Shown: piece by piece, positions 1 through 64,000 of the stretch | Numbering within the stretch: the stretch's first letter is position 1 | Layout of the letters: the number at the start of each line of letters is the position of its first letter | DNA from: a virus | Length of the DNA stretch: 64,000 nt | Direction: 5' to 3' (one strand) | Virus record (IMG/VR): IMGVR_UViG_3300044620_000527 | Span: 1 to 64,000 of that record | The notes under the pieces: generated by a model | Told to the model about the DNA's origin: nothing | Seen by the model: the letters and a program-made list of their open reading frames with translations, nothing else | The model's database searches: none | Position numbers and translations under genes: made by a program

Positions 1-2
1 AT

Positions 3-293
3 ATTTGCTCTTATCTGTTATATTTGAATGATGCTGCAATTGGTTATTATCATATTGAAAATGAAAATAATATAAATTGGTTTGGGATTTGTATTAGTAA
101 AAAATATCAAGGATATGGTATTGGTTCATTTATATTAAATCATATGATTTCTACTTGTAAATTAAATAATATAGAAAAAATACATCTAAGCGTTGACATA
201 AATAATAGTGTTGCTATAAATCTTTACAATAAATTTAATTTCAAAATAAAAAAAGTAAATGAATTTTATTTAGAAATGATAAAGGAATTTTAA
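3..293 (+). CDS. GNAT family N-acetyltransferase (5'-truncated by window edge)
   Basis: Frame is open from position 3. GNAT acetyl-CoA motif A (ICISKKYQGYGIGS) and motif B (LSVDINNSVAINLYNKFNF). Confidence 0.85.
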   Translation: MCSYLLYLNDAAIGYYHIENENNINWFGICISKKYQGYGIGSFILNHMISTCKLNNIEKIHLSVDINNSVAINLYNKFNFKIKKVNEFYLEMIKEF

Positions 294-294
294 A

Positions 295-603
295 ATGGCT
301 GATACATTTGGTGGACTAATTGATAAACTAATAACAATTGATATGAAAATGTGGAATAATCAGGAATTGTTGTACGAAATTCGTAGAATGACCTTCGAGG
401 AATATAAGGAAAAATATTTCTTACAGGAAGATGGATCTTTGAGATTGTGGGAATGCTTAAAAAAGGCATGTGATTTAAATGTTCAACGAAATACTCTAAT
501 TGACGAAATAGACGAAAAAGTTTTGGAAATAGTTAAAGATGGATTATTAGGATCTGATTTAGATTCTGGAAAACATATACAAAGAAAACATAAAACTTAT
601 TAA
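295..603 (+). CDS. DUF4254-like small helical protein
   Basis: TFGGLIDKLITIDMKMW...LNVQRNTLIDEIDE pattern recalled from DUF4254-type proteins of polysaccharide loci; tightly packed in the operon. Confidence 0.6.
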   Translation: MADTFGGLIDKLITIDMKMWNNQELLYEIRRMTFEEYKEKYFLQEDGSLRLWECLKKACDLNVQRNTLIDEIDEKVLEIVKDGLLGSDLDSGKHIQRKHKTY

Positions 604-615
604 GAAAATAAAATT

Positions 616-1227
616 ATGGCAGAACTACAAAGTAACGAATTACAAGGCAGAATTTCAATAAAAGAAGCAAATTTTTTATATGATTTAATTAAACAATTCA
701 GACCAAATATATGCTTAGAATCTGGAACTGGTACAGGAGCAGGAAGCACAAGAAGTATAGTTTCTTCTCTAGTTGATAACAATTATGGCGTCTTATACAC
801 ATATGAAGAATATAAACAATTTTATGATACTGCTTGTATGACATTTAATAATGAAAAAGACAAAAAATTTGTTAATTTAGTTAATAAAAGATTTAATGAT
901 GGTATTTTAGATTTAAATGATGAAATGTTTGATAAAATTAATTTTGTGTTTTTAGATGGCGGCGACGAAGCGGAAGATAGTAATACCAAATTACCAGTAG
1001 ATGAATATCTGAAAAATGTAAATTTATCAGAAAATGTACAATCCTTCAAATATCTAGAAAATAAATTAAAAAAAGGCACACATGTATGTTTACATGATTG
1101 GTCTATATCTGGAGGTAGAGGTAATTTTGTTAAGCAATATTTACAAAGCACAAATTTTCATGGATTCAAACTTGTATCTGTATTGGAAGGACATACAGGT
1201 TTGGCGCATCTCATAAAAACTATTTAA
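616..1227 (+). CDS. Class I SAM-dependent methyltransferase (Methyltransf_24-like, probable sugar O-methyltransferase)
   Basis: Motif I CLESGTGTGAGS, FVFLDGGD and GTHVCLHDW. Confidence 0.8.
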   Translation: MAELQSNELQGRISIKEANFLYDLIKQFRPNICLESGTGTGAGSTRSIVSSLVDNNYGVLYTYEEYKQFYDTACMTFNNEKDKKFVNLVNKRFNDGILDLNDEMFDKINFVFLDGGDEAEDSNTKLPVDEYLKNVNLSENVQSFKYLENKLKKGTHVCLHDWSISGGRGNFVKQYLQSTNFHGFKLVSVLEGHTGLAHLIKTI

Positions 1228-1228
1228 T

Positions 1229-2335
1229 ATGATTCCAATTTACAAACCATACTTACCGGAAGAATCACTAAAATATGCATACGATGCAATAAAAAGTGGA
1301 TGGATTTCATCTTTAGGCAAGTATAAAAACATAGCATCAAATAAATTATCAAAGACATTGGGAGTTAAGCACTCTTTACTTGTTTCCAATGGAACAGTCG
1401 CAACCCATCTTTTATTTAAAGGTATAAAGTTCTTATATCCAAATGCAAAGAAAGTTATAGTTCCAAATAATGCTTATATTGCTGCATATAATGCCATATT
1501 ATATGACGATTTGCATGAATTTGATATCTATCCAATAGATGCAAATATAAACACATGGAATGCCGATTACTCAAATCTTCCGTTTGAACCCGACGAAAAT
1601 ACAATTTTTTTGGTTGTTCATAATCTTGGTAATATAGTAAATGTTCCAAAATTAAAAGAAAAGTATCCAAAATCAATATTCATAGAAGATAATTGTGAAG
1701 GTATATTTGGTGAATACGAAAACAAAATGTCTGGATCTGAATCTTTTTGTTCTGCAATATCTTTCTTTGGTAACAAAAACATCACCACAGGAGAAGGTGG
1801 AGCAGTTTATACTAATAATACTGAATTATATCAATATTTAAATAAAGTTCATGGACAAGGACAAACAGAAGAACGATTTATTCATGATGTATTAGGATAT
1901 AACTACAGAATGACTAATATTCATGCTGCTATATTATTAGGTCAATTGGATTATTATGAAGAAATTAAAAACAGAAAAACTAAAATCTTCAATACATATC
2001 AAACATTGTTGAGAAATATAGACGGAATTTCTTTACAAAGTGCGGAAAACAACACTAAGCATTCCATGTGGTTGTTTGGTCTTAGAATTGAAAATAATCT
2101 ATCGTATGCAGTATCTAAAAAGTATTTTGACTCGGTTGGAATAGAAACAAGACCAATGTTTTATCCTATAGATGTACACAAGCATTTACGACATATTAAA
2201 TCAAACAATAAAATAGCAACTACTCTAAATAACGAATGTATAATTTTACCATCATATCCTGAATTAACTGATATGGAATTAGAATATATTTGTGACATGG
2301 TTATAAATTACAATTCTAATGTGGTAACAAAATGA
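1229..2335 (+). CDS. DegT/DnrJ/EryC1/StrS PLP-dependent sugar aminotransferase (perosamine synthase-like)
   Basis: SGWISS, VSNGTVATHL, IEDNCE, SFFGNKNITTGEGG (PLP lysine), GYNYRMTNIHAAILLGQL and IETRPMFYP. Confidence 0.93.
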   Translation: MIPIYKPYLPEESLKYAYDAIKSGWISSLGKYKNIASNKLSKTLGVKHSLLVSNGTVATHLLFKGIKFLYPNAKKVIVPNNAYIAAYNAILYDDLHEFDIYPIDANINTWNADYSNLPFEPDENTIFLVVHNLGNIVNVPKLKEKYPKSIFIEDNCEGIFGEYENKMSGSESFCSAISFFGNKNITTGEGGAVYTNNTELYQYLNKVHGQGQTEERFIHDVLGYNYRMTNIHAAILLGQLDYYEEIKNRKTKIFNTYQTLLRNIDGISLQSAENNTKHSMWLFGLRIENNLSYAVSKKYFDSVGIETRPMFYPIDVHKHLRHIKSNNKIATTLNNECIILPSYPELTDMELEYICDMVINYNSNVVTK

Positions 2336-3240
2336 AAACAATAATAACAGGTGGTTGTGGATTTATTGGATCAAATCTTGTAGATGAATTAATTATACAG
2401 GGACATGATGTTACTGTTATGGATGATCTCTCATCCGATGCACACGATCAATTCTATTTCAATCCACAAGCAAAATACTATCATTACGATATTACAAATG
2501 AACATCTTGTAAATGGTGTATTTGATCGTCATGAACCTGAGTACGTTTTTCATTTAGCAGCAGAGGCAAGAATACAAAATTGTATACTGAATCCCGGTAG
2601 AGCATTAGATATTAATACTTTTGGTACTCAAAATGTATTGAATGCTGCCAAAATGGTTAAAGCAAAACGTGTAATTTTTTCAAGTACTTCTGCGATCTAT
2701 GGATTGACAAATAAGGCAATTCAAAAAGAATCCGACAAACCAGATTGTTTAAATGCTTATTCATATTCTAAATTTTTTTCAGAAGGATTGTGCAAAATGT
2801 ACTCCGATTTGTACAATCTGGATACTGCTTGTTTTAGATATTTTAATGTGTATGGTCCAAGACAACCAAAACGCGGATCATATGCGCCTGTAATTGGTGT
2901 ATTCTCTCGTCAAAAGAAAGCAAATCAATTAATGACGGTTGTTGGAGATGGTTTGCAAACCAGAGATTATATTCACGTATCCGATGTAGTTTCTGCTAAT
3001 ATTGCAGCAATGAATCACAATACAAATCTTTGTGGTAAGATAATGAATGTTGGAACTGGTACATCATATTCTGTTTTAGATCTTGCAAAAATGATGGGTG
3101 GAGAGTATACTCATGTTGCACCAAGAACTGGAGAAGCAAGACAAACTTGTGCCGATATTTTTGTAATTAAACAAACTCTTGGATGGCAACCAACCAAATG
3201 TCTTAAGGAATATATGGAGAATAAAGAATATGATACTTGA
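2332..3240 (+). CDS. NAD-dependent nucleotide-sugar epimerase/dehydratase (extended SDR)
   Basis: TGGCGFIG Rossmann motif, VFHLAA, YSYSK (YxxxK), RYFNVYGPRQ and GDGLQTRDYIHVSDVV; ATGA-type overlap region with the upstream gene. Confidence 0.95.
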   Translation: MKTIITGGCGFIGSNLVDELIIQGHDVTVMDDLSSDAHDQFYFNPQAKYYHYDITNEHLVNGVFDRHEPEYVFHLAAEARIQNCILNPGRALDINTFGTQNVLNAAKMVKAKRVIFSSTSAIYGLTNKAIQKESDKPDCLNAYSYSKFFSEGLCKMYSDLYNLDTACFRYFNVYGPRQPKRGSYAPVIGVFSRQKKANQLMTVVGDGLQTRDYIHVSDVVSANIAAMNHNTNLCGKIMNVGTGTSYSVLDLAKMMGGEYTHVAPRTGEARQTCADIFVIKQTLGWQPTKCLKEYMENKEYDT

Positions 3241-3451
3241 ATCTGGTGAATTAAATATTCAAAATGAAATTGAAAAGATAATTAAAAAGAAGAATTGTTC
3301 TTATATGGATGCGGTTCTACAAATTTGTGAATTACACAATATAGATCCTTCATATATTGCCAAGCATTTGTCAAAGCCTGTTGTTGAAAAGATTAAAGCC
3401 GAAGCACAGTCATTGAACTTCCTGCCTAAATCTTCTCGACTTCCTATTTGA
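3230..3451 (+). CDS. gp33: Late-promoter transcription coactivator gp33
   Basis: EIEKIIKKKNCSYMDAVLQICELHNID...KHLSKPVVEKIKAEAQSLNFLPKSSRLPI matches compact T4-like gp33; upstream of gp32; ATG at 3230 follows GGAG. Confidence 0.85.
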   Translation: MILESGELNIQNEIEKIIKKKNCSYMDAVLQICELHNIDPSYIAKHLSKPVVEKIKAEAQSLNFLPKSSRLPI

Positions 3452-3476
3452 CTTACCTACATAATACGGTTATAAT
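3448..3476 (+). promoter_or_regulatory. Sigma70-type (early) promoter for gp32
   Basis: TTGACT (3448-3453), 17 bp spacer, TATAAT (3471-3476). Confidence 0.8.
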
Positions 3477-3525
3477 ACTTCGTATATCTGTCACACTTTA
3501 ATACTTCGTACACGAAAGGATACAA

Positions 3526-4446
3526 ATGTCATTTAAAGATTTAAAGAAGAAGTCCACCGATCTCTCAAAGATCACCCAAGAGTTGGATAAGTTGAACAAG
3601 GGTGGTGCAGAGTCGTACAAGGACGACCGGTTCTGGAAGCCTGAACTGGATCAAGCATCAAATGGTTTTGCAGTAATTCGATTCCTACCGGTCGTTGACG
3701 GTGAGGATGTTCCTTGGGCGCGTGTGTTTAGTCACGGGTTCCAAGGCAAGGGTGGATGGTTCATTGAGAACTGCCCAACTACACTAGGTAAGAAGTGCCC
3801 AGTGTGTGAAGCAAACAACGAACTTTGGAACAGCGGGATTGAAGACGACAAGACTGTTGCGCGTGATCGTAAGCGCAAGTTGAGTTATGTTGCCAATGTT
3901 TATGTTGTTTCCGATCCAAAGCACCCAGAGAACGAGGGTAAGGTGTTCCTCTTTAAGTTCGGTAAGAAGATCTTTGATAAGATCATGGAGAAGATCCAAC
4001 CCGAATTCCCAGATGATTCTCCTGTCAATGTGTTTGATTTCTGGCAAGGTGCAAACTTCAAGTTGAAGATTCGCAAGGTTGCTGGTTATATCAACTATGA
4101 CAAGAGTGAATTTGAAGAGCCAACTCCGCTTCTTGGTGGTGATGATGCAAAGTTGGAAGCACTTTGGAAGAAGCAGTATGCTCTTAAGGAGTTCACTAAT
4201 CCCGAGAACTTCAAGTCTTATGACGAACTAAAGTCTAAGATGGAATCAGTTCTTCGTGGTGGCAGTGAAGGTAAGGCAAAGACTGCGGAAGAGATGGAGC
4301 AGATTGAGGACGCGGAGCAGCGTTTTGGTTCTGCACCAAAGTTCAAGAATCCTCCAAAGATGCCAGAAAAGAAGTCTCCGGTCGAAGATGATGCGGAGGA
4401 AGAGGATGCGCTCTCTTACTTTGAGAAGTTGGCAAAGGAAGAGTGA
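3526..4446 (+). CDS. gp32: Single-stranded DNA-binding protein gp32
   Basis: DDRFWKPELD, NGFAVIRFLP, HGFQGKGGWFIENCPTTLGKKCPVC zinc site, FKFGKKIFDKI, GANFKLKIRKV, NYDKSEF and acidic tail. Confidence 0.97.
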   Translation: MSFKDLKKKSTDLSKITQELDKLNKGGAESYKDDRFWKPELDQASNGFAVIRFLPVVDGEDVPWARVFSHGFQGKGGWFIENCPTTLGKKCPVCEANNELWNSGIEDDKTVARDRKRKLSYVANVYVVSDPKHPENEGKVFLFKFGKKIFDKIMEKIQPEFPDDSPVNVFDFWQGANFKLKIRKVAGYINYDKSEFEEPTPLLGGDDAKLEALWKKQYALKEFTNPENFKSYDELKSKMESVLRGGSEGKAKTAEEMEQIEDAEQRFGSAPKFKNPPKMPEKKSPVEDDAEEEDALSYFEKLAKEE

Positions 4447-4472
4447 ACTAATTTTGTTTGAGTGTAATTTGG

Positions 4473-4503
4473 AGAAGACGGCTTAAACGCCGTCTTTTCT
4501 TTT
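4473..4503. terminator. Rho-independent terminator between convergent gp32 and the tape-measure-like gene
   Basis: Stem AAGACGGC (4475-4482), loop TTAAAC, GCCGTCTT (4489-4496), then TTCTTT. Confidence 0.8.
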
Positions 4504-6391
4504 ATACATGCACACCAAATCCAGAACTTCTAGCGACATCTCTGGTTAGTGCTGCTGCCATTCCGCTCTCATCTGGTGGTATTGCTGCACCATCTACTAC
4601 TGTTCCACCGGATTGACCCATTGGCATCATCTTTGTGCCATTGTTGTAATAATTATTGTTTATAATTACTGGTTGTGTATTTGCTGCCGAAACTGGTGTT
4701 TGCATCAAATCATTATTCATATTTTGTTGAGTTTGATACCGTACTGCTTCTCCTGTTGTTGATTGTTGCGCGGGGGATAGAGAAGCAGTTGGTGTTGATT
4801 CAAACGCTGCTGTAGGTGCTATAGATGGTGTAGGTGCAACAGTTTCCTTCAATGATGGTGTTTCTACCTTTGCTGTTGGCGTTTGTCCTTCTGCTGTTGT
4901 TGGTTTTTCTACACCCTTCTTAAACCAATCACCTATTCCAGGCACAGAAGCCGCAAATTCATAAACTTCTTTTGGTCCTATTGCCTCTGCAATTAAATTA
5001 CCAACGTATTCACCACCATACGTTCCAATAACTCCACCGAGTATTGAACCCAAAGGTCCTCCAACCAAACCTACAGCGGAACCTATGGTAGTTCCGATAA
5101 GGGAACCCATTCTTTTACCTAATTCCGCACCAATTGCTTCCTTCTTTTGTTCTGGAGTTAAATTGGGATCTTGTTGTATTGCTGGTATGTTTAAGTATCC
5201 GATGATACCTTCAATTGCAGTACCAAGCAATGGTACTCTTTTTAGAGCAGGAAGTATTACGTTTTTACCAGGTCCTTTTAAGAATGCCATAGGATTTTTA
5301 ATGGCTTTTGCTAATTCTAGACCACCTTGTCCAAGTTGCTTCACCATCCCCACCGCACCAGTGCCTATATTTTTTGCAGTTTGTAACATTCTACCAAAGA
5401 AGCCGGGCTTTGGTGCTGCTGCGGCGGCTTGTGCTGTTGTGGATGCGGGGGTTGAAAGTAGTTGAGCAGGACTTGTGGTTGGTGTTGACGGGGGTTGCAT
5501 AACAAACCCTTGACCTGGAATGTTTTGTATTCCGGCTGCAACTGGGGCTACTGATTGTGCTATTGCTGGAGCAGCTGATCCAGCGGCACCAAGTGCAGTT
5601 CCAAAACCTAGAAGAGATAATGCTTTGCTTCCTGCTTTTGATGCCGTTCCTGTTATTGCTGCTTTTGTGCCAGTTGCTGCTTTTGTTGTGGTATCAATTG
5701 CTTTAGCGGCTGTTGTAATTGGGGCAGATGCGCCTCTTACCTTTGCAAGTGCTCCTAATTTTCCACCAGCAGCAACTCTGGCAACACGAGAAAGTGCTCC
5801 AGCCTTTCCTCCTCTTCTTAATGTAGAAGCAAGAATAGCAGCATCGGCGGCAGTGCTCAACAATCCACCACCAGAATCCTCACCAGAACCACCCGTTCCA
5901 ATTTTCTTCAAGATCTTTTCCATAATAACTTTAATGTCGATTAAAGTTTTATTTTGATCCATCTGCAAAGAAACTTGTTCTTGTTGAGCCTCAGCGGTTT
6001 CTCTTAGTTGTTCTGTCGATTGTTGGGGTATTGGTGAACGAGTTTGTGCCTTTAACGACGCACTTTCATTTTGTATACCAAGTATGGTTTTTACTTTTTG
6101 GATTAAATCGTTTACAGTCTTTTTTATGTTGTTTGCTAAGTTTATGTAAATATCAAATGCCTTTTTGACAAACTTGTAATCTAATCCCTGAGTTTGTTTT
6201 TGTACCGCAGCATCCATTTTTTCTGACAGAGTAGATGACTCTGGACGGGCAATTCTTCTTCGTGATGGAGTCGTGTTTCTTTGAAAAGAAGAAACCATAG
6301 CAGTTCCAGTATTTGAGAACATTCGTCCAATACCAGAAACTGCTTTAGTGTTTTGTTTACCCTCGGATGTTATTGTTGGTAGTGCTAACAT
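4502..6391 (-). CDS. Putative tape measure / baseplate hub protein (gp29-like)
   Basis: 629 aa Ala/Gly/Thr-rich protein with coiled-coil N-terminal half and glycine-zipper segment (GSLIGTTIGSAVGLVGGPLGSILGGVIGTYGG); directly downstream of gp26/gp51. Confidence 0.6.
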   Translation of the reverse strand: MLALPTITSEGKQNTKAVSGIGRMFSNTGTAMVSSFQRNTTPSRRRIARPESSTLSEKMDAAVQKQTQGLDYKFVKKAFDIYINLANNIKKTVNDLIQKVKTILGIQNESASLKAQTRSPIPQQSTEQLRETAEAQQEQVSLQMDQNKTLIDIKVIMEKILKKIGTGGSGEDSGGGLLSTAADAAILASTLRRGGKAGALSRVARVAAGGKLGALAKVRGASAPITTAAKAIDTTTKAATGTKAAITGTASKAGSKALSLLGFGTALGAAGSAAPAIAQSVAPVAAGIQNIPGQGFVMQPPSTPTTSPAQLLSTPASTTAQAAAAAPKPGFFGRMLQTAKNIGTGAVGMVKQLGQGGLELAKAIKNPMAFLKGPGKNVILPALKRVPLLGTAIEGIIGYLNIPAIQQDPNLTPEQKKEAIGAELGKRMGSLIGTTIGSAVGLVGGPLGSILGGVIGTYGGEYVGNLIAEAIGPKEVYEFAASVPGIGDWFKKGVEKPTTAEGQTPTAKVETPSLKETVAPTPSIAPTAAFESTPTASLSPAQQSTTGEAVRYQTQQNMNNDLMQTPVSAANTQPVIINNNYYNNGTKMMPMGQSGGTVVDGAAIPPDESGMAAALTRDVARSSGFGVHV

Positions 6392-6394
6392 TAG

Positions 6395-6550
6395 TTATTT
6401 TTTCTTTAATTGTTCTTTTCTTTTATTTATTTCCTCTACATGTTTTATTAAAAGATTTAGATATATTTCTCGCTCCCACGGTATCATATTTTCCAATTCA
6501 GTTAGGCTGTACTTATGTTCTTGGATTAGTATAAAGTTTGTTTTATACAT
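6395..6550 (-). CDS. gp51: Baseplate hub assembly chaperone gp51-like (51 aa, below ORF track cutoff; possibly made as a frameshift fusion with gp26)
   Basis: Manual translation MYKTNFILIQEHKYSLTELENMIPWEREIYLNLLIKHVEEINKRKEQLKKK contains the KYSLTELENMIPWERxIY signature. Confidence 0.85.
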   Translation of the reverse strand: MYKTNFILIQEHKYSLTELENMIPWEREIYLNLLIKHVEEINKRKEQLKKK

Positions 6551-6576
6551 GTTTTCCAAAGACTCATTCGCCAGCC

Positions 6577-7278
6577 CTAGTCGAAAAAATCAACAAATTT
6601 ATCCAAAACAACCTTTACTTTCTTTTGTGAATACGGCGACATTTCTTCCGACTCATAGTATATTGAGGGCATTGTATCAAAAAATTTACTCATTTTTTCG
6701 TACATATCTTGCGTAAATTGTTCTACAAATTCTTGTAGTTCTTTTTTAGAATAGTCTGAAGCATTATATACAGAATCTTTATCGTAAATTTTATCAATGC
6801 AATTTACTATGATATTGAATCCATTTTCTACCAACGGTTTAGATGGATCTACTGATAGAATTGCTCGCATGTTTGGGTACTTCATTTCCACAAACAAAGA
6901 ATCTGATAATTTTAATCTTTTTTCGTGTTTTGTTGATCTTTTTACTATAACTTTATTTAAATCTACATTTACTTCAAATTTTTTATTTGTATCTGGATCA
7001 ATAACATTCACTTTGATTACTTCACCTATTGATTTTTCTCTTAATTTTAGAAAAATATATTCAATATCAAATGATGGTAATTCTTCAATATCTACTTTAT
7101 CGATCAAACAATTTGTTATAACTTGATCCATTGCTTGCAGAATCTGATCATTGTCTTTAGATTCTGCGGCAATTAGAAGAATTTTTTCTTCCTTTACTAA
7201 GAATGGTCTATATCTTACTTTTTGACCATTTGATGGTAATTTCATTTCAAAGGTTGCAACGTCAATTTTTGGTAACAT
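6577..7278 (-). CDS. gp26: Baseplate hub subunit / assembly chaperone gp26-like
   Basis: LPKIDVATFEMKLPSNGQKVRYRPFLVKEEKILLIAAES, FDIEYIFLKLREKSIGE, MKYP, KFFDTMP and C-terminal DFF. Confidence 0.9.
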   Translation of the reverse strand: MLPKIDVATFEMKLPSNGQKVRYRPFLVKEEKILLIAAESKDNDQILQAMDQVITNCLIDKVDIEELPSFDIEYIFLKLREKSIGEVIKVNVIDPDTNKKFEVNVDLNKVIVKRSTKHEKRLKLSDSLFVEMKYPNMRAILSVDPSKPLVENGFNIIVNCIDKIYDKDSVYNASDYSKKELQEFVEQFTQDMYEKMSKFFDTMPSIYYESEEMSPYSQKKVKVVLDKFVDFFD

Positions 7279-7290
7279 TATTTAATCTCC

Positions 7291-7818
7291 TTAGCGATTA
7301 TTCGATTTTGTAAATTCTGCATCTTGATATGAGAAAGTGACAGTTTGTTTTAAATATGAATCTCTGTCATCAAAAGACAATTGAGCGGCGTCTATGTTTG
7401 TTATTAATACTCTATTGAGTCTAACTGCATATAGTGTATTGCTTGCAGAATCCATAGCAACTATGTTTAAAGTGCCCCATAAATTATTTACATATTCTAC
7501 AAAATAATCAGATTGACTTTTGGGACTTGCTTTTTCCATAAATGCATACAAATCTGCCGTGGGGTTTCCAGCACCATCCAATCTGAAAGTGATATTGCAT
7601 GTTTGTGCCGGTAATTTAGCATATGGGATTTTAATTATGGGTTGTGTGTTATATTGAAAATCGGCAGTACCAAGAGCGAGTGCAGGAAATTCAACAGATT
7701 CTACTAAAATTTGATATGCGCTTAATGAAGTTCCTGGCAGAAAAATATCTACAGAAAATCTGTTTGGACGCACCAAACCGGTTATTGCTCTTAAACTACT
7801 GGCTACATCTGATGCCAT
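7291..7818 (-). CDS. Tail-tube-fold protein, gp54-like tube initiator
   Basis: GLVRPNRFSVDI, VESVEFP, IKIPY and QTVTFSY (gp19/gp54 fold); syntenic between gp2 and gp26. Confidence 0.65.
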   Translation of the reverse strand: MASDVASSLRAITGLVRPNRFSVDIFLPGTSLSAYQILVESVEFPALALGTADFQYNTQPIIKIPYAKLPAQTCNITFRLDGAGNPTADLYAFMEKASPKSQSDYFVEYVNNLWGTLNIVAMDSASNTLYAVRLNRVLITNIDAAQLSFDDRDSYLKQTVTFSYQDAEFTKSNNR

Positions 7819-8387
7819 TAAGATACTTCCTTGCGTATTTCAGAATACAAATTTGCTGGATTTACTCCCTTAAAAACTGGAAGAAACGCAAAATTTGTCC
7901 ATTCTTCTGGTGTTGTTATTTTAGGTTTACCCATTATGTTTTTTGGTAAATAATTGTTAAAAACTGTGCCATAATATTTAGCAAATATTTTCTTATTCAA
8001 CAAGGACAAAATTTTAACTCTTACCTTTTGGGGATCTCTTTCGTTGTAATTATACAAAAGATTATTCATCAGTAGAATCATTTTAAATCTATCCATTGGT
8101 GGTATATAATGCAAATTTATTCCAGAAAACATCGATCCAGATATGCCTGTTACTATCACTAAAGGATAACGATCAAATATCCTATCCTTAGATTTGGGTA
8201 TATAACGAAAAAGTAAAACCTGTCCAGTTAATTTTCTTTTTAGATTTTTAGAAGGATCTAGAAGAAATTGCTTATAGTCATCGGGTTTTCCTTTTTGGGA
8301 TTTGTTTATTCCCCGCATACTATCCCTCAACCACGATATTGCGGTTTGTGGGTTACGATTCGGATTCTGGGGGTTCTTCTTTTCCAA
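7818..8387 (-). CDS. gp2: DNA end protector protein gp2
   Basis: GQVLLFRYIPKSK...DRYPLVIV...FSGINLHYIPP...EEWTNFAFLP; follows gp4. Confidence 0.8.
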   Translation of the reverse strand: MEKKNPQNPNRNPQTAISWLRDSMRGINKSQKGKPDDYKQFLLDPSKNLKRKLTGQVLLFRYIPKSKDRIFDRYPLVIVTGISGSMFSGINLHYIPPMDRFKMILLMNNLLYNYNERDPQKVRVKILSLLNKKIFAKYYGTVFNNYLPKNIMGKPKITTPEEWTNFAFLPVFKGVNPANLYSEIRKEVS

Positions 8388-8814
8388 AAAGTTCTTTTTC
8401 TGTTATTATTTTAAATTTCCAGTTTCTTTTATTAGCAAATTCTTCCGCAAAAGCCCATTTTGATTTATTTATTTGCCATTCAACAACTTCCTGTAAGTAA
8501 CCTTTAGTTATTTTCTTTTTCTTTGCGGGTTCTTGACACTTTCTATGGGGTTTTATTTCTACCATATATGTCTGCACAGAGCCGTCTTTTTCTTTAACCT
8601 GTATAACAAAATCCACAAAATAACGGTGATAACGCTTATCTACAGGAGAAAGATATGGTATTGGTAGTTCTTCAGAAGCCCAATTTATTATGTTTTCCGT
8701 ATTATCACAAAATGTCATAAATTTACGTTCCCACAGAGAACGGTACACAATATTATTGGGATCTCCCTTGTACTTAGAGGGATTCTTTGGCTTAAATCTT
8801 CCTTTATACGACAT
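8353..8814 (-). CDS. gp4: Head completion nuclease gp4 (TnsA-like)
   Basis: YKGRFKPKNPSKYKGDPNNIVYRSLWERKFM, WASEE, HRYFVDF, VEIKP, NKSKW and FKIITEKEL. Confidence 0.95.
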   Translation of the reverse strand: MSYKGRFKPKNPSKYKGDPNNIVYRSLWERKFMTFCDNTENIINWASEELPIPYLSPVDKRYHRYFVDFVIQVKEKDGSVQTYMVEIKPHRKCQEPAKKKKITKGYLQEVVEWQINKSKWAFAEEFANKRNWKFKIITEKELFGKEEPPESES

Positions 8815-8820
8815 ACATAG

Positions 8821-8828
8821 TATTTAGA
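8821..8828 (-). promoter_or_regulatory. Putative T4-type late promoter for the minus-strand gp4 operon
   Basis: TCTAAATA on the minus strand, ending 6 nt before the gp4 ATG. Confidence 0.55.
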
Positions 8829-8844
8829 AAAGGATTAATACTAC

Positions 8845-9576
8845 ATGGCAACCAATGTAAATTTAGTACCAACCGATGTTCGTCAAGGTAATTTTGACAG
8901 CAATATGATGTATTCCAATATACAAATACTGGAAAACGAAATAGGTGCAGGTAATACCGCAGCAACAATAGCAAACTATTATTTGCAATTACCAAAAGAA
9001 CTAAGTGATTTGTATAGTGCAGATTGGCAACAAGAAGAATTAGGTGCGGACTTTTTAAATAGATTAGCAATGCGGGTTGCCGGTACTCAAGGACCAGATG
9101 TAGATGCAGGAACACTTGGAGATGCTGGTTTAGAGTTGATGGAAAAAATAGGTATTGGTGGATTTGCAAAAGATATTGGTAGACGAAATGGTACTGTAAA
9201 AAATCCATTAAATACTTTATTGTTTAGAAATGCAAATTTGCGTCAGTTCCAAATGACTTGGGATTTTATGCCAATTGATAAAACATTTGCTCAAAAATAT
9301 AGTGATCTATTAAAACAATTAAGAAGTGGAATGCATCCGAGTGTTGGTGGCGTTGGTTATTCAACACCAAAGGTTTTTAAACTCAAAATTGTTGTTGCTC
9401 AAAAAACAATTTTTGCTACAGATTTGTGTGCGCTAACAAATATAACCTATAATCCTTTCGGTTCCGGTTTACCTGCATTCCATAAAGATGGTGAACCAGT
9501 ACACTCTACGTTGACTTTAGAATTTCAAGAACTTCTTCCCCTCACCAGAGAAAAAGTGGAAGAACTTTACAAGTAA
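8845..9576 (+). CDS. gp48: Baseplate tail-tube cap gp48-like
   Basis: NPLNTLLFRNANLRQFQMTWDFMP, CALTNITYNP and DGEPVHSTLTLEFQELLPLTRE. Confidence 0.8.
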   Translation: MATNVNLVPTDVRQGNFDSNMMYSNIQILENEIGAGNTAATIANYYLQLPKELSDLYSADWQQEELGADFLNRLAMRVAGTQGPDVDAGTLGDAGLELMEKIGIGGFAKDIGRRNGTVKNPLNTLLFRNANLRQFQMTWDFMPIDKTFAQKYSDLLKQLRSGMHPSVGGVGYSTPKVFKLKIVVAQKTIFATDLCALTNITYNPFGSGLPAFHKDGEPVHSTLTLEFQELLPLTREKVEELYK

Positions 9577-9585
9577 AGGTCATAA

Positions 9586-10320
9586 ATGTATTTTAATAAA
9601 TTGGGAACAACACAATATGGCGATGTAACAATTCCAGACATATTCAAAAGAATTGTTTCACTTTCCTCTGAGTTTAATAAAAGTGATTTAGTTGAACAAT
9701 ATGAAATTTCAGAGGGAGAAACACCCGAAAGTTTATCCTTCTCATATTATGGTAAAGTTGATTATTATTGGGTAATATTAATAACAAATAATATAAAGAG
9801 TAGATTCTTTGATTGGCCAATGGCTTCAACAGAATTGGGTTCTTATATTGAAGCAAAATATGGAAACAAAAGTGCTTTGTTCTTTGAGGATACATCTTTG
9901 TTGGGATTTAGTAATTTTGGTGAAGTAAAATACGTCACAAAAGATAGTTACAAATTTAAAGTATTTGAATCGGATAGAAACTTAAATAAATTAGTAACAG
10001 AAAAAATATCACCATCTCAACTTTTGCAAGAATCTGTAATAAATTTGTTGGATAAAGACGAAAATGTTTTAACAGGTAAAGAAGTACAAAGAGTAGTTTA
10101 TGAAAATGAAACAGCATTACATCATATAAATTCTCCCTCTGATTCTCGTTTGCTGTTGAATGGTTACATCAACAGTAACACTGGAACTAATAATATTTTT
10201 GTTTCAAACGCAGATTATGAAACCGCAGAAAACGAAAAACGAAGAAACATTTTCTTAATTAGACCACAATATATTACGACTTTTGTTAGTAATTTTAAAT
10301 CACTCGCACAGGTAGATTGA
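9586..10320 (+). CDS. gp53: Baseplate wedge protein gp53
   Basis: MYFNK, YEISEGETPESLSFSYYGKVDYYWVILITNNI, DWPM and VSNADYETAENEKRRNIFLIRP. Confidence 0.9.
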   Translation: MYFNKLGTTQYGDVTIPDIFKRIVSLSSEFNKSDLVEQYEISEGETPESLSFSYYGKVDYYWVILITNNIKSRFFDWPMASTELGSYIEAKYGNKSALFFEDTSLLGFSNFGEVKYVTKDSYKFKVFESDRNLNKLVTEKISPSQLLQESVINLLDKDENVLTGKEVQRVVYENETALHHINSPSDSRLLLNGYINSNTGTNNIFVSNADYETAENEKRRNIFLIRPQYITTFVSNFKSLAQVD

Positions 10321-10321
10321 A

Positions 10322-11617
10322 ATGATTAATAGCGTTCTACTAACAAATAAACCTACTATAACTTTAAACGGTATTGATATTACCGAAATAGTAACAGGTT
10401 TAACTATAACTGAGAGTCTTTTTGATCCAGTTTTGAGGGGTCATTTGACTACTCTTAATACGGCCAGCGCAAATCTATACCAAAGAACAGGTTCGCTTGG
10501 AGCATTATCTCCTATTGATTTTTCCATTAATAGTCTGTTTAAAGGAAATACAGAAAAAACTATAAAAACTAAAGACATGTTTGTGTATAAGATAATGCCA
10601 GGATCAGAAATACCAGGCACAACTAATACTGAAATCATGTGTTATTTTGCCACTAAACCATTGTTTGTCAACAATAGCAGAATGATATCAAAATACTATG
10701 ATGATACCATATCAAACATGGTAAAATCTTTTTGTAAAGAAATTGATATACAATGTGATATCCAAGAAACTGAAGGAAAAGTCAAAAGAGTATTCACATA
10801 CGATTCACCATTTTCCCATATAATTTTATTGTCCAAACAAGCAAGATCTAAAGAAAATCCAAAAAACGTAGATTACGTATTTTATCAAGACATAGACAAT
10901 AAACACCATTTTATTACTATATCTAAATTTAAAGAAAAAGAAGTAAAATGGAAATATAAAGTATTACAACCACATCCCGAATTAACTACAGAAGAGGCAA
11001 AATATAGTGTAATTCGTCATAGTGGTGAGGGGTTTTCTCCTTTCGAAAATGCTTTAGAAGGATTATATTCTTCTGAAATTGTTTCATTTGATAGTACTAC
11101 CGGAGATTACTTCTCAAAAACCCATGTTTATGATAAAAACAAATATAGTACCATTTCAAATAAAGCCATAATTAACGTAGAAAAAGAATCAGAATTTAAA
11201 AAAATAGCAAACAGTGCTGTTGCAGTACGAAGATTTAATAAGCAAAGATTTTTACACGATTGTTCAGAAGAACCGGCAGGACAAGATGGTGTTGGTTTAC
11301 AAGACGATTGGGCTGGAAATCGAATGGGTTCCATGCAGCAAATGGACCAAATTGTAATGTATTTAAATGTACCCGGTAATAGTGAAATGAAAGTTGGAGA
11401 TTTAATAGAAGTTCGCAAGATGCTGAATGAAGCATATATTGAACAATCCGGAGTTCAGATGCAAGAGAAAGATGTATTTTTGACTGGCAAATTTTTAATT
11501 ACAGCAATATCACATGATATCAGTTTAAAAAGTGGTGGAACTGCTGGTACTCCATCTTCAACATATACGATGCGTATAAAGGCAGTAAAAGATTCTAAAG
11601 GAGATGAATATGCCTAA
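10322..11617 (+). CDS. Baseplate hub protein (gp27-like)
   Basis: ITESLFDPVLRG, YVFYQD, VPGNSEMKVGDLI and LTGKFLITAISH; located between gp53 and gp5. Confidence 0.65.
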   Translation: MINSVLLTNKPTITLNGIDITEIVTGLTITESLFDPVLRGHLTTLNTASANLYQRTGSLGALSPIDFSINSLFKGNTEKTIKTKDMFVYKIMPGSEIPGTTNTEIMCYFATKPLFVNNSRMISKYYDDTISNMVKSFCKEIDIQCDIQETEGKVKRVFTYDSPFSHIILLSKQARSKENPKNVDYVFYQDIDNKHHFITISKFKEKEVKWKYKVLQPHPELTTEEAKYSVIRHSGEGFSPFENALEGLYSSEIVSFDSTTGDYFSKTHVYDKNKYSTISNKAIINVEKESEFKKIANSAVAVRRFNKQRFLHDCSEEPAGQDGVGLQDDWAGNRMGSMQQMDQIVMYLNVPGNSEMKVGDLIEVRKMLNEAYIEQSGVQMQEKDVFLTGKFLITAISHDISLKSGGTAGTPSSTYTMRIKAVKDSKGDEYA

Positions 11618-12458
11618 TAATCATTTGGGTGATCCTACATTTAGGTGGTGGTGGGGTTGTGTTGAAGATAGAATGGACCCATTACAAAAGGGAAGAGTTC
11701 GAGTCAGAATACACGGTTATCATAGTCCATTTAAAAAAGATATTCCAACTGAGGGTTTGCCTTGGGCCGAAGTAATACAACCAGCCACAACGGGAAATTC
11801 ACCGCAAGCGACAGCGGTAGGATTGCATGAAGGATTATGGGTATTTGGATTCTTTAAAGATGGTGTTGAATGTCAACAACCAGTAGTTGTTGGATGGTTG
11901 CCAACTTTACCGGAAGAACCCCCAAAGGAAGAAACCAAAGGTATTGATACTCTCCAACAAAAAGATACAGAATCTGAAACTTTCCAAAAAAATTATGGTG
12001 ATGGATTCCGTGATCCAAGAAAACAAGAAGATCTTAAAAAATATCCATCAAAAGAAGTAAAAAGAAATTATCCACTTGGAAATCAAGAATCTTCTGAAAA
12101 ACGTGGTGTTCAACTAGAAGAATTAGAACCTAAAAAACAAACTGATCGTTTGGGTAGAGCAATAACGATAAACGATAAAACAAAAATAAAAGAAACAATA
12201 ATAGAATTAAAAAAAACACCACGACCAGAAGGATTGCTGGACTCGGCACCAATCGCAGATATTGATATTGAGGAGTATTTTGAATGTGGTGTGGTGAATA
12301 AAAGTGAAGCAAATAAAGGTACATTGAGTGGGTTGGGTTCTGGAAATAATTCATTTAAAAGCAGTATAGAGGCTTCCAAATTTGACAACTGGAAATTGAC
12401 AAAAGAAAAACCATTAAATTCTTCCAACAAAGAAATATTAGGATGTAATGACTCATGA
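11610..12458 (+). CDS. gp5: Baseplate spike gp5, N-terminal OB-fold part
   Basis: WWWGCVEDRMDPLQKGRVRVRIHGYH, LPWAEV and GLWVFGFFKDGVECQQPVVVG; SD AAGGAG 6 nt before ATG 11610. Confidence 0.88.
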   Translation: MPNNHLGDPTFRWWWGCVEDRMDPLQKGRVRVRIHGYHSPFKKDIPTEGLPWAEVIQPATTGNSPQATAVGLHEGLWVFGFFKDGVECQQPVVVGWLPTLPEEPPKEETKGIDTLQQKDTESETFQKNYGDGFRDPRKQEDLKKYPSKEVKRNYPLGNQESSEKRGVQLEELEPKKQTDRLGRAITINDKTKIKETIIELKKTPRPEGLLDSAPIADIDIEEYFECGVVNKSEANKGTLSGLGSGNNSFKSSIEASKFDNWKLTKEKPLNSSNKEILGCNDS

Positions 12459-13999
12459 GCGAATGCGATAAACCAAATATAGTTTCAGAACAAAATTCTG
12501 GAAAAGAAATTACAGGCAAGGGAAGACCAACTTCTGGTAAAACAATAAATCTTCCTTCTGGTGATAATGTTTCTGCAACAACTCCAGAGTCTACACAAAA
12601 AACTAAAGGTAATGTTACAGTAAAAGGTGGAGTCACAGCCGGTAATCCACAAGCATCTGCTTCTGCCCAAAATACCCCAACACAATCCGGTGGTGGGGGT
12701 GGAGGTGGTGGGGGGGGACAAGGTTCCGGAGATTCCGGTTTTGCAACTTGTTCAAACAAACAATGGAAACAACCAGAAACAGAACACGGAAGAGTAAAAG
12801 GTGAAGAAATTGAACCAAAAGATCCGTGTGGTGGTAAAGAAAAGAAAAGCAAAGAATTTAAGCCAGTATCAATATATCCTTTTAATAAAGCGTTTCAAAG
12901 TGAAAGCGGTCATTTAATAGAAATGGACGATACGCCAGGTAGTGAACGAATTTCGTTGTTCCATCGTTCTGGTTCAAATGTAGAATATTATCCAAATGGC
13001 GATGTAGTGGAACAAAATGTAAGAGATCATTATTTCCATGTGTTTAGGGATAACTATGCACATCTTGGTGGGTATTCTACAGTCACTGTAGATAAAGGAC
13101 TAAAAATCCTAGTAAATGAAAACAAAGAAGAAAACACTAAAGAGAAAAATGTAAACTTTGACATTTTTATATCTGGTAATTCCAATGTTAATATTTACAT
13201 TGAAAAAGGAAATATGAATGTTTCTGTTGCTGAGGGGGATGCAAATATAAGATTAAATAAAGGTGATGTGAATATCCTCCAAGATGAAGGAAATTATAAT
13301 CATACAGTTGGTGGTGATTATAATTTAGAAGTAAAAGGACATATGCACGTGGTAGTTGGTGGGGATGTTGTGAACGAAATAGGAGGAAATAGAGATGAAA
13401 GAATTGATGGAGATTTTGATCAAAAATATCTCACAAACAGTTCGGGTTATTTGGGTGAATATTTGTTGGGCAATAAGAGAACTTATATCGGCGGAAATCA
13501 AATAACCGAAGTTGTTGGTAACATTAATGAAAAAGGACAACACAAAAAACAAGAACTCCAATCTCAAGAAAAAACCATATATGGATCTTTTGTGACAAAA
13601 ACCGGAGGAAATTGGTGGTTGGCTTCTACTGCTGGTATACAGATAGAAGGATTGCAAACTATAACGATTAAATCTAAATTGGATATGGATATATTTGGGG
13701 CAGAATATAATGGGAAAATGCGGATATATTCCGGGAATACTTTAGAATTAATTGGAGAAAAGTTTACAGTATTGCGTTCTGCTACCGATAAAATTGAACT
13801 AAAAAGTTCAAAAAATGTTACACTCAAAACCCCATTGCTTTATAAACCCGACGATAAAAAAGCACCACCATTCAGTCCAGATCCTAAACCACTGAATTTA
13901 GACAATCCAAGTGAATATCAAACATCAAAACCGTCAAATACTAAAGATTTTATGCAAAACAATAAGAAGGAATGGGTGCCAACTAGCGCCAAAAAATAA
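12455..13999 (+). CDS. gp5: Baseplate spike gp5, C-terminal beta-helix needle part
   Basis: YPFNKAFQSESGHLIEMDDTPGSERISLFHRSGS followed by VxGD/VGG 8-residue repeats; ATGA overlap with the OB-fold gene. Confidence 0.85.
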   Translation: MSECDKPNIVSEQNSGKEITGKGRPTSGKTINLPSGDNVSATTPESTQKTKGNVTVKGGVTAGNPQASASAQNTPTQSGGGGGGGGGGQGSGDSGFATCSNKQWKQPETEHGRVKGEEIEPKDPCGGKEKKSKEFKPVSIYPFNKAFQSESGHLIEMDDTPGSERISLFHRSGSNVEYYPNGDVVEQNVRDHYFHVFRDNYAHLGGYSTVTVDKGLKILVNENKEENTKEKNVNFDIFISGNSNVNIYIEKGNMNVSVAEGDANIRLNKGDVNILQDEGNYNHTVGGDYNLEVKGHMHVVVGGDVVNEIGGNRDERIDGDFDQKYLTNSSGYLGEYLLGNKRTYIGGNQITEVVGNINEKGQHKKQELQSQEKTIYGSFVTKTGGNWWLASTAGIQIEGLQTITIKSKLDMDIFGAEYNGKMRIYSGNTLELIGEKFTVLRSATDKIELKSSKNVTLKTPLLYKPDDKKAPPFSPDPKPLNLDNPSEYQTSKPSNTKDFMQNNKKEWVPTSAKK

Positions 14000-14032
14000 T
14001 AAATAATGATACGCACTTAACGGGGAAGAATT

Positions 14033-14668
14033 ATGTTTTTACTATTTAAATCAATAACTCCTGATATGTGGTATACGGCTGGATTTGCGCTGGTATCATT
14101 TATTGTTGGAATAAGTTTTTCGTTATTGAACGTTTTTCAAAAAAGAAAAACACATAAATTATTTACCAATTCGGAAAAAGATTTTACAAAAATACACACT
14201 CAAGTAAATGAAGTTTTGACAGAACTTAGATTGCAATTAGATTGTGCAAGAGTTTATATTTCACAATTTCATAATGGTGGAGATTTTTTTAGTGGAGAGA
14301 GTATTTTAAAGTTTTCAATAACGCATGAATCATGTTCCCTAGGTGTCGCACAAACTATAGATCAACAGCAAGGTGTTTTGCTTACAAGATTTGTAGAAAA
14401 ATTAAAAATTCTACAAGAAGATGAACCAAGAATAATATTTACAAACACTTTGATTGATAGTCACTTTAAAGGATTTATGGAATCAAGAAACACTATTGCT
14501 TTTATTCTTGTTCCAATGAAAAAACACAACACAATTTCTCCTTTCGGTTATATTTGTTGTGAATGGTGCTCTTGGAACCACGCAGAAAGCATAAATCCAA
14601 ATAAAACAATAGATCATTTGGAAAAAGATGTACGAATACTTAACACCCTATTAATAAAACATGGCTAA
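14033..14668 (+). CDS. Single-TM protein with GAF-like soluble domain (holin T-like candidate)
   Basis: Hydrophobic segment aa ~13-35, then LTELRLQLDCARVYISQFHNGG...FILVPM...FGYICCEW GAF-like pattern. Confidence 0.5.
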   Translation: MFLLFKSITPDMWYTAGFALVSFIVGISFSLLNVFQKRKTHKLFTNSEKDFTKIHTQVNEVLTELRLQLDCARVYISQFHNGGDFFSGESILKFSITHESCSLGVAQTIDQQQGVLLTRFVEKLKILQEDEPRIIFTNTLIDSHFKGFMESRNTIAFILVPMKKHNTISPFGYICCEWCSWNHAESINPNKTIDHLEKDVRILNTLLIKHG

Positions 14669-15062
14669 AACCAATTTAAATATAACCGACATAAGTAACG
14701 ATTTTACCAGTAATCCTGTTACCGGCGACATATCAATTAAAAAGAATATCGATGCTATAAAGCAATCTCTTAAAAATTTGATGCTAATGAAAAGATTTGA
14801 TAAACCCTTTGATCCTAAAATTGATGTAGGATTAAATGAGGTTTTATTTGAAAATTTCCCAGATCCAATTTTAAAAGACATTATTTCTAAAAAAATTGAA
14901 TATATAATTTCAGTATATGAACCCAGAATCAAGTTGCAAAAAGTAGAAGTTGAAAGTTTATATGAAAAAAATTTACTGCAAATTGATATAACGTTTTCTT
15001 TAAGAAACCAAGCATCAGAAGAATTGCAAAACTTGCAAATAAATCTTGAGAGGATCAGATGA
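14661..15062 (+). CDS. gp25: Baseplate wedge / sheath initiator gp25
   Basis: DISNDFTSNPVTGDI, AIKQSLKNL, KPFDP, LFEN, YEPRI and LERIR. Confidence 0.92.
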   Translation: MAKTNLNITDISNDFTSNPVTGDISIKKNIDAIKQSLKNLMLMKRFDKPFDPKIDVGLNEVLFENFPDPILKDIISKKIEYIISVYEPRIKLQKVEVESLYEKNLLQIDITFSLRNQASEELQNLQINLERIR

Positions 15063-16951
15063 AACCAGATTTTTCAAAATTAGACTATAGCGACATTAAA
15101 CAGAATTTAATAACTTTTCTAAAGTCGCAAGATAAATTTAATTCCTATAATTTTGAGGGATCTACATTAAACATTCTTTTAGACATACTGGCATATAACA
15201 CACATTACCAATCATTATACAATAACATAACATTTAATGAAGCTTTTTTGGACACGGCTCAAAAAAGATCATCCGTAGTTTCAATTGCTAAAAATTTAGG
15301 ATATACTCCCGAATCTTCACGATCAGCAACATGTGCGGTAGAAGTTTTAATTGATGCAAATTCTAATGGTGGATTGTCTTCTTATACAATACCAAAAAAT
15401 ACAGCATTTAAAGTTAACAAAGATAATAGTGTTTATTATTTTTACAACTTAAATGATGCGGTTTATACTCCCAATACTTACAATGAAACCACTGGTTTAG
15501 TGGAAACTTATACAACAGGTAGTATAGTTTTAAAAGAAGGTACGTTTAAAACCGTAAATTTTGTGATAAATGGTTCCAATCCAACACAAAAAATAACTTT
15601 AAGAAGTACTAATATCGACACAAATACAATTTCCGTAAGAGTACAAAATTCTACAAGTGATTCTTCAGGCATAAATGATGTTTGGGAAGAAGCAAAAAAT
15701 ATGGTAATGGTTGACGGTTCTTCTAAAGTATATTTTCTAGAAGAGGGACCAGATGAGAACTATAGAATATATTTTGGAGATGGTATAATAGGACAATCTT
15801 TAAATGAAGGTAATTTAGTAATAATTACATTTTTAGAAACTAATGGGGAAGAAGCAAACGAAATAGGAGTAAATGATGAAGAAGGTGCAAGAGTATTTAC
15901 TTCTCCATCTCTACCAAATACAACAGTTATAGTGAGAACTCCATCATATGGTGGTTCAAGTCGTGAAACCACTCAATCTATTAAATACAAAGCACCAAAG
16001 GCATTTAGTACTCAAGAGCGTGCCGTAACTGCTGACGATTATTCTATAGTCTTGCAAAATGATTTTTCTTTTATCAAATCTATAAAATGTTGGGGAGGAG
16101 AAGATAATACACCACCCGCTTATGGAAAGATCTTTATATCAATAAAACCAGAAAACAGAGCAGCACTTTCAAACACAGAAAAAAATGCTATATTGCGTTC
16201 TCTGACAAAAAATAGAGCAGTTGTAGGAATAATACCAGAATTAGTAGATCCCAATTTGATTTATTTAATAATCAATTGTGATGCTAAAGTCGATATCATT
16301 AAAACAAATGGCTCAATTGAAAGTCTTAAGACTAAAATAATCAGTGCAATAAATGAATACATTCAAACAAATTTGGATGTTTTTGATGCAGATTTGATAG
16401 TAAATGAATTGGAAAATACTATTAAAAATACTGACACTTCTTTGTTAAGTGTTACTGTCACTCCCCAACTAGAATACAGATTAACTCCTGTTTATGGAAC
16501 GGCTGTAGATTACACTATTAATTTCCAAAATGAAATAGTCAAAAGTGATAGTATTGATAAACCAAATATAAAGTCTTCAAGATTCAACTATTACGATTAT
16601 CAAAATAACATAAGACTTTGCAGAATATATGATAATGGTTCTGGTAAATTATATCTTGCTTTTGAAAATGGTAATAAAGAATATAGCATTGGGAAATTTT
16701 CAAACATAGATTTAACCGAAAATGCACCAGAATATATTGGTAGTATAGATTATGAAACTGGTATTTTATCTCTTACAAAATTTAAACCACAAATTAATGA
16801 AGAAAATAACCCATTTATAAAGTTTTTTGCTAACGTAGTAGATTCTGATGTGTTTGTAAATCCTGATACAATTTTAACAATAGATAGTGATGATCCTAAT
16901 TCTGTTGTTATCAACTTGACAGAAACTGCTTATAGAAAACCAATTAAATGA
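15059..16951 (+). CDS. gp6: Baseplate wedge protein gp6
   Basis: LDYSDIKQNL, YNFEGSTLNILLDILAYNTHY, NEAFLDTAQKRSSVVSIAKNLGYTP, FGDGIIG, QERAVTADDY and WGGEDNTPPAYGKIFISIKP. Confidence 0.95.
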   Translation: MKPDFSKLDYSDIKQNLITFLKSQDKFNSYNFEGSTLNILLDILAYNTHYQSLYNNITFNEAFLDTAQKRSSVVSIAKNLGYTPESSRSATCAVEVLIDANSNGGLSSYTIPKNTAFKVNKDNSVYYFYNLNDAVYTPNTYNETTGLVETYTTGSIVLKEGTFKTVNFVINGSNPTQKITLRSTNIDTNTISVRVQNSTSDSSGINDVWEEAKNMVMVDGSSKVYFLEEGPDENYRIYFGDGIIGQSLNEGNLVIITFLETNGEEANEIGVNDEEGARVFTSPSLPNTTVIVRTPSYGGSSRETTQSIKYKAPKAFSTQERAVTADDYSIVLQNDFSFIKSIKCWGGEDNTPPAYGKIFISIKPENRAALSNTEKNAILRSLTKNRAVVGIIPELVDPNLIYLIINCDAKVDIIKTNGSIESLKTKIISAINEYIQTNLDVFDADLIVNELENTIKNTDTSLLSVTVTPQLEYRLTPVYGTAVDYTINFQNEIVKSDSIDKPNIKSSRFNYYDYQNNIRLCRIYDNGSGKLYLAFENGNKEYSIGKFSNIDLTENAPEYIGSIDYETGILSLTKFKPQINEENNPFIKFFANVVDSDVFVNPDTILTIDSDDPNSVVINLTETAYRKPIK

Positions 16952-18807
16952 TCGAATTAAAGATTAAAACTCCGGTCGCAAATGATATAGTTTTTTCGGA
17001 TTTAGTAACTATAAATTACGAAGTGCGAGATACTGATGGTTTGTTTTCAACTGTAGTTTTTGAAATCGGCAATTCGGTTTATGAAAAAACTAATAGAGTA
17101 GATTTATTTAATGTAACTTTGACTGAAGGTAATCACGTTTTAACTTGCTATATTAGAAACAAATATGGCAAAGAATTACCAAATACTAGAAAAACAATAT
17201 ATTTTTCAACAAAACCTATTACGTTAGAATTAAAAAATCAATTATCTTCTGTAGTAAGTGCTACTATACCTGATTTCTTGCAATATGAATATGGTGTATT
17301 TGTAGAATTTGTTAAAGAATATTATAGATGGATGGAATTAAGTAAAAATGTAAATTACATTCCACACTCTATTGAACAATTCTTGGATGTAGATACTGTT
17401 CCACCAGAGTTAATTGATAAATTTTATGAAACATATCTTGCAGTTTTTCCTAAAAAATTTGCAACAGACAAGGAAACTGGAAACAAAGTTGATATTACAA
17501 AAATTATAAAAAGAATTAGAGATTTTTATAAAAGAAAAGGAACCGAAGATTCTTTTAGATTTTTGTTTAGATTGATGTTTGATGCGGAAATAACTCTTTC
17601 ATATCCTAGAGAAAAAATTATAACAGCATCACAAGGGAAATGGGTAGTACCAACATTTATAAGAATACAAAATTTAACAGAAGATAACTGTGGATTTTTA
17701 ATTGGTAAAGAGATTTATGGTCTTGATGCAAATGGTAATAAGTCTTTCTTTGCAGTAGTAGAAGATGTTTCATTTTTCTTTGGTACTGGAAGAAACGTAA
17801 CAACTGCTCATTTAAGTGACGTATATGGTCAATTGACAGATTCTTCAGTATTCTATGACGAAGTTGTTGAAGGAATAACACAACAAGTAGAATTAAAATT
17901 GTTTTCTATGATAGTTGGAACAGAATTAAATACATGCGAAAATGCACTAGGTTATGGAAAATACGATTTCAAATATGGAGATAAACTGATACTAAGTGGT
18001 TATGGTAGTACTACAAAATATACATGCAGTGGATGTGTTCAAAATGTAGAGTATCCAGAAATTGTCATTAAAGCACTCGGTAGTGGATTTAGAGGAATTG
18101 TGGAAAGTGTTAGCGAATTGGGTGAAATATTAAAAGTTAAAATATTAGATCCGGGATACGATTACACAGAAACCAATATAAGTTACTACACAACACAATT
18201 AAATAATCCACACCCAGAAAACGAAAATAACCCAGGTCCTCAATTATCATATGATTGTAGGATATCATACCAAACTGGCTATTTGTTTAAAGATGAAGGT
18301 CGTTATTCTACAAAAAAATCACTATTATCTGAAATTGCAATACTTCCCGACAATTTTTACTATCAACAAAATTCTTATGAAATAGGATCTTCAATAACTC
18401 CTCTTTCATATTCAGAAATATTAAAACAAACAGTACACCCTGCCGGATATAAACCATTTTATCGATATGATGTTTTAGATTTACTGCAAGAAAGTCGAGA
18501 TCTGTTCGCTGCTACATCTACTCCAAGTATTAGACCAATAAAACCAAAACCAGATCCATTTTCTGGAAGAGTTGTAAACGCAGAAATAATTCGAGAAAGT
18601 GATAGAATATTTACTAGTGCCGATAGGATTGGCGAATCTGAACCTGTTTTGAGATTTTTACAAGAAGTAATTATACCAACCGAACCAACGACGGATGATA
18701 ATCCCACAGATTACAGCCCAGAAACAGGACCATCTACCGATTCCATTATAGATATAATACCAGAATACGCTCCATATAGAGCAGAGCCTTTACTTTACGA
18801 CTTATAA
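16948..18807 (+). CDS. Baseplate wedge initiator gp7-like
   Basis: IPDFLQYEYGVFVEFVKEYY, IKRIRDFYKRKGTEDSFRFLFRLMF, DNFYYQQNSYEI and VHPAG; follows gp6. Confidence 0.75.
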   Translation: MIELKIKTPVANDIVFSDLVTINYEVRDTDGLFSTVVFEIGNSVYEKTNRVDLFNVTLTEGNHVLTCYIRNKYGKELPNTRKTIYFSTKPITLELKNQLSSVVSATIPDFLQYEYGVFVEFVKEYYRWMELSKNVNYIPHSIEQFLDVDTVPPELIDKFYETYLAVFPKKFATDKETGNKVDITKIIKRIRDFYKRKGTEDSFRFLFRLMFDAEITLSYPREKIITASQGKWVVPTFIRIQNLTEDNCGFLIGKEIYGLDANGNKSFFAVVEDVSFFFGTGRNVTTAHLSDVYGQLTDSSVFYDEVVEGITQQVELKLFSMIVGTELNTCENALGYGKYDFKYGDKLILSGYGSTTKYTCSGCVQNVEYPEIVIKALGSGFRGIVESVSELGEILKVKILDPGYDYTETNISYYTTQLNNPHPENENNPGPQLSYDCRISYQTGYLFKDEGRYSTKKSLLSEIAILPDNFYYQQNSYEIGSSITPLSYSEILKQTVHPAGYKPFYRYDVLDLLQESRDLFAATSTPSIRPIKPKPDPFSGRVVNAEIIRESDRIFTSADRIGESEPVLRFLQEVIIPTEPTTDDNPTDYSPETGPSTDSIIDIIPEYAPYRAEPLLYDL

Positions 18808-18809
18808 TT

Positions 18810-21800
18810 ATGCCAAATATTAATTCTAATATTCAAAAACAATCTGTTCAGGGTTTCTTGGGTTCATTTTTAAATAACCCAAATAATATTTTTAATCAAG
18901 CATTGGGTTCTTTGCCAGATGCACCACCAACACCAACGGATGAAGTGCAACAAGAAACCGATAACACAGTAAATCCTGATCCAGTTTTGTTTATTATTAC
19001 TGGTGAATCTAATGCTGGTGGATTTGCTTACAATGGTAGTGCATTGGCATCAGAATTAAATCAAAGAAATAATGTTCAAATATTAAACAACAATAATTTG
19101 ACTTTTGAATCTTTGAGATTTGGATTTAATGGTAATAACTTCTTAGGTCATCTTCCACAACCACCATACGCAGATGTAACTGATGCTTCATATTGGAACG
19201 CATATCCGTGGGGCACAACAGCAGTTGGTGGATATCCACATGGCTTTGAATTGGGATTTGCTAATGAAGTTGATAGTGGATATTTTGGAAATAGTGAAGT
19301 TTATTTGTGCAAAGTTGCAATGGGTGGTTCTACTGTTTTTGATTGGGATACCGACAGTAATACTACAACTGGTTATTGGGAAAAATTTGTTGAAAGAGTA
19401 GATGCAGCAAAAGCACAAGTTGGTGCATCTGCAAATATTTTTATATGTTTAACGATTGGTATTAATGACGCATATGCGTTTGACAGAGCACATGCTCCCG
19501 GAAATTTGTACGAAAATGGTAAAATTAAACAATGGGTAGATACTGGTATTTGGGAAGATCCATTTACTGAAGAAGATATTGAGAGTTGGAAAACTCAAAT
19601 GCGTGCTCATTTCACAAACATGAGAAATGCAGTTGGTTTTAATGCTCCAATTCTTATTACTTATTTAATGGATAGAGTTCCAATTTTCCAAAAATTTAAT
19701 GTGGCAATTGGTGAACTTGCAAATGAGGATAATCTTTTATATTGGGTAAAAACTTCAGATGCTTCATTAAATGCAGATTCTATCTGGAATAATACTGTAA
19801 ACTTTAGAAATAAAGACTTTGTGCATTGGGATTATTCTGGAATGAAATTAATTGCTTCCAGATTCACATATCTTGCAACAGAAGTATTTGGATTAAACGA
19901 TCAATATGATCAAAGTTTAATAAATCCACCAGCACAAGATGAAGCAGATTTATCGACAAACATAGATGCCGCAGACTATGAAGTATTTGCCGCCGCATGG
20001 ATACGTGAGGTTGATGAAAATGCAACTTCTGTTGTTCCTATGATTTGGGTCGATAATATGGGTGGATGGGTTGGTACTACGACCACTGATAATGAGGCTT
20101 GGACCAATGAATATGTTAGTGCTATAAATTATACAAATTTTAAAAATAAGTTATTAGAAGTTCCACAAGGTAGAAGAGTATTACAAACAACTTTTTGGTC
20201 AGCAGCACCAGTAAATGTAAATTGGAGTCCTTTAACTTATATTGATTACTATGCAGATCTTGAAGGAATAAGCGTAAACAATACAAATTTAAAGTATCCA
20301 GATTTTACACAATCACAAAAACTACCATTTTCAGCATGGCACGAAAACATAATAGCAGATGCTAAAACTAGTGTAAATCAATTCTTTGCTCGTTGTGCTG
20401 CGGATGGATTGTCTTTTGATTACATTACTGACAACTCAATATACACAGATGGAGCAAATCCAAATATTTGGACAATAAGCCAACAACAAGCTATAGGAAC
20501 TTGTGGTGGTAATGCAACTTATAACATTTACGTTTCTGTAAATGATGGAAACGATTCTTGGAGTGGCGAAAACCCAAGTGTTGGTGGACTAACAGGACCA
20601 GTTAAAACACTACAAAAAGCAGCCGATTTAGCAAAAAATTATACCGGTCCATTAAATATTGAAATTCGTATAAGAGGTGGTACTTATAAAATTTTAGGTA
20701 CATCTTCTAATCCAGTTTTCTATTTAAACGAATCTTATAGTGGAACAAACGGAAGAACAATAACTTATAAACCATATAAAAATGAAGAAGTTATAATTTC
20801 TGGTGACGAAGAAATTGCTTGGACGGAATTTACTGCGTTAAATTCTTCAGATCCACTGTGGAGTCGTCTGGCCCATAATCCAACTGCTCAGGCGAATGTA
20901 TATGTTGCTGACGTTACTGATTATGATTTGGGTCAATATCCTCCAGCATGGCGAGGAATGCCACAAGCAACAAGTGGTTATAAAACGGGATTGACTGGTG
21001 TGCCTGGTGGACAAGCAGCCGAAATGTGGTCGGGACAACCAGCAGTTCCAGATTTAATATACAACGATACAGCAATGACTGTATCTCGTTGGCCAAAGAA
21101 AACATCTTTTTCTGGCTATTCTTTTGATGAATGTGCTCACATAGAAAATTTAAGTACTGCAATCATTGATACAGGCACCGAAGGTGTTTGTTGGAATGAT
21201 CCCGTTGCCTGTGCATCAAAACGTCAAGGCAAATTTAAATATGAATGTTTTCATGAAAATTATCATGATGTAATCTCTAGATGGGCAGTTAATTCTGGAA
21301 CAGATGAACAACCATTTGATGACATTTATTTGTTTGGATTTTGGAGATTTGAATGGGCAGAAGAAACATTCAAATTAGTAAATATTGATTTGGATGACAG
21401 AGAATTTACAGTAAGATCTCAAAATTCACATTATACAATAACTAATACTCATTATTGTTATTCTGGTTCAGATTTGGGTCGCGGTTATGCAAATCCTACA
21501 CCAAGAAGATGGTATGCGTTTAACGTTCCAACCGAAATAGGACCAGGTGAATATTATATTGATAGAACTAACAAAAAGTTATATTTCTATCCTCCAACTG
21601 CTCTATCTTCCAGTAGTAAAATTAGTTTAACTCATAGAGCTTTAACTGGACCGGGTTCCATTTATTTCCAATCTCATGATGTAATTCAATCAGAACATCA
21701 ACATTATGGTTCTGATCCAAATCATCCAAACAATACATTTAAATATCCGGGATGGGTAAATTCTCCATTGGGTTGGGATAGTAATGGTGGTGGAACACAA

Positions 21801-24800
21801 TCCAGAGATATAATGAATAATAAAGACGTAATTCACTCTTTATTTAAATTGTATAAAGTAAAAAACGTCAACATTGTTGGATTAACTTTTAAAAACTGTG
21901 CTGGAAGTGCCATTGATACTCAATTGTGTGAAAATATTAATATAAAACAATGCAAAATATACAACATGAAATTGGATGGAATTTGTTCTCAAGGTGGTAT
22001 TAATGTTGTTATAGATTCGTGTGATGTCCATGATGTTATGATGAATGGTATAGTAAATACTGGTGGTAATCCACAAACTCTAGAACCCGCAAACAATGTT
22101 GTTACCAAATGCAGAATCCAAAGATATGGAATTTCTGCACCATCTGCATGTGCAGGTGTGATTATAAACGGTGTAGGTAATACAGCATCAAAGAATTTAT
22201 TTAAAGATGGTGCAAGAGCAGTACAACTTCAAGGCTCAAAGAATATAGTTGAATACAATCATTTTTATGAATTATTAAAAGATCAAGAAGATTATGGTGT
22301 TGTTTATGGTGGAGGAGATGTTCTTACTTTTGGTAGTAAGATCCGTTACAATTTCTTTAATACCTGTGGCAGTAGATTGCCGGGTGGAAGAGAATGGTAC
22401 AATAAATATGATACGACAGACCCGTTTCCATATGGTTGCCGCGATCAACAACATCAATTATCTGTTGGTGTTTATTCTGATGCCTATCAATCTGGTTGGG
22501 AAATATTTGGTAATGTATTTTATAATCACGGTTTACCTTCTTCTTTAGCACCAGATGGCCCAGTTGTACAGGGTTGGTGTGTGAATATAGGAGGTGGTCC
22601 AAGAAATTCAATTGAAAACAATATTTTTATCAATTCCACTGGTTCTCAAACTAATTCCGCGGCTGGCTCATTTATAGTTAATCCAGCATTAACTAATTTT
22701 AATTACCTATACAAAGATTTAGAGTGGACTTATTTAAATCCAAATAATATTGTATATCAACCATTTGGTTATACCGATGGACCAGCAAGAGGATATAATT
22801 TTTGGAATTATTTAGCATCACACGGACTTAATAGATGGAATGATGGTGTTGGTTTTACTACAACTGTCGATATAACAAATGCAGCATATACGGAACAAGC
22901 ACCTTGGATCGCCGGTGATGTTAAAATTGAAACTATCAACGGTGTAAGAACGTTTACTGGATTTAAAGATGTACAACAGTACGCTAATTTGAAAGCAACA
23001 GTAAAAAACAATGTATTAATTAATCACTATGGATTTATTAATGGTAAGTCTATAATATTAAATATGACAAATTCAAACGGTGGAACATATCCAAATATGG
23101 ATACAAATCCACCAACAGGTGGGTTTGATGTAACAAATACTGTAACTTTTGCCAATTTGGAAACATTTGCCGGATTTACTAATCCATCAACTAGTAATTT
23201 TAAATTAACATCAAATGGATTGACTAAGATTCGTGAACAAATACCGCAATTCACAGATATTAATTTTGATCTGATTCCATCTTCGAGTTATGTTCCACAG
23301 GCTTATGTTGCACAAACCGAAAATTATGCTTGCAATTTGAGACACTATACTGGTACTGTGGATTTTGCAAATCCAAATATTTTAGAAAGTATAGTAACAG
23401 ATCCTCGTTTTACAACTACAGTAAATCCAGTTAATGGAAAAACTTTAGAACAAGATTTTATGGATCGTTACGAATATTGTGTTACTAAAAATAACACAAC
23501 AGATAGAACAATATATCCATATTATTCTACATCTTGGTATAATTCAGCAGAACCAAATGCATATGATGCATTTGCTCCTATGTTTGGTTGGTTGTATTCT
23601 GCACAACCAGAATATGATATGGAAGTTCCACCGTGGGGCACTTCAAGTAATAATGCTGCCACACGCGCATGGACCGCAGTATTGACCGACTGGGGTAATT
23701 TATATTACAGACTAGAACTATTTAAAGATCCATTAGTTGATAATGGTTTTACAAATGTTAAAATTTCTTTGGATGGACATTATCCTGTCAGTGAAACTGA
23801 AATGGAATTTATGGATATGGACAACTTGTGGATTGAAGCCCCAAGAGAAGATAGTGCAGATTCAATGATTGCACCACACATATATGCTGAGTTGGGTACT
23901 ACTGCGTTTAATTTATATGGTTATAAGATCAATCCAGAAAATGATGATCAAAAATATAAATTTGCAAAACTTCCACAAGGTGTTGCGGTAGAAGGATTCG
24001 AACGATATACATCTCCAGCATGGTTAGCATTTTTAATCGATATGAAACGTATTCGTGGAGTTATAAATTCCAGCGAAACCGCATGGCAAAGATTGACTCC
24101 GTGGTTAATTAGTAAAAAGTGGTGCGTCGCTGAGAGATTTAGATTCTGTGCAGCAAATGGTGGCGAATACGCAGATGCCTATTGGAAAGAAGCAGTATTT
24201 CATGCATGTTTACATGGTACTCTCTATTTTAACTATTTTAATTACGATAAATCAGATACTTTAGATTTACATGAAGTACTTGATGAGTGGAGAGAAAACT
24301 CAAATAACAGTAGAGTGCAGCCAGTAGTAAAAACAAAAATTCCAGTAAATACTAGTGTATTTGTTTCTGGTGGTAAATTATTAAATTCAAACAGATACTT
24401 GTGGAGATTAACTGCCAAACCTTCAACATCAGTTACTTTGAGAGCATTTGGTAGTAGTACAACTAGAAGTGATATACCACAAACAATAACACTAGATGCA
24501 AATAGCAGAGGAGCTTGGTTATTAACTGCCAGTTCTGTGCCTCCAATTTATATTTTAGATGAAGGTGGACAACAAGAAACAGTAGATTTAGAATATGTTA
24601 CAATGATAGATACAAATTTTACCACATTCCTACACAAGAATAAAGCAATGGGTGGAGGAGCAAACCATGACTATGGTAGTGGTATTGGATTAGATGCTCA
24701 AGGCAAATCTATTTCTCCTATAAATTATTTGTACGAAAGTGGTCAAACAGTATCGTTGCTTTTGGGAGCTAATCTAAATTGGATGTATGAAGACAATTAT

Positions 24801-27800
24801 AGATTAGATAGCAATGGACAAGCAATAAGAGTAATAAAAAATATAACTCCAACACAATCTGTTACTCTTTGCACAGATCCTTGCTACCAAACAGCCGCTT
24901 GTTATCAATCTCCTAGATTGGTTGATTCCGTTTTTTCCGAAATGATGTCAATTGATGGTGAATGGGGTCCAGCATTAAGACAAAATGATCCATTCCCAAA
25001 TAACAATGGAAGCAGAAATTACGATTATATTACTATAAATGAACAAGTATTTACTGCTCAACCTTATGATCCAAATAAACCTATAGATTATTCTTACGAT
25101 TATTTTGGAAATTATGTAATTGAAAGTACACAAATACCAGCAAGTTTCTGGGTAAGAAGTACCACTCAAAACGGAAGACCAGATTTAGCATATAATTACG
25201 ACGAACAAGGAACACTGGGTAATTCAACAAATTATTCTTCAGTTGCAACAGGTTGGTCGCCAGTATTATTCTGGACAACGGAGGATGGAACCTTAAAATG
25301 GTCAACAACTATTCCGGTGTATTCTGGTTATAATTTAATTCCTCCAACAGAGTATCAATCTTTAAAGTATAAACAAATAACTGTTGGTTATGGACAAGTA
25401 TACGGTTTAACTACAAATGACACAATTGTTGGTTGGGGTGGAGATGGTAGTGTAAAAAGAAATACAGAATTCTTCATGCAACAATTGAGATATATGCAAC
25501 GATCTGGTGAAAAATTACACGAAGTAAAAATAAAGAAGATTGCTGCTGGTGCAGGACATTGCAATGTTCTGATGGAAAATGGTGAATTGTTTGTATTTGG
25601 AGGAAATGAAGGAGCACAATTGAGCGATCCAAACACAGTTTGGACACCAATTGGATTGATTCCACTTCCAGTTGTTAATGATGCTCTTTATATTACAAAT
25701 CCGGTTCCTTATACCTATTACAAATACGAACAAGATAAGTCATCTTATTTGGTTTCATTTGGTAGTTCTGAAAATGTCGGTACAAGTAATGCATGTGTAC
25801 CAACACCAGTGGGTAGTATAAAATATAGATTGTTTAGAAACAATTTGTTAGGTTGTGATATACATGAAGGCACGCCAAATGGTAGATATGATACTCCTTA
25901 TGTGAGAGGAACATCTTCATATCCGAACGATACATATCCACCAACTGGAAGTGCTGCTTGGAGTGGGTTGATTGATTGGTCCACCCATACTGGTGCTCCA
26001 TATGATTATCAATTCTCTAGAGCAACCGTAGGAAATCAAGACAGTCCAAACTATAGTTTAAATGGTTCTTGGACAAGAAGTGATAGACGTTTGCCAATGG
26101 TTCAAGCAAGCGGAGGAACTTCTTTAGGATATACTAATGCTGCTGGGCAACAAATTCCAAATTCTCTATTCGGTACTTCTGGAAACAAATATACAGATGT
26201 TGTTGCCGGACGAACGCACACAATTGCATTAACACAAAATGGAAATATAGAAACTTGGGGTTGGAACTGGTATTACACAATAACCGGAAGTGGTCCTCAT
26301 GATGGATCTTTGGGTTGGAATAGAGTTGGTGCGGGTAATCCAAATGCAGATTCAGACTCAGATCCAATCACAAAAGCAGCACCATATGGATATAATACAG
26401 CCCCCGCAGTAAAATTGCTTAAAACCACTTTGGGTTCAGTTAAAGCAATTGGTGCTGGTTATTATACAAATCAAGTCATAAAAAATGACGGTAGTGTATT
26501 TGCTTGGGACAGAAATGAATGGGGAGAATCTTTACCGTTCTTCAATTCAGACGAAACTGCTGGTCTACCAACAGGCAAATTTAAACAAATTTGTGGTTCC
26601 TATCACCACACAATCGCACTCCGTGAAGATGGAACAGTTGTATGTTGGGGTGAAAACAGATATGGAGAATGTGATGTGCCGGCTTCATTAAAGAATGTAA
26701 ATACGGCAGATTGTGTATGGATTGGTAGTTGCGCTTACGTTTCTTTGGCTCTAAAGAGAAACGGCGATTTGATTGCATGGGGTAGAGTAACCGATTTGAA
26801 GGCTGGTGCGGTTTCTGGACAAAAACTTTTAGATGAAAAAATATTCCTAAATCAAAATAGTCCATTTGTTCTGGGTTATGAATATCCAGTAAAACACTCA
26901 AATCTTTCTTTAGAAATTAAGAGTGCAAACGATGCGCCTCATGTAAGAAATGAGCCAGGAAATATGTTTAAATACACCGGATTCTTATTTGCTCCGGTGA
27001 GAAAAGACGATGGATGTGCAGATCACGTTTATTTCTCGTTGTTCCAAAAAATGTTGGAAAACGAAAAAGAAATGGCAGATTATCAATATTTTGTAAATAA
27101 TTTACCAAACGTGCCTTCTTGTGTTCTACAAAGTTCTGCTTGGAATAATTATCATGCAGATGAGTATGTAAACGGAGAATATAGACCAAAATATGTTTTA
27201 GTAAATTATGAAGCAGAATTGGTAGATCAAATAAGATCCGTCAATGCAACCGGCAGAAAAGTTCTTGCAGATGGAACAAAAGCATATGTTACAATTGAAG
27301 GTCAACCCATAAATGAAAATCTATGGCAAAGAGTTGTTTCATATGTAAAATTAACAAGAAAAATGAACCATTACATACGTCAAGTGTTTGGTAATCAAGC
27401 AAACATTGCACACTATGACATGTATGCTGTTCCATTCTATCAAGATTGGAAGGGCGGTGGACAATGGTATCCCAATAATGGAATACTATTCAGTCAAGAG
27501 TATCAAGTAACAGAATGTGCGTATTGTGATGAATTGTTACCAGATTATCCTGGTCATGCTGTATATAATAATCTACCAAATAGTGAAAAATTAATTTGGA
27601 TTGAAAAGGCAGTCAAAGCACTTCAAGATAAAGTGTTTAGAATGGCAAAAGCAATATCAAAAATGTGTTTGTTTGAAAATGCTGAAGGTGAACCCGATAC
27701 TTTAGATTTAAGAGAAGATTTATCTAGTTTAATGCCTCAAATCGATCCAAGTAATTTTATCATAACAGGATTAAACCATTATCCAAATTCAGTTCATGGT

Positions 27801-30740
27801 GCTTTGGCAACCAATACACACAAGTATTACACTTGCACAAGTAATGGTTTTAACACAACAGCACAAGTTGAATCATTAAATGATGCGGAATCAAATAGAA
27901 GTAGAGAAATGTCGATTCACTTTAAAGAACAAGGAAGAGTTGGTTTATTCAATAATCAACGTTCCGGTAAATTCTTTTCACCGTTCGTGCAAGGAGTGTG
28001 TGGTTCTGACGTTGCGGAATCCTTCTACGAATTTTACAGTTCCAGTGATCCAAATAATGCTGGTTATAAAAAATCTTGGACAAGTTTTAGATTTGACGCC
28101 CAAGAAATATCAACATTACCAACCACAACAACTAATCCATCACATCCCGCTGGAACAAGAATTTATACAAATAAATCATCACCAAAGAGTGGTTTAAGAA
28201 GAAGTTTTGCATTAGACTTCCCAATAATTAGCATCAATAATGATTTGTGTGCTAAATTGAATCTAAATTCTGCTATAAAGCAAAAAGACGAAATAATTTG
28301 GTCAGATAATACTACTTCAAATTATGTTGCAACTAAATTGAATTATATGATAACTGCAACAGAAGGTATTTACGAACAACCAAGACCATGTGCTCAAAAC
28401 GAAACGCCACATGCTGGTTGCCGAGATATTGTAAATAATCCCTATGTAAAACCAACAATATTTGATCATACAACAAAAATAAGAAAAAATGATTATGATA
28501 CTTTCCAATGCAGTACAAATCCTGGCAATAGTGATTACAGTCCAAATTGTAAAAATTATTGTTATGCTAATCCAGTAACTCCAGACAGAGGTGCTGCATC
28601 GATATTGAGTATACTTTCCACCAGAAAAATAGCATATGAACTTGCTGTGGAATATGCAAGTTATGATGATATGGTCGCAGTGCCCTACGAGGACTTAACT
28701 AATGATCCATATTGGACTGGATACTATGGTAAATTTGCTCGTTTTGATCCATTTATAACAGAACCTCCGGCCACAATTCAAGAAGCGTCAAATTATGCAA
28801 ATTACGATGATACAACATGGCCCAATATTAGACTATCAGAAACTGCAAAACGTGTCCAAGGTCTTTCTATAATATTGAGTTTCCGTAAAGATGGATCGTT
28901 GCATAAATTTATGAAAAACCAAGAGCAAACTCACATTAGAGATTGGCCTCAACCACCGGCACAATTTAATGTAGATCGTAGACCTGGAGTAGCGTGTACT
29001 TTACCAGTTGCTGGTGGAAATAACACATACTTGTCGTTTACAGGAGACAACCAAAATGCAAATGCATTGTGGGTGAAGGATACCGGTATACAAAAAATTA
29101 TAGAAAATTATTTAGAATATAATTATAATAGAGGATATAGAAGATTCTTAGTTTGGGTTCCATGTGGTTATTCAACTACATATGGACCAGGATATACTTC
29201 AGCAATAACTTCTGCAATGAAGCACAGAGTGTATACTGGTGGTATTATCAATCCATCCGAAGCATGTTGGCATGGTAATAATCTTCCAATAGATCCTGCA
29301 ACTGGTCTAAGAATACCACAAACGGTTCAGCAAGCACAAAGCACAACACTAACATTTAATGAAAACGGAAGATTGAATGAATGGTTAACTCAGTTAGGTG
29401 CTTGGATTGCTGCACACCCACAAGCGGATGTTGGCTTGTATATCGGATATGCAATACCAACATTAAACGGTACACCAGTTGGTGATATTGGAATTAGTGG
29501 GGATCTTGGAAATGGTTCTTCTGGACAAAATGCACAATCTGGTAGAGGATGGCAAACTCCAAATCCAGCGAATAATGCAATTCACGCACAATTCTTAAGA
29601 AATGAATTACAACCTTGGATTGATATTGGAATTAATTTCTTAGCGATAGATGCTGGACCTGGAATGTTTAATTATGAAAATGGTGGTAGTGTATCGTATG
29701 GACCAAATGCTGCGTCAAGACAAGCCGTAGGTGACTACAAGGCTTGGTTGATTGAAGAGTTTGGTTTAAAGACAGTAATGGCAGAAGCCCTTGCTATCGA
29801 TCCAAGAGCACCAATATTAGATGAATTTAATAAAGTTGCAAATACTAGTTATCCAAGAAAAACATTAATGAAAATTGATCTAACTGAGGAAATTTGTAAG
29901 GGAACTGCTGTTCCTTCACAAAGTGAGGCAGGAGATCCTTTCAATACAGTATATACCGACGATTGTTGGTACAATAAAGGTAGAGAGAGATATAGAAAAC
30001 TAGATGCTAGTGGAAAAGATTATAGAACAGAATCAGGTGATCCTAATGATTTAGTTTATTCTTCTGGTGCTTATCAATACTGTCCTTATTTAATTTTGTT
30101 AAACGGTTACTTAAATCAAGGAGAGTGGAATATTGGAAAAGAAAATGAAAGTGGAATAGGAGGATTTGCTGGTCTAGATCCAAATAATATGTTCTCTTGG
30201 TATAGAAGAAACACTGAAATAGGAGTAATTGTAGAAAATTACTACTTATTAAGTTCAGAATTGCGTAAAGTTTATAGAGATAATTTTACAAATTGGCAAG
30301 GTTACGGAAGATTGTGGGAAACTTCTCCAGCATGGCACGATCAAGGACTTGCCACACCAACAGCAGCAGTAAGTTCTTCTAATCTAATTGGTCCACACGA
30401 CGGCAGACAACACACAAGAGATTCTGAATTCTACAATAGAGTTAGAAATGAAATTTTTGCAAAAATTAAAAACTATATTGATAGAGGTTACGTCTACTGG
30501 GCGTCCATAGGAAAACTTGATGGACAACTGAATAAAGATGTGGATCAAGATGTAAGAACTTATGTTGATGCTGTAGAAATTGACTATGGCAGTTATGCTC
30601 AAGATGAAATAACAGAAAATGAGCAACCACCACAAAGAATTTACAACACAAATTCACCAAATAAATATGCAGCAGATGAAATCTTGTTTGAAAATTTCAT
30701 AAATACATCAACAAGTACTGACGAAAGCACAGAGGGTTAA
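18810..30740 (+). CDS. Giant (3976 aa) multidomain putative virion protein: SGNH O-acetylesterase, parallel beta-helix glycanase-like domain, RCC1 repeats and unassigned domains
   Basis: GESN, GINDA and DFVH SGNH motifs; YVSVNDGNDSWSG...PVKTLQKA...IRGGTY beta-helix N-cap; repeats such as AGRTHTIALTQNGNIETWG and GSYHHTIALREDGTVVCWG; 2-nt and 1-nt gaps to neighbouring baseplate genes. Confidence 0.75.
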   Translation: MPNINSNIQKQSVQGFLGSFLNNPNNIFNQALGSLPDAPPTPTDEVQQETDNTVNPDPVLFIITGESNAGGFAYNGSALASELNQRNNVQILNNNNLTFESLRFGFNGNNFLGHLPQPPYADVTDASYWNAYPWGTTAVGGYPHGFELGFANEVDSGYFGNSEVYLCKVAMGGSTVFDWDTDSNTTTGYWEKFVERVDAAKAQVGASANIFICLTIGINDAYAFDRAHAPGNLYENGKIKQWVDTGIWEDPFTEEDIESWKTQMRAHFTNMRNAVGFNAPILITYLMDRVPIFQKFNVAIGELANEDNLLYWVKTSDASLNADSIWNNTVNFRNKDFVHWDYSGMKLIASRFTYLATEVFGLNDQYDQSLINPPAQDEADLSTNIDAADYEVFAAAWIREVDENATSVVPMIWVDNMGGWVGTTTTDNEAWTNEYVSAINYTNFKNKLLEVPQGRRVLQTTFWSAAPVNVNWSPLTYIDYYADLEGISVNNTNLKYPDFTQSQKLPFSAWHENIIADAKTSVNQFFARCAADGLSFDYITDNSIYTDGANPNIWTISQQQAIGTCGGNATYNIYVSVNDGNDSWSGENPSVGGLTGPVKTLQKAADLAKNYTGPLNIEIRIRGGTYKILGTSSNPVFYLNESYSGTNGRTITYKPYKNEEVIISGDEEIAWTEFTALNSSDPLWSRLAHNPTAQANVYVADVTDYDLGQYPPAWRGMPQATSGYKTGLTGVPGGQAAEMWSGQPAVPDLIYNDTAMTVSRWPKKTSFSGYSFDECAHIENLSTAIIDTGTEGVCWNDPVACASKRQGKFKYECFHENYHDVISRWAVNSGTDEQPFDDIYLFGFWRFEWAEETFKLVNIDLDDREFTVRSQNSHYTITNTHYCYSGSDLGRGYANPTPRRWYAFNVPTEIGPGEYYIDRTNKKLYFYPPTALSSSSKISLTHRALTGPGSIYFQSHDVIQSEHQHYGSDPNHPNNTFKYPGWVNSPLGWDSNGGGTQSRDIMNNKDVIHSLFKLYKVKNVNIVGLTFKNCAGSAIDTQLCENINIKQCKIYNMKLDGICSQGGINVVIDSCDVHDVMMNGIVNTGGNPQTLEPANNVVTKCRIQRYGISAPSACAGVIINGVGNTASKNLFKDGARAVQLQGSKNIVEYNHFYELLKDQEDYGVVYGGGDVLTFGSKIRYNFFNTCGSRLPGGREWYNKYDTTDPFPYGCRDQQHQLSVGVYSDAYQSGWEIFGNVFYNHGLPSSLAPDGPVVQGWCVNIGGGPRNSIENNIFINSTGSQTNSAAGSFIVNPALTNFNYLYKDLEWTYLNPNNIVYQPFGYTDGPARGYNFWNYLASHGLNRWNDGVGFTTTVDITNAAYTEQAPWIAGDVKIETINGVRTFTGFKDVQQYANLKATVKNNVLINHYGFINGKSIILNMTNSNGGTYPNMDTNPPTGGFDVTNTVTFANLETFAGFTNPSTSNFKLTSNGLTKIREQIPQFTDINFDLIPSSSYVPQAYVAQTENYACNLRHYTGTVDFANPNILESIVTDPRFTTTVNPVNGKTLEQDFMDRYEYCVTKNNTTDRTIYPYYSTSWYNSAEPNAYDAFAPMFGWLYSAQPEYDMEVPPWGTSSNNAATRAWTAVLTDWGNLYYRLELFKDPLVDNGFTNVKISLDGHYPVSETEMEFMDMDNLWIEAPREDSADSMIAPHIYAELGTTAFNLYGYKINPENDDQKYKFAKLPQGVAVEGFERYTSPAWLAFLIDMKRIRGVINSSETAWQRLTPWLISKKWCVAERFRFCAANGGEYADAYWKEAVFHACLHGTLYFNYFNYDKSDTLDLHEVLDEWRENSNNSRVQPVVKTKIPVNTSVFVSGGKLLNSNRYLWRLTAKPSTSVTLRAFGSSTTRSDIPQTITLDANSRGAWLLTASSVPPIYILDEGGQQETVDLEYVTMIDTNFTTFLHKNKAMGGGANHDYGSGIGLDAQGKSISPINYLYESGQTVSLLLGANLNWMYEDNYRLDSNGQAIRVIKNITPTQSVTLCTDPCYQTAACYQSPRLVDSVFSEMMSIDGEWGPALRQNDPFPNNNGSRNYDYITINEQVFTAQPYDPNKPIDYSYDYFGNYVIESTQIPASFWVRSTTQNGRPDLAYNYDEQGTLGNSTNYSSVATGWSPVLFWTTEDGTLKWSTTIPVYSGYNLIPPTEYQSLKYKQITVGYGQVYGLTTNDTIVGWGGDGSVKRNTEFFMQQLRYMQRSGEKLHEVKIKKIAAGAGHCNVLMENGELFVFGGNEGAQLSDPNTVWTPIGLIPLPVVNDALYITNPVPYTYYKYEQDKSSYLVSFGSSENVGTSNACVPTPVGSIKYRLFRNNLLGCDIHEGTPNGRYDTPYVRGTSSYPNDTYPPTGSAAWSGLIDWSTHTGAPYDYQFSRATVGNQDSPNYSLNGSWTRSDRRLPMVQASGGTSLGYTNAAGQQIPNSLFGTSGNKYTDVVAGRTHTIALTQNGNIETWGWNWYYTITGSGPHDGSLGWNRVGAGNPNADSDSDPITKAAPYGYNTAPAVKLLKTTLGSVKAIGAGYYTNQVIKNDGSVFAWDRNEWGESLPFFNSDETAGLPTGKFKQICGSYHHTIALREDGTVVCWGENRYGECDVPASLKNVNTADCVWIGSCAYVSLALKRNGDLIAWGRVTDLKAGAVSGQKLLDEKIFLNQNSPFVLGYEYPVKHSNLSLEIKSANDAPHVRNEPGNMFKYTGFLFAPVRKDDGCADHVYFSLFQKMLENEKEMADYQYFVNNLPNVPSCVLQSSAWNNYHADEYVNGEYRPKYVLVNYEAELVDQIRSVNATGRKVLADGTKAYVTIEGQPINENLWQRVVSYVKLTRKMNHYIRQVFGNQANIAHYDMYAVPFYQDWKGGGQWYPNNGILFSQEYQVTECAYCDELLPDYPGHAVYNNLPNSEKLIWIEKAVKALQDKVFRMAKAISKMCLFENAEGEPDTLDLREDLSSLMPQIDPSNFIITGLNHYPNSVHGALATNTHKYYTCTSNGFNTTAQVESLNDAESNRSREMSIHFKEQGRVGLFNNQRSGKFFSPFVQGVCGSDVAESFYEFYSSSDPNNAGYKKSWTSFRFDAQEISTLPTTTTNPSHPAGTRIYTNKSSPKSGLRRSFALDFPIISINNDLCAKLNLNSAIKQKDEIIWSDNTTSNYVATKLNYMITATEGIYEQPRPCAQNETPHAGCRDIVNNPYVKPTIFDHTTKIRKNDYDTFQCSTNPGNSDYSPNCKNYCYANPVTPDRGAASILSILSTRKIAYELAVEYASYDDMVAVPYEDLTNDPYWTGYYGKFARFDPFITEPPATIQEASNYANYDDTTWPNIRLSETAKRVQGLSIILSFRKDGSLHKFMKNQEQTHIRDWPQPPAQFNVDRRPGVACTLPVAGGNNTYLSFTGDNQNANALWVKDTGIQKIIENYLEYNYNRGYRRFLVWVPCGYSTTYGPGYTSAITSAMKHRVYTGGIINPSEACWHGNNLPIDPATGLRIPQTVQQAQSTTLTFNENGRLNEWLTQLGAWIAAHPQADVGLYIGYAIPTLNGTPVGDIGISGDLGNGSSGQNAQSGRGWQTPNPANNAIHAQFLRNELQPWIDIGINFLAIDAGPGMFNYENGGSVSYGPNAASRQAVGDYKAWLIEEFGLKTVMAEALAIDPRAPILDEFNKVANTSYPRKTLMKIDLTEEICKGTAVPSQSEAGDPFNTVYTDDCWYNKGRERYRKLDASGKDYRTESGDPNDLVYSSGAYQYCPYLILLNGYLNQGEWNIGKENESGIGGFAGLDPNNMFSWYRRNTEIGVIVENYYLLSSELRKVYRDNFTNWQGYGRLWETSPAWHDQGLATPTAAVSSSNLIGPHDGRQHTRDSEFYNRVRNEIFAKIKNYIDRGYVYWASIGKLDGQLNKDVDQDVRTYVDAVEIDYGSYAQDEITENEQPPQRIYNTNSPNKYAADEILFENFINTSTSTDESTEG

Positions 30741-30741
30741 T

Positions 30742-33180
30742 ATGTCAAATTTCAGACAAAGAGGAAGAGAAAATAATGCTAAAGTATTTTTGAATGATTT
30801 TAATCAATCAAAAAGCAGTTCGTATTTTGTTTCTATTGGTAATGCTGTAACTTCTTCTACAGCATCCTCTTCCCGATTTGCGGATTGTGTGGAAACAGAT
30901 CAGTATACTTGGGATAATATGTTTGTTATGAATGAAATATTCAGAACAGATGTATCATTAATGATTAAAAAAATAGATTGGATTTCTGGAACGCGGTATG
31001 AGGCTTTCGATAAAAGCAAAAATCAATATGAATTAAATGAAAAGTTTTATGCATATAATAACACCAACAACAGTGTTTATTTGTGTCTTGCTAGTCCAGA
31101 AAACGAAAATGCATTTAGTACATATGCTCCAACAAGCGAAACCATAGAACCAGAAATAAAACAAGATGGTTATACGTGGAAGTTTTTGTATAAATTAAGT
31201 GATATTGATTTGGAAAAATTTGATTATCCGGGATTTATACCAGTTAAAGAAATAGGAACTGATCTCTATACAGATGAACGAATTTTACAACAAAATGTAC
31301 AAGCAAATACAATCAGAGGTGCGGTTGAAGCAATTGATGTTGTTGTGCAAGGAAGCGCATACAATGGAGCAGTAAACGCAAATTTTGAAAATGCATTTTA
31401 TGCAATACAAAGTGTGGTGCAAGAAACAGGTGAAGATGGTACAGTAAGTCTTTCAGTAATAGTAGATGATGCTTTGCAAGAATTAAATAAAACACAAAAT
31501 TTTTACAAAGACAAATATGTAATTAATTTTGAAAATGGATATACTGCGGTATTGGATGGAAGTGGATTCAATAATAATGGAGATTTCCAAATTGACATTT
31601 GTACGGATCAAATAGTTCAATTTGGTCCAACTGGAACACTACCACCAACTACAGTACAATTTAGAATTTTACCAGCAATTAAAATAATTGGTAATGGTAA
31701 TGACGCTTGGGCTATTCCTACATTAGATGCTGCTAAAAAATTAACAAAGATTAAAATGTTAAAAATTGGATCTAATTATAGTTATGCAGAAGCAAGAATA
31801 TTAGTCTCAAATGGTACAGTCTTAAAACCAATCATTGGTTTAAATGGTCTAACTTCAGATATTACTCAAATATTAGGCGCAAAGCATGTTATGATTTCTA
31901 AAAAAATCAAACCAGTAACAACTTTGTCGGAAAGTGATCCAGTAATTTATTCTTTACCGGAAAATATAGGATTAGTATATGAGGGACCTCAGTATAAAAA
32001 TGTAATAACACCAAATACATTTTATACTCAACTTGCATTAATTAAAAGTCCAAAAATTCTAAATGAAGATAATTTAGAAGAAATCGCAGGAACACAAATA
32101 ATAGAAGTTAGAGAAATGGTTTTGGATGCTATTAATCCCAAAATAACAATTACAATAGGAACAGCACAAAATCCATATGTCAATCCTAATGATTTTTTTG
32201 AAGTAAATGATATTATTGTTAGAGGACCCGATAATCTTCCAGATCAATTTAGAGCAAAAATAACGGATGTAATGGTAACAGGTTTCAGTACAATATTGGT
32301 TTGTGATTTGATCAACGGCGCATTTGAAACATATTCTGGTTATAAGATTAAAAACTTAAAAGAAACTACTGAAACTATAGATGATTCATTTTTTATATTT
32401 TTAGATTGTGACAATAATTGTTCAAAAGCAATAAAAGTTCAATATGAAAATACGTTTTTACAAACCGATTTTATTAATGATGATTCGGTTTATGGTACGG
32501 TAAGTTATGAAACGGCTGAAATAAAACAACCATTAACTGGTTATGCATATGTAAATCCACTATATCCAACAAAAGCAAAAATAAAAGTAAATAATCCGGG
32601 AACAGGATTTATACCAGCAAGATATGAAGATGGTGAATATATCCCCGGTGAAATTATAACTTCTATAGTAACTGTGGAAAATCAAACTAGAGCAGTAACA
32701 AGAGGGACTTTGGTTTCTATAAGCGATCCCATAGAATATATTGGAGAACAAACTTTAGGTTATTCTTATATTTTGGAGTGTGTAATTGATAGAGATGGGA
32801 TAGATACTGCTTTTGAATTAGTGAATTCTGATAATATCTCACTGGAAACCAATACATTAATTCGTCAAGGAACAACAGGTTCTTTAGGAAAAATAATAAG
32901 AGTTGGAATTCCTTCCGGTACTGGGGATGCAAACATAGTCTATTTGTATGTAAATAATTACAATGGTCCATTTTATGCGGATGGACAAACTAAAATTTAC
33001 AAAATAAATAGTTTATATGAACCAACTGAATATGTTGATATGAAAATGACCGTACAAAATATACTTTACCAACCAAAGTTAGTGCGTTACTCTGGTAATT
33101 TGTTATATATAAATGATGTAGGGCCTGTGCAACGTAAGTTGGAAAATACAGAAAATATCAAACTATTAGTGGAGTTCTGA
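30742..33180 (+). CDS. gp8: Baseplate wedge protein gp8-like (extended)
   Basis: IDWISGTRYEAFD, FYAYN...VYLCL, DGYTWKFLYKL, FIPV and C-terminal YSGNLLYINDVGPVQRKLENTENIKLLVEF. Confidence 0.8.
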   Translation: MSNFRQRGRENNAKVFLNDFNQSKSSSYFVSIGNAVTSSTASSSRFADCVETDQYTWDNMFVMNEIFRTDVSLMIKKIDWISGTRYEAFDKSKNQYELNEKFYAYNNTNNSVYLCLASPENENAFSTYAPTSETIEPEIKQDGYTWKFLYKLSDIDLEKFDYPGFIPVKEIGTDLYTDERILQQNVQANTIRGAVEAIDVVVQGSAYNGAVNANFENAFYAIQSVVQETGEDGTVSLSVIVDDALQELNKTQNFYKDKYVINFENGYTAVLDGSGFNNNGDFQIDICTDQIVQFGPTGTLPPTTVQFRILPAIKIIGNGNDAWAIPTLDAAKKLTKIKMLKIGSNYSYAEARILVSNGTVLKPIIGLNGLTSDITQILGAKHVMISKKIKPVTTLSESDPVIYSLPENIGLVYEGPQYKNVITPNTFYTQLALIKSPKILNEDNLEEIAGTQIIEVREMVLDAINPKITITIGTAQNPYVNPNDFFEVNDIIVRGPDNLPDQFRAKITDVMVTGFSTILVCDLINGAFETYSGYKIKNLKETTETIDDSFFIFLDCDNNCSKAIKVQYENTFLQTDFINDDSVYGTVSYETAEIKQPLTGYAYVNPLYPTKAKIKVNNPGTGFIPARYEDGEYIPGEIITSIVTVENQTRAVTRGTLVSISDPIEYIGEQTLGYSYILECVIDRDGIDTAFELVNSDNISLETNTLIRQGTTGSLGKIIRVGIPSGTGDANIVYLYVNNYNGPFYADGQTKIYKINSLYEPTEYVDMKMTVQNILYQPKLVRYSGNLLYINDVGPVQRKLENTENIKLLVEF

Positions 33181-33187
33181 GGAAACC

Positions 33188-35140
33188 ATGACATTTAAGA
33201 ACCCAGATTTTGCTTCGAATTCACCATATTATGACGACTTTGAGGAAACAAAGAACTTCCTAAAGGTTCTTTTTAAACCCGGTTATGCTGTTCAAGCTCG
33301 GGAACTTACTCAATTACAAACAATATTACAATCTCAAGTTGCTAAATTTGCAGATCATATATTCCAAGATGGTAGTCAAGTTTTTGGTGGACAAATACAA
33401 ATAGTAAGTACACCTTATGTGAGAGTTGAAAAAACAACTTACAACACTGGTGGAACTTCTACTGGAAATTCTTCCGATTCTTATATTGATGGTCTTACTA
33501 CTAACTTATTAAAAGTATACAGCAAAAGCGGAACAACTTTTACTGAATTGGCAACAATTAAAGTTTCTTATAGTGAACCTGCTGGCTATTCTGCGGCAGA
33601 TGATTATAGTATCATATTCTATAATGTTATATCAGTTGCTCCATCTGTCGCAAGCGGAACATTTACTATGGACAGAGATTTGTACATCGGCACATCAACC
33701 TCCGGACCATTTTTAAATGTTATAAATCCAACACTAGAAACAACAAATCCAGATCAATACACAGTTGAATATTCTGGAAATGCATTCTTAGTCACCGTAA
33801 ATGATGGTATTTTTTACATAGATGGTTACTTTGTAACAACTACAAAACAAACAATATCGTTATTTAAAAAGTCACTAGATGACGAATCTGAATTAACTGT
33901 AGATAGTGGATTATCTTATCCAACATTCGCACAGGCTGGAGTTCGTTTATTCAATAAACCATCTCATAGAATTGGTTACTCAATAAACAGAGAAATAGTT
34001 ACAGCAAACGATGATCCAACTTTAAATGATCCGGCTAGAGGTTTTTATAATTATACCGCACCCGGAGCAGACAGATATAAAATATCATTGGAACTATCGA
34101 GTATAGAATATAAATCTGGTGTAGTTGATATTGATAATTATGTTACTGAAAACTTTATACAAATTTTACGCACAACTAATGGTGTTGTAGATTACATTAA
34201 AGATCAATCTTCTTACGCACAAATTTTAGATTTGTTTGCAAAAAGAACACAAGATGAATCTGGTTCATACACAGTAAAACCATTTATTGCAGAAGTAAAA
34301 AATTATTTAAGAAAAGACAGATACATTTTAACTGTACAGGCCAATACTGTTAGTGAAATTTTTCCAAGCAGTGTTCCTATTATTAAAGTTGGTGGTTATA
34401 TTTGGTCAAATACCATACCAAATGCTGCAAACTACAATCCATATACATCTGCCTCACTGTTAAATGAATCGTTTTTAATAGGAAAAGTAGTAGATCTAAT
34501 ACCAGAATATAATGAAAACGCTCCAATCGCTAAAACATTAAAATTGATCGTAGAAATACAAAATGGTTACAGATTCCCAACAGGTGCAGGTGGTTATTAT
34601 TATAAACAATCACCATCCATAGCAGTAAGAAATATAAATGTAACATCCGTGACAGTAGAAATAGATCCAAAGGGAACTTACTCTTTATTGGATATTCCGG
34701 TTGGAAGTGAAAATAAAATGGCAGTGTCTTTACAGCCAGGAAAAGCATACGTTCATGGTTATGAATATGAAACATTTGCACCAAGAGTTGTAGAATATTT
34801 AAATAATGGAAATCAAAGTGATACCAAGCTACTAACTGGATTGAATGTTGATTTTGAAATTGGTAATTATGTAAAAGGATCGTTTACCAGCAGAGAAGCA
34901 AATACGATCACAAATTACGAAGAAATGCCTTTAATGGATTTGATTGACGTAGATACGAACACGTTCTTGATCTATCCTTCAGGTACAGAAACAATAGAAA
35001 AAACAATATACGCATGGGCACCTTTTAAATACACAAGCGAAGACATACAGGGTGATATTATAGATATTTTAAAGTTGACTGACAGTGAGGATTTTAATAC
35101 ATCATATCCACACGAAAGCGTCATTTTTGTGTCAGAATAA
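33188..35140 (+). CDS. Virion structural protein, DUF4815/VrlC-like, N-terminal part
   Basis: PYYDDFEETKNFLKVLFKPGYAVQARELTQLQTILQSQV, GIFYIDGYFV, NYTAPGADRYKI, AKRTQDESGSYTVKPF and PGKAYVHGYE. Confidence 0.85.
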   Translation: MTFKNPDFASNSPYYDDFEETKNFLKVLFKPGYAVQARELTQLQTILQSQVAKFADHIFQDGSQVFGGQIQIVSTPYVRVEKTTYNTGGTSTGNSSDSYIDGLTTNLLKVYSKSGTTFTELATIKVSYSEPAGYSAADDYSIIFYNVISVAPSVASGTFTMDRDLYIGTSTSGPFLNVINPTLETTNPDQYTVEYSGNAFLVTVNDGIFYIDGYFVTTTKQTISLFKKSLDDESELTVDSGLSYPTFAQAGVRLFNKPSHRIGYSINREIVTANDDPTLNDPARGFYNYTAPGADRYKISLELSSIEYKSGVVDIDNYVTENFIQILRTTNGVVDYIKDQSSYAQILDLFAKRTQDESGSYTVKPFIAEVKNYLRKDRYILTVQANTVSEIFPSSVPIIKVGGYIWSNTIPNAANYNPYTSASLLNESFLIGKVVDLIPEYNENAPIAKTLKLIVEIQNGYRFPTGAGGYYYKQSPSIAVRNINVTSVTVEIDPKGTYSLLDIPVGSENKMAVSLQPGKAYVHGYEYETFAPRVVEYLNNGNQSDTKLLTGLNVDFEIGNYVKGSFTSREANTITNYEEMPLMDLIDVDTNTFLIYPSGTETIEKTIYAWAPFKYTSEDIQGDIIDILKLTDSEDFNTSYPHESVIFVSE

Positions 35141-35160
35141 TTTACATATAAAGGGTAAAA

Positions 35161-38100
35161 ATGGCAGTAACAGCAACAACAAATAACGGTTATCAAAACG
35201 GATTAAGTAACGAATTGATGAGAGTGTCTGGGGATAGATCTCAGGCAACTTATACTGCAAAATGTTTTTCTGACAAAGTTCCCGATGTCATTAGAATAGA
35301 TTTTAAAGACTCATTTCATGGTAATTTTAGAACCGCATATGATCCAACCAGAACATCTCTCGATACATCTTTAGATGGACAAAGAGGTTTCCGCGAAGAG
35401 ATTTCTTTACCGTTAAATACACAAGGAAATTATGATATCGCAAAACACTTTAGAGTAAAACAAATAAATGGCGATACTGGAGAAGTTGTAGCAGAAGGTA
35501 TTGCGTTGCGTTGGGTTCCACCTTCCTCAAGTGGTGGGGGTGGAAGTTTATTCATTAAAGTATTGTTCCACGCAAGTGAAGATCCAACAACATTTAATAT
35601 TGCAAATGGTGTAATTTACTGCGACGAAATTGACGAATTTACATATAATTCAAAAACCTTTCCCGCTAACCCAATGTATTATGGTTCAAGTATAAGATCT
35701 GTACAGACGGTTTCAAACGTATATAAATTAACAACGGTAGAAGCATTAAATTCTGGCTCTAATAGTGAAACATGTGATAGTTCTACAATTACCACAGGTA
35801 AAGGTTTATATGAAAGTGGTCAAAGAGTACACTTAAAAAGACTCCCAACTCATCCAATTTGTGATTCTACTTTTTTGGCTACTGGTGTAGTAATATCGTC
35901 CGCTGTCGATGCTGCCACACAAAAGGTATCAGTTTTCGTTGAATTCGATTCCCCATTAAATGATACCGCAGGACAAGAAGGAAATTGTTCAGATTGCTCA
36001 GATACAAATACTTTGATTTTATGCACAGGAAATTCTAATGGAGATTGTACATCCAGTTGCTGCATCTACCAAATAGATGCTGTAAGAAAAATTAGTACAC
36101 CAGAATGTGGTACTGTGCAAAAGATAATATTTTCCGATGAAGTAGTAGCCAATGGTGAATTCGTTCCCGGTAGAGAATTATATCAATGGAAATATGAACT
36201 TTGTGGAAACCATCCGGCAAATGGCGATTACCGCGTATATAAACAAGATAACTCAGTTTCTAAAATTTCTGGTGAGTATTTAAATTGGGATTCTGGTTCC
36301 AAAACACTTTATGTTCTTTGCCCAGGTTCAATTATGAAAATTGAATATGGCAATGTATATCAAAAGTTGGCAACAGGTGTATTGTTATCAAGAGGCACCG
36401 GTATAGCATCTACCAGTAAATTTGATAGAAAAACAGGTTCTTTTATAAATCTAAGAAACACATCAGAAAATCCATCATATGTTCCCGGATTGGAATATAC
36501 ACAATCTTGGGAAACTGAAACTGGTGGAGAAAAATTAGTACAAACAATATCAACTGGTGATACATCATATAATCCAAATTATGAATACGCTATTGGTGAA
36601 ACTGTAATACAAGCACTTACTGAAAGTTCTGATGGTACAATAACAAATTATGCAGCTGGTACCGTTGTTGATTGGCAACCAAATAGCACAGCATTAAATA
36701 ATGTCCCATCTATATTGACAGTAAAAAGAATTAAATTGGGAACAGATGATCCATTAAATATTAATACTAATAATCCACTTATCTTGACAAATAAAACACT
36801 TTCAAGATTCCGTTATGGACCAGGAATTTCACCAAGTTCTACTGGTACTAAACTCAAAAACAGTAAAAGAAATATTTTACCACTACGAGTATTTGAAGAT
36901 GTTACTACCAGTGGTTCTACTGTTACTAACTGGTACAATTTTAGTTCAAATGCGGTTGTTCAAAATTCTTTACCTTCTGGTGCTACTGATAGTATCACAG
37001 AAAGTATAGGTACGATTGCACAAGGATCTTCAATAGGAACAACTAGAATAAAAGCAATACAATTAGATGCTGGAAATGTTTATAATGTTTCATTAATGAA
37101 TACAAACATTGCTTACAATGAACCAATATCTTTTAGTGACGTTACACAAATTGGTAAATCTGTAGTAAATACAACTGCATTAGGTGTTTCATACAATTCT
37201 ATAGTTTCTTTGGTTAATATAAATCAAGAAGTTATTGATGGTGAAAATATTACAAAATTGTATTTCCCCACATCAGATAAACAAATAATTTCTCTACCGG
37301 GTTCCGATGTTATTGAGAATGTAATTACTGGATCTGCTAATTTTGGATCTACAGAAATTACTGTACAAAAATTGTATAACGTTAATTTTGCATCAAATAG
37401 CGTAGAAGTAAAAGTAAACGATCAATATAACTCTATTGAAAATGCAGAATTTCCAAGTTATTTTGCGTCAACATTCTCTTTTGCTGTAGATCAATCTGGT
37501 AATACCGTTAATCTTGTAAAGTACAACAATTTGGAATCTTCAAATGCGGAACCTGCCGATAATTCCACATTATACTATGATGTATTTTCTGAAGGAAGTG
37601 AAAATTCCAGCAGAGATACTATTTTGTTTAGAAAGAAAACAAATGGAACAATCACAAGTATATTGTTTGGTGCTGAAGTAAAATGTGTTGTTTCTAGTGT
37701 ACTAAAAACAAAAACACAAAAACAATTTGATCAAACTGCATACTTGCGTTATCAAACTTCTGGTAAATTTAAAGGAAAATGGACAGCTCAACTTGAAGAA
37801 TATGATGTTTCTTCTTTGATTTCTGTTTTCTTTGTAAGTAGTCCACTCGGTGCCCAAATACAAAGTGAAAATAAAAAAGCACTGTTTGGTATTTCTAGAG
37901 AAGTTGATGACTATGCTTATGGCAAATCTATATTGGTTTTGTCTAGTGATGGTGTAGTTGAAAATCAAAATACCGATATTTCTCAGGGAGCAGTTACTCC
38001 AAATATTCCTAAATTCGGTACGCTTGTCCGTGAAGGTGTAACAGAAAACTATAGTGTACAAATAAGTGTAAGTGGATTCTCGTCTTCTATACCAACAAAT

Positions 38101-41031
38101 ACTGCCGGTATTATAATGAGAGAGTCTTACAAAGATTTCAATACAAATACACTTTCTGTTAAAAATATTCCATACTATAAATCAAAAGTAGATGGAAACG
38201 AATACCATTTATCTGCAATTTTAGATTGCCGTGGTTTGTTGAATGATTCTGGAACATATGGACAAACTAAATTTGTAATACTCCCACAATCTTCAACTGT
38301 AAATACTTCTTTGGGTGTTTACATGCCAAGATATGATTTACTTTATATCAATAAAGAGGGAGCATTTAAGTTTGCATATGGTATTACATCACTTACCCCA
38401 CAATACCCAGATCTTCCAGAGGATGGTATGGTATTGTACAAGATACAAAAACCAAGTTATATTTTTACAAATCAAGATTTAAGTTTTATCTATACAGACA
38501 ATAAACGTTACACAATGAGAGACATTGGTCGTATTGATAAAAGAGTTCAACAATTGGAAGTATATTCTTCTTTGAGTTTGCTAGAAAAAGATGCCGATTC
38601 GCTGCTTATTGAAGATACGAACGGAAATAATAGATTTAAAAATGGTATCATAGTAGATCCATTTGAAAATCATAAAATAGGTGAAGTGTCGCACCCAGAT
38701 TATTACATTGCAATAGACGAAACAGAAACCTGCTTGCGTCCAAAAGCAAAAGTAGAAAATCTTAAGATAACACCAGTATCCGATTCTTCAACTTTCATTG
38801 AAATAAAAAATAGTAAAACAGGAGTTATTGGAAGCACAGCAAATCCTTCAATATCTACTGGTTTGTTTATGATGCCCTACACAGAGACGGCATTTGTTGT
38901 TCAACCACAAGCAACAAGATCCATGACTCTAACGCCTTTTGAAACTTTAAATTTAGAAGGTACGGTTCGTCTCGCACCAAGAGAAGACGACTGGGTAGAT
39001 ACAACAACTCGACCAGATTTAAATGTAAATTTGGCTGGAGAAAACGATATTTGGGAAGGTATTTTGGATGAATTAAATTCATCTCCAGATGGTCCTTTCT
39101 CTTTGGAGTTTGGTAATTGGACTGAATTGAGTAGACAAAGTACTTCCAGAACAAGAAGAACGACAACTGCTCAAGGAAGAAGAAGAACAAGAACAACTAC
39201 CACCACCACAAACACAAGAATAAGAGAACAAAGATCTATTATTGGTGAGCAATTAAGAACAACCACAGAACAAGTTTCTTTGGGTGATAGAGTTGTTGAT
39301 GTTTCTTTGATTCCGTATATGAGAGCAAAGAGACTAAAAATTGTTATCAATGGAATGAAAACTAATTCCAGAATTTATCCTTTCTTTGACGGTATTGATG
39401 TATCGCAATATTGTTATCTTTATTCCAGTATTGCTCAAATGGATACTGATTTTGCTAATTTGACTTTGAATGAAGCAAATAAATTTACAAATACAACATC
39501 AGGATTTAAGAAAACAGATTCAAGTGGTAATGCGTTTATAATTTTTGAAATGCCGGGTGGAGTCTTTAGAACCGGAGACAGAAAGTTTACAATTTCGGAT
39601 AATCAAAATAACGATTTTAGCAGAGCATCTACATTTGCTACAGGAACCTATTCTGCTTCTGGTTTATCACAAATACGCGAAACCACTAGAGCAACTATTA
39701 GAAATTTTGATACTGAAACTATTAATAGAACAGAAGAAAGAATACTTTCACAAAGCACAGTTAATACAAACACAACCACTTGGAGAGTAGATCCTCTTGC
39801 TCAAACATTTACAATAAATCCAGAACTATATCCAAATGGTATATTCTTGAGCAGTATTGATGTTTTCTTTGCAAGAAAACCAGATAACTCTACAAATATA
39901 CCAGCAAAAATTGAAGTAAGACCAACTGTAAATGGATTCCCTGATGCAAACAAGATATATCCGGGTGGTATCTGCATATTGCATCCATCACAAGTAAATG
40001 TTTCGGATGCACCATCTGCAAATAATTCTGCTACTGCAACAAGATTTACATTTGAACATCCACTCTATCTTGAGCCGGGAGAACACTCATTTGTAGTTCG
40101 TTCAACTTCAGATGAATATGAAATTTATATTGCAGAAATTGGACAAACTCTATTGAATACAACTCAAAGAGTCACCGAACAACCTTATGTTGGTGTATTC
40201 TTTAGTTCATCTAATGCAAGCACATGGTTGCCACAACCAGCAGTTGATATGATGATGACATTGAACAAGTGCGAATTCACAACAAATCAATTATACACAT
40301 TTGTAGGTAAGACTAATTTTGCTGGTAAAGATTTAAATTACGAAATACTAAACTTGAGTAATTCTTATCAGGAATTTGATGTAGCAAAAATATCTTGGCA
40401 AATTAGTGAAAATAATACGCTCGATGGTACTTATACAAATATAAATGCAAATCAAGATATTAAATATACTTCTACAAAAATTCTAAGAGATGGTAGTAGT
40501 TTATACTTTAAAGCAACTGGATTGACAACAAGTAAAGATGTATGTCCTGTAATAAACACTGAAAGATTATCTGGATTTGTTATCAAAAATGTTATAGAAA
40601 ACAATAATAATAGTACAAGTAACGGCGAATTGAATCCATATGCATCTGATATCGGTGAAATGCGTAGAGCAAGATATATTACAAAAATAGTCACACTGGA
40701 AGATGGATTCGAATCTACAGGATTTAAATTAGTGTTGTCTGTAAATAAACCAGTAGGAACAAGAATTCAAGCATTCTTGAAATATCAAACAACAGAACAA
40801 ACAAAAGAGTTTCATGACAATAATTACATAGAACTTATACCAGATATGGGTATAGATCAATTTAATGCTTTCTATACAAGAAATGAAACAGATTATGTGG
40901 ATGTTTCGTTCCGTCTACCAGTAGACACATCTGTTCCTTATAACAAATTTGCTATAAAACTTTGTTTGTATAGTGAAAATGCTGCTTACGTTCCAAAGAT
41001 ACAAGATCTAAGAGGTATTGCTGTATTATGA
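35161..41031 (+). CDS. Virion structural protein, DUF4815-like, central and C-terminal part
   Basis: NKRYTMRDIGRIDKRVQQLEVYSSLSLLE, RFKNGIIVDPF, DPLAQTF, GIFLSSIDVFF, QPYVGVFFSSSNASTW, ARYITKIVTL and VPKIQDLRGIA. Confidence 0.82.
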   Translation: MAVTATTNNGYQNGLSNELMRVSGDRSQATYTAKCFSDKVPDVIRIDFKDSFHGNFRTAYDPTRTSLDTSLDGQRGFREEISLPLNTQGNYDIAKHFRVKQINGDTGEVVAEGIALRWVPPSSSGGGGSLFIKVLFHASEDPTTFNIANGVIYCDEIDEFTYNSKTFPANPMYYGSSIRSVQTVSNVYKLTTVEALNSGSNSETCDSSTITTGKGLYESGQRVHLKRLPTHPICDSTFLATGVVISSAVDAATQKVSVFVEFDSPLNDTAGQEGNCSDCSDTNTLILCTGNSNGDCTSSCCIYQIDAVRKISTPECGTVQKIIFSDEVVANGEFVPGRELYQWKYELCGNHPANGDYRVYKQDNSVSKISGEYLNWDSGSKTLYVLCPGSIMKIEYGNVYQKLATGVLLSRGTGIASTSKFDRKTGSFINLRNTSENPSYVPGLEYTQSWETETGGEKLVQTISTGDTSYNPNYEYAIGETVIQALTESSDGTITNYAAGTVVDWQPNSTALNNVPSILTVKRIKLGTDDPLNINTNNPLILTNKTLSRFRYGPGISPSSTGTKLKNSKRNILPLRVFEDVTTSGSTVTNWYNFSSNAVVQNSLPSGATDSITESIGTIAQGSSIGTTRIKAIQLDAGNVYNVSLMNTNIAYNEPISFSDVTQIGKSVVNTTALGVSYNSIVSLVNINQEVIDGENITKLYFPTSDKQIISLPGSDVIENVITGSANFGSTEITVQKLYNVNFASNSVEVKVNDQYNSIENAEFPSYFASTFSFAVDQSGNTVNLVKYNNLESSNAEPADNSTLYYDVFSEGSENSSRDTILFRKKTNGTITSILFGAEVKCVVSSVLKTKTQKQFDQTAYLRYQTSGKFKGKWTAQLEEYDVSSLISVFFVSSPLGAQIQSENKKALFGISREVDDYAYGKSILVLSSDGVVENQNTDISQGAVTPNIPKFGTLVREGVTENYSVQISVSGFSSSIPTNTAGIIMRESYKDFNTNTLSVKNIPYYKSKVDGNEYHLSAILDCRGLLNDSGTYGQTKFVILPQSSTVNTSLGVYMPRYDLLYINKEGAFKFAYGITSLTPQYPDLPEDGMVLYKIQKPSYIFTNQDLSFIYTDNKRYTMRDIGRIDKRVQQLEVYSSLSLLEKDADSLLIEDTNGNNRFKNGIIVDPFENHKIGEVSHPDYYIAIDETETCLRPKAKVENLKITPVSDSSTFIEIKNSKTGVIGSTANPSISTGLFMMPYTETAFVVQPQATRSMTLTPFETLNLEGTVRLAPREDDWVDTTTRPDLNVNLAGENDIWEGILDELNSSPDGPFSLEFGNWTELSRQSTSRTRRTTTAQGRRRTRTTTTTTNTRIREQRSIIGEQLRTTTEQVSLGDRVVDVSLIPYMRAKRLKIVINGMKTNSRIYPFFDGIDVSQYCYLYSSIAQMDTDFANLTLNEANKFTNTTSGFKKTDSSGNAFIIFEMPGGVFRTGDRKFTISDNQNNDFSRASTFATGTYSASGLSQIRETTRATIRNFDTETINRTEERILSQSTVNTNTTTWRVDPLAQTFTINPELYPNGIFLSSIDVFFARKPDNSTNIPAKIEVRPTVNGFPDANKIYPGGICILHPSQVNVSDAPSANNSATATRFTFEHPLYLEPGEHSFVVRSTSDEYEIYIAEIGQTLLNTTQRVTEQPYVGVFFSSSNASTWLPQPAVDMMMTLNKCEFTTNQLYTFVGKTNFAGKDLNYEILNLSNSYQEFDVAKISWQISENNTLDGTYTNINANQDIKYTSTKILRDGSSLYFKATGLTTSKDVCPVINTERLSGFVIKNVIENNNNSTSNGELNPYASDIGEMRRARYITKIVTLEDGFESTGFKLVLSVNKPVGTRIQAFLKYQTTEQTKEFHDNNYIELIPDMGIDQFNAFYTRNETDYVDVSFRLPVDTSVPYNKFAIKLCLYSENAAYVPKIQDLRGIAVL

Positions 41032-41222
41032 TGCACAATTTACCAATAAATGGTAGAGATGATGTTAAAAGAGATCCAAGAACTGGTGCCGTTTTATCGT
41101 GTGATCGTGGCAAATTAATGGAAGCGAAGCGGTTGAAGAAGGAAAACGAAAGATATATAAATTTAGAAAAACGAGTACAAGAATTAGAAAACATTGTACG
41201 AGAACTACTAAAAGGCAAATAA
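41028..41222 (+). CDS. Small conserved T4-like protein (RDxxTGAV plus coiled coil)
   Basis: VKRDPRTGAVL then coiled coil; this kind of small gene typically follows the DUF4815 gene. Confidence 0.65.
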   Translation: MMHNLPINGRDDVKRDPRTGAVLSCDRGKLMEAKRLKKENERYINLEKRVQELENIVRELLKGK

Positions 41223-41225
41223 TCA

Positions 41226-44200
41226 ATGAGCACATTTAGAGAACCTGTATTCGATTTTGAAACTCTAACAAATAGTGATACCGTAATAACTTGGTTAACT
41301 AGAACAAACCAAATTATTACTGGTATGAATTCTCTTTATGTTGCCGATATATTTGAAGGCGATGGTATTTGTACTACCAGAGCAGATGGTATTGTTACAA
41401 TTAATATTGATGCTGGTCCTGGTCTTGGATTTAATACTTCAAATGAATTAACATTAAGTTTTGCAAATGTTACAGAACTTACTACAGCATCTTCTACAGT
41501 ATCTCCAATATTATCTACAGATTATGTTTATATTGGAAGATCTAACGGTTTATTTAAAGTTAAATCCGATAGCATTTTACCAACGGTAATTAAACACAAC
41601 CACACATTTGAACAAATTACTACATTTTCTGCAATATATACAAAAGGTGCAATAACAGCAGTAGATACTGGTGGTCTTGCTGCAAAGGGTGCTATAGGCT
41701 TTAATTATGCATCAAATAATACACCCAAAGGATGGAATATAAACAGTTTTGTTGTAGATGGGGGTGTAAATCTTCCCGCAGATGGTTTTATTAGAAATAT
41801 ATTTCCAGAATATATTACACAAAGTGATTATGTCCCCGGATGGGACCCCTATACAACAAATTATGGAGAAGATGCATTTTTTACAAATGCTTCTTTTAAT
41901 TTTGCTACAACAAACTATCCTCAACAAGGAGAAGATGAACTTTCAGTTGGGGGTTTGCAGCAAAATAAAATTGCAATGCGCTTCTATACTGGTATAGAAG
42001 GTAATAATGGAGATGGTTTAGGTTATATAAGCAATCCTAGTGTTTATGGAACGTCAACTTTGCGTTGGCCAATGCTTTGGACAATGGAATTTGCCGAAGG
42101 GTACTTTGCATTAACTGGTAGTGAAGGATATAGACCCGCAGATGGTGGTAGTGGATCTGTATATTCTTTTGACGCCTTTAAGTATGAATATCTTGATCAA
42201 AATGTTCTTAATAACTTGTTTACAATAACAGGCAAAATAAGAATAAACAATTTGGCAAATTCTGAACAATTCATTTCTAGTCCATCTGGGGCATCGAACA
42301 AAGTTCCATTAACTGGTTCTGATGGCTTAATAAACAAAAAGTTTACTAATAGAATTGTAACTACAGATTATTTAACTTTATCTGTAGGTAACATAGTGTA
42401 TGTTGGAACAATTACTGATGGAGATATTACTTATGCAAAAGCGCAAGCATCTCCTGCTGGAAATTATGATGTAATTGGTATAGTGGAATCTATTAGTGGT
42501 GGTTCTGCAACAATAGTGTTGAATGGTGAATTTGAACTCAATGGAGTTAGTTCCCTAGAACCAGGCATAAAATATTACTTATCTCAAACAACTGCTGGTC
42601 AATATGTTCAAGAAGGTACATATTCAACTGGTATAATAAAGCCAGTATTTGTTGCAATTTCTTCCAGCAAGGGTATTTTGCTTGGTGCAAACGAAAATGC
42701 AAACATATCAAGTGTATCTGTCACCGATCAAGCACTTAATGAAGAAACTCTAGAAGTAAATTCTCCAAACTTTGATCTTAAGTTTGTTGCTGGACCAAAT
42801 ATTGATTTGGATATTAATTCCAACAACGAAGTTGAAATACGAGTAGTAGATCTTGCTGGTTCTCAAGACACATTTAGAACTATTACTGTTAATGGTGTTG
42901 GTTCCGATGGTGATGGTTCTGTGGTTGCTGATGTTCCAAATGATACTTTGACATTTACTAGTAGTACTTTGTCAATCACAGCAAACTCCACTACAGATAC
43001 TATAAATTTTGAAGCACCAAATGCATTTACTACATTTAAATTCAGTGATGGAACAGATTATTCTTATGTTGCTGAATCAACATCAGATACTTTACAATTA
43101 ATTGCTGGAGATGGTGTCACCTTCACACAAAACACCGATGATTCTATAATCATTTCGGCAACTGTTGAGGGTGGAGTTGCCCCAGAAAATATTACATATT
43201 CTGGAGCATATCAAGTATTGGTTTCCGATTCATCATCTGATGGAATGGCAGTATCGCTTTTAGGTGGTGATGCAGATTCGTTCACAATAGGTTATGGTTT
43301 GGGAACAACAAATATTGCTTTGGATCATACTAAAGAAATAACACTTTCCGCAGGAACTGATGAATACACATATGATGGTGATCTTTATAATTTAAACTCT
43401 AGCGGTGACTGGCCAACAACAACTTGGTCAAAATATTTACCAGATCAACTTGCTGGTTATATGGTGGGAAGAATTACAACAAGTGCTTTAGGTGATAATA
43501 GCACATTCCCTGATAGTAAAATAAGAAGACTTTCAAGAAGAGATGTCAGACACTTTTTGGGTATAGCCCAAGAAGGATTTATTGATAATATTGGAAGTGT
43601 TTTTAATCAATGGACAATAGACGGCGGGTCAACTTATGTTACTGCAAACGATAAATCTGGTGTTCTTAACATACAGGCGGGTGCTGGTATATCTCTTTCA
43701 AATCCCGGCGCACCAGATAGAATAGTAATCACAAATACAGGTGTTGCTCAAAATGCATTTGGTAGCGTAATAGTTAAAAATTACAATGGTAGCACGATAG
43801 ATTCATTTGATGCTGCTAGTTCTTCAGATAATTTTACTTTAAAATCTGGTAGATTTGTTACAATTGACACAGATACCAATAGTGATACTGCAATTTTTGA
43901 TATTTCTATACCAGACGATTACTCAATATTGGGTAACCCAGGCACAACAGATGGTATGGGTATAATTAGTCTTGCAAGTAATAGTTACTCTTTATTGGGT
44001 CGTTCTGGTGGTCCAATTGAAGCAATTACAGCAGATACTCTTAAGTGGACTGGAGTAACTTCTGGTACTTTAACTTCTCCCGAAATGGAACTACCATATT
44101 TTGGTGTAGTACAAGTTGGAACAGCAGGCACACCAACCATATTGAACTCATATGGTGTTGGTAAAGGTGCATTAAGAGTTGAAGCTGGTTCTGGTGTAAC

Positions 44201-45902
44201 TTTAACAGCAGACACCAATACAAATACAATTACTATTACATCTGAAGGTGGTCCAGGCACTACAACCGAAAATGCACTAAGAACACTATTTGCTAATAGT
44301 TCGCAATATAATTTTAGTTCAACTTTTAATAGAGTCAGATTAAATAACGGTAATGGAATTGCCATAACAAGCAGTTCAGATTCAACCGACGCAATATTGA
44401 ATTTTAATCTAGCATCTATACCAAACAACAGTGTTCTTGCTAATACCAATAGTATTGACGCGGTTCCTACACATTTGAGTTTTGCTACCGATCAAATTTT
44501 AGGTAGACTTGGTGGTTCTGGTGCATTGGGTGCGTATCCCATTAAGTCTGGTACTGGAACAACATTAAGAGAACGACTTGACATAAGACATTATGGTAAG
44601 GTTCAAATATCAGATGGAACCACAGTAACAGATTTAACAGCTCTCGGTAGCGGCACTGCAACCTCAACGACAGGTGCCACTTTACGATTAAGAGCTGGAT
44701 CAAATATTACATTGTCTGGCTCACTTTCCAACGATAGCACATCTATAATAACAATCACCGGAGCAAATCCATCATTAATTTTAGATACTAATCCAGAATT
44801 TTCTGGAAGCGTATTCAGTGGTACTGGAAGACAAAATGTTATAACATATGGTGATCCATTTATTGGTGTCGTTCCTAGCGGTAAAGCAATAGTAGAACGA
44901 CACAGAACATATGATGTTTCTAATGCAAATAATGAACATTTTATAACATTTAGAGAACTACAATTACCTCTAATTAATAGTTCACTTTCTACTTTTGCCA
45001 CAGTAACTTCTCCAGTTACAGGACAAAGCATAAAAGCAGATTCTGGTAATGCAACTCAATACATGTATGCGGGTGGGTATACCTTAAATGTTAGAAATCT
45101 TTCAGCCGGTTCAACAACTCAAGGTAATTTGACTTTTGTTGGTGATGCAATTCGTTTAAGTGCAACTGGCACCATACATTTAGAAGGAACTGGTACTGCT
45201 GTAAACTTGAATGCTAAAGTTTTAAGAGGTACTTCTAATACATTTAAATTTGGTGCTGTTGGAGAATGTATTCTGTCATCAACAAATACAAGCGGTACAG
45301 TTAGTAGTACAAATTTTATAATGCACAGCGGTTCTTCATTCATGTTGCGTTTTGGTGCAACACCGATAACTCAACTACTTTTCACAGATGAAGATCAAGA
45401 TGGTGAAGTAAGAATAACCACAACTGGAACAGGAGCAAATAAAAAAGTAGTATTTGATACAGATGTTGATTTTGGTGTAGTTAGTGGCTCTACAAGAACA
45501 ATTGATTTTGCAAATGCTACGATAGTAGGTTTAACTGTATCTTCGCACAGTTCAACACACGACGCCGTTGATAGTGCCAGTTCCAATACTGTAGCAAGTA
45601 TTGGTACAGATCCTATACAGGCTTGGCAAGTGGGTGGAGTTGCGCGCGGTCAACCCACCATGCTAAATACTATCGGTATAGTAAATGGAGATGGACAGTA
45701 CGATTTTGATTTAAGTGCTGTATCCAAAGCACTCCTCTATAGTGGTTCTACCACATACAATACTACAAATTATACCAGTAGTATAACAGCATCGACAAAA
45801 GGACCACTTTACTTAGTCGTTCCAAGTGATACGGATACCACAAATCCTGCTGCATGGCCTCCAGGTCCTCCAGGTCAAATTATTCTCATAAGAAAGCCAT
45901 AA
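41226..45902 (+). CDS. Tail fibre / long structural fibre protein
   Basis: N-terminal LTNSDTVITWLTRTNQII anchor, repeated DTLxLxAGxGIxL fibre motifs and LEPGIKYYLSQTTAG module; Ser/Thr/Gly rich. Confidence 0.65.
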   Translation: MSTFREPVFDFETLTNSDTVITWLTRTNQIITGMNSLYVADIFEGDGICTTRADGIVTINIDAGPGLGFNTSNELTLSFANVTELTTASSTVSPILSTDYVYIGRSNGLFKVKSDSILPTVIKHNHTFEQITTFSAIYTKGAITAVDTGGLAAKGAIGFNYASNNTPKGWNINSFVVDGGVNLPADGFIRNIFPEYITQSDYVPGWDPYTTNYGEDAFFTNASFNFATTNYPQQGEDELSVGGLQQNKIAMRFYTGIEGNNGDGLGYISNPSVYGTSTLRWPMLWTMEFAEGYFALTGSEGYRPADGGSGSVYSFDAFKYEYLDQNVLNNLFTITGKIRINNLANSEQFISSPSGASNKVPLTGSDGLINKKFTNRIVTTDYLTLSVGNIVYVGTITDGDITYAKAQASPAGNYDVIGIVESISGGSATIVLNGEFELNGVSSLEPGIKYYLSQTTAGQYVQEGTYSTGIIKPVFVAISSSKGILLGANENANISSVSVTDQALNEETLEVNSPNFDLKFVAGPNIDLDINSNNEVEIRVVDLAGSQDTFRTITVNGVGSDGDGSVVADVPNDTLTFTSSTLSITANSTTDTINFEAPNAFTTFKFSDGTDYSYVAESTSDTLQLIAGDGVTFTQNTDDSIIISATVEGGVAPENITYSGAYQVLVSDSSSDGMAVSLLGGDADSFTIGYGLGTTNIALDHTKEITLSAGTDEYTYDGDLYNLNSSGDWPTTTWSKYLPDQLAGYMVGRITTSALGDNSTFPDSKIRRLSRRDVRHFLGIAQEGFIDNIGSVFNQWTIDGGSTYVTANDKSGVLNIQAGAGISLSNPGAPDRIVITNTGVAQNAFGSVIVKNYNGSTIDSFDAASSSDNFTLKSGRFVTIDTDTNSDTAIFDISIPDDYSILGNPGTTDGMGIISLASNSYSLLGRSGGPIEAITADTLKWTGVTSGTLTSPEMELPYFGVVQVGTAGTPTILNSYGVGKGALRVEAGSGVTLTADTNTNTITITSEGGPGTTTENALRTLFANSSQYNFSSTFNRVRLNNGNGIAITSSSDSTDAILNFNLASIPNNSVLANTNSIDAVPTHLSFATDQILGRLGGSGALGAYPIKSGTGTTLRERLDIRHYGKVQISDGTTVTDLTALGSGTATSTTGATLRLRAGSNITLSGSLSNDSTSIITITGANPSLILDTNPEFSGSVFSGTGRQNVITYGDPFIGVVPSGKAIVERHRTYDVSNANNEHFITFRELQLPLINSSLSTFATVTSPVTGQSIKADSGNATQYMYAGGYTLNVRNLSAGSTTQGNLTFVGDAIRLSATGTIHLEGTGTAVNLNAKVLRGTSNTFKFGAVGECILSSTNTSGTVSSTNFIMHSGSSFMLRFGATPITQLLFTDEDQDGEVRITTTGTGANKKVVFDTDVDFGVVSGSTRTIDFANATIVGLTVSSHSSTHDAVDSASSNTVASIGTDPIQAWQVGGVARGQPTMLNTIGIVNGDGQYDFDLSAVSKALLYSGSTTYNTTNYTSSITASTKGPLYLVVPSDTDTTNPAAWPPGPPGQIILIRKP

Positions 45903-45906
45903 TATT

Positions 45907-48282
45907 ATGTTTGTAAGAGATAGTGGAAATACACCAAGAGAAATATCTAGAATATTTGTCAGAGATAGTTCTGGAAATCCTCAAGAAATTTCAAAAATAT
46001 ATGTCCGCGATGGTAGCGGTAATCCTATATTAGTTTTTGATAATACCACTGTAGTTGTTCCTGATTTATGTCCAAGTTGCACTGCTGGTAGTGTTTACTA
46101 TTTTACTGTGGGTGGTAGTGGTACGGGGAATACCATTTTCACATTGTCTTTGGGACAATCATATGCTAATTATCCTCAAATTAGCAGTACCGTCCAAAAT
46201 GGAACAAATACACCCTCAATCAATATACAAAAAGATTATTGGTCAAAAGTATCAATAAAATATGACATTTTAAAAACAAATAGTGAAAATTTAGAAACAC
46301 AAACCACTTATTATAATACTCTTGAACAAAATTTAGATAGTAGTTTTTGTGAATGGTGCATAACGGATTTTTCTATTACTTCGCTTTTTCCAACTCTTAT
46401 GGCAGAAACGTTATTGGGAACTTCTATTGATGGACAACCAATTACAGGTTATGGAAATTTAAATAATTATCCTGTGCTTCCGGGCTACATTATAGTGGAT
46501 TATAAAACATACAACAAACGAAGCACGGTATTTTCTATTATGAATATGCCTCAAATTCAATGGACCACTCATGGTGTAAATTACACAAATCCAGAAACAT
46601 CACAGGTTTTGGTTCCTTTTGGTGCATATGATTCTCGATTTGCCCCAGATACAGTCCCTAGTACCAGAAGTAGTACAATTTACCCGTTTTATAACAGGCC
46701 TGTGTTATTAAATGTTCCAGATTTACAACCCGGTGGTCAAGGGTTTAGTCATAATAGTTTATGTGGGCAAGAGTATTGCGGTGGTATATTTACTCAAGAA
46801 TTTTTTGAACGTTGGGCATTTGGTTCATGTTGGAATTGGGGTTCTGGTGGATCTCAAAGATTTTTTGAATCCATTATCCCATCTGGCATAAACATAGATC
46901 CTTGTATTACTGGTGATGTTTTTCTACCACCAAATGGTAGCACTTTCCCAACAGTAAATAATGGTACTGGAGATGATTGTAGACTATTTGTTGGTGGTTA
47001 CGATCAAACCGATTGGGAAGGAATTAATCCATATTCTTGGATTCTTTATTATGAAAACGGTGCAACAGGAAACACTATACCTGAAGTATTATCATCTGCA
47101 AAACCACAAGATTGCTGTACTAGTTGTTTTTATGGACCAGTAGAATCTTCTACCCCAAACACAAATGATATGTGCAGACACATATATCAAATACCACCAA
47201 TCAATTCTTTAACTCCTCCTAGTACAAAATTAGATTTCTTTGACAGTATTGGTACTGGAGCCGTTCTTGGACCAGAAATTCAGGGTTCTTCCTCTAGTGC
47301 AGTTATTCGTTATACTCTTCCTGCGTATGTTACGCTAGATCCTGCATTAAAATCAAAAATAGTAAAAATGTTTGCCGTGAATTCTAGCAATTCTAATATA
47401 GATTCATTTATAAATGCTGGACCAGATTTGTTTGGTGATGATTCGGGTAGCACACTAACGACAGAAGAACTTTCTGTTTGGAGAGCTATTAGTGGGTTCA
47501 TGGGTTTAAATATTAAAAATGGATTACCTTTAGAAAATTTTGAAAGAGTTTATTTATCATCTTCATCTTTTTATTATGAAGAAAACAGATTTGATGCTAA
47601 TCCATTTGGTCCAGCACCACAACTTTCATTTTATCCCGCAGCACCAATAGGCATTTCTACAGTATCTGGTGCCTCTTCTCTTGGACAATATCCTTTGATA
47701 TGGTGGAGTATGTCTGGATATCCAACAGAACAATCAACTCATTATATTGTATTGGAATTAGAATTTAATGCAGAAAACTGTGCGACTTCTATAGCAAATA
47801 AAAATGATGCATTCCGATTAGAAAATTTAAGAAAAATACTAAAAGGTATACAGTTTTATCCAGTACAATTTTCTTGCAAAAATATGATAGGTTTGAAATA
47901 TCAAACAGGAATTGCGACTCCCACAGAAGTAGACGCAATTAGACATTTTCCACATCCTGCATATGCAGAATTAGTAATCGATAGTACAGTACAAAATGGT
48001 ATAGATGTAGTTACTGGTACAAATGTAAATGGTTGTGGATTTGTTGATATATTATGGACTAATCAATTGATACCAGTAGATCAGGGTGGAACTGGTGTAG
48101 TAACAAGTACTACTTCTTCATCACAACAAACGAGGGAACAAAAAACATTACTTTATAATTATAAGTTTATTTCCAGTAGTGTTCCTGTTGCACGTTATAC
48201 CTTTATGAGATTAAGATTACCATCAATGACATATAGCAAATTCTTAACCAAATATTATAAACCACAAACTACTATTTCTTGA
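45907..48282 (+). CDS. Putative fibre-tip adhesin / receptor-binding protein
   Basis: Three N-terminal repeats (F/Y)VRDxxGNPxEISxI; Cys/Trp/Pro-rich body; directly follows the fibre gene. Confidence 0.45.
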   Translation: MFVRDSGNTPREISRIFVRDSSGNPQEISKIYVRDGSGNPILVFDNTTVVVPDLCPSCTAGSVYYFTVGGSGTGNTIFTLSLGQSYANYPQISSTVQNGTNTPSINIQKDYWSKVSIKYDILKTNSENLETQTTYYNTLEQNLDSSFCEWCITDFSITSLFPTLMAETLLGTSIDGQPITGYGNLNNYPVLPGYIIVDYKTYNKRSTVFSIMNMPQIQWTTHGVNYTNPETSQVLVPFGAYDSRFAPDTVPSTRSSTIYPFYNRPVLLNVPDLQPGGQGFSHNSLCGQEYCGGIFTQEFFERWAFGSCWNWGSGGSQRFFESIIPSGINIDPCITGDVFLPPNGSTFPTVNNGTGDDCRLFVGGYDQTDWEGINPYSWILYYENGATGNTIPEVLSSAKPQDCCTSCFYGPVESSTPNTNDMCRHIYQIPPINSLTPPSTKLDFFDSIGTGAVLGPEIQGSSSSAVIRYTLPAYVTLDPALKSKIVKMFAVNSSNSNIDSFINAGPDLFGDDSGSTLTTEELSVWRAISGFMGLNIKNGLPLENFERVYLSSSSFYYEENRFDANPFGPAPQLSFYPAAPIGISTVSGASSLGQYPLIWWSMSGYPTEQSTHYIVLELEFNAENCATSIANKNDAFRLENLRKILKGIQFYPVQFSCKNMIGLKYQTGIATPTEVDAIRHFPHPAYAELVIDSTVQNGIDVVTGTNVNGCGFVDILWTNQLIPVDQGGTGVVTSTTSSSQQTREQKTLLYNYKFISSSVPVARYTFMRLRLPSMTYSKFLTKYYKPQTTIS

Positions 48283-48306
48283 CTTTTATTTACTTGTCTA
48301 TATAAT
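48279..48306 (+). promoter_or_regulatory. Sigma70-type promoter inside the late region
   Basis: TTGACT (48279-48284), 16 bp spacer, TATAAT (48301-48306); same -35 hexamer as the gp32 promoter. Confidence 0.6.
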
Positions 48307-48334
48307 AAGCATAGAAATGCAATAAGGAGATATT

Positions 48335-48682
48335 ATGAAAGTTAGATTGATTGACATTTATGGATCTGTTTCAGTTTTAAACAAATTAGTAGAAGAACCA
48401 CTTCCAACCAAAATTTCATTTAAATTAATGAAATTGCTAAATGCTTTAAATGCTGAAGTGAAACTAGTAGAAGATCAAAGATTAAAACTAGTTAAACAAT
48501 ATTCTGAAGACGGTAATACCGTGTCTGAACAAAACAAAGAGGCATTTATAAAAGAATTTAGTGAATTCTTAAATGACGAGATAGAAGTAACATGGGAACC
48601 ACTTAATGTAGATATTTTGGGTGATTCTATAAAACTTTCTGTAACCGATTTAGCAAAAATTCAATATTTGTTTAAAGATTAA
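48335..48682 (+). CDS. Small helical hypothetical protein (DUF1617-like)
   Basis: Strong SD TAAGGAG; LPTKISFKLMKLLNAL...QRLKLVKQY pattern; family call from memory only. Confidence 0.5.
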   Translation: MKVRLIDIYGSVSVLNKLVEEPLPTKISFKLMKLLNALNAEVKLVEDQRLKLVKQYSEDGNTVSEQNKEAFIKEFSEFLNDEIEVTWEPLNVDILGDSIKLSVTDLAKIQYLFKD

Positions 48683-48705
48683 GTAAACAACATTTACAAA
48701 AAAGG

Positions 48706-48744
48706 ATCTCCTTGGTTTTATAAATAATGTAGAACCAAGGAGAT
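48706..48744 (+). promoter_or_regulatory. SD-sequestering hairpin containing a T4 late promoter
   Basis: Perfect 12-bp inverted repeat ATCTCCTTGGTT (48706-48717) / AACCAAGGAGAT (48733-48744); TATAAATA at 48719-48726 between the arms; the right arm contains the gp13 SD. Confidence 0.85.
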
Positions 48745-48751
48745 TTTACAT

Positions 48752-49576
48752 ATGGCAAAACCTTCAACAAGGGAACAACTTAAAGATTATTGTCTAAGAC
48801 GACTCGGTTATCCTGTTGTACAAATCAACGTGGATGATTCGCAAATAGAGGATCGTGTAGACGATGCTTTACAGTTTTTTGCCGAATACCATTTTGATGG
48901 TGTAGAGAGAGTTTATTTAAGAAAACAAGTCACTCAGCAAGACATAGAGCGGGGTTATATAGATTTAACCCAACCAACTTTGGCTGCAACAGACGATGGT
49001 ATAGAAATTAAAGCAGCACCCGCATTAGACCCAGATGGAAATTCAATAATTAGTGTAATTCGTTGCTTTCAATTATTTGATACTCTGGGTGGTTTGGGTA
49101 TGTTTGATGCAAAGTATCAAATCGCTTTAAATGACTTATATGGATTAAGAACCAACACATATGGTGACTCATTAATTGGTTATAACATAACAAGAAGTCA
49201 TATGCAAATGCTTCAGGATATGTTGACCCCCGAAAAGATGATTGAGTTTAGCCGTGTTACAAACAGAATTTATGTGGAAACAAATTGGTCAGAAAAAATG
49301 ACTAAGGGTGATTACTTGGTATTTGAGGCATATAAAATTCTTGATCCTTCGTTGTATCCAGAAATCTATAATGATCGTTTATTAAAGATGTACTTGACAG
49401 CTTTAATTAAGCAACAATGGGGATTGAATTTATCGAAGTTTAGCGGTATGAGTTTACCCGGTGGTGTTTCATTTAATGGTGCTAACATGGCATCTGAAGC
49501 AAAAGCGGAAGTTGAAAAAATAGAAAACGAAATTCAAGCCAAATACGAACTCCCACCACAAGGATTTATAGGATAA
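48752..49576 (+). CDS. gp13: Neck protein gp13
   Basis: MAKPSTREQLKDYCLRRLGYPVVQINVDDSQIEDRVDDALQFFAEYHFDG and ALIKQQWGLNLSKFSGMSLPGGVSFNG. Confidence 0.95.
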   Translation: MAKPSTREQLKDYCLRRLGYPVVQINVDDSQIEDRVDDALQFFAEYHFDGVERVYLRKQVTQQDIERGYIDLTQPTLAATDDGIEIKAAPALDPDGNSIISVIRCFQLFDTLGGLGMFDAKYQIALNDLYGLRTNTYGDSLIGYNITRSHMQMLQDMLTPEKMIEFSRVTNRIYVETNWSEKMTKGDYLVFEAYKILDPSLYPEIYNDRLLKMYLTALIKQQWGLNLSKFSGMSLPGGVSFNGANMASEAKAEVEKIENEIQAKYELPPQGFIG

Positions 49577-49577
49577 A

Positions 49578-50294
49578 ATGGCTTTAAATCCACACTTCAA
49601 TAATTACGCCTATAAACCCCAACAAGATCTCATGGAAGATCTTATTGAGGAGTCCATTAAAATTAATGGAATAAATGTCTATTACATTCCTCGTAGATTT
49701 GCAAATTTAGATCAGTTGTTTGGTGAAGATTCTACTTCTTATTTTAAAGATGCAATTCAAATAGAAATGTTTATGGACAACTACTCTGGGTTTTCTGGAG
49801 AGCGCGAAATTATTTCAAAGTTTGGTTTAGAAATAAGAGATACATTAAGTTTAGTTGTTTCGAAAAGAAGATTCCAAAGAGAAGCAGCAAAATTTGAAGT
49901 AATGGCAGATCGTCCAGTTCAAATAAGCAATCCAATGGAAGGTGATTTAATTTTTCATCCATTCTCAAAGGGATTATTTGAAATTAAATATGTAGATAAC
50001 AAAGAAGTATTTTATCAATTTGGAAAACTATACACATATAAATTAGAATGCGAACTCTTCAAGTACTCTTACGAAAACTTGAATACAGGCATATCCGAAA
50101 TAGACTCTATACAAACAAATATGACGCAAACTGTTACACAACAAATGGATTATAATTCCGATGGAATCATAGACGAGACCATCACATCTATTCAAGATAC
50201 AAAACAACAAAGCGATAATGATATACTACAATCTGGTACAAGAGATTTGATTGACTTTACTGAAATTGATCCATTCTCGGAGAATAAGTATTAA
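49578..50294 (+). CDS. gp14: Neck protein gp14
   Basis: QQDLMEDLIEESIKINGINVYYIPR, SKFGLEIRD, PMEGDLIFHP, LFEIKYV, FYQFGK and IDFTEIDPFSE. Confidence 0.95.
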   Translation: MALNPHFNNYAYKPQQDLMEDLIEESIKINGINVYYIPRRFANLDQLFGEDSTSYFKDAIQIEMFMDNYSGFSGEREIISKFGLEIRDTLSLVVSKRRFQREAAKFEVMADRPVQISNPMEGDLIFHPFSKGLFEIKYVDNKEVFYQFGKLYTYKLECELFKYSYENLNTGISEIDSIQTNMTQTVTQQMDYNSDGIIDETITSIQDTKQQSDNDILQSGTRDLIDFTEIDPFSENKY

Positions 50295-50962
50295 TGTTTA
50301 CTACTTTCTATCATGGTATTACAAAAAAGATAACAGCGGCTTTCGGTACGCTGTTTAATAACATTTACATAGAACGTGGTTCCGGCAATACTTACAAGAA
50401 AATAAAAGTTCCATTAACATATGCTCCAAAAGAAAGAATGATGGAGCGTTTAAATTTGGAATTGGATGATCCTGTTGCATATGCTACTGCTCTCGGAATA
50501 CCAAGAATGTCATTTATGATGACGGGATTGGAATACGATACGGAAAGAAAATTAAACAGTTCAACAAAGAGACGAGCAGAAAAGGTACAAACAAATGGTG
50601 ATGTTATTATTAATTATCACTTTAATGAAGTACCATATAAATTAACATTTTCTTTATTCATTTATAGCCGTACTATGGATGATGGTTTAAAAATTATTGA
50701 ACAAATATTCCCATTCTTTACACCAGAATTCACAATAACAATTAAACCAAGTGTATTGAGTGATGGTTACGAAAAACTAGATATTCCGATTACATTGGTT
50801 AGCACCAATACTGATCAGCAATTCGAAGGTTCTTTTAAAGACGACAACCAAAGATCTATTATATTTGAATTGCAATTTGTCGCTAGAACTTATTACTATG
50901 GACCAGTAAGAGAAGCAGGACTTATCAAAACTATCGACGTTAATCTTTTTAATTTGGATTAA
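50294..50962 (+). CDS. gp15: Tail sheath stabiliser / terminator gp15
   Basis: FYHGITKKITAAFGTLFNNI, KVPLTYAPKE, PRMSF, DDGLKIIEQIFPFFTPEF, DIPITL and YYYGPV. Confidence 0.93.
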   Translation: MFTTFYHGITKKITAAFGTLFNNIYIERGSGNTYKKIKVPLTYAPKERMMERLNLELDDPVAYATALGIPRMSFMMTGLEYDTERKLNSSTKRRAEKVQTNGDVIINYHFNEVPYKLTFSLFIYSRTMDDGLKIIEQIFPFFTPEFTITIKPSVLSDGYEKLDIPITLVSTNTDQQFEGSFKDDNQRSIIFELQFVARTYYYGPVREAGLIKTIDVNLFNLD

Positions 50963-50963
50963 T

Positions 50964-51131
50964 ATGGCAAAGAAATTAGTAAATATTCATATAGAACCAG
51001 TAGTATATTTAAAGGACACCAATGATGATTATGTCCTAGATACTAATGGCGATAAAATCGAATTAAAGTCTGGAGTACAAGTAGTTCCAAGTGATGACTA
51101 CGATATAAAAGAAACAATCACAGAATATTAA
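50964..51131 (+). CDS. 55-aa protein, possibly the detached C-terminal segment of gp15 (not in ORF track)
   Basis: Manual translation MAKKLVNIHIEPVVYLKDTNDDYVLDTNGDKIELKSGVQVVPSDDYDIKETITEY; fills the gp15-gp16 gap. Confidence 0.65.
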   Translation: MAKKLVNIHIEPVVYLKDTNDDYVLDTNGDKIELKSGVQVVPSDDYDIKETITEY

Positions 51132-51141
51132 TGGATACATT

Positions 51142-51597
51142 ATGTCATTTGATGAACTGGAAAAACAATTTAATATAGAACCAACCCCGCAACCAGAAGT
51201 CCCACAATTACGCAAAGCAACAGAAATTACTGTTCAAAAGGACGATCTGGATAAAGATTATCTCACGGTAAGGGATAATTTAAAAGAACTAATAAACAAA
51301 GGTACATCTGCTATAGATGGTATTCTTAATTTAGCATCAGAAACAGAACAACCAAGAGCATATGAAGTTCTTGCACAATTAATTAAAACTGTTGCTGAAA
51401 CAAATAAAGATCTGTTGGATATGCACAACAAAATGAAGGTTATTAAGGGAGAACCTCAAACTAATACTCCCAATTCTGTAACTACCAACAATTCTATATT
51501 TGTCGGTAGTACGGCAGATCTGCAAAAACTGCTTCGTGGAAAAATAAAAGAAATTGAGAAGTTAGAAAATAATGGCGATATTATAGATGCAGAATAA
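51142..51597 (+). CDS. gp16: Terminase small subunit gp16
   Basis: DYLTVRDNLKELINKG, PRAYEVLAQLIK and NNSIFVGSTADLQKLL. Confidence 0.93.
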   Translation: MSFDELEKQFNIEPTPQPEVPQLRKATEITVQKDDLDKDYLTVRDNLKELINKGTSAIDGILNLASETEQPRAYEVLAQLIKTVAETNKDLLDMHNKMKVIKGEPQTNTPNSVTTNNSIFVGSTADLQKLLRGKIKEIEKLENNGDIIDAE

Positions 51598-53209
51598 AGA
51601 AAAAACATATCTTGGAAATCCAAATCTTAAACGAGCAAATGTAAACGTTTCTTTTACTCCCGAACAAGTAGAAGAATATGTTAAGTGCTCCCAAGATCCG
51701 ATTTACTTTATTAAAAACTATGTCAAGATTGTAAGTCTGGACAAAGGACTTATCAATTTTAATATGTTTGATTTCCAAGAACTGTTTGTTGAAACTATTA
51801 ATGAAAATAGATTTACGATAGGCAAAATGCCTCGTCAATGTGGTAAGTCAACTACTCTGGTTGCTTATATTCTTTGGTATATTCTTTTTAATCCTACCAG
51901 CAATGTTGCTATTCTTGCAAATAAACAAACCGTAGCAAAGTTGCACATGGATAGATTAAAAGTTGCATACGAATACCTTCCGAAGTGGCTACAACAAGGT
52001 ATTAAGGAATGGAACAAAATGAGCATAGAACTGGAAAACGGTTCTAGAATTATTGCTGCTGCTACCTCTGCTTCTGCTATCCGTGGTGGATCTTTTAATC
52101 TTATCATGTTGGACGAGTTTGCTCACGTTCCCGAAAACATTGCAAATGATTTCTATACCTCTGTATTTCCAACAATTACTTCCGGTAAGACTACCAAATT
52201 AGTAATAATTTCCACACCAAACGGTTTGAATTTATTCTATAAGATTTGGGTAGATTCTGCGGAACACCGAAACGACTTTAAGAATGTAGAAATCCATTGG
52301 AGTCAAGTTCCCGGCAGAGATCAAGTTTGGCGCGAACAAGAAATCCGCAACTTGGGTTCTGAAGATAAATTCCGAACAGAACACGAATGTGATTTCATTG
52401 GTTCTACAAATACACTCATTAGTGCAAATAAATTGAAGACTTTGGTATTCCGCAATCCAATTTATAAAAATGACGATGGATTGAAAGTTTATGAAAAACC
52501 AAAAGAGAAGCACAGTTATTTGACTTTGGTTGATACCTCTAGAGGTCAAGGATTAGACTATAGTGCATTTTGTGTACTTGATATAACTGAGATGCCCTAT
52601 AAGGTTGTTGCTGTGTTTAAAAATAACATGATTTCTCCTATGGTATATCCTAATATTATTATGAATACTTCTAGGGAATATAATGAAGCATTTATTTTAG
52701 TAGAAATAAATGATATTGGCGGACAAGTTGCTGATATTTTATATAAAGAATTAGAATATGAAAATGTTCTTATATCTTCTGTGCGGGGAAGAAAGGGTCA
52801 GACTTTAGATGGTGGGTTTGGTAACTCAGATACCCAGTTGGGTGTACGCACCACAAAGGTTGTAAAGCGTCTAGGATGCTCCGTATTGAAGAGTATGATA
52901 GAGAGTGACAAACTGATACTAAACGATATCGATATCATGCGAGAACTTGTTACCTTTATTTCAAAAAATAATTCATATGAAGCAGATACTGGCAGCAATG
53001 ACGATCTTATTATGTGCTTGGTTCTTTTTGGTTGGTTAAGTACCCAAACTTATTTTAAAGATTTGACAGATTTGGATATAAGAAAGACTCTATTTCAAAA
53101 GCAAATTGATGCGATTGAGGAAGAAATTATGCCTTTTGGTTTCCTAAGTAACGTGGATTATGGGGATGATGATGGGTTTGGTGGTGAATTTGGCGATACT
53201 ATTTTGTAA
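51587..53209 (+). CDS. gp17: Terminase large subunit gp17
   Basis: YLGNPNLK, Walker A PRQCGKST, Walker B LIMLDEFAHV, ISTPNG, nuclease DTSRGQGLDYS and NDDLIMCL. Confidence 0.98.
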   Translation: MQNKEKTYLGNPNLKRANVNVSFTPEQVEEYVKCSQDPIYFIKNYVKIVSLDKGLINFNMFDFQELFVETINENRFTIGKMPRQCGKSTTLVAYILWYILFNPTSNVAILANKQTVAKLHMDRLKVAYEYLPKWLQQGIKEWNKMSIELENGSRIIAAATSASAIRGGSFNLIMLDEFAHVPENIANDFYTSVFPTITSGKTTKLVIISTPNGLNLFYKIWVDSAEHRNDFKNVEIHWSQVPGRDQVWREQEIRNLGSEDKFRTEHECDFIGSTNTLISANKLKTLVFRNPIYKNDDGLKVYEKPKEKHSYLTLVDTSRGQGLDYSAFCVLDITEMPYKVVAVFKNNMISPMVYPNIIMNTSREYNEAFILVEINDIGGQVADILYKELEYENVLISSVRGRKGQTLDGGFGNSDTQLGVRTTKVVKRLGCSVLKSMIESDKLILNDIDIMRELVTFISKNNSYEADTGSNDDLIMCLVLFGWLSTQTYFKDLTDLDIRKTLFQKQIDAIEEEIMPFGFLSNVDYGDDDGFGGEFGDTIL

Positions 53210-53298
53210 AAATCGAAACACCATAAAATTATACATATTCCTAGCAAATAGTATTTTCTAATTATAGAAATAACACACGGCGTCTAGAAGGAGAAACA

Positions 53299-55125
53299 AT
53301 GGCAATTCAAATTAGCCCAGGCGTAAATGTAACAGAAAAAGATGTCACACTTTTGGTGCCAGCAATCGCCACCACACCAGCAGGTATGGTTGGCTTGTTC
53401 CAATGGGGACCAGGCAACGAACCAGTGACAATTACTAGCGAAAAAGAACTTTCAGAAGTATTTTATAAGCCAGCAAAAGCATCAGGCGCAATGACCGATG
53501 CCACCAAATACAACAGATGGTGGTGGTCTGCTGCCAATTTCTTGTCTTACGGTAACAATATTAAAATTGTAAGATTTATTAATGATGGTGGTGGTTCATA
53601 TACTGCCACTTCAGGTACTGCTGCTGTAGCAGGTGAAGATCTTTGCGGATTAACATCATTTAGAGCATATACCCCAGTAGTTGGAAATGGATTCTGGGGA
53701 GCAAAGTATCCAGGCGAACTCGGCAACAGCATCAAGGTAGTTGTTTTAGATTACTATGCTGCTGAAACATATGATGCCGATACAGACGGAAACGCCAATC
53801 AATATATCGACTACATTGGTAATTTTGATGGTTTGCCAGGAACATCTCCTTGGGCAGAAACAGTAACCGGAGCAGAAATTAAAGACGAGATTCACGTTCT
53901 TGTAATTGATGCTGATGGTAAAATTTCTGGTACTGCTGGTACAATTCTTGAAAAATTTGCATACCTTTCAAAGGCATCAAACGCAGTAAATCAAAACGGA
54001 ACAACTAATTATTATAAAGATGTTATTAACAATGAATCAAAGTATGTTTGGTCATTATATCATTTAGATAACGCAAGTGCTGCAAATAATTCATCAAATG
54101 TAAGTGCATTTGGTGCTGTAAGTTCCACTGGTACTACACCGTGGGGAACCGCCGTAACAACTACTACATCCGCCTTTAAAGTAGTTAAAACTGGTGAAAA
54201 TCTTGTTGTTACTATGCTCTACGGTGGATTGGTTGGAAATACACCAAATGATAACGACATTGCAGAGGCATTCAACACATACATGGGTGATCCAGAAATC
54301 ATCGATGTTTCAATGTTTATCACAGGACCACTCGGTAAAACTGCTGCATACCGTGTAACAGAAATAGCAGAAACAAGAAAAGATGTTGTGGCATTCGTGT
54401 CCCCAACACCAACAAATGGTTTCAATCAAACACCAAGTGCATATTTGAATGATATCGTTGCATTTAGAACAAATGGCGATTCCACTTCCTATGGTGTTGC
54501 TGATACTGGTTACAAATTGCAATACGACAATTATAACGACGAATATGTTTATATTCCTCTAAATGCAGATATTGCAGGATTGTGCGCTCGTACAGATAGC
54601 ACAAATGATCCTTGGTTCTCTCCAGCCGGATTAAACCGTGGTGGAATTAACAGAGTAATCAAACTTCCTTTCAATCCAAATCAAGCACAACGCGATGATT
54701 TGTATAAGATTGGAATGAATCCTGTAGTTTCATTCCCCGGAATTGGTCCTGTTCTTTACGGAGACAAGACTCTCTTAAGTAGACCATCTGCCTTTGACAG
54801 AATCAATGTTCGCAGATTGTTCATAATTCTTGAGAAATCAATTGCAACTGCCGCCAAGTTCCAACTCTTTGAATTCAACGATGAGTTTACAAGAGCACAA
54901 TTTGTAAACTTGGTAACTCCATTCCTCAGAAATGTTCTTGGAAGAAGAGGTATCACCGATTTCCGTGTAGTTTGTGATGAAACAAACAATACAGCACAAG
55001 TAATCGACTCAAACAACTTTGTAGCAGATATCTATATCAAACCAAACAAATCAATCAACTTCATTCAACTCAACTTCATTGCTACACCAACTGGTTTGAG
55101 CTTTGAAGAAGTCGTTGGAGCCTAA
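53299..55125 (+). CDS. gp18: Tail sheath protein gp18
   Basis: ISPGVNVTEKD, FQWGP, PWFSPAGLNRG, LYGDKT, FDRINVRRLF and FEFNDEFTR; SD GAAGGAG. Confidence 0.98.
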   Translation: MAIQISPGVNVTEKDVTLLVPAIATTPAGMVGLFQWGPGNEPVTITSEKELSEVFYKPAKASGAMTDATKYNRWWWSAANFLSYGNNIKIVRFINDGGGSYTATSGTAAVAGEDLCGLTSFRAYTPVVGNGFWGAKYPGELGNSIKVVVLDYYAAETYDADTDGNANQYIDYIGNFDGLPGTSPWAETVTGAEIKDEIHVLVIDADGKISGTAGTILEKFAYLSKASNAVNQNGTTNYYKDVINNESKYVWSLYHLDNASAANNSSNVSAFGAVSSTGTTPWGTAVTTTTSAFKVVKTGENLVVTMLYGGLVGNTPNDNDIAEAFNTYMGDPEIIDVSMFITGPLGKTAAYRVTEIAETRKDVVAFVSPTPTNGFNQTPSAYLNDIVAFRTNGDSTSYGVADTGYKLQYDNYNDEYVYIPLNADIAGLCARTDSTNDPWFSPAGLNRGGINRVIKLPFNPNQAQRDDLYKIGMNPVVSFPGIGPVLYGDKTLLSRPSAFDRINVRRLFIILEKSIATAAKFQLFEFNDEFTRAQFVNLVTPFLRNVLGRRGITDFRVVCDETNNTAQVIDSNNFVADIYIKPNKSINFIQLNFIATPTGLSFEEVVGA

Positions 55126-55143
55126 TCGAAGAGGGAGCAATAA

Positions 55144-55689
55144 ATGGACATTAGCAAGTTTACATCTAAATTCGATGGCGGAGCAAGATCAAATCTGTTC
55201 CAATTCAGAGTCAGTAATTTACCAGCAGGCGTTCCTGCATTCAATGCAGATGATCAAATCATCCACGTTAAAAGCATTCAATTGCCAGAAACAACAGTTG
55301 GTGAAATTCCTGTAAATCACATGGGAAGAATTTACAAATTCCCAGGCGATAGAGTTTATAATGACGTATCACTTACTATCTTGAGTGATGGTACTGATAT
55401 GCGCGTAAGACATTTCTTCGAAGCATGGAACCATGTTTGGAATCGTCATTTTGCAAACGTAGGATTGTTGCCAAATGATGCAAACTTGAACGCTGTAGTT
55501 GAATTAATTCAATTGGATCGCAATCACAGTCCAATCAGAACATATAAACTGCAAAAAGCATGGTGCAGTGATGTCTCTGCCGTAGATTTGTCACACGACA
55601 ACAATGACGCTTTAGTTGAATTTACAGTAACACTGAAGTACCACTTCTTCGAAGTAGACGGTAAGAACGGTCTTCACTTAAGACGTTAA
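55144..55689 (+). CDS. gp19: Tail tube protein gp19
   Basis: GGARSNLF, QLP, GRIYKFPGDRVYND, QLDRN and EFTVTLKY. Confidence 0.93.
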   Translation: MDISKFTSKFDGGARSNLFQFRVSNLPAGVPAFNADDQIIHVKSIQLPETTVGEIPVNHMGRIYKFPGDRVYNDVSLTILSDGTDMRVRHFFEAWNHVWNRHFANVGLLPNDANLNAVVELIQLDRNHSPIRTYKLQKAWCSDVSAVDLSHDNNDALVEFTVTLKYHFFEVDGKNGLHLRR

Positions 55690-55720
55690 CCTACCTATAT
55701 ACTCGTGAAGGAGTTTTATA

Positions 55721-57358
55721 ATGGCATTTGATATATTCGGTTTTACTTTTGGTAGAACTAAAGAGCAACAACAATCTGTTCCCTCAGTAATTCCCCCGGC
55801 TATGGACGATGGCGCATCCTTCGTCCAAGCCGGTGGTTTTCAAGGCTGGTATGTAGATCTTGATGGTACTGTCAAGTCTGATGTAGATTTGGTTAAAAAG
55901 TATCGTGAAATGAGTCTTCATGCTGAAGTTGAAATGGGAATAGACGACATCGTAAATGAAGTAATAACCGAAGATGCTTCTGGTACATTTATTAAATTAA
56001 ATATAGACAAAGTAGATTCTAGTATTATTCCAGAAGAAGTTAAAAAAGTTTTATATGACGAATTTAAACACATTTTATTCTTATTGGATTTCAATAGAAA
56101 GTGTTATGAGATTGTTCGTCGCTGGTATATTGATGGTAGGTTATATTATCACATTATTCTGGAAGATGATCCACGACAAGGAATAAAAGAAGTACGACAA
56201 GTAGATCCTCTTAGAATTAAAAAAGTAAGAGAAATAAAGAAAAAACAAAAAGTAAATGGTGTTGATGTTATTGATGGTGTAGAAGAATATTATTTGTACA
56301 CCGTTCAAGAAAGATTTAACATGTATGATACCACTCAAGGTATCAAGTTATCTCCCGACTCCATTAATTACTGCCACTCTGGTTTATTTGATTACGGCAC
56401 AAAAAGAGTAGTAAGTTATCTTCATAAAGCAATTAAACCATTGAACCAATTAAGAATGGTCGAAGATGCTACCGTAATTTATCGTTGGTCAAGAGCACCA
56501 GAGCGTAGAATATTCTATATCGACGTTGGTTCTTTGCCAAAAAATAAAGCAGAGCAGTATCTAAGAGACATCATGTTGCGTTATCGCAATAAGATTACAT
56601 ACGATGCCGGTACTGGTGAAATCCGCGACGACAGAAAACACTTGAGTATGTTGGAAGATTATTGGCTCCCCCGTCGTGAAGGTGGTAAGGGAACAGAAAT
56701 TCAAACACTATCCGGTGGTCAAAATCTAGGTGAAATGGAAGATGTAAAATACTTCCAAAAGAAACTGTTTAGAAGTTTGAATATTCCTATGTCTCGTTTA
56801 GAAGCAGACAATGGATTTAACATGGGTAGAGCGGCGGATATTAGCAGAGATGAATTGAAGTTTGCTAAATTCATTTCTCGCCTTCGCTCTCGGTTCTCAG
56901 AGTTGTTCTTAAACTTTATGAGAACTCAATTGATTGCAAAAGGAATAGTAGATATTGACGAATGGAATAAGATTTGTCAATACATTCGTTTTGAATTTTC
57001 AACGGATTCAATGTTCTTAGAATCTAAGCAATCTGAAGTGCTAAAAGACAGAATGGCAATTTTGAGAGAAGTTTCCGATTATTCTGGTAAGTATTTCTCG
57101 GAAGAATGGATTAGAAAGAATATTCTTCATCAAACAGACGAAGACATTCAATTGATTGATTCTCAAATTGAACAAGAAAAAATGATACAAGAACAAAAGC
57201 AAATGGAAGAACAAATGCGCGCCGAGCAATTGGCAGCACAAACTATGGGTGTTCCTGGCGGTGCGCCTGGAGCAGGAGCATCTGCACCAAGTCAACCAAC
57301 AGCAGTTGCACCACAGCAATCAACGGGAGTAGATTACGATGCCAGCAGCCTTTTATGA
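55721..57358 (+). CDS. gp20: Portal protein gp20
   Basis: RRWYIDGRLYYH, SYLHKAIKPLNQLRMVEDATVIYR, RAPERRIFYIDVG and MLEDYWLPRREGGKGTEI. Confidence 0.98.
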   Translation: MAFDIFGFTFGRTKEQQQSVPSVIPPAMDDGASFVQAGGFQGWYVDLDGTVKSDVDLVKKYREMSLHAEVEMGIDDIVNEVITEDASGTFIKLNIDKVDSSIIPEEVKKVLYDEFKHILFLLDFNRKCYEIVRRWYIDGRLYYHIILEDDPRQGIKEVRQVDPLRIKKVREIKKKQKVNGVDVIDGVEEYYLYTVQERFNMYDTTQGIKLSPDSINYCHSGLFDYGTKRVVSYLHKAIKPLNQLRMVEDATVIYRWSRAPERRIFYIDVGSLPKNKAEQYLRDIMLRYRNKITYDAGTGEIRDDRKHLSMLEDYWLPRREGGKGTEIQTLSGGQNLGEMEDVKYFQKKLFRSLNIPMSRLEADNGFNMGRAADISRDELKFAKFISRLRSRFSELFLNFMRTQLIAKGIVDIDEWNKICQYIRFEFSTDSMFLESKQSEVLKDRMAILREVSDYSGKYFSEEWIRKNILHQTDEDIQLIDSQIEQEKMIQEQKQMEEQMRAEQLAAQTMGVPGGAPGAGASAPSQPTAVAPQQSTGVDYDASSLL

Positions 57359-57992
57359 ATTTAGTGTAGAACAAGGATCTGATTTCGTCACATCCTTTAA
57401 AATATTAAAACCAACTGGCGGTTTATTTAATTTTTTACCAGCAAATGGTGCTTCTTTTTGGAATAGTGCAAATACTTCAGTAAATTTTGATGTTCCTGAA
57501 GAAATTAAATTAGCATATCCAGAAAATGCTGATTCTTTTGGTTGGTTAAAAAATGTAACAACATCTGCTAGTTGGGTTGATAGAACTTTTCTTACCATAA
57601 GAATGAAAGTGAAAGATAACAAAGGTTGTCAAAAACTTAACGGTCAACGAATTTACAAAGCAGTTAGAAAAACAGCAACAGATGAAATAATTGTACAACA
57701 AGATGATACAAATTTTGTAGTGGATAATTCAAATCCAGGATCTTGTACTCCTATTGGTTCTGGTGCGGGTGCAATTAAAATGAAACTTTTTGATAATAGA
57801 ACTGACTATAATGCCAATTTAATTATACCTAATGCAAATACTTCTTTGTTTTTGGGTAAATATCTATATGACATTGAACTTGAATATAGGTTAGGAGTTT
57901 ATAATTCAAATCCAAATAATATAACTACAAGTGGATTTGTTATAAGAATGTTACAAGGAAAAATGACATTTAATCCAAATATTACTGCTTAA
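57339..57992 (+). CDS. BppU-like fibre adaptor / structural protein
   Basis: MPAAFYEFSVEQGSDF...KYLYDIELE...VIRMLQGKMTFNPNIT pattern. Confidence 0.55.
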   Translation: MPAAFYEFSVEQGSDFVTSFKILKPTGGLFNFLPANGASFWNSANTSVNFDVPEEIKLAYPENADSFGWLKNVTTSASWVDRTFLTIRMKVKDNKGCQKLNGQRIYKAVRKTATDEIIVQQDDTNFVVDNSNPGSCTPIGSGAGAIKMKLFDNRTDYNANLIIPNANTSLFLGKYLYDIELEYRLGVYNSNPNNITTSGFVIRMLQGKMTFNPNITA

Positions 57993-57993
57993 T

Positions 57994-59487
57994 ATGGCAA
58001 ACAATTTTAAAATATTTGTAAGTTCTTTTCCTACAAAGATTGCATTTAAAAGAAGTAATGCAATTGATGTCTATCAAATAAATAAAATTGAGTACACAGA
58101 AGCAAAAATTATTGAAAATCTTACGTTAGCCGGAGAACTGTACGGAGCAGGAACTACGGGTATAAATGTAGGGGAATCTTGTACATCAAATTTAATTGGT
58201 TGTGATGAAGAATTCGTAGCACCAACTCCAGAATGTGAAACCGGGGGAACGGGACCACGAGGGCCCGCTGGACCTGCTGGACCACAGGGACCTACCGGAC
58301 CACAGGGACCACCGGGTGCCGGAGGATCAAGAATATTCTGTGGTTATTTGGGAGGACCACCAAAACCACCAGAAGGTAAAATATCAGTTGATTGTTTAAA
58401 AAATGCAACAGGTTATGTTGTTAGTAGAGCACCTGGTCCAACTTGCAATGGTGGAGGAAATCCATTAGCGTCTGGTAGTGGTGCAAATTTAAACGAATTT
58501 AAGAAAAGATTTTTTACTACAGATGAGTACTATGTTATAGGAGATGTTAATGGTTGCGGATATTCTACAGTACCATTAGCGGATGGGTGTACAACAGGCA
58601 ACACTCACTATGAACATAGAACTGTATATAATGGTTATAAATCTAATGGTATTTGTTATTCATCGCAGCAATGGGATTTTGGTAAATACACACAATCCGT
58701 TCTAGGTACTACACTAACGGAAGAAAATAGAAGTTCTGTGGCTGCTTCGGCAAGAACAGGCGGTTCCAACCAATTAATTTTTATACCAACCCAACAAATA
58801 TATGGTGGTGCAGAAACTGCAAGATTGGATGATTGGTTCGATGTTGTTGGAGGTGGAACTGGTAATGGATTGTATGATATCTTGGCAGATTACAATCCAG
58901 ATTGTGGTCCAGAAGGACCACCAACAGCACCACCAATAGCAGATCAGGGATCTACTATTTGTGCAGATGGAATAGAACCATCCGGTGCGCCGTTGCCTGG
59001 AGATGAAAATGAATGTAATGGTGGTTGCAATAATCCAATATCAAATTGCGATGAAGTTACTGATGGAGATATATTCATCGATGCAACAAATGGAGTAATG
59101 TATTTTTACTCTGAAGGAGCGTGGTCCTCGCAGGGAATCCCTTTAGGGGGTGAGTCTGATTGTACAAAACAATCAGACTGCAAAGACAAAACTGGTGCTG
59201 GATCTTGCGAAGGAACCGTTACTTGTTTTTGTCCACCGGGTGAAAATTGCGGCGATTTTGCGGGATGCACAAGTCCAGAAGGTTGCTCTGATTGCGAAGC
59301 AGCAAAAGCAGCAGCAATAGAAATTTTAAAGGCATGCACAAATGGTACATGTGCTGGTGCAATTGCGGCGCTTGGTGGGGAATGTCCATCGAGTAGTGAT
59401 TGTGCAGATTGCATTAGTTCTTTCTATTGTTATTATTATAATGGTTATCATTATCCCGGAATAATTGTGGCGCCCGGTGGAGTTTAA
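57994..59487 (+). CDS. Collagen-repeat, cysteine-rich fibre-like protein
   Basis: GPR-GPA-GPA-GPQ-GPT-GPQ-GPP triplets, DGDIFIDATNGVMYFY fibre motif and dense Cys C-terminal region. Confidence 0.6.
   Translation: MANNFKIFVSSFPTKIAFKRSNAIDVYQINKIEYTEAKIIENLTLAGELYGAGTTGINVGESCTSNLIGCDEEFVAPTPECETGGTGPRGPAGPAGPQGPTGPQGPPGAGGSRIFCGYLGGPPKPPEGKISVDCLKNATGYVVSRAPGPTCNGGGNPLASGSGANLNEFKKRFFTTDEYYVIGDVNGCGYSTVPLADGCTTGNTHYEHRTVYNGYKSNGICYSSQQWDFGKYTQSVLGTTLTEENRSSVAASARTGGSNQLIFIPTQQIYGGAETARLDDWFDVVGGGTGNGLYDILADYNPDCGPEGPPTAPPIADQGSTICADGIEPSGAPLPGDENECNGGCNNPISNCDEVTDGDIFIDATNGVMYFYSEGAWSSQGIPLGGESDCTKQSDCKDKTGAGSCEGTVTCFCPPGENCGDFAGCTSPEGCSDCEAAKAAAIEILKACTNGTCAGAIAALGGECPSSSDCADCISSFYCYYYNGYHYPGIIVAPGGV
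58243..58326 (+). repeat. Collagen-like Gly-X-Y repeat
   Basis: About 9 consecutive G-X-Y triplets; locally GC-rich. Confidence 0.85.
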
Positions 59488-59494
59488 TTTAATT

Positions 59495-60466
59495 ATGAAA
59501 TTGATACACAGTTTTTCAACTAATATTGATGATACACAAAACACTAAAGAAGCAATAAACTCAAAAAAATGGGGAGACAGTCTATCCAAAAGAAGAGTTC
59601 ATTGGTATTGTTGGGTTTGGTCTTTTTTATCTGCCTCTAAACATTCCGATCAATTTGAGTTATATACTGATGCTATGGGTGCAGATATTTTAGTTGGTGC
59701 ATTAAATTTACCATACAGTAGAGTTAATTTGACATTAGATGGTATAAACAAAAAATACTTGTATCTTGGGAAAATAAAAACATATGCAGTTCAAAGAGAA
59801 CCGTTTTTACACATGGATGGTGATGTTGTTTTTAGAGAATTTTTCCCCACCAATTTGCCTAATCTATATGCACAACAATATTCATGGTGGTTAAAGGATT
59901 TATACCAAAACATTTTAGTACTATTGTTTAATAATAATTTTGAAGCAATACCCGAAGAATTTAAAAAATTAAACATTCTAACAATGAAAAATTCCGAGTT
60001 TGGAACTCTAAATGCGGGAGTATTTGGTGGAACTGATTTAGAATTAATACGAGAATGTGCAAATAAAACTTTATTGTTTTTTGAAAATACACACAATACA
60101 AAATTATTAAATGATCTGCTGGATGAGTTTAGTCTTATGACTTTTTATGCAAATAATAAAAAAGGTAGTACATATACACAAACCGCATTATTTTCTTTAT
60201 TTGAAGAGTTTTTACCAGTTTTAATGTATAAACAAAAGTATAAAAATTTAGATGGGTTAAAAACCGTATTAAATGAAGAAGACATAGAAAAAGAACACAC
60301 AGTAGAATTAAATATTGATAGAAGTACAAAGTTAAAATATGTGCATTTAATGGATGCAAAACGTGATGATGGAGAACCAAGCATAGCATATAGACAACGC
60401 TTTATCCAAAAGTTCAGAGAAGAGTATCCAGAGTGGGCAGCCAAAGTCGATACATATCTAAGTTAA
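59495..60466 (+). CDS. DUF6734-like protein, putative GT-A glycosyltransferase
   Basis: ELYTD, LGKIKTY, EPFLHMDGDV (DxD), LNAGVFGG, FEE and YVHL; ATG 59495 preferred over GTG 59465. Confidence 0.55.
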   Translation: MKLIHSFSTNIDDTQNTKEAINSKKWGDSLSKRRVHWYCWVWSFLSASKHSDQFELYTDAMGADILVGALNLPYSRVNLTLDGINKKYLYLGKIKTYAVQREPFLHMDGDVVFREFFPTNLPNLYAQQYSWWLKDLYQNILVLLFNNNFEAIPEEFKKLNILTMKNSEFGTLNAGVFGGTDLELIRECANKTLLFFENTHNTKLLNDLLDEFSLMTFYANNKKGSTYTQTALFSLFEEFLPVLMYKQKYKNLDGLKTVLNEEDIEKEHTVELNIDRSTKLKYVHLMDAKRDDGEPSIAYRQRFIQKFREEYPEWAAKVDTYLS

Positions 60467-60472
60467 TAAAAC

Positions 60473-60480
60473 TATAAATA
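60473..60480 (+). promoter_or_regulatory. T4 late promoter
   Basis: Exact TATAAATA, intergenic, before the prohead core gene. Confidence 0.8.
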
Positions 60481-60498
60481 ATAAAAAAGAGGTATTCT

Positions 60499-60774
60499 AT
60501 GTCTAGCGAAAAAATAATCGATGCACTATTCGATAACAATTTAGAAAAATTCCGAACAGAAGTTCGTACTGCTTTATACACAAAAGCAGGAGAGTATATG
60601 AACAACGCAAAGCAAACCGTTGCTGGTGTCATGATGAATCCTCCAGAAGAAGTACAAGAGGAAAAAAAGAAACTATCTAAAGAGCAATTAGCAGCAGTAA
60701 GAGCACCACATGATAAGATTACCCGTGGAGACATTATTGCTCTTGCTCAAAAGAACGCAAAGAAAAAGGGGTAA
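60499..60774 (+). CDS. Small prohead core protein (gp67/gp68 position)
   Basis: Small charged helical protein immediately before gp21; SD GAGGT. Confidence 0.55.
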   Translation: MSSEKIIDALFDNNLEKFRTEVRTALYTKAGEYMNNAKQTVAGVMMNPPEEVQEEKKKLSKEQLAAVRAPHDKITRGDIIALAQKNAKKKG

Positions 60775-60779
60775 TATAG

Positions 60780-61427
60780 ATGAAACTTATTACTGAAACA
60801 AGACAACAAGACATTCAATATGTTTCTGAAGCCGCAGAGGGTGGTAAGAAGTCTTACTTCATTCGTGGTGTTTTCGCAGAGTCCAATAAGGTAAACAAGA
60901 ATCAACGATTTTACGAAGGACCAGTCATGGAGATGGCTGTACAAACATACAATGATACCTTTGTAAAAAATAGTCGCGCTTTGGGTGAACTTGGACATCC
61001 AGAAGGACCAACTGTTAATTTAGAAAGAGTATGCCACATGATCAAAGATCTTCATGTGGAGGGTAGTCAAGTAATGGGTAATGCAAAGATCATGGACACC
61101 CCATATGGTAGAATTGTACAAAACCTTATTGATGAAGGTGCTAAACTTGGAGTGTCTACCCGTGGTATGGGTTCATTGGCTGAGCGTAATGGAGTCAATT
61201 ATGTGCAAAAAGACTTCATGCTTGCCGCTGTCGATGTAGTTGCAGATCCCTCTGCACCAAACGCATTCGTAGACGGCATCATGGAAGGTAAAGAATGGGT
61301 TTGGGACAATGGTGTTTTCAAACCAACAATCATTGAGAATTACAAAAAACAAATTGAAAAAGCAGGATCAAGAAACTTGGAAGAAGCCAAATTAAAAGTA
61401 TTCCGCGATTTCTTATCTAAATTGTGA
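60780..61427 (+). CDS. gp21: Prohead protease gp21
   Basis: MKLITE, RALGELGHPEGPTVNLERVCH, LGVSTRGMGSL and DVVADPSAPNAFVDGIMEGKEW. Confidence 0.97.
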   Translation: MKLITETRQQDIQYVSEAAEGGKKSYFIRGVFAESNKVNKNQRFYEGPVMEMAVQTYNDTFVKNSRALGELGHPEGPTVNLERVCHMIKDLHVEGSQVMGNAKIMDTPYGRIVQNLIDEGAKLGVSTRGMGSLAERNGVNYVQKDFMLAAVDVVADPSAPNAFVDGIMEGKEWVWDNGVFKPTIIENYKKQIEKAGSRNLEEAKLKVFRDFLSKL

Positions 61428-61431
61428 AATG

Positions 61432-61439
61432 TATAAATA
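61432..61439 (+). promoter_or_regulatory. T4 late promoter
   Basis: Exact TATAAATA upstream of gp22. Confidence 0.8.
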
Positions 61440-61469
61440 ACTGAGCGACAAATCAAGGAGATTTAACAA

Positions 61470-62693
61470 ATGGACCCCAAGAAAATTGCAGAAGAAATCG
61501 TAAAAGATTTATTCGATACATATGAACTCGTCGAAGAAAAAGAAGAAATGGACGAGGAAGAAGAAGGCGAAGAAGAAGAAGAAGCCGGTGAGGAAGAAGA
61601 AGGCGAAGAAGAAGAAGCCGGTGAGGAAGAAGAAGCTGGTGAGGAAGAAGAAGGCGAAGAAGAAGCAGAGGACAAGGCTCCAGTTGCTAAAGCAGTTGGT
61701 AATGCCATGAAGGGTTCTGCTACTACATCTGCTGCCGCTTCAATCTCCCTTAAAGGTCAATTACCACAACCAACAAAGGGCAGTGGACATGTTCATGATG
61801 CCTTGGGTGGTGGTGTAAAAGATGCACATGGTGGTGGCGAACAAATCATCCAACCAACTGGTGGAAATGCAGGTGCATTGGCTGCAACCCTCAACATGAA
61901 GCCATCTTTCACTTCCCCACAAGCACCACAAATGACCAGCGAACAATTGGCTTCTGATATTACAGCAATCTTCGGTTCACAAGAACTATCTGAAGATTTT
62001 GTAAAGAACGCCGCTTCAATTTACGAAGCCGCAGTTGCTTCAAAGGTTGAAACAATTGCAGAAGCATTAGTCGAACAATTTGAAGAAAAGTTGGTAGAAG
62101 AAGTAGAAACTGTAAAGTCTGCTTTGGTAGAACAACTTGATAATTATTTGGCTTATGTTGTTCAAGAGTGGGCAAAAGAAAATGCAGTTGCCATTGAAAA
62201 TGGTTTAAGAACTGAAATTGCAGAAGACTTCATCAATGGTTTGAAGAATCTTTTTGCAGAATCTTATGTTGAAATCCCAGAAGAGAAAGTAGATTTGTTT
62301 GCTGAACTTTCAGAAGCAGTCGAAACTCTTGAAGGTAGAATAAACGAAGAGATTGAAAAGAACGTAGTTCTCAATCAAGAAATCAGTTTACTAACTGCTC
62401 AAAGAGTATTTGCTGAAGAAACAAGAGGTTTGACTGTTCTTCAAGCAGAAAAAGCAAGAGAGATTGCAGAAAATCTTGAATACTCTGGAGAAGAAGATTT
62501 CCGCAGTAAAGTAAAGACCTTGGTTGAAGGTGTTGTTTCTGGAAGTAAAAAAGTTGCACCAAAGAATGTTCAAAAAGTAAATGAACAAATTACACTTTTG
62601 GAACAAGCAACTGAAGATGAGCCAGAGCAAGAAACACTCTCTCCACTCATGGAACTTTATTCAAACACAATTAACAGAACACTAAAATCTTAA
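61470..62693 (+). CDS. gp22: Prohead scaffolding protein gp22
   Basis: LSEDFVKNAASIYEAAV, DNYLAYVVQEWAKENAVAIENGLRTEIAEDFINGLKNLFAESYVEIPEEK; between gp21 and gp23. Confidence 0.95.
   Translation: MDPKKIAEEIVKDLFDTYELVEEKEEMDEEEEGEEEEEAGEEEEGEEEEAGEEEEAGEEEEGEEEAEDKAPVAKAVGNAMKGSATTSAAASISLKGQLPQPTKGSGHVHDALGGGVKDAHGGGEQIIQPTGGNAGALAATLNMKPSFTSPQAPQMTSEQLASDITAIFGSQELSEDFVKNAASIYEAAVASKVETIAEALVEQFEEKLVEEVETVKSALVEQLDNYLAYVVQEWAKENAVAIENGLRTEIAEDFINGLKNLFAESYVEIPEEKVDLFAELSEAVETLEGRINEEIEKNVVLNQEISLLTAQRVFAEETRGLTVLQAEKAREIAENLEYSGEEDFRSKVKTLVEGVVSGSKKVAPKNVQKVNEQITLLEQATEDEPEQETLSPLMELYSNTINRTLKS
61554..61670 (+). repeat. GAA-rich tandem repeat encoding (EEEEG/EEEEAG)n
   Basis: Repeated gaggaagaagaaggcgaagaagaagaagccggt-type units. 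Confidence 0.9.
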
Positions 62694-62710
62694 TTCAAAA
62701 ATTGAGAAAT

Positions 62711-62718
62711 TATAAATA
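62711..62718 (+). promoter_or_regulatory. T4 late promoter
   Basis: Exact TATAAATA upstream of gp23. Confidence 0.85.
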
Positions 62719-62753
62719 AACTCAGACAAAAAGGTTTAAAGGAGCAAAGAAAA

Positions 62754-64000
62754 ATGGACCCTAATCGTCAAATGATCACAGAATCTGCCCGCAAGAAGTG
62801 GCAACCAATCCTTGAGCACAAGGCATTGCCAGAAATCAAGGACAGTTATAAGAAGACTGTAACAACAATCCTCTTGGAGAACCAAGAGCGCGCCCTCCGC
62901 GAATCATACCAAGGTATTGCCGGTACAGGACTCGGTAACATTGGTGGGTTTGAAGCCGGTGCAACCTCAACAACTGGTACTGGTATCGATTCATTCGATC
63001 CAATCATGATCAGTTTGGTTCGTCGCGCTATGCCAAATTTGATGGCTTACGACATCGCTGGTGTTCAACCAATGAACGGCCCAACCGGCTTGATCTTCGC
63101 AATGAAGACAAAGTATCAAAACGCTGGTACAGGAACAATTGGTGCCCGCGCTGGTAATGCCAGTGAAGCACTGTTCAAGGAAGCCAACACAAGTTGGTCC
63201 GGTGAAACTGGTGCTGCTGGTGACATGGGAGATATCTTCCAAGATGACGCCGGTTCAACCGATGGACGCTTCGAAGCCGGTCGTGGATTTGCCACATCTA
63301 AGGGTGAAAAACTCGGAGATGGTACAAATAACTTTAACGAAATGTCTTTCACAATCGAAAAGACAGCCGTTACAGCCAAGACTCGCGCCCTCAAGGCAGA
63401 GTACACAACAGAACTCGCTCAAGACCTCAAGGCCGTTCACGGACTTGACGCTGAGACAGAGTTGGCTAACATCCTCTCAACTGAAATCATGTTTGAAATC
63501 AACCGCGAGTTGGTTCGTCAAATCTATGATGTCGCTAAGTTGGGTTGCCAACAAGCCGACCTCGCCGGTAAGGCTACAGGTGGTGGTTTGAATGGTGCCG
63601 CAGGTGGTGGTACATATAACCTAGAACTTGACTCCGATGGACGTTGGAGTGCTGAAAAGTTCCGTGGTTTGACCTTCCAAATCGAGCGCGAGTGCAACGT
63701 AGTAGGTGCTGAGACTCGTCGTGGTAAGGGTAACTTTATCATCACAAGTCCAGACGTTGCTGCTGCCCTCAGTATGAGTGGTTTGCTCGACTTCTCTCCA
63801 GCATTCAGTGGTGCTCTTAACACAGACGTTAATGGTAACACCTTCGCTGGTACACTCCACGGTGGACGCATCAAGGTTTACATTGATCCATATTCAATGC
63901 CAACCCACACAGAAACCTTCTCACCAATCAATTTCGTATGCGTAGGATATAAGGGAACAAGTCCATACGACGCTGGTCTCTTCTACTGCCCATACGTTCC
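62754..64000 (+). CDS. gp23: Major capsid protein gp23 (3'-truncated by window edge)
   Basis: Manual translation MDPNRQMITESARKKWQPILEH...LLENQE...FDPIMISLVRRAMPNLMAYDIAGVQPMNGPTGLIFAM...EMSFTIEKTAVTAKTRALKAEYTTELAQDLKAVHGLDAE...YDAGLFYCPYV. Confidence 0.98.
   Translation, partial: MDPNRQMITESARKKWQPILEHKALPEIKDSYKKTVTTILLENQERALRESYQGIAGTGLGNIGGFEAGATSTTGTGIDSFDPIMISLVRRAMPNLMAYDIAGVQPMNGPTGLIFAMKTKYQNAGTGTIGARAGNASEALFKEANTSWSGETGAAGDMGDIFQDDAGSTDGRFEAGRGFATSKGEKLGDGTNNFNEMSFTIEKTAVTAKTRALKAEYTTELAQDLKAVHGLDAETELANILSTEIMFEINRELVRQIYDVAKLGCQQADLAGKATGGGLNGAAGGGTYNLELDSDGRWSAEKFRGLTFQIERECNVVGAETRRGKGNFIITSPDVAAALSMSGLLDFSPAFSGALNTDVNGNTFAGTLHGGRIKVYIDPYSMPTHTETFSPINFVCVGYKGTSPYDAGLFYCPYV

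What the first reader, a model, noticed from the sequence alone, without database searches (positions are those of the whole stretch)
6395..6595. Candidate programmed -1 frameshift fusing gp26 to gp51 just upstream of the tape-measure gene (lambda G/GT-like)
Seen: on the minus strand gp26 ends GAT TTT TTC GAC TAG, giving a correctly phased X XXY YYZ heptamer T TTT TTC at 6589-6583. The gp51-like ORF is in the -1 frame. That frame is closed by a TGA immediately before the heptamer and is then open (F-F-R-L-G-L-A-N-E-S-L-E-N-M-Y-K-T-N-F) to 6395. The ESLEN residues before the first ATG resemble the conserved start of gp51-like proteins as I recall them, and that ATG has no strong SD. Established: tail-assembly chaperone pairs upstream of tape-measure genes (lambda G/GT) use a -1 frameshift. 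Inference: gp26/gp51 here are the T4-like equivalent, producing a 233-aa protein and a fusion of about 294 aa.
Basis: partly seen in the sequence, partly recalled or inferred. Interest (0 to 1): 0.8.

Follow-up and report, generated by a model that had tools for sequence, protein, structure and literature searches.

The report
Frameshift in T4-like hub-chaperone gene
One tail-assembly gene of this uncultured freshwater T4-like phage very probably makes a 233-residue and a 294-residue protein, because some ribosomes slip back one base on a strictly conserved TTTTTTC. Phage T4 makes the same pair from two separate genes (26 and 51), so T4's relatives fill the one reported gap ('except T4') in the tail-chaperone frameshift of long-tailed phages.

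Summary
gp26 (7278-6577, minus strand) ends GAT TTT TTC GAC TAG. The heptamer T_TTT_TTC (6589-6583) is in phase. The -1 frame is closed by TGA just before it and is then open for 64 codons to 6395.

Comparative evidence makes a programmed -1 frameshift the best reading (about 0.8):
- All 80 IMG/VR loci found with the extension domain, and 11 of 13 distant isolates sampled, have the extension in the -1 frame behind an in-phase T_TTT_TTN.
- The codon before the heptamer changes amino acid six ways but always ends in T.
- About half of the loci have no ATG for the extension.
- Homology reaches back to the heptamer without a single indel.
- T4 gp51 is a gp26-family domain plus this extension in one frame.
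- T4 has two gp26-family genes; nine other complete genomes have one.
- The gp26 N-terminal domain models like the HK97 and YqbN tail assembly chaperones.

No expression data prove the product. Transcriptional slippage and separate initiation at ATG 6550 remain minor rivals. I found no paper reporting the frameshift; a 2016 review says 'except T4'. This scan has already noted the same thing in more than 300 other genomes. It is a new member of a known kind.

The parts
6577..7278 (-). gp26-family gene (233 codons plus TAG): the zero-frame product, the short chaperone form
   Evidence: PF12322 T4_baseplate E 1.2e-59 and phrog_150 E 2.9e-64. AF2 model has mean pLDDT 90.9. Residues 1-90 resemble the HK97 tail assembly chaperone 2ob9 (Z 7.8), YqbN 3klu (Z 7.2) and 3fgx (Z 7.1); the next hit scores 4.4. 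A strong SD (AAGGAG) precedes its ATG.
6583..6589 (-). Slippery heptamer T_TTT_TTC in X_XXY_YYZ phase; proposed site of the tandem -1 slip of two tRNA-Phe
   Evidence: Sequence. Conserved in phase in 80 of 80 IMG/VR loci (TTTTTTC 68, TTTTTTA 7, TTTTTTT 5) and in 11 of 13 diverse isolates. The third base of the preceding codon is always T.
6590..6592 (-). TGA that closes the -1 frame directly upstream of the heptamer
   Evidence: Entry into the -1 ORF is possible only at or after the heptamer.
6577..6579 (-). Zero-frame stop TAG, one codon after the heptamer
   Evidence: The spacing is exactly one codon in 79 of 80 related loci.
6395..6589 (-). -1 frame extension (64 codons counted from the heptamer, plus TAA), homologous to cyanophage 'gp51' and to the C-terminus of T4 gp51
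   Evidence: phrog_634 E 4.7e-24 over residues 2-63, and phrog_150 profile positions 231-280 of 282. It aligns with T4 gp51 residues 201-249. The model has three helices, pLDDT 80.
6548..6550 (-). First ATG of the -1 frame (codon 14 of the extension): the alternative, independent start
   Evidence: It is replaced by TTG in the 89%-identical relatives L004-L008 and is absent in many others.
6504..6577 (-). Candidate stimulatory RNA structure. The 5' arm GGGCUGGC starts 5 nt after the heptamer and pairs with 6512-6504.
   Evidence: MFE -26.5 kcal/mol, z -2.33, with 2 of 200 shuffles as stable. It is kept in 4 clade members with one covarying pair. It is not conserved family-wide. The support is weak.
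4502..6391 (-). 629-codon putative tape measure (gp29 analogue); it starts 4 nt after the extension's stop
   Evidence: Supported by position, size, Ala/Gly-rich composition and weak hits: phrog_23574 tape measure E 6e-6, phrog_1047 E 1e-9. No similarity to T4 gp29 or to any phage record. The assignment is inferred.
7291..7818 (-). Tail-tube-fold protein (gp54/gp19-like) directly upstream of gp26
   Evidence: phrog_45 'tail tube' E 3.3e-17. The same order, gp2 / tube-like / gp26, is seen in phiM7, Aeromonas phage 65 and Vibrio D481.

Best explanation
Gene 26 of this phage is a recoded tail or baseplate-hub assembly chaperone gene. Most ribosomes read GAT TTT TTC GAC TAG and release the 233-aa gp26. 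A minority, with tRNA-Phe on UUU in the P site and on UUC in the A site, slip back one base on U_UUU_UUC. They then read CGA CUA GGG... and make a 294-aa fusion whose last 62 residues form a small three-helix domain. That fusion is the counterpart of T4 gp51, and the short form is the counterpart of T4 gp26. By analogy with lambda gpG/gpGT, the shared domain would hold the tape-measure protein encoded just downstream, and the extension would recruit the next assembly partner. A fixed, low ratio of long to short form would be set by the slip frequency. Shown here: the sequence signal, its conservation in phase, the homology and the architectures. Inferred: that the slip happens, its rate, and the binding partners.
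For: (1) The signal is present as described.
(2) In loci found with the extension domain alone, 80 of 80 (79 distinct junctions) have it in the -1 frame behind a 229-259-codon gp26 ORF with an in-phase T_TTT_TT[C/A/T]. In 79 of 80 the stop follows one codon later.
(3) The conservation is at nucleotide level. The preceding codon is AGT, AAT, TCT, GCT, GAT or CAT, so the amino acid varies but the third base is always T. In the same genes GCT is 33% of Ala codons and TCT 53% of TCN Ser codons. The first Phe codon is TTT in 79 of 79 junctions against a 75% background. The seventh base is C in 68 of 80 although TTC is only 25% of Phe codons.
(4) The signal persists in GC-rich relatives: DLP_6 and Mendera at 54% GC, phiM7 at 50%, RL2RES at 51%.
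(5) T4 gene 26, which needs no shift, encodes the same conserved Phe-Phe as GAG TTC TTT, which is not slippery.
(6) 31 of 65 aligned relatives have no ATG in the first 20 extension codons. Several have no ATG, GTG or TTG at all before the conserved core, and their -1 frame is closed right before the heptamer.
(7) There are zero gaps in 65 sequences over 108 columns from the heptamer onward, and codon periodicity in the -1 frame holds upstream of the window's ATG.
(8) T4 gp51 residues 1-201 match PF12322 (E 3.9e-52) and its C-terminus matches the extension. T4 has two PF12322 genes; nine other complete genomes have one.
(9) U_UU.U_UU.C and U_UU.U_UU.U belong to the efficient H_HH.U_UU.Y class in E. 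coli and are used by IS elements (PMC4066793).
(10) Relatives carry classic ribosomal stimulators. An SD-like GGAGG or GAGG lies exactly 10 nt upstream in 51 of 79 junctions, and the Glu codon there is GAG in 85% against 27% gene-wide. A covarying hairpin lies 6 nt downstream in the TTTTTTA subclade.
(11) The gp26 N-terminal domain resembles solved tail assembly chaperones.
(12) T4 gp26 and gp51 are listed as hub assembly chaperones, and gp51 is required but absent from the particle (PMC3004832).
Against: No protein, ribosome-profiling or reporter data exist for this phage or, as far as I could find, for any relative. The window has an in-frame ATG at extension codon 14, so a separate 51-aa product is possible here. 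The window lacks the upstream SD-like element seen in most relatives, and its candidate downstream structure is only weakly supported (z -2.33, one covarying pair). The related sequences are not phylogenetically independent, so the naive codon probabilities overstate significance. The 629-aa protein shows no sequence similarity to T4 gp29. The structural match to tail assembly chaperones (Z 7.1-7.8) lies in a range where common arrangements can also score.
Confidence: 0.8

Rival explanations
1. The same fusion protein is made by transcriptional slippage. RNA polymerase adds one extra U in the U7 run, and ordinary translation of that minority mRNA gives gp26 plus the extension.
For: The site is a homopolymer of 7 T, and of 8 in some relatives. 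One inserted U gives exactly the -1 frame. Runs of 7 identical A or U are under-represented in E. coli genes, partly because of such slippage (PMC4066793). The read data here are contigs, which drop minority variants, so they cannot exclude it.
Against: Selection caps the run at seven: the seventh base is C in 68 of 80 loci although TTC is the minor Phe codon. Slippage by polymerase would favour longer runs. The run is always in X_XXY_YYZ phase. Ackermannviridae and Vibrio K452 relatives keep only an in-phase U_UU.C or U_UU.U tetramer with 4-5 T. Relatives have an SD-like element at 10 nt upstream and a hairpin at 6 nt downstream, which act on ribosomes. RNA-library contigs carry the genomic run length.
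Confidence: 0.08
2. There is no recoding. The extension is a separate small protein started at ATG 6550 (or TTG 6559), as current annotations of cyanophage 'gp51' assume, and the T run is kept only because gp26 needs a C-terminal Phe-Phe.
For: An ATG exists in this window, and at codons 4-7 in about half of the relatives. GenBank and RefSeq records annotate 46-63-aa 'baseplate hub assembly catalyst' genes. Vibrio K452 has ATG ATG overlapping the stop.
Against: Many relatives have no start codon. Conservation, absence of indels and codon periodicity all begin at the heptamer, not at the ATG. The ATG of the window's own clade is TTG in 89%-identical relatives. The third base of the non-Phe codon before the run is invariant. 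T4 keeps Phe-Phe with TTC TTT. In T4 the extension exists only fused to a gp26-type domain.
Confidence: 0.08
3. It is an artefact or a decaying gene: a one-base error or mutation in a homopolymer split a single 294-codon gene.
For: Rare single-ORF versions exist as singletons in metagenome protein sets (P0003, P0004, P0007-P0009).
Against: Independent assemblies of at least two other lake DNA runs and two RNA libraries show the same run length. The split arrangement is universal among 80 loci and cultured isolates. The fused forms are singletons with irregular junctions, as expected of homopolymer errors.
Confidence: 0.02

Closest known systems
Lambda gpG/gpGT and the conserved -1 frameshift of tail assembly chaperone genes in long-tailed phages (Levin 1993; Xu, Hendrix and Duda 2004, 2013, 2014, as summarised in PMC5009743)
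   Same: Two overlapping ORFs lie between a tube-type gene and the putative tape-measure gene. An in-phase slippery heptamer sits near the end of the first ORF. The second ORF is in the -1 frame, short, and usually lacks its own start. The result is a short product and a C-terminally extended one. The modelled N-terminal domain resembles solved chaperones of this class.
   Different: The protein family differs (PF12322, about 230 aa and two domains, against about 140 aa for gpG). The heptamer is U_UUU_UUC rather than G_GGA_AAG. The zero-frame stop follows one codon after the site. The review cited states that this frameshift is conserved 'except T4'. Binding to the tape measure and to the tube is not shown here.
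Phage T4 gp26 (208 aa) and gp51 (249 aa), baseplate hub assembly chaperones (PMC3004832)
   Same: Same families: both T4 proteins match PF12322, and the gp51 C-terminus aligns with the extension from its first residues. gp51 is needed for hub assembly but is absent from the virion, like a GT-type chaperone.
   Different: T4 encodes the two forms as separate, divergently transcribed paralogous genes with no slippery site (Phe-Phe is TTC TTT in gene 26). Gene 51 is separated from the tape-measure gene 29 by genes 27 and 28. This phage has a single gene and must recode to make the long form.
Cyanophage 'gp51 baseplate hub assembly catalyst' annotations (P-SSM2 PSSM2_015, P-RSM6 CPXG_00206 and others)
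   Same: Same ORF, same frame relation and same heptamer as in the window.
   Different: They are annotated as free-standing 57-63-aa proteins starting at an internal ATG. No record seen here carries a ribosomal-slippage join.
E. coli dnaX -1 frameshift (own knowledge: Larsen et al. 1994, an SD-like element 10 nt 5' of the site plus a 3' hairpin)
   Same: Most relatives have GGAGG or GAGG exactly 10 nt upstream of the heptamer, and some have a hairpin 6 nt downstream.
   Different: The window itself lacks the SD-like element. In dnaX the shift truncates the protein; here it extends it.

Membership tests
T4 gp26/gp51 family (Pfam PF12322 T4_baseplate; phrog_150) | Full-length match to the family profile above the curated cut-off | tested here: met
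   E 1.2e-59, 202 bits against a cut-off of 24.5, covering residues 8-232 and profile positions 2-218 of 219. phrog_150 E 2.9e-64.
T4 gp26/gp51 family (Pfam PF12322 T4_baseplate; phrog_150) | The long (gp51-type) form carries a C-terminal helical extension homologous to the T4 gp51 C-terminus | tested here: met
   The -1 frame translation matches phrog_634 (E 4.7e-24) and phrog_150 positions 231-280. It aligns with T4 gp51 residues 201-249. A source database tags the domain as PF28602, which is not in the local Pfam copy.
Lambda G/GT-type tail assembly chaperone frameshift | [quoted passage not shown] | tested here: met
   for the window. 80 of 80 loci and 11 of 13 isolates.
Lambda G/GT-type tail assembly chaperone frameshift | Signal and phase conserved among relatives despite sequence divergence | tested here: met
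   gp26 identity falls to 23-40% with the heptamer and phase kept. GC-rich genomes are included.
Lambda G/GT-type tail assembly chaperone frameshift | Position between the tail tube gene and the tape-measure gene | tested here: inconclusive
   The upstream tube-fold gene is supported (phrog_45). The downstream 629-aa protein is tape-measure-like only by size, position and weak hits; it has no similarity to gp29. Homologous loci in Cr30 and HTVC008M annotate a tape measure one small gene further on.
Lambda G/GT-type tail assembly chaperone frameshift | Tail-assembly-chaperone fold of the shared domain | tested here: inconclusive
   VIA-align top three hits are 2ob9 (HK97 chaperone, Z 7.8, 83 residues aligned, rmsd 3.6), 3klu (YqbN, Z 7.2) and 3fgx (Z 7.1), all on residues 1-94; the next hit scores 4.4. 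That YqbN (3klu) and 3fgx are tail assembly chaperones is my own knowledge, not stated in their PDB titles. The gap is suggestive, but Z below 8 is not decisive. Foldseek found nothing.
Lambda G/GT-type tail assembly chaperone frameshift | Both products are made in a fixed low ratio and neither is in the virion | not testable with these tools
   Only indirect evidence: T4 gp51 is required but absent from the particle (PMC3004832).
Lambda G/GT-type tail assembly chaperone frameshift | The G part binds the tape measure; the T part binds the tube or an initiator | not testable with these tools
   No experimental data are available.

The most novel reading that the evidence does not exclude
The -1 frameshift is ancestral to the whole T4 superfamily: Kyanoviridae, pelagiphages, rhizobial and Stenotrophomonas T4-likes, schizo-T4 vibriophages, Aeromonas phage 65, and Ackermannviridae in tetramer form. 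T4 and its close kin replaced it by duplicating the gene. If so, T4 gp26 and gp51 are a diverged G/GT pair acting on the tape measure gp29. This would explain the long-unexplained 'catalytic' requirement for gp51. The family would also be a natural series of interchangeable recoding solutions: heptamer plus upstream SD, heptamer plus hairpin, tetramer, a possible +1 site, and two genes.
Probability: 0.55. Interest if true: 0.75.

Novelty: new member of a known kind. Interest (0 to 1): 0.6.

Why it matters
Tail-chaperone frameshifting is described as conserved in long-tailed phages 'except T4' (PMC5009743). This locus and its relatives show that the T4 lineage is probably not an exception: most T4-like phages keep the frameshift, and T4 itself encodes the two forms as separate genes. 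Three consequences follow.

- It gives a concrete, testable function, a G/GT-type tape-measure chaperone pair, to T4 gp26 and gp51. [quoted passage not shown]
- It implies that hundreds of database records annotate a fragment ('gp51', 46-63 aa) as a protein, or miss the ORF altogether, as in Ackermannviridae and Aeromonas phage 65.
- It offers a large natural data set on how a U_UUU_UUN site is tuned by an upstream SD-like element, a downstream hairpin or an adjacent stop codon.

Tried and rejected
- Complex prediction of the 629-aa protein with gp26 gave no answer: score 0.00, controls not run. It is not evidence either way.
- Foldseek against the PDB with the gp26 model gave no match at E <= 0.001; the top rows were T-fold enzymes with TM about 0.15.
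- RNAalifold on 65 diverse junctions found no consensus pair, so there is no family-wide RNA stimulator.
- The gp26 alignment A1 was too divergent for the search for related loci.
- The mixed alignment A7 (a fused singleton plus separate parts) was misaligned by MAFFT and was not folded. I therefore have no model of the whole fusion.
- The +1-frame ORF behind gp26 in L018-L021 aligns in register with the extension profile, but not significantly (hhalign E 0.18).
- The 629-aa protein shows nothing against T4 gp29 or the phage collection.
- Read laying used assembled contigs only. It cannot show minority U insertions, transcript ends or expression level. Parts of gp26 without RNA-library cover (6892-7243) mean nothing.
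- Ten literature searches (one search was rejected for a term under 3 characters) found no report of a gp26/gp51 frameshift. Subscription journals are largely outside the library, so absence is not proven.

Full report
WHAT IS THERE. On the minus strand the window carries, in order:
- a gp2-like DNA end protector (8387-7818);
- a tail-tube-fold protein (7818-7291; phrog_45);
- a 233-codon gene of the T4 gp26 family (7278-6577; PF12322 E 1.2e-59; phrog_150);
- a short ORF in another frame (to 6395);
- four bases later, a 629-codon Ala/Gly-rich gene (6391-4502) that has only weak profile hits to tape-measure and tail-lysin families.

Earlier notes of this scan describe the record as an uncultured freshwater T4-like phage. 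The stretch is held by at least 15 lake or freshwater DNA runs.

THE OBSERVATION. gp26 ends GTT GAT TTT TTC GAC TAG, so T_TTT_TTC (6589-6583) is in X_XXY_YYZ phase. The -1 frame has TGA directly before the heptamer and then reads FFRLGLANESLENMYKTNF... for 64 codons. The first ATG is codon 14. A tandem slip would give gp26(1-232) plus 62 residues, 294 aa in all. The heptamer string itself is common: 31 copies in the window, fewer than the 45 expected. The string alone therefore proves nothing. Contigs from two independent DNA runs and two RNA libraries cross the run without an indel, so it is not an assembly error.

HOMOLOGY OF THE EXTENSION. Translated from the heptamer, the -1 frame matches phrog_634 ('baseplate hub assembly catalyst', the gp51 family) from residue 2 to 63, well upstream of the ATG. 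It also matches positions 231-280 of the 282-position gp26 profile phrog_150. That profile contains the extension because T4 gp51 belongs to it. T4 gp51 residues 1-201 match PF12322 full-length (E 3.9e-52), like gp26 (E 8.8e-64), and its C-terminus matches phrog_634. That C-terminus aligns with the window's extension from its first residues. T4 gp26 and gp51 are therefore paralogues, a short and a long form, encoded divergently. The 57-63-aa 'gp51' of cyanophages is only the tail of the long form.

COMPARATIVE TEST.
- P-RSM6 and P-SSM2 end gp26 with AGT TTT TTC GGG TAG and AGT TTT TTC GTA TAA, with 'gp51' in the -1 frame.
- Fifteen of the nineteen IMG/VR loci found with gp26 show the same arrangement. 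In six of them (T_TTT_TTT) the -1 ORF has no ATG, GTG or TTG before its conserved core and is closed right before the heptamer. In the 89%-identical relatives of the window the ATG is TTG.
- Thirteen further isolates from distant groups were read. Eleven have an in-phase T_TTT_TTN with the extension in the -1 frame: Melnitz, DLP_6, phiM7, S-CRM01, Aeromonas phage 65, Mendera, the KVP40-like Vibrio D481, RL2RES, HTVC008M, Cr30 and S-SKS1. Their GC content ranges from 34 to 54%.
- A search seeded only with the extension domain returned 80 loci with 79 distinct junctions. In all 80 the extension is in the -1 frame behind a 229-259-codon gp26 ORF (one locus is cut at 153 codons), with an in-phase heptamer (TTTTTTC 68, TTTTTTA 7, TTTTTTT 5). 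In 79 the stop follows exactly one codon later. Every tblastn match starts at extension residue 1.

NUCLEOTIDE-LEVEL CONSTRAINT. The codon before the run is AGT (28), AAT (16), TCT (12), GCT (12), GAT (8) or CAT (3). That is five different amino acids (six codons), and the third base is always T. In the same genes GCT is 33% of Ala codons and TCT is 53% of TCN codons. The first Phe codon is always TTT, against a 75% background. The seventh base is C in 85% of loci although TTC is only 25% of Phe codons. These sequences are related, so naive probabilities overstate the case, but the repeated amino-acid changes with T retained are independent events.

T4 provides a control. Its gp26 keeps the Phe-Phe motif (GLKEFFELL) but encodes it as GAG TTC TTT, which is not slippery.

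From the heptamer onward, 65 diverse sequences align over 108 columns without one gap. Entropy by codon position in the -1 frame is 1.08, 0.68 and 1.50 for extension codons 3-13, which lie upstream of the window's ATG. Thirty-one of the 65 have no ATG in the first 20 codons.

COPY NUMBER. T4 has two PF12322 genes. P-SSM2, HTVC008M, phiM7, DLP_6, Aeromonas phage 65, Vibrio D481, Klebsiella UPM2146, Vibrio K452 and Cr30 have one each. The window's own record, 43% complete, has one. The pattern is complementary: either two genes, or one gene plus a slip site.

MECHANISM. U_UU.U_UU.C and U_UU.U_UU.U belong to the efficient H_HH.U_UU.Y class measured in E. coli and are used by IS elements. U_UU.C and U_UU.U are the best tetramers after A_AA.G (PMC4066793).

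Relatives carry stimulators typical of ribosomal frameshifting.
- GGAGG or GAGG lies exactly 10 nt upstream in 51 of 79 junctions. The Glu codon there is GAG in 85% against 27% gene-wide. From my own knowledge, this is the spacing of the dnaX stimulator.
- The seven TTTTTTA loci have an 8-bp hairpin 6 nt downstream with two covarying pairs.

The window has neither element. Its candidate is a stem starting 5 nt after the heptamer (6577-6570 pairing with 6512-6504), with z -2.33, kept in four clade members with one covarying pair. This support is weak. The stop one codon after the site may also contribute; that is inference.

Transcriptional slippage on U7 would give the same protein and cannot be excluded from contig data. 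Three points argue for the ribosome: the run is capped at seven by a minor codon, it is always in phase, and the Ackermannviridae and K452 variants carry only an in-phase tetramer.

FUNCTION. The gp26 model is confident (pLDDT 90.9). Foldseek found nothing. An all-against-representatives structural search put three entries on top: HK97 tail assembly chaperone 2ob9 (Z 7.8), YqbN 3klu (Z 7.2) and 3fgx (Z 7.1). All three align to residues 1-94 of the model, and the next hit scores 4.4. That YqbN and 3fgx are prophage tail assembly chaperones is my own knowledge, not stated in their PDB titles. This is suggestive, not decisive. The extension models as three helices (pLDDT 80).

[quoted passage not shown] Together with the gene order, this fits the lambda model, in which the G part binds the tape measure, the T part recruits the tube protein, and the two products are made at about 30:1 (PMC5009743). 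The binding steps are inferred.

COMPARISON AND NOVELTY. The mechanism is the well-known G/GT kind, and the protein family is the known gp26/gp51 family. What appears to be unreported is that the two coincide. The 2016 recoding review says the G-T frameshift is conserved in long-tailed phages 'except T4'. Ten full-text searches found no paper describing a gp26/gp51 frameshift. No GenBank or RefSeq record seen here annotates a slippage join. This scan has noted the same signal in more than 300 other genomes, with follow-up agents reaching the same reading. I re-derived the main points independently. I also added the upstream SD-like element, the T4 TTC TTT control, the run-capping argument against transcriptional slippage, and the read check. 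I rate it a new member of a known kind, with interest 0.6.

Noticed in passing
L036-L115 (IMG/VR relatives), 10 nt upstream of each heptamer: An SD-like GGAGG (34) or GAGG (17) lies exactly 10 nt 5' of the heptamer in 51 of 79 distinct junctions. The Glu codon there is GAG in 85% of cases against 27% gene-wide. This resembles the dnaX upstream stimulator. The window itself (GAT AAA) lacks it.
   Followed up: partly
L038, L045, L058, L059, L083, L087 (positions 1213-1232 of each): The T_TTT_TTA subclade has an 8-bp hairpin starting 6 nt after the heptamer, with two covarying pairs (AU/GC, and CG/AU/UA). It may compensate for a weaker seventh base.
   Followed up: partly
L032 2226-2399, L117, L118 (Ackermannviridae: Klebsiella UPM2146, Erwinia phiEa2809, E. 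coli Sa157lw): gp26 ends with a conserved ATT TTC ATT TAA. An unannotated -1 ORF without any start codon follows and is homologous to the extension (hhalign probability 86%, E 5e-6). The only slip motif is the in-phase tetramer U_UU.C. Vibrio K452 has CTT TTT GCG TAA TG ATG (U_UU.U, or coupled re-initiation).
   Followed up: partly
L018-L021, around 3680-3845: In a distant gp26 clade (28% identity) the gene ends GAG TTT TTT CGG CCT TTC TTC TAA, and an extension-like ORF (FFGLSSNYRE...) lies in the +1 frame. This could be a +1 slip of tRNA-Phe from UUU to UUC before CGG. The homology to the extension is not significant (E 0.18).
   Followed up: partly
L022 7803-7830 (T4 gene 26, 3' end): T4 gp26 keeps the C-terminal GL..FF motif but encodes it as GAG TTC TTT, breaking the heptamer. 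T4 gp51 reads straight through the equivalent point (DVFKLLV).
   Followed up: yes
L027 2193-2369 (Aeromonas phage 65); also S-WAM1 and S-CAM7 MT586120: The extension ORF is not annotated, or only a 26-aa fragment of it is, in several isolate records. In phage 65 it has no start codon before the conserved core.
   Followed up: no
Proteins P0003, P0004, P0007, P0008, P0009: Singleton metagenome ORFs carry gp26 and the extension in one frame with irregular junctions (SFFSRKYGH, ASFSVEY...). They are most simply homopolymer-length errors at the T run. P0002 and P0011 join the extension to neighbouring sequence.
   Followed up: partly
window 6391-6397: The 629-codon gene starts 4 nt after the extension's stop (TAA CTA ATG) without a strong SD. 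Its translation may therefore be coupled to that of the upstream ORFs.
   Followed up: no
window 6434-6627 (run X16, record 15): An RNA-library contig of a related strain differs at 19 positions, including GTT>GTA just before the site, but keeps the heptamer and the run length.
   Followed up: partly
whole window: TTTTTTC occurs 31 times on both strands against 45 +/- 7 expected from dinucleotide-preserving shuffles, so it is mildly under-represented.
   Followed up: no

What the first reader, a model, noticed from the sequence alone, without database searches (positions are those of the whole stretch)
18810..30740. 3976-aa multi-enzyme protein inserted between baseplate genes gp7 and gp8
Seen: one 11.9 kb ORF packed with 1-2 nt gaps between core wedge genes. 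It carries an SGNH esterase (~18980-19880), a beta-helix domain (~20520-23280), RCC1-like repeats (~25370-26790) and more than 1,300 aa of unassigned C-terminal sequence. Inference: a baseplate-borne assembly line that de-acetylates, cleaves and binds a host surface glycan. It lacks the usual trimeric fibre signature, so its attachment and architecture may be new.
Basis: partly seen in the sequence, partly recalled or inferred. Interest (0 to 1): 0.8.

Follow-up and report, generated by a model that had tools for sequence, protein, structure and literature searches.

The report
Giant modular glycan-enzyme baseplate protein
An uncultured lake-water T4-like phage has one intact, conserved 3976-residue gene in its baseplate operon that joins an acetyl-esterase, a beta-helix glycosidase-like module, a propeller and a newly recognised TIM-barrel on one scaffold. 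It is probably a virion-borne tool for binding and cutting the host's surface sugars, but that is not yet shown.

Summary
ORF 18810-30740 (+) is a single 3976-aa frame, 2 nt after the gp7-like gene and 1 nt before the gp8-like gene. Independent lake metagenomes carry it without indels. It is under strong purifying selection (dN/dS 0.05-0.10 in every module) and occurs in metatranscriptome libraries.

- SASA/SGNH esterase with all catalytic motifs intact (S67, N219, D336, H339).
- GH141-like parallel beta-helix.
- RCC1 propeller.

New here:
- The last ~560 aa of the 'unassigned' C-terminus fold as a (beta/alpha)8 barrel most like GH36/27/66/13 glycosidases, with conserved Asp and Glu at the ends of strands 4 and 5.
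- The beta-helix is an insert between two segments (X, M) that are contiguous in relatives and are predicted to pack together.
- The protein belongs to a small metagenome-only family. It has a 2220-aa backbone (N-peptide-X-M-C1-C2) into which esterase, beta-helix, propeller and unknown modules are inserted at six or more sites.
- The gene sits between gp7-like and gp8-like in all six related contigs whose flanks could be read.

Virion location, attachment, oligomeric state, activity and substrate remain inferred. I class it as a new variant of a known kind (virion-associated glycan-active receptor-binding proteins), of moderate to high interest.

The parts
18810..30740 (+). Whole 3976-aa ORF (P0001), stop codon included
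   Evidence: Intact in independent runs. dN/dS 0.05-0.10 against L005.
18810..18941 (+). N module, aa 1-44: a conserved N-terminal peptide (M1, I4, N26, N29, Q30, L32-P36 invariant), followed by a P/T/D/E-rich linker. Candidate baseplate anchor (inferred).
   Evidence: Invariant columns in A1. Found at the N-terminus of every full-length family member, whatever module follows.
18942..19949 (+). SASA/SGNH carbohydrate acetyl-esterase module, aa 45-380. Motifs: GESN (S67), GGS (G173), GIND (N219, D220), DFVH (D336, H339). Present only in the window and L005, with a related esterase in P0042.
   Evidence: Pfam SASA is weak directly (E 5e-4, 20.1 bits, cut-off 24.8). Homologues at E 9e-29 to 1e-12 carry PF03629. 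Motif alignment.
19950..20504 (+). X segment, aa 381-565: first part of the backbone unit X+M
   Evidence: X joined to M aligns without a break to P0007 66-856. Predicted to pack on M.
20505..23294 (+). Parallel beta-helix module, GH141-like, aa 566-1495, inserted between X and M
   Evidence: Pfam Beta_helix E 6e-9, above cut-off. GH141_M is weak, in 4 of 5 members. PDB profile hits: 9rx2_A 1e-16, BT_1002 (GH141) 2e-4, pectate lyase and GH28 about 7e-4. Absent from P0007, P0039 and P0040.
23295..25217 (+). M segment, aa 1496-2136: second part of the X+M backbone unit, plus downstream subdomains. Fold not determined.
   Evidence: The language-model lead (GH66/GHL15-type clusters, score 0.90 or lower) is a lead only. 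No PDB sequence hit.
25218..26873 (+). RCC1-repeat beta-propeller module, aa 2137-2688, an insert at the M/C1 junction
   Evidence: Pfam RCC1_2 E 4.6e-24. PDB BLIP-II 9e-16 and UVR8 2e-11. Absent from P0003-5 and P0040; sits at a different site in P0008.
26874..28511 (+). C1 backbone module, aa 2689-3234. Fold unknown; alternating alpha/beta in a low-confidence model.
   Evidence: It hosts nested inserts in P0008 and in P0007/P0039.
28512..28961 (+). C2a backbone module, aa 3235-3384, unassigned. In L006/L010 the gene is split just before it.
28962..30629 (+). C2b, aa 3385-3940: a (beta/alpha)8 TIM barrel resembling glycoside hydrolases. Near-invariant D3614 (end of strand 4) and E3659 (end of strand 5).
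   Evidence: AF2 pLDDT 70.2, pTM 0.79. VIA Z 12.1 to GH36 9awt_A and 4fnp_A, with 288 chains at Z>=8. Near-invariant columns in the 24-row alignment A9. Stand-alone homologues of about 500 aa, E 4e-23.
16948..18807 (+). gp7-like baseplate wedge gene (619 aa), immediately upstream
   Evidence: PF23786 E 1.6e-10. phrog_17744. Aligns to both the N- and C-terminal parts of HTVC008M gp055.
30742..33180 (+). gp8-like baseplate wedge gene (812 aa), immediately downstream
   Evidence: phrog_438 E 5.6e-46. tblastn to the S-SM2 feature 'gp8: baseplate wedge subunit'.

Best explanation
This is a baseplate-associated, single-chain, multi-module protein that recognises and degrades host-surface glycan. It belongs to an uncultured freshwater T4-like (Kyanoviridae-related) myovirus.

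The family has a conserved backbone: N-peptide, X+M unit, C1, C2a and a C2b TIM barrel. In this phage the backbone carries three inserted cartridges: a SASA/SGNH O-acetyl-esterase after the N-peptide, a GH141-like beta-helix nested between X and M, and an RCC1 propeller between M and C1.

Proposed mechanism:
1. The conserved N-terminal peptide docks the protein on the wedge periphery, beside gp7-like and gp8-like.
2. The propeller, and possibly other lobes, bind a capsule, O-antigen or other envelope polysaccharide.
3. The esterase strips O-acetyl groups.
4. The beta-helix and the TIM barrel cleave glycosidic bonds, so the baseplate can reach the cell surface.

Shown here: the gene, its conservation and position, the identity of the domains, the intact SGNH motifs, the TIM-barrel fold with conserved acidic residues, the nested and modular architecture, and its presence in RNA libraries.

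Inferred: virion incorporation, the anchoring mode, copy number, catalysis, the substrate and the order of the steps.
For: Gene and selection:
- ORF and packing.
- Independent assemblies carry it without indels, and it is present in two metatranscriptome libraries.
- dN/dS is 0.05-0.10 for every module, like gp6 at 0.04.
- 31 of 38 listed strain variants fall on codon position 3.

Context:
- The order gp25-gp6-gp7-like-GIANT-gp8-like-VrlC-like is kept in L005-L010.
- In a distant T4-like contig (L011) a 1122-aa beta-helix protein follows the gp7-like gene.

Domains:
- Esterase.
- Beta-helix.
- RCC1.
- TIM barrel. The language-model lead to GHL10/GHL6/GH66 is a lead only.

Architecture:
- X joined to M is collinear with P0007, E 1e-155.
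- Predicted X-M packing: ipSAE 0.77, best of 3 controls 0.00. This mark was reached by 58 of 80 solved complexes and 2 of 110 mismatched pairs. The runs agree in at least 22% of contacts and the partner's pLDDT is at least 38.
- Module map across 17 family proteins.

Precedent: virion-associated SGNH esterases and beta-helix depolymerases are established in phages (review PMC5380687; PMC8471582; bioRxiv 10.64898/2026.07.31.742079).
Against: - There is no direct evidence that the protein is in the virion: no isolate and no proteome.
- The host and its glycans are unknown.
- The GH141 catalytic Asp pair (D523/D564 of BT1002, PMC12786026) could not be mapped.
- The TIM barrel has no sequence match to any GH family. 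Non-GH TIM barrels score within 2 Z units of the best hits.
- The X+M, C1 and C2a folds are unresolved.
- No trimerisation or adaptor domain was recognised.
- The RNA-library signal could be DNA carry-over.
- The X-M complex pass used my own shallow alignments, and the partner's fold was uncertain in one run.
Confidence: 0.6

Rival explanations
1. The protein is mainly a structural or adhesive component of the outer baseplate. It would be a single-chain scaffold, like the giant gp7-position proteins of cyanophages and jumbo phages. Its beta-helix and TIM-barrel modules would be non-catalytic carbohydrate-binding or purely architectural lobes, with at most the esterase active.
For: - The gp7-like domain of the upstream gene recurs at the start of 3-6 kaa cyanophage 'virion structural proteins' (phrog_4406, 701, 2885). 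Giant baseplate-module proteins are therefore common in this phage group.
- No catalytic residues could be confirmed for the beta-helix.
- The TIM barrel belongs to no known GH family by sequence.
- The backbone modules X+M, C1 and C2a have no enzyme signature at all.
Against: - The SGNH catalytic blocks are fully intact.
- Acidic residues sit at the C-terminal ends of barrel strands 4 and 5, where retaining glycosidases of the best-matching families carry the nucleophile and the acid/base. They are near-invariant even in remote stand-alone homologues.
- The beta-helix keeps its conserved Asp-x-Gly-x-x-Tyr turn (D1161), aligned to 9rx2.
Confidence: 0.22
2. The protein is not part of the virion. 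It would be a late-expressed soluble enzyme, released at lysis or acting inside or around the infected cell, that degrades or remodels the host envelope or exopolysaccharide. Its purposes could be progeny release, exclusion of superinfecting phages or nutrient scavenging. It would lie in the baseplate operon only because of its late timing.
For: - No virion data exist.
- The window also encodes sugar-modifying genes at its left end and in the head operon (earlier first-reader notes, unchecked).
- Remote relatives of the C2b barrel, and of the extra domain of the split form, are stand-alone bacterial proteins. Some carry dockerins, which suggests secreted enzymes.
Against: - There are 1-2-nt gaps to the wedge genes on both sides, and this position is kept in all six related contigs.
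- An N-terminal peptide with no signal-peptide character is conserved whatever module follows it.
- A beta-helix protein sits at the same post-gp7 position in a distant T4-like contig (L011).
Confidence: 0.12
3. The giant frame is an artefact: a chimeric assembly, or a fusion of several genes through sequencing errors.
For: - Relatives exist in which the gene is in two pieces. L006/L010 have 2923 + 1030 aa. L007 has an in-frame stop.
- One RNA-library contig shows a 1-nt deletion at 21339, at depth 4.8.
Against: - Two independent DNA runs cover the whole stretch at 99% identity or more, without indels.
- Eighteen lake or freshwater runs from 2016-2024 hold at least 79% of its words.
- L005, L008 and L009 keep single long frames.
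- Purifying selection acts on this frame in every module.
Confidence: 0.02

Closest known systems
Virion-associated polysaccharide depolymerases (parallel beta-helix tailspikes, e.g. P22/K1F-type; review PMC5380687)
   Same: A right-handed parallel beta-helix module encoded among tail and baseplate genes. The presumed role is to cut through a surface glycan layer.
   Different: - Known tailspikes are separate homotrimeric proteins of 500-1000 aa with an N-terminal adaptor.
- Here the beta-helix is one nested insert of 930 aa inside a 3976-aa chain.
- It is nearest to bacterial GH141-like proteins (9rx2_A, BT_1002) and not to any phage tailspike. tblastn against 50,697 phage records gave only one weak hit.
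- Trimerisation is not indicated.
SGNH/SASA esterase receptor-destroying tailspikes (Acinetobacter phage Aristophanes deacetylase, PMC8471582; the esterase 'petal' of the epsilon15 tailspike, bioRxiv 10.64898/2026.07.31.742079)
   Same: An SGNH-fold esterase carried on a tail-associated protein. In epsilon15 it is also combined with a glycan-binding body in one chain.
   Different: - This module is of the SASA (PF03629) type and has two extra insertions.
- It sits directly behind a 44-aa N-peptide in a chain with at least two further enzyme-like modules.
- There is no homology to those phage proteins.
GH141 family (BT1002 alpha-L-fucosidase, Xyn141E xylanase, Wf141 endo-fucanases; PMC12786026)
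   Same: A beta-helix with an N-terminal cap and an insertion domain. The profile hits BT_1002 at E 2e-4, and Pfam GH141_M is weak in 4 of 5 family members.
   Different: Sequence similarity is marginal and covers only the cap and the insertion domain. Equivalents of the catalytic D523/D564 were not aligned. The best PDB relative is an uncharacterised 'parallel beta-helix repeat protein', 9rx2.
Clan GH-D, GH66 and GH-H (beta/alpha)8 glycosidases (GH36 9awt and 4fnp, GH27 3a21, GH66 8iu8, GH31, GH13)
   Same: The predicted C2b fold superposes at Z 10-12 over about 240-285 residues. A conserved Asp sits at the end of strand 4, as the nucleophile does in these families, and a Glu at the end of strand 5, as the GH13 acid/base does.
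   Different: - No sequence-level relation to any Pfam or PDB family.
- Identity in the structural alignments is 5-12%.
- Long extra loops are present.
- Other, non-GH TIM barrels score only about 2 Z units lower.
Giant single-chain baseplate-module proteins of other large myoviruses (cyanophage gp7-like 'virion structural proteins', phrog_4406/701/2885; the 121Q/RaK2 383-kDa protein noted in earlier scan finding e1-126567)
   Same: A multi-thousand-residue ORF inside the wedge gene cluster, at or next to the gp7 position.
   Different: There is no detectable homology. Here gp7-like is a separate, complete 619-aa gene, and the giant carries recognisable enzyme modules.

Membership tests
SGNH hydrolase superfamily / SASA (PF03629) carbohydrate esterases | Block I Gly-x-Ser-x with the nucleophile Ser | tested here: met
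   G65-E-S67-N68 is invariant in the alignment with seven PF03629-bearing homologues.
SGNH hydrolase superfamily / SASA (PF03629) carbohydrate esterases | Block II Gly and block III Gly-x-Asn-Asp (oxyanion hole) | tested here: met
   G173, and G217-I-N219-D220, are invariant.
SGNH hydrolase superfamily / SASA (PF03629) carbohydrate esterases | Block V Asp-x-x-His | tested here: met
   D336-F-V-H339. The His is invariant. Asp occupies the -3 position in 7 of 8 rows.
SGNH hydrolase superfamily / SASA (PF03629) carbohydrate esterases | Score above the Pfam gathering threshold | tested here: not met
   The direct score is 20.1 bits against a cut-off of 24.8. Membership therefore rests on transitive homology (E 9e-29 to proteins annotated PF03629) and on the motifs.
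Right-handed parallel beta-helix (PF13229) | Profile match above the gathering threshold | tested here: met
   36.2 bits against 25.9 in P0001. All 5 family members match, best E 4.7e-14.
GH141 | GH141 insertion domain (PF21231) and overall similarity to BT_1002 | tested here: inconclusive
   PF21231 matches 4 of 5 relatives, best E 0.008, but not P0001 itself. The profile hit to 5mqp_A has E 2e-4 and covers only the cap and insertion regions.
GH141 | Catalytic Asp pair (D523/D564 of BT1002; PMC12786026) | tested here: inconclusive
   The HMM alignment does not reach that part of 5mqp_A significantly.
RCC1-like beta-propeller | Tandem RCC1 repeats recognised by the family profiles | tested here: met
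   RCC1_2 at 84 bits against a cut-off of 22, in four stretches at the laxer listing threshold (three at 0.1). Hits to BLIP-II, UVR8 and HERC2 in PDB. The number of blades and ring closure were not modelled.
(beta/alpha)8 glycoside hydrolases of clan GH-D / GH66 / GH-H | Eight-fold beta/alpha barrel fold | tested here: met
   The AF2 model has 8 strand-helix units, pTM 0.79. VIA Z is 12.1 with rmsd 4.1 A over 264 residues to 9awt_A, and 288 chains reach Z>=8.
(beta/alpha)8 glycoside hydrolases of clan GH-D / GH66 / GH-H | Nucleophile Asp at the end of strand 4, plus an acid/base on strand 5 or 6 | tested here: inconclusive
   D3614 ends strand 4 and E3659 ends strand 5 in the model. Both are at least 90% conserved over 24 rows. 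No residue-level superposition or assay was available.
(beta/alpha)8 glycoside hydrolases of clan GH-D / GH66 / GH-H | Sequence membership in a CAZy or Pfam GH family | tested here: inconclusive
   No Pfam hit in P0001 or in its remote homologues. No PDB profile hit. dbCAN is not available here.
Phage tailspike / tail fibre (homotrimeric receptor-binding protein) | Trimerisation element or known N-terminal adaptor domain | not tested
   No Pfam or PHROG hit of that kind, apart from a local beta-helix match to phrog_7458 'tail spike protein', E 8.5e-6. Oligomeric state was not modelled.
Virion (baseplate) structural protein | Physical presence in the particle | not testable with these tools
   Only gene position and synteny are available.

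The most novel reading that the evidence does not exclude
The family is a previously undescribed 'cartridge scaffold' for host-range evolution in T4-like phages. A backbone of about 2200 aa sits on the baseplate as a single chain. It tolerates whole folded modules (esterase, beta-helix glycosidase, propeller, unknown domains of 300-930 aa) inserted into loops or junctions at six or more positions, including inside a domain (X|M), inside C1, and in the strand 3-helix 3 loop of the TIM barrel. Specificity would then change by swapping nested cartridges rather than by exchanging separate trimeric tailspike genes. The window's protein is the most heavily loaded member seen.
Probability: 0.3. Interest if true: 0.75.

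Novelty: new variant of a known kind. Interest (0 to 1): 0.58.

Why it matters
T4-like phages of abundant freshwater and marine bacteria have baseplate regions that differ greatly from T4's, and how they recognise their hosts is largely unknown.

This protein gives a concrete, testable candidate: three or four separable enzyme-like modules with named catalytic residues (S67/H339, D1161, D3614/E3659).

It also shows an unusual way of building such proteins. Modules are nested into a conserved single-chain backbone rather than encoded as separate tailspikes. Natural variants range from 2220 to 3976 aa and include split forms.

It adds a sequence-novel TIM-barrel family, with stand-alone bacterial relatives, to the set of candidate carbohydrate-active enzymes.

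If it is virion-borne, it would be among the largest enzyme-bearing baseplate proteins described.

Tried and rejected
- The giant as the missing C-terminal part of gp7: rejected. The 619-aa upstream protein already aligns to both the N- and C-terminal conserved parts of HTVC008M gp055, and the giant shows no similarity to that protein.
- Relatives among isolated phages: megablast found none. tblastn of both halves found only one weak beta-helix hit and one weak RCC1 hit.
- Folding aa 2700-3899 in one piece: poor model, pLDDT 41. Its fold searches gave only weak TIM-barrel hits, Z up to 6.4 and Foldseek E 0.03 or worse. C1 and C2a therefore stay unassigned.
- PDB profile searches with M (A8), C1 (A11) and C2b (A9): nothing. 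Earlier profiles A3 and A5 were inflated by full-length rows and also found nothing.
- M and C2b as paralogues: hhalign probability 0.2.
- Foldseek of the C2b model against PDB: best E 6.9e-3, below significance, although every row was GH13 or GH27. BFVD viral structures: nothing.
- Protein-atlas neighbours (GHL10/GHL6/GH66 for C2b; GH66/GHL15 for M) scored 0.91 or lower, with low shared-feature counts. They are leads only.
- The dockerin-bearing proteins found by the profile search match only the extra N-terminal domain of the split form (P0031/L006 ORF2), not the window's protein.
- T4 gp9/gp10 N-domain (PF07880) and gp11 (PF08677) in the 77-kb record: no match, but the control genomes were silent too and the record is 43% complete, so this is uninformative.
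- The metagenome-contig scan added only a duplicate and a fragment. The first viral-contig scan with the C-terminus found nothing.
The contexts of P0003-P0008 and P0039-P0043 therefore could not be read.
- PDB entry 9rx2 was not found in the paper library.
Full report
**The observation**

The ORF listing finds one frame, 18810..30740 on the + strand, 3976 aa with an ATG start. Its translation is P0001. The upstream ORF ends at 18807 and the downstream ORF starts at 30742, so the gaps are 2 nt and 1 nt as reported. GC content is 0.34-0.36 across the gene, close to that of its neighbours. There is no sign of recent foreign origin.

**Where the window comes from**

The window is part of a 77-kb IMG/VR virus record that is estimated to be 43% complete. 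The surrounding genes form a T4-type baseplate and tail module:
- tube cap, gp53-like and gp5 (in two ORFs);
- gp25 (PF04965) and gp6 (PF21379, phrog_219);
- a 619-aa gp7-like protein (PF23786, phrog_17744);
- the giant;
- a gp8-like protein (phrog_438; tblastn to S-SM2 'gp8');
- a VrlC-like protein in two ORFs (DUF4815, phrog_358).

gp6 is only about 34% identical to its best matches, the pelagimyophage HTVC008M and the methylophage Melnitz. The portal is about 52% identical to Pelagibacter phage Mosig and to cyanophage P-SSM4. This is therefore an unisolated lineage related to Kyanoviridae.

In HTVC008M and Melnitz the order is gp25-gp6-(gp7-like)-gp8-VrlC, with nothing between the gp7-like gene and gp8.

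The habitat is fresh water. Eighteen lake or freshwater metagenome runs from 2016-2024 hold at least 79% of the sampled words of the gene.

**Is it a real, working gene?**

- Contigs of two non-source DNA runs (X16, X7) cover every bin of 16900-33200 at 99% identity or more, with no indel.
- Two metatranscriptome libraries hold contigs over 29 and 20 of the 30 bins. DNA carry-over cannot be excluded.
- Of the 38 strain differences listed inside the ORF, 31 fall on codon position 3 (my count).
- Against the 86%-identical relative L005, dN/dS is 0.05-0.10 for every module. The flanking genes give 0.04 (gp6) and 0.125 (gp7-like).

The whole chain is under purifying selection, including the inserts.

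(a) Esterase.
- The direct Pfam SASA hit is sub-threshold (E 5e-4, 20.1 bits against 24.8).
- A search restricted to aa 45-380 finds proteins at E 9e-29 to 1e-12 that carry PF03629.
- The alignment shows all SGNH blocks: G65-E-S67-N68, G173, G217-I-N219-D220 and D336-x-x-H339.

(b) Beta-helix.
- Pfam Beta_helix is above threshold.
- A profile of aa 381-1580 hits PDB 9rx2_A, a 'parallel beta-helix repeat protein', at 1e-16.
- It also hits the GH141 enzyme BT_1002 at 2e-4, and pectate lyase and GH28 at about 7e-4.
- Pfam GH141_M appears weakly in four of five relatives.
- The GH141 catalytic pair D523/D564 (PMC12786026) could not be mapped.

(c) Propeller. RCC1_2 gives E 4.6e-24. PDB hits are BLIP-II at 9e-16 and UVR8 at 2e-11.

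**The family and its modules**

A full-length search found a handful of metagenomic relatives of 2930-3656 aa. The exhaustive profile search added members of 2096-3113 aa. Pairwise and module-wise mapping gives this map for P0001, in aa:

| Module | Residues |
|---|---|
| N | 1-44 |
| SGNH | 45-380 |
| X | 381-565 |
| BH (beta-helix) | 566-1495 |
| M | 1496-2136 |
| RCC1 | 2137-2688 |
| C1 | 2689-3234 |
| C2a | 3235-3384 |
| C2b | 3385-3940 |
| acidic tail | 3941-3976 |

P0040 (2220 aa) is the bare backbone: N-X-M-C1-C2a-C2b. Variation among the other members:
- The esterase is found only in the window and L005. P0042 has a related one.
- The beta-helix is absent from P0007, P0039 and P0040.
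- RCC1 lies between M and C1 in the window, L005, L006 and L010. In P0008 it lies at the X/M junction.
- In P0008 the beta-helix lies inside C1, near aa 2825 in P0001 numbering.
- P0007 and P0039 carry an unknown insert of about 930 aa inside C1, near aa 3100.
- L008 and P0004 carry an insert of about 320 aa near aa 3575.
- L006 and L010 split the gene at about aa 3234. The second ORF there has gained a new domain of about 265 aa, whose relatives are bacterial dockerin proteins.
- L007 has one in-frame stop.

The 40-aa N-peptide is present in every full-length member, whatever module follows it.

**Nesting of the beta-helix**

When X and M of P0001 are joined in silico, they align without a break to P0007 residues 66-856 (37% identity, E 1e-155). 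The 930-aa beta-helix is therefore an insertion at a point that is continuous in natural relatives.

A predicted complex of X with M(1-430) scored ipSAE 0.77 (median of three runs), with the best of three controls at 0.00. That mark was reached by 58 of 80 solved complexes and by 2 of 110 mismatched pairs. The runs agree in at least 22% of contacts, the partner's pLDDT is at least 38, and there are about 300 contacts. This supports X and M forming one unit but does not prove it. My own shallow alignments were used, and one run had a poorly folded partner. The idea came from an earlier first-reader note (e1-6067756) and was tested here.

**The C-terminus**

- No Pfam, NCBIfam or PDB sequence match exists.
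- Folding aa 2700-3899 at once failed (pLDDT 41).
- The profile search found stand-alone proteins of about 500 aa that are homologous to aa 3385-3627 (P0046 against P0001, E 4e-23). None has a Pfam domain.
- With these added (24 rows, A9), aa 3380-3940 folded at pLDDT 70.2 and pTM 0.79, with eight strand-helix units.
- VIA-align against 48,161 PDB representatives gives Z 12.1 (rmsd 4.1 A over 264 residues) to the GH36 alpha-galactosaminidase 9awt_A, and Z 12.1 to GH36 4fnp_A. GH66, GH27, GH31, GH84 and GH13 barrels follow, and 288 chains reach Z>=8.
- Non-GH barrels such as tryptophan synthase alpha reach Z 10.4. The fold is therefore secure, but the glycosidase reading is only suggestive.
- Foldseek's best E-value is 6.9e-3.
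- Near-invariant columns over all 24 rows include D3614 and E3659. In the model these end strands 4 and 5, with local pLDDT of 74-97. The best-matching retaining glycosidases carry their nucleophile at the end of strand 4, and GH13 carries its acid/base at the end of strand 5 (family knowledge).
- The 320-aa insert of L008/P0004 falls in the low-confidence Gly/Ser-rich loop between strand 3 and helix 3.
- C1 and C2a remain unassigned.

**Position**

In L005-L010 the gene, or its split form, always lies between the gp7-like and gp8-like genes. In the distant T4-like contig L011, a 1122-aa protein with a different N-terminus and the same beta-helix module follows gp25-gp6-gp7-like. In L012 a 2973-aa protein with beta-helix plus RCC1 sits in another context.

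The post-gp7 slot thus recurrently holds beta-helix proteins in this broad group. That fits a peripheral baseplate role. In T4 the peripheral proteins gp9-gp12 attach through gp7 and gp10 (established knowledge). No gp9/10/11 Pfam domains were found in the record, but that search is uninformative.

**Interpretation**

The best-supported reading is a baseplate-borne protein that binds and degrades glycan (confidence 0.6). Enzyme-bearing tail proteins are well known: beta-helix depolymerases, SGNH deacetylases, and an esterase 'petal' on the epsilon15 tailspike (PMC5380687, PMC8471582, bioRxiv 10.64898/2026.07.31.742079).

What is unusual here is the single 440-kDa chain, the nesting of modules in a conserved backbone, the sequence-novel TIM barrel, and the lack of any relative in 50,697 phage records.

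They are not homologous to this one.

The rivals are a mostly structural or adhesive scaffold (0.22), a non-virion late enzyme (0.12) and an artefact (0.02).

The scan had noted this same stretch in another reading of the same genome, but not on other DNA.

Noticed in passing
window 33188-35140 and 35161-41031: The VrlC-like baseplate protein is encoded as two consecutive ORFs. The first is 650 aa (DUF4815; phrog_358 positions 8-322). The second is 1956 aa (phrog_358 positions 520-1597). The same two-ORF arrangement is kept in L006-L010.
   Followed up: partly
window 16948-18807: The gp7-like protein (619 aa) has about 95 extra N-terminal residues before the part that aligns to HTVC008M gp055. 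Its conserved domain (aa ~155-246) recurs near the start of 3-6 kaa cyanophage 'virion structural proteins' (phrog_4406, 701, 2885). This sits uneasily with the statement in PMC7029224 that T4 gp7 is absent from these phage groups and replaced by VrlC.
   Followed up: partly
L006:18629-19504 and L010:18704-19606: Where the giant gene is split in this sub-lineage, the second ORF begins with an extra domain of about 265-290 aa that the window's protein lacks. Its relatives are bacterial proteins of about 350 aa ending in a type I dockerin (P0049, P0051-54, P0057, P0060).
   Followed up: partly
L007:10628-10630 (same contig as L014): A single in-frame stop divides the giant homologue into 1032 + 2496 aa. 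The near-identical L008 and L009 have an open frame. It could be a sequencing error, a pseudogene or read-through; this was not resolved.
   Followed up: no
L011:9632-13000: In a distant T4-like contig, a 1122-aa protein with an unrelated N-terminus of about 280 aa and the same beta-helix module lies directly after gp25, gp6 and a 401-aa gp7-like gene. Gene direction then reverses, and no gp8-like gene was seen.
   Followed up: partly
window 41226-45902 and 45907-48282: Two large ORFs (1558 and 791 aa) downstream of the VrlC-like genes have no Pfam or PHROG hit. They are presumably tail fibre or host-recognition genes. The 791-aa protein starts with three tandem repeats of about 15 aa of the form I-F/Y-V-R-D-x-S-G-N-x-P-x-E-I-S.
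   Followed up: no
window 11604-12458 and 12455-13999: gp5 (baseplate hub / tail lysozyme, phrog_430) is encoded as two overlapping ORFs: an N-terminal OB part of 284 aa and a second part of 514 aa. The methylophage Melnitz is annotated the same way.
   Followed up: no
window 17539-17945: One metatranscriptome contig (run X19, depth 9.4) replaces 405 nt inside the gp7-like gene with 28 other letters. This suggests a strain variant with a shorter middle region of gp7-like.
   Followed up: no
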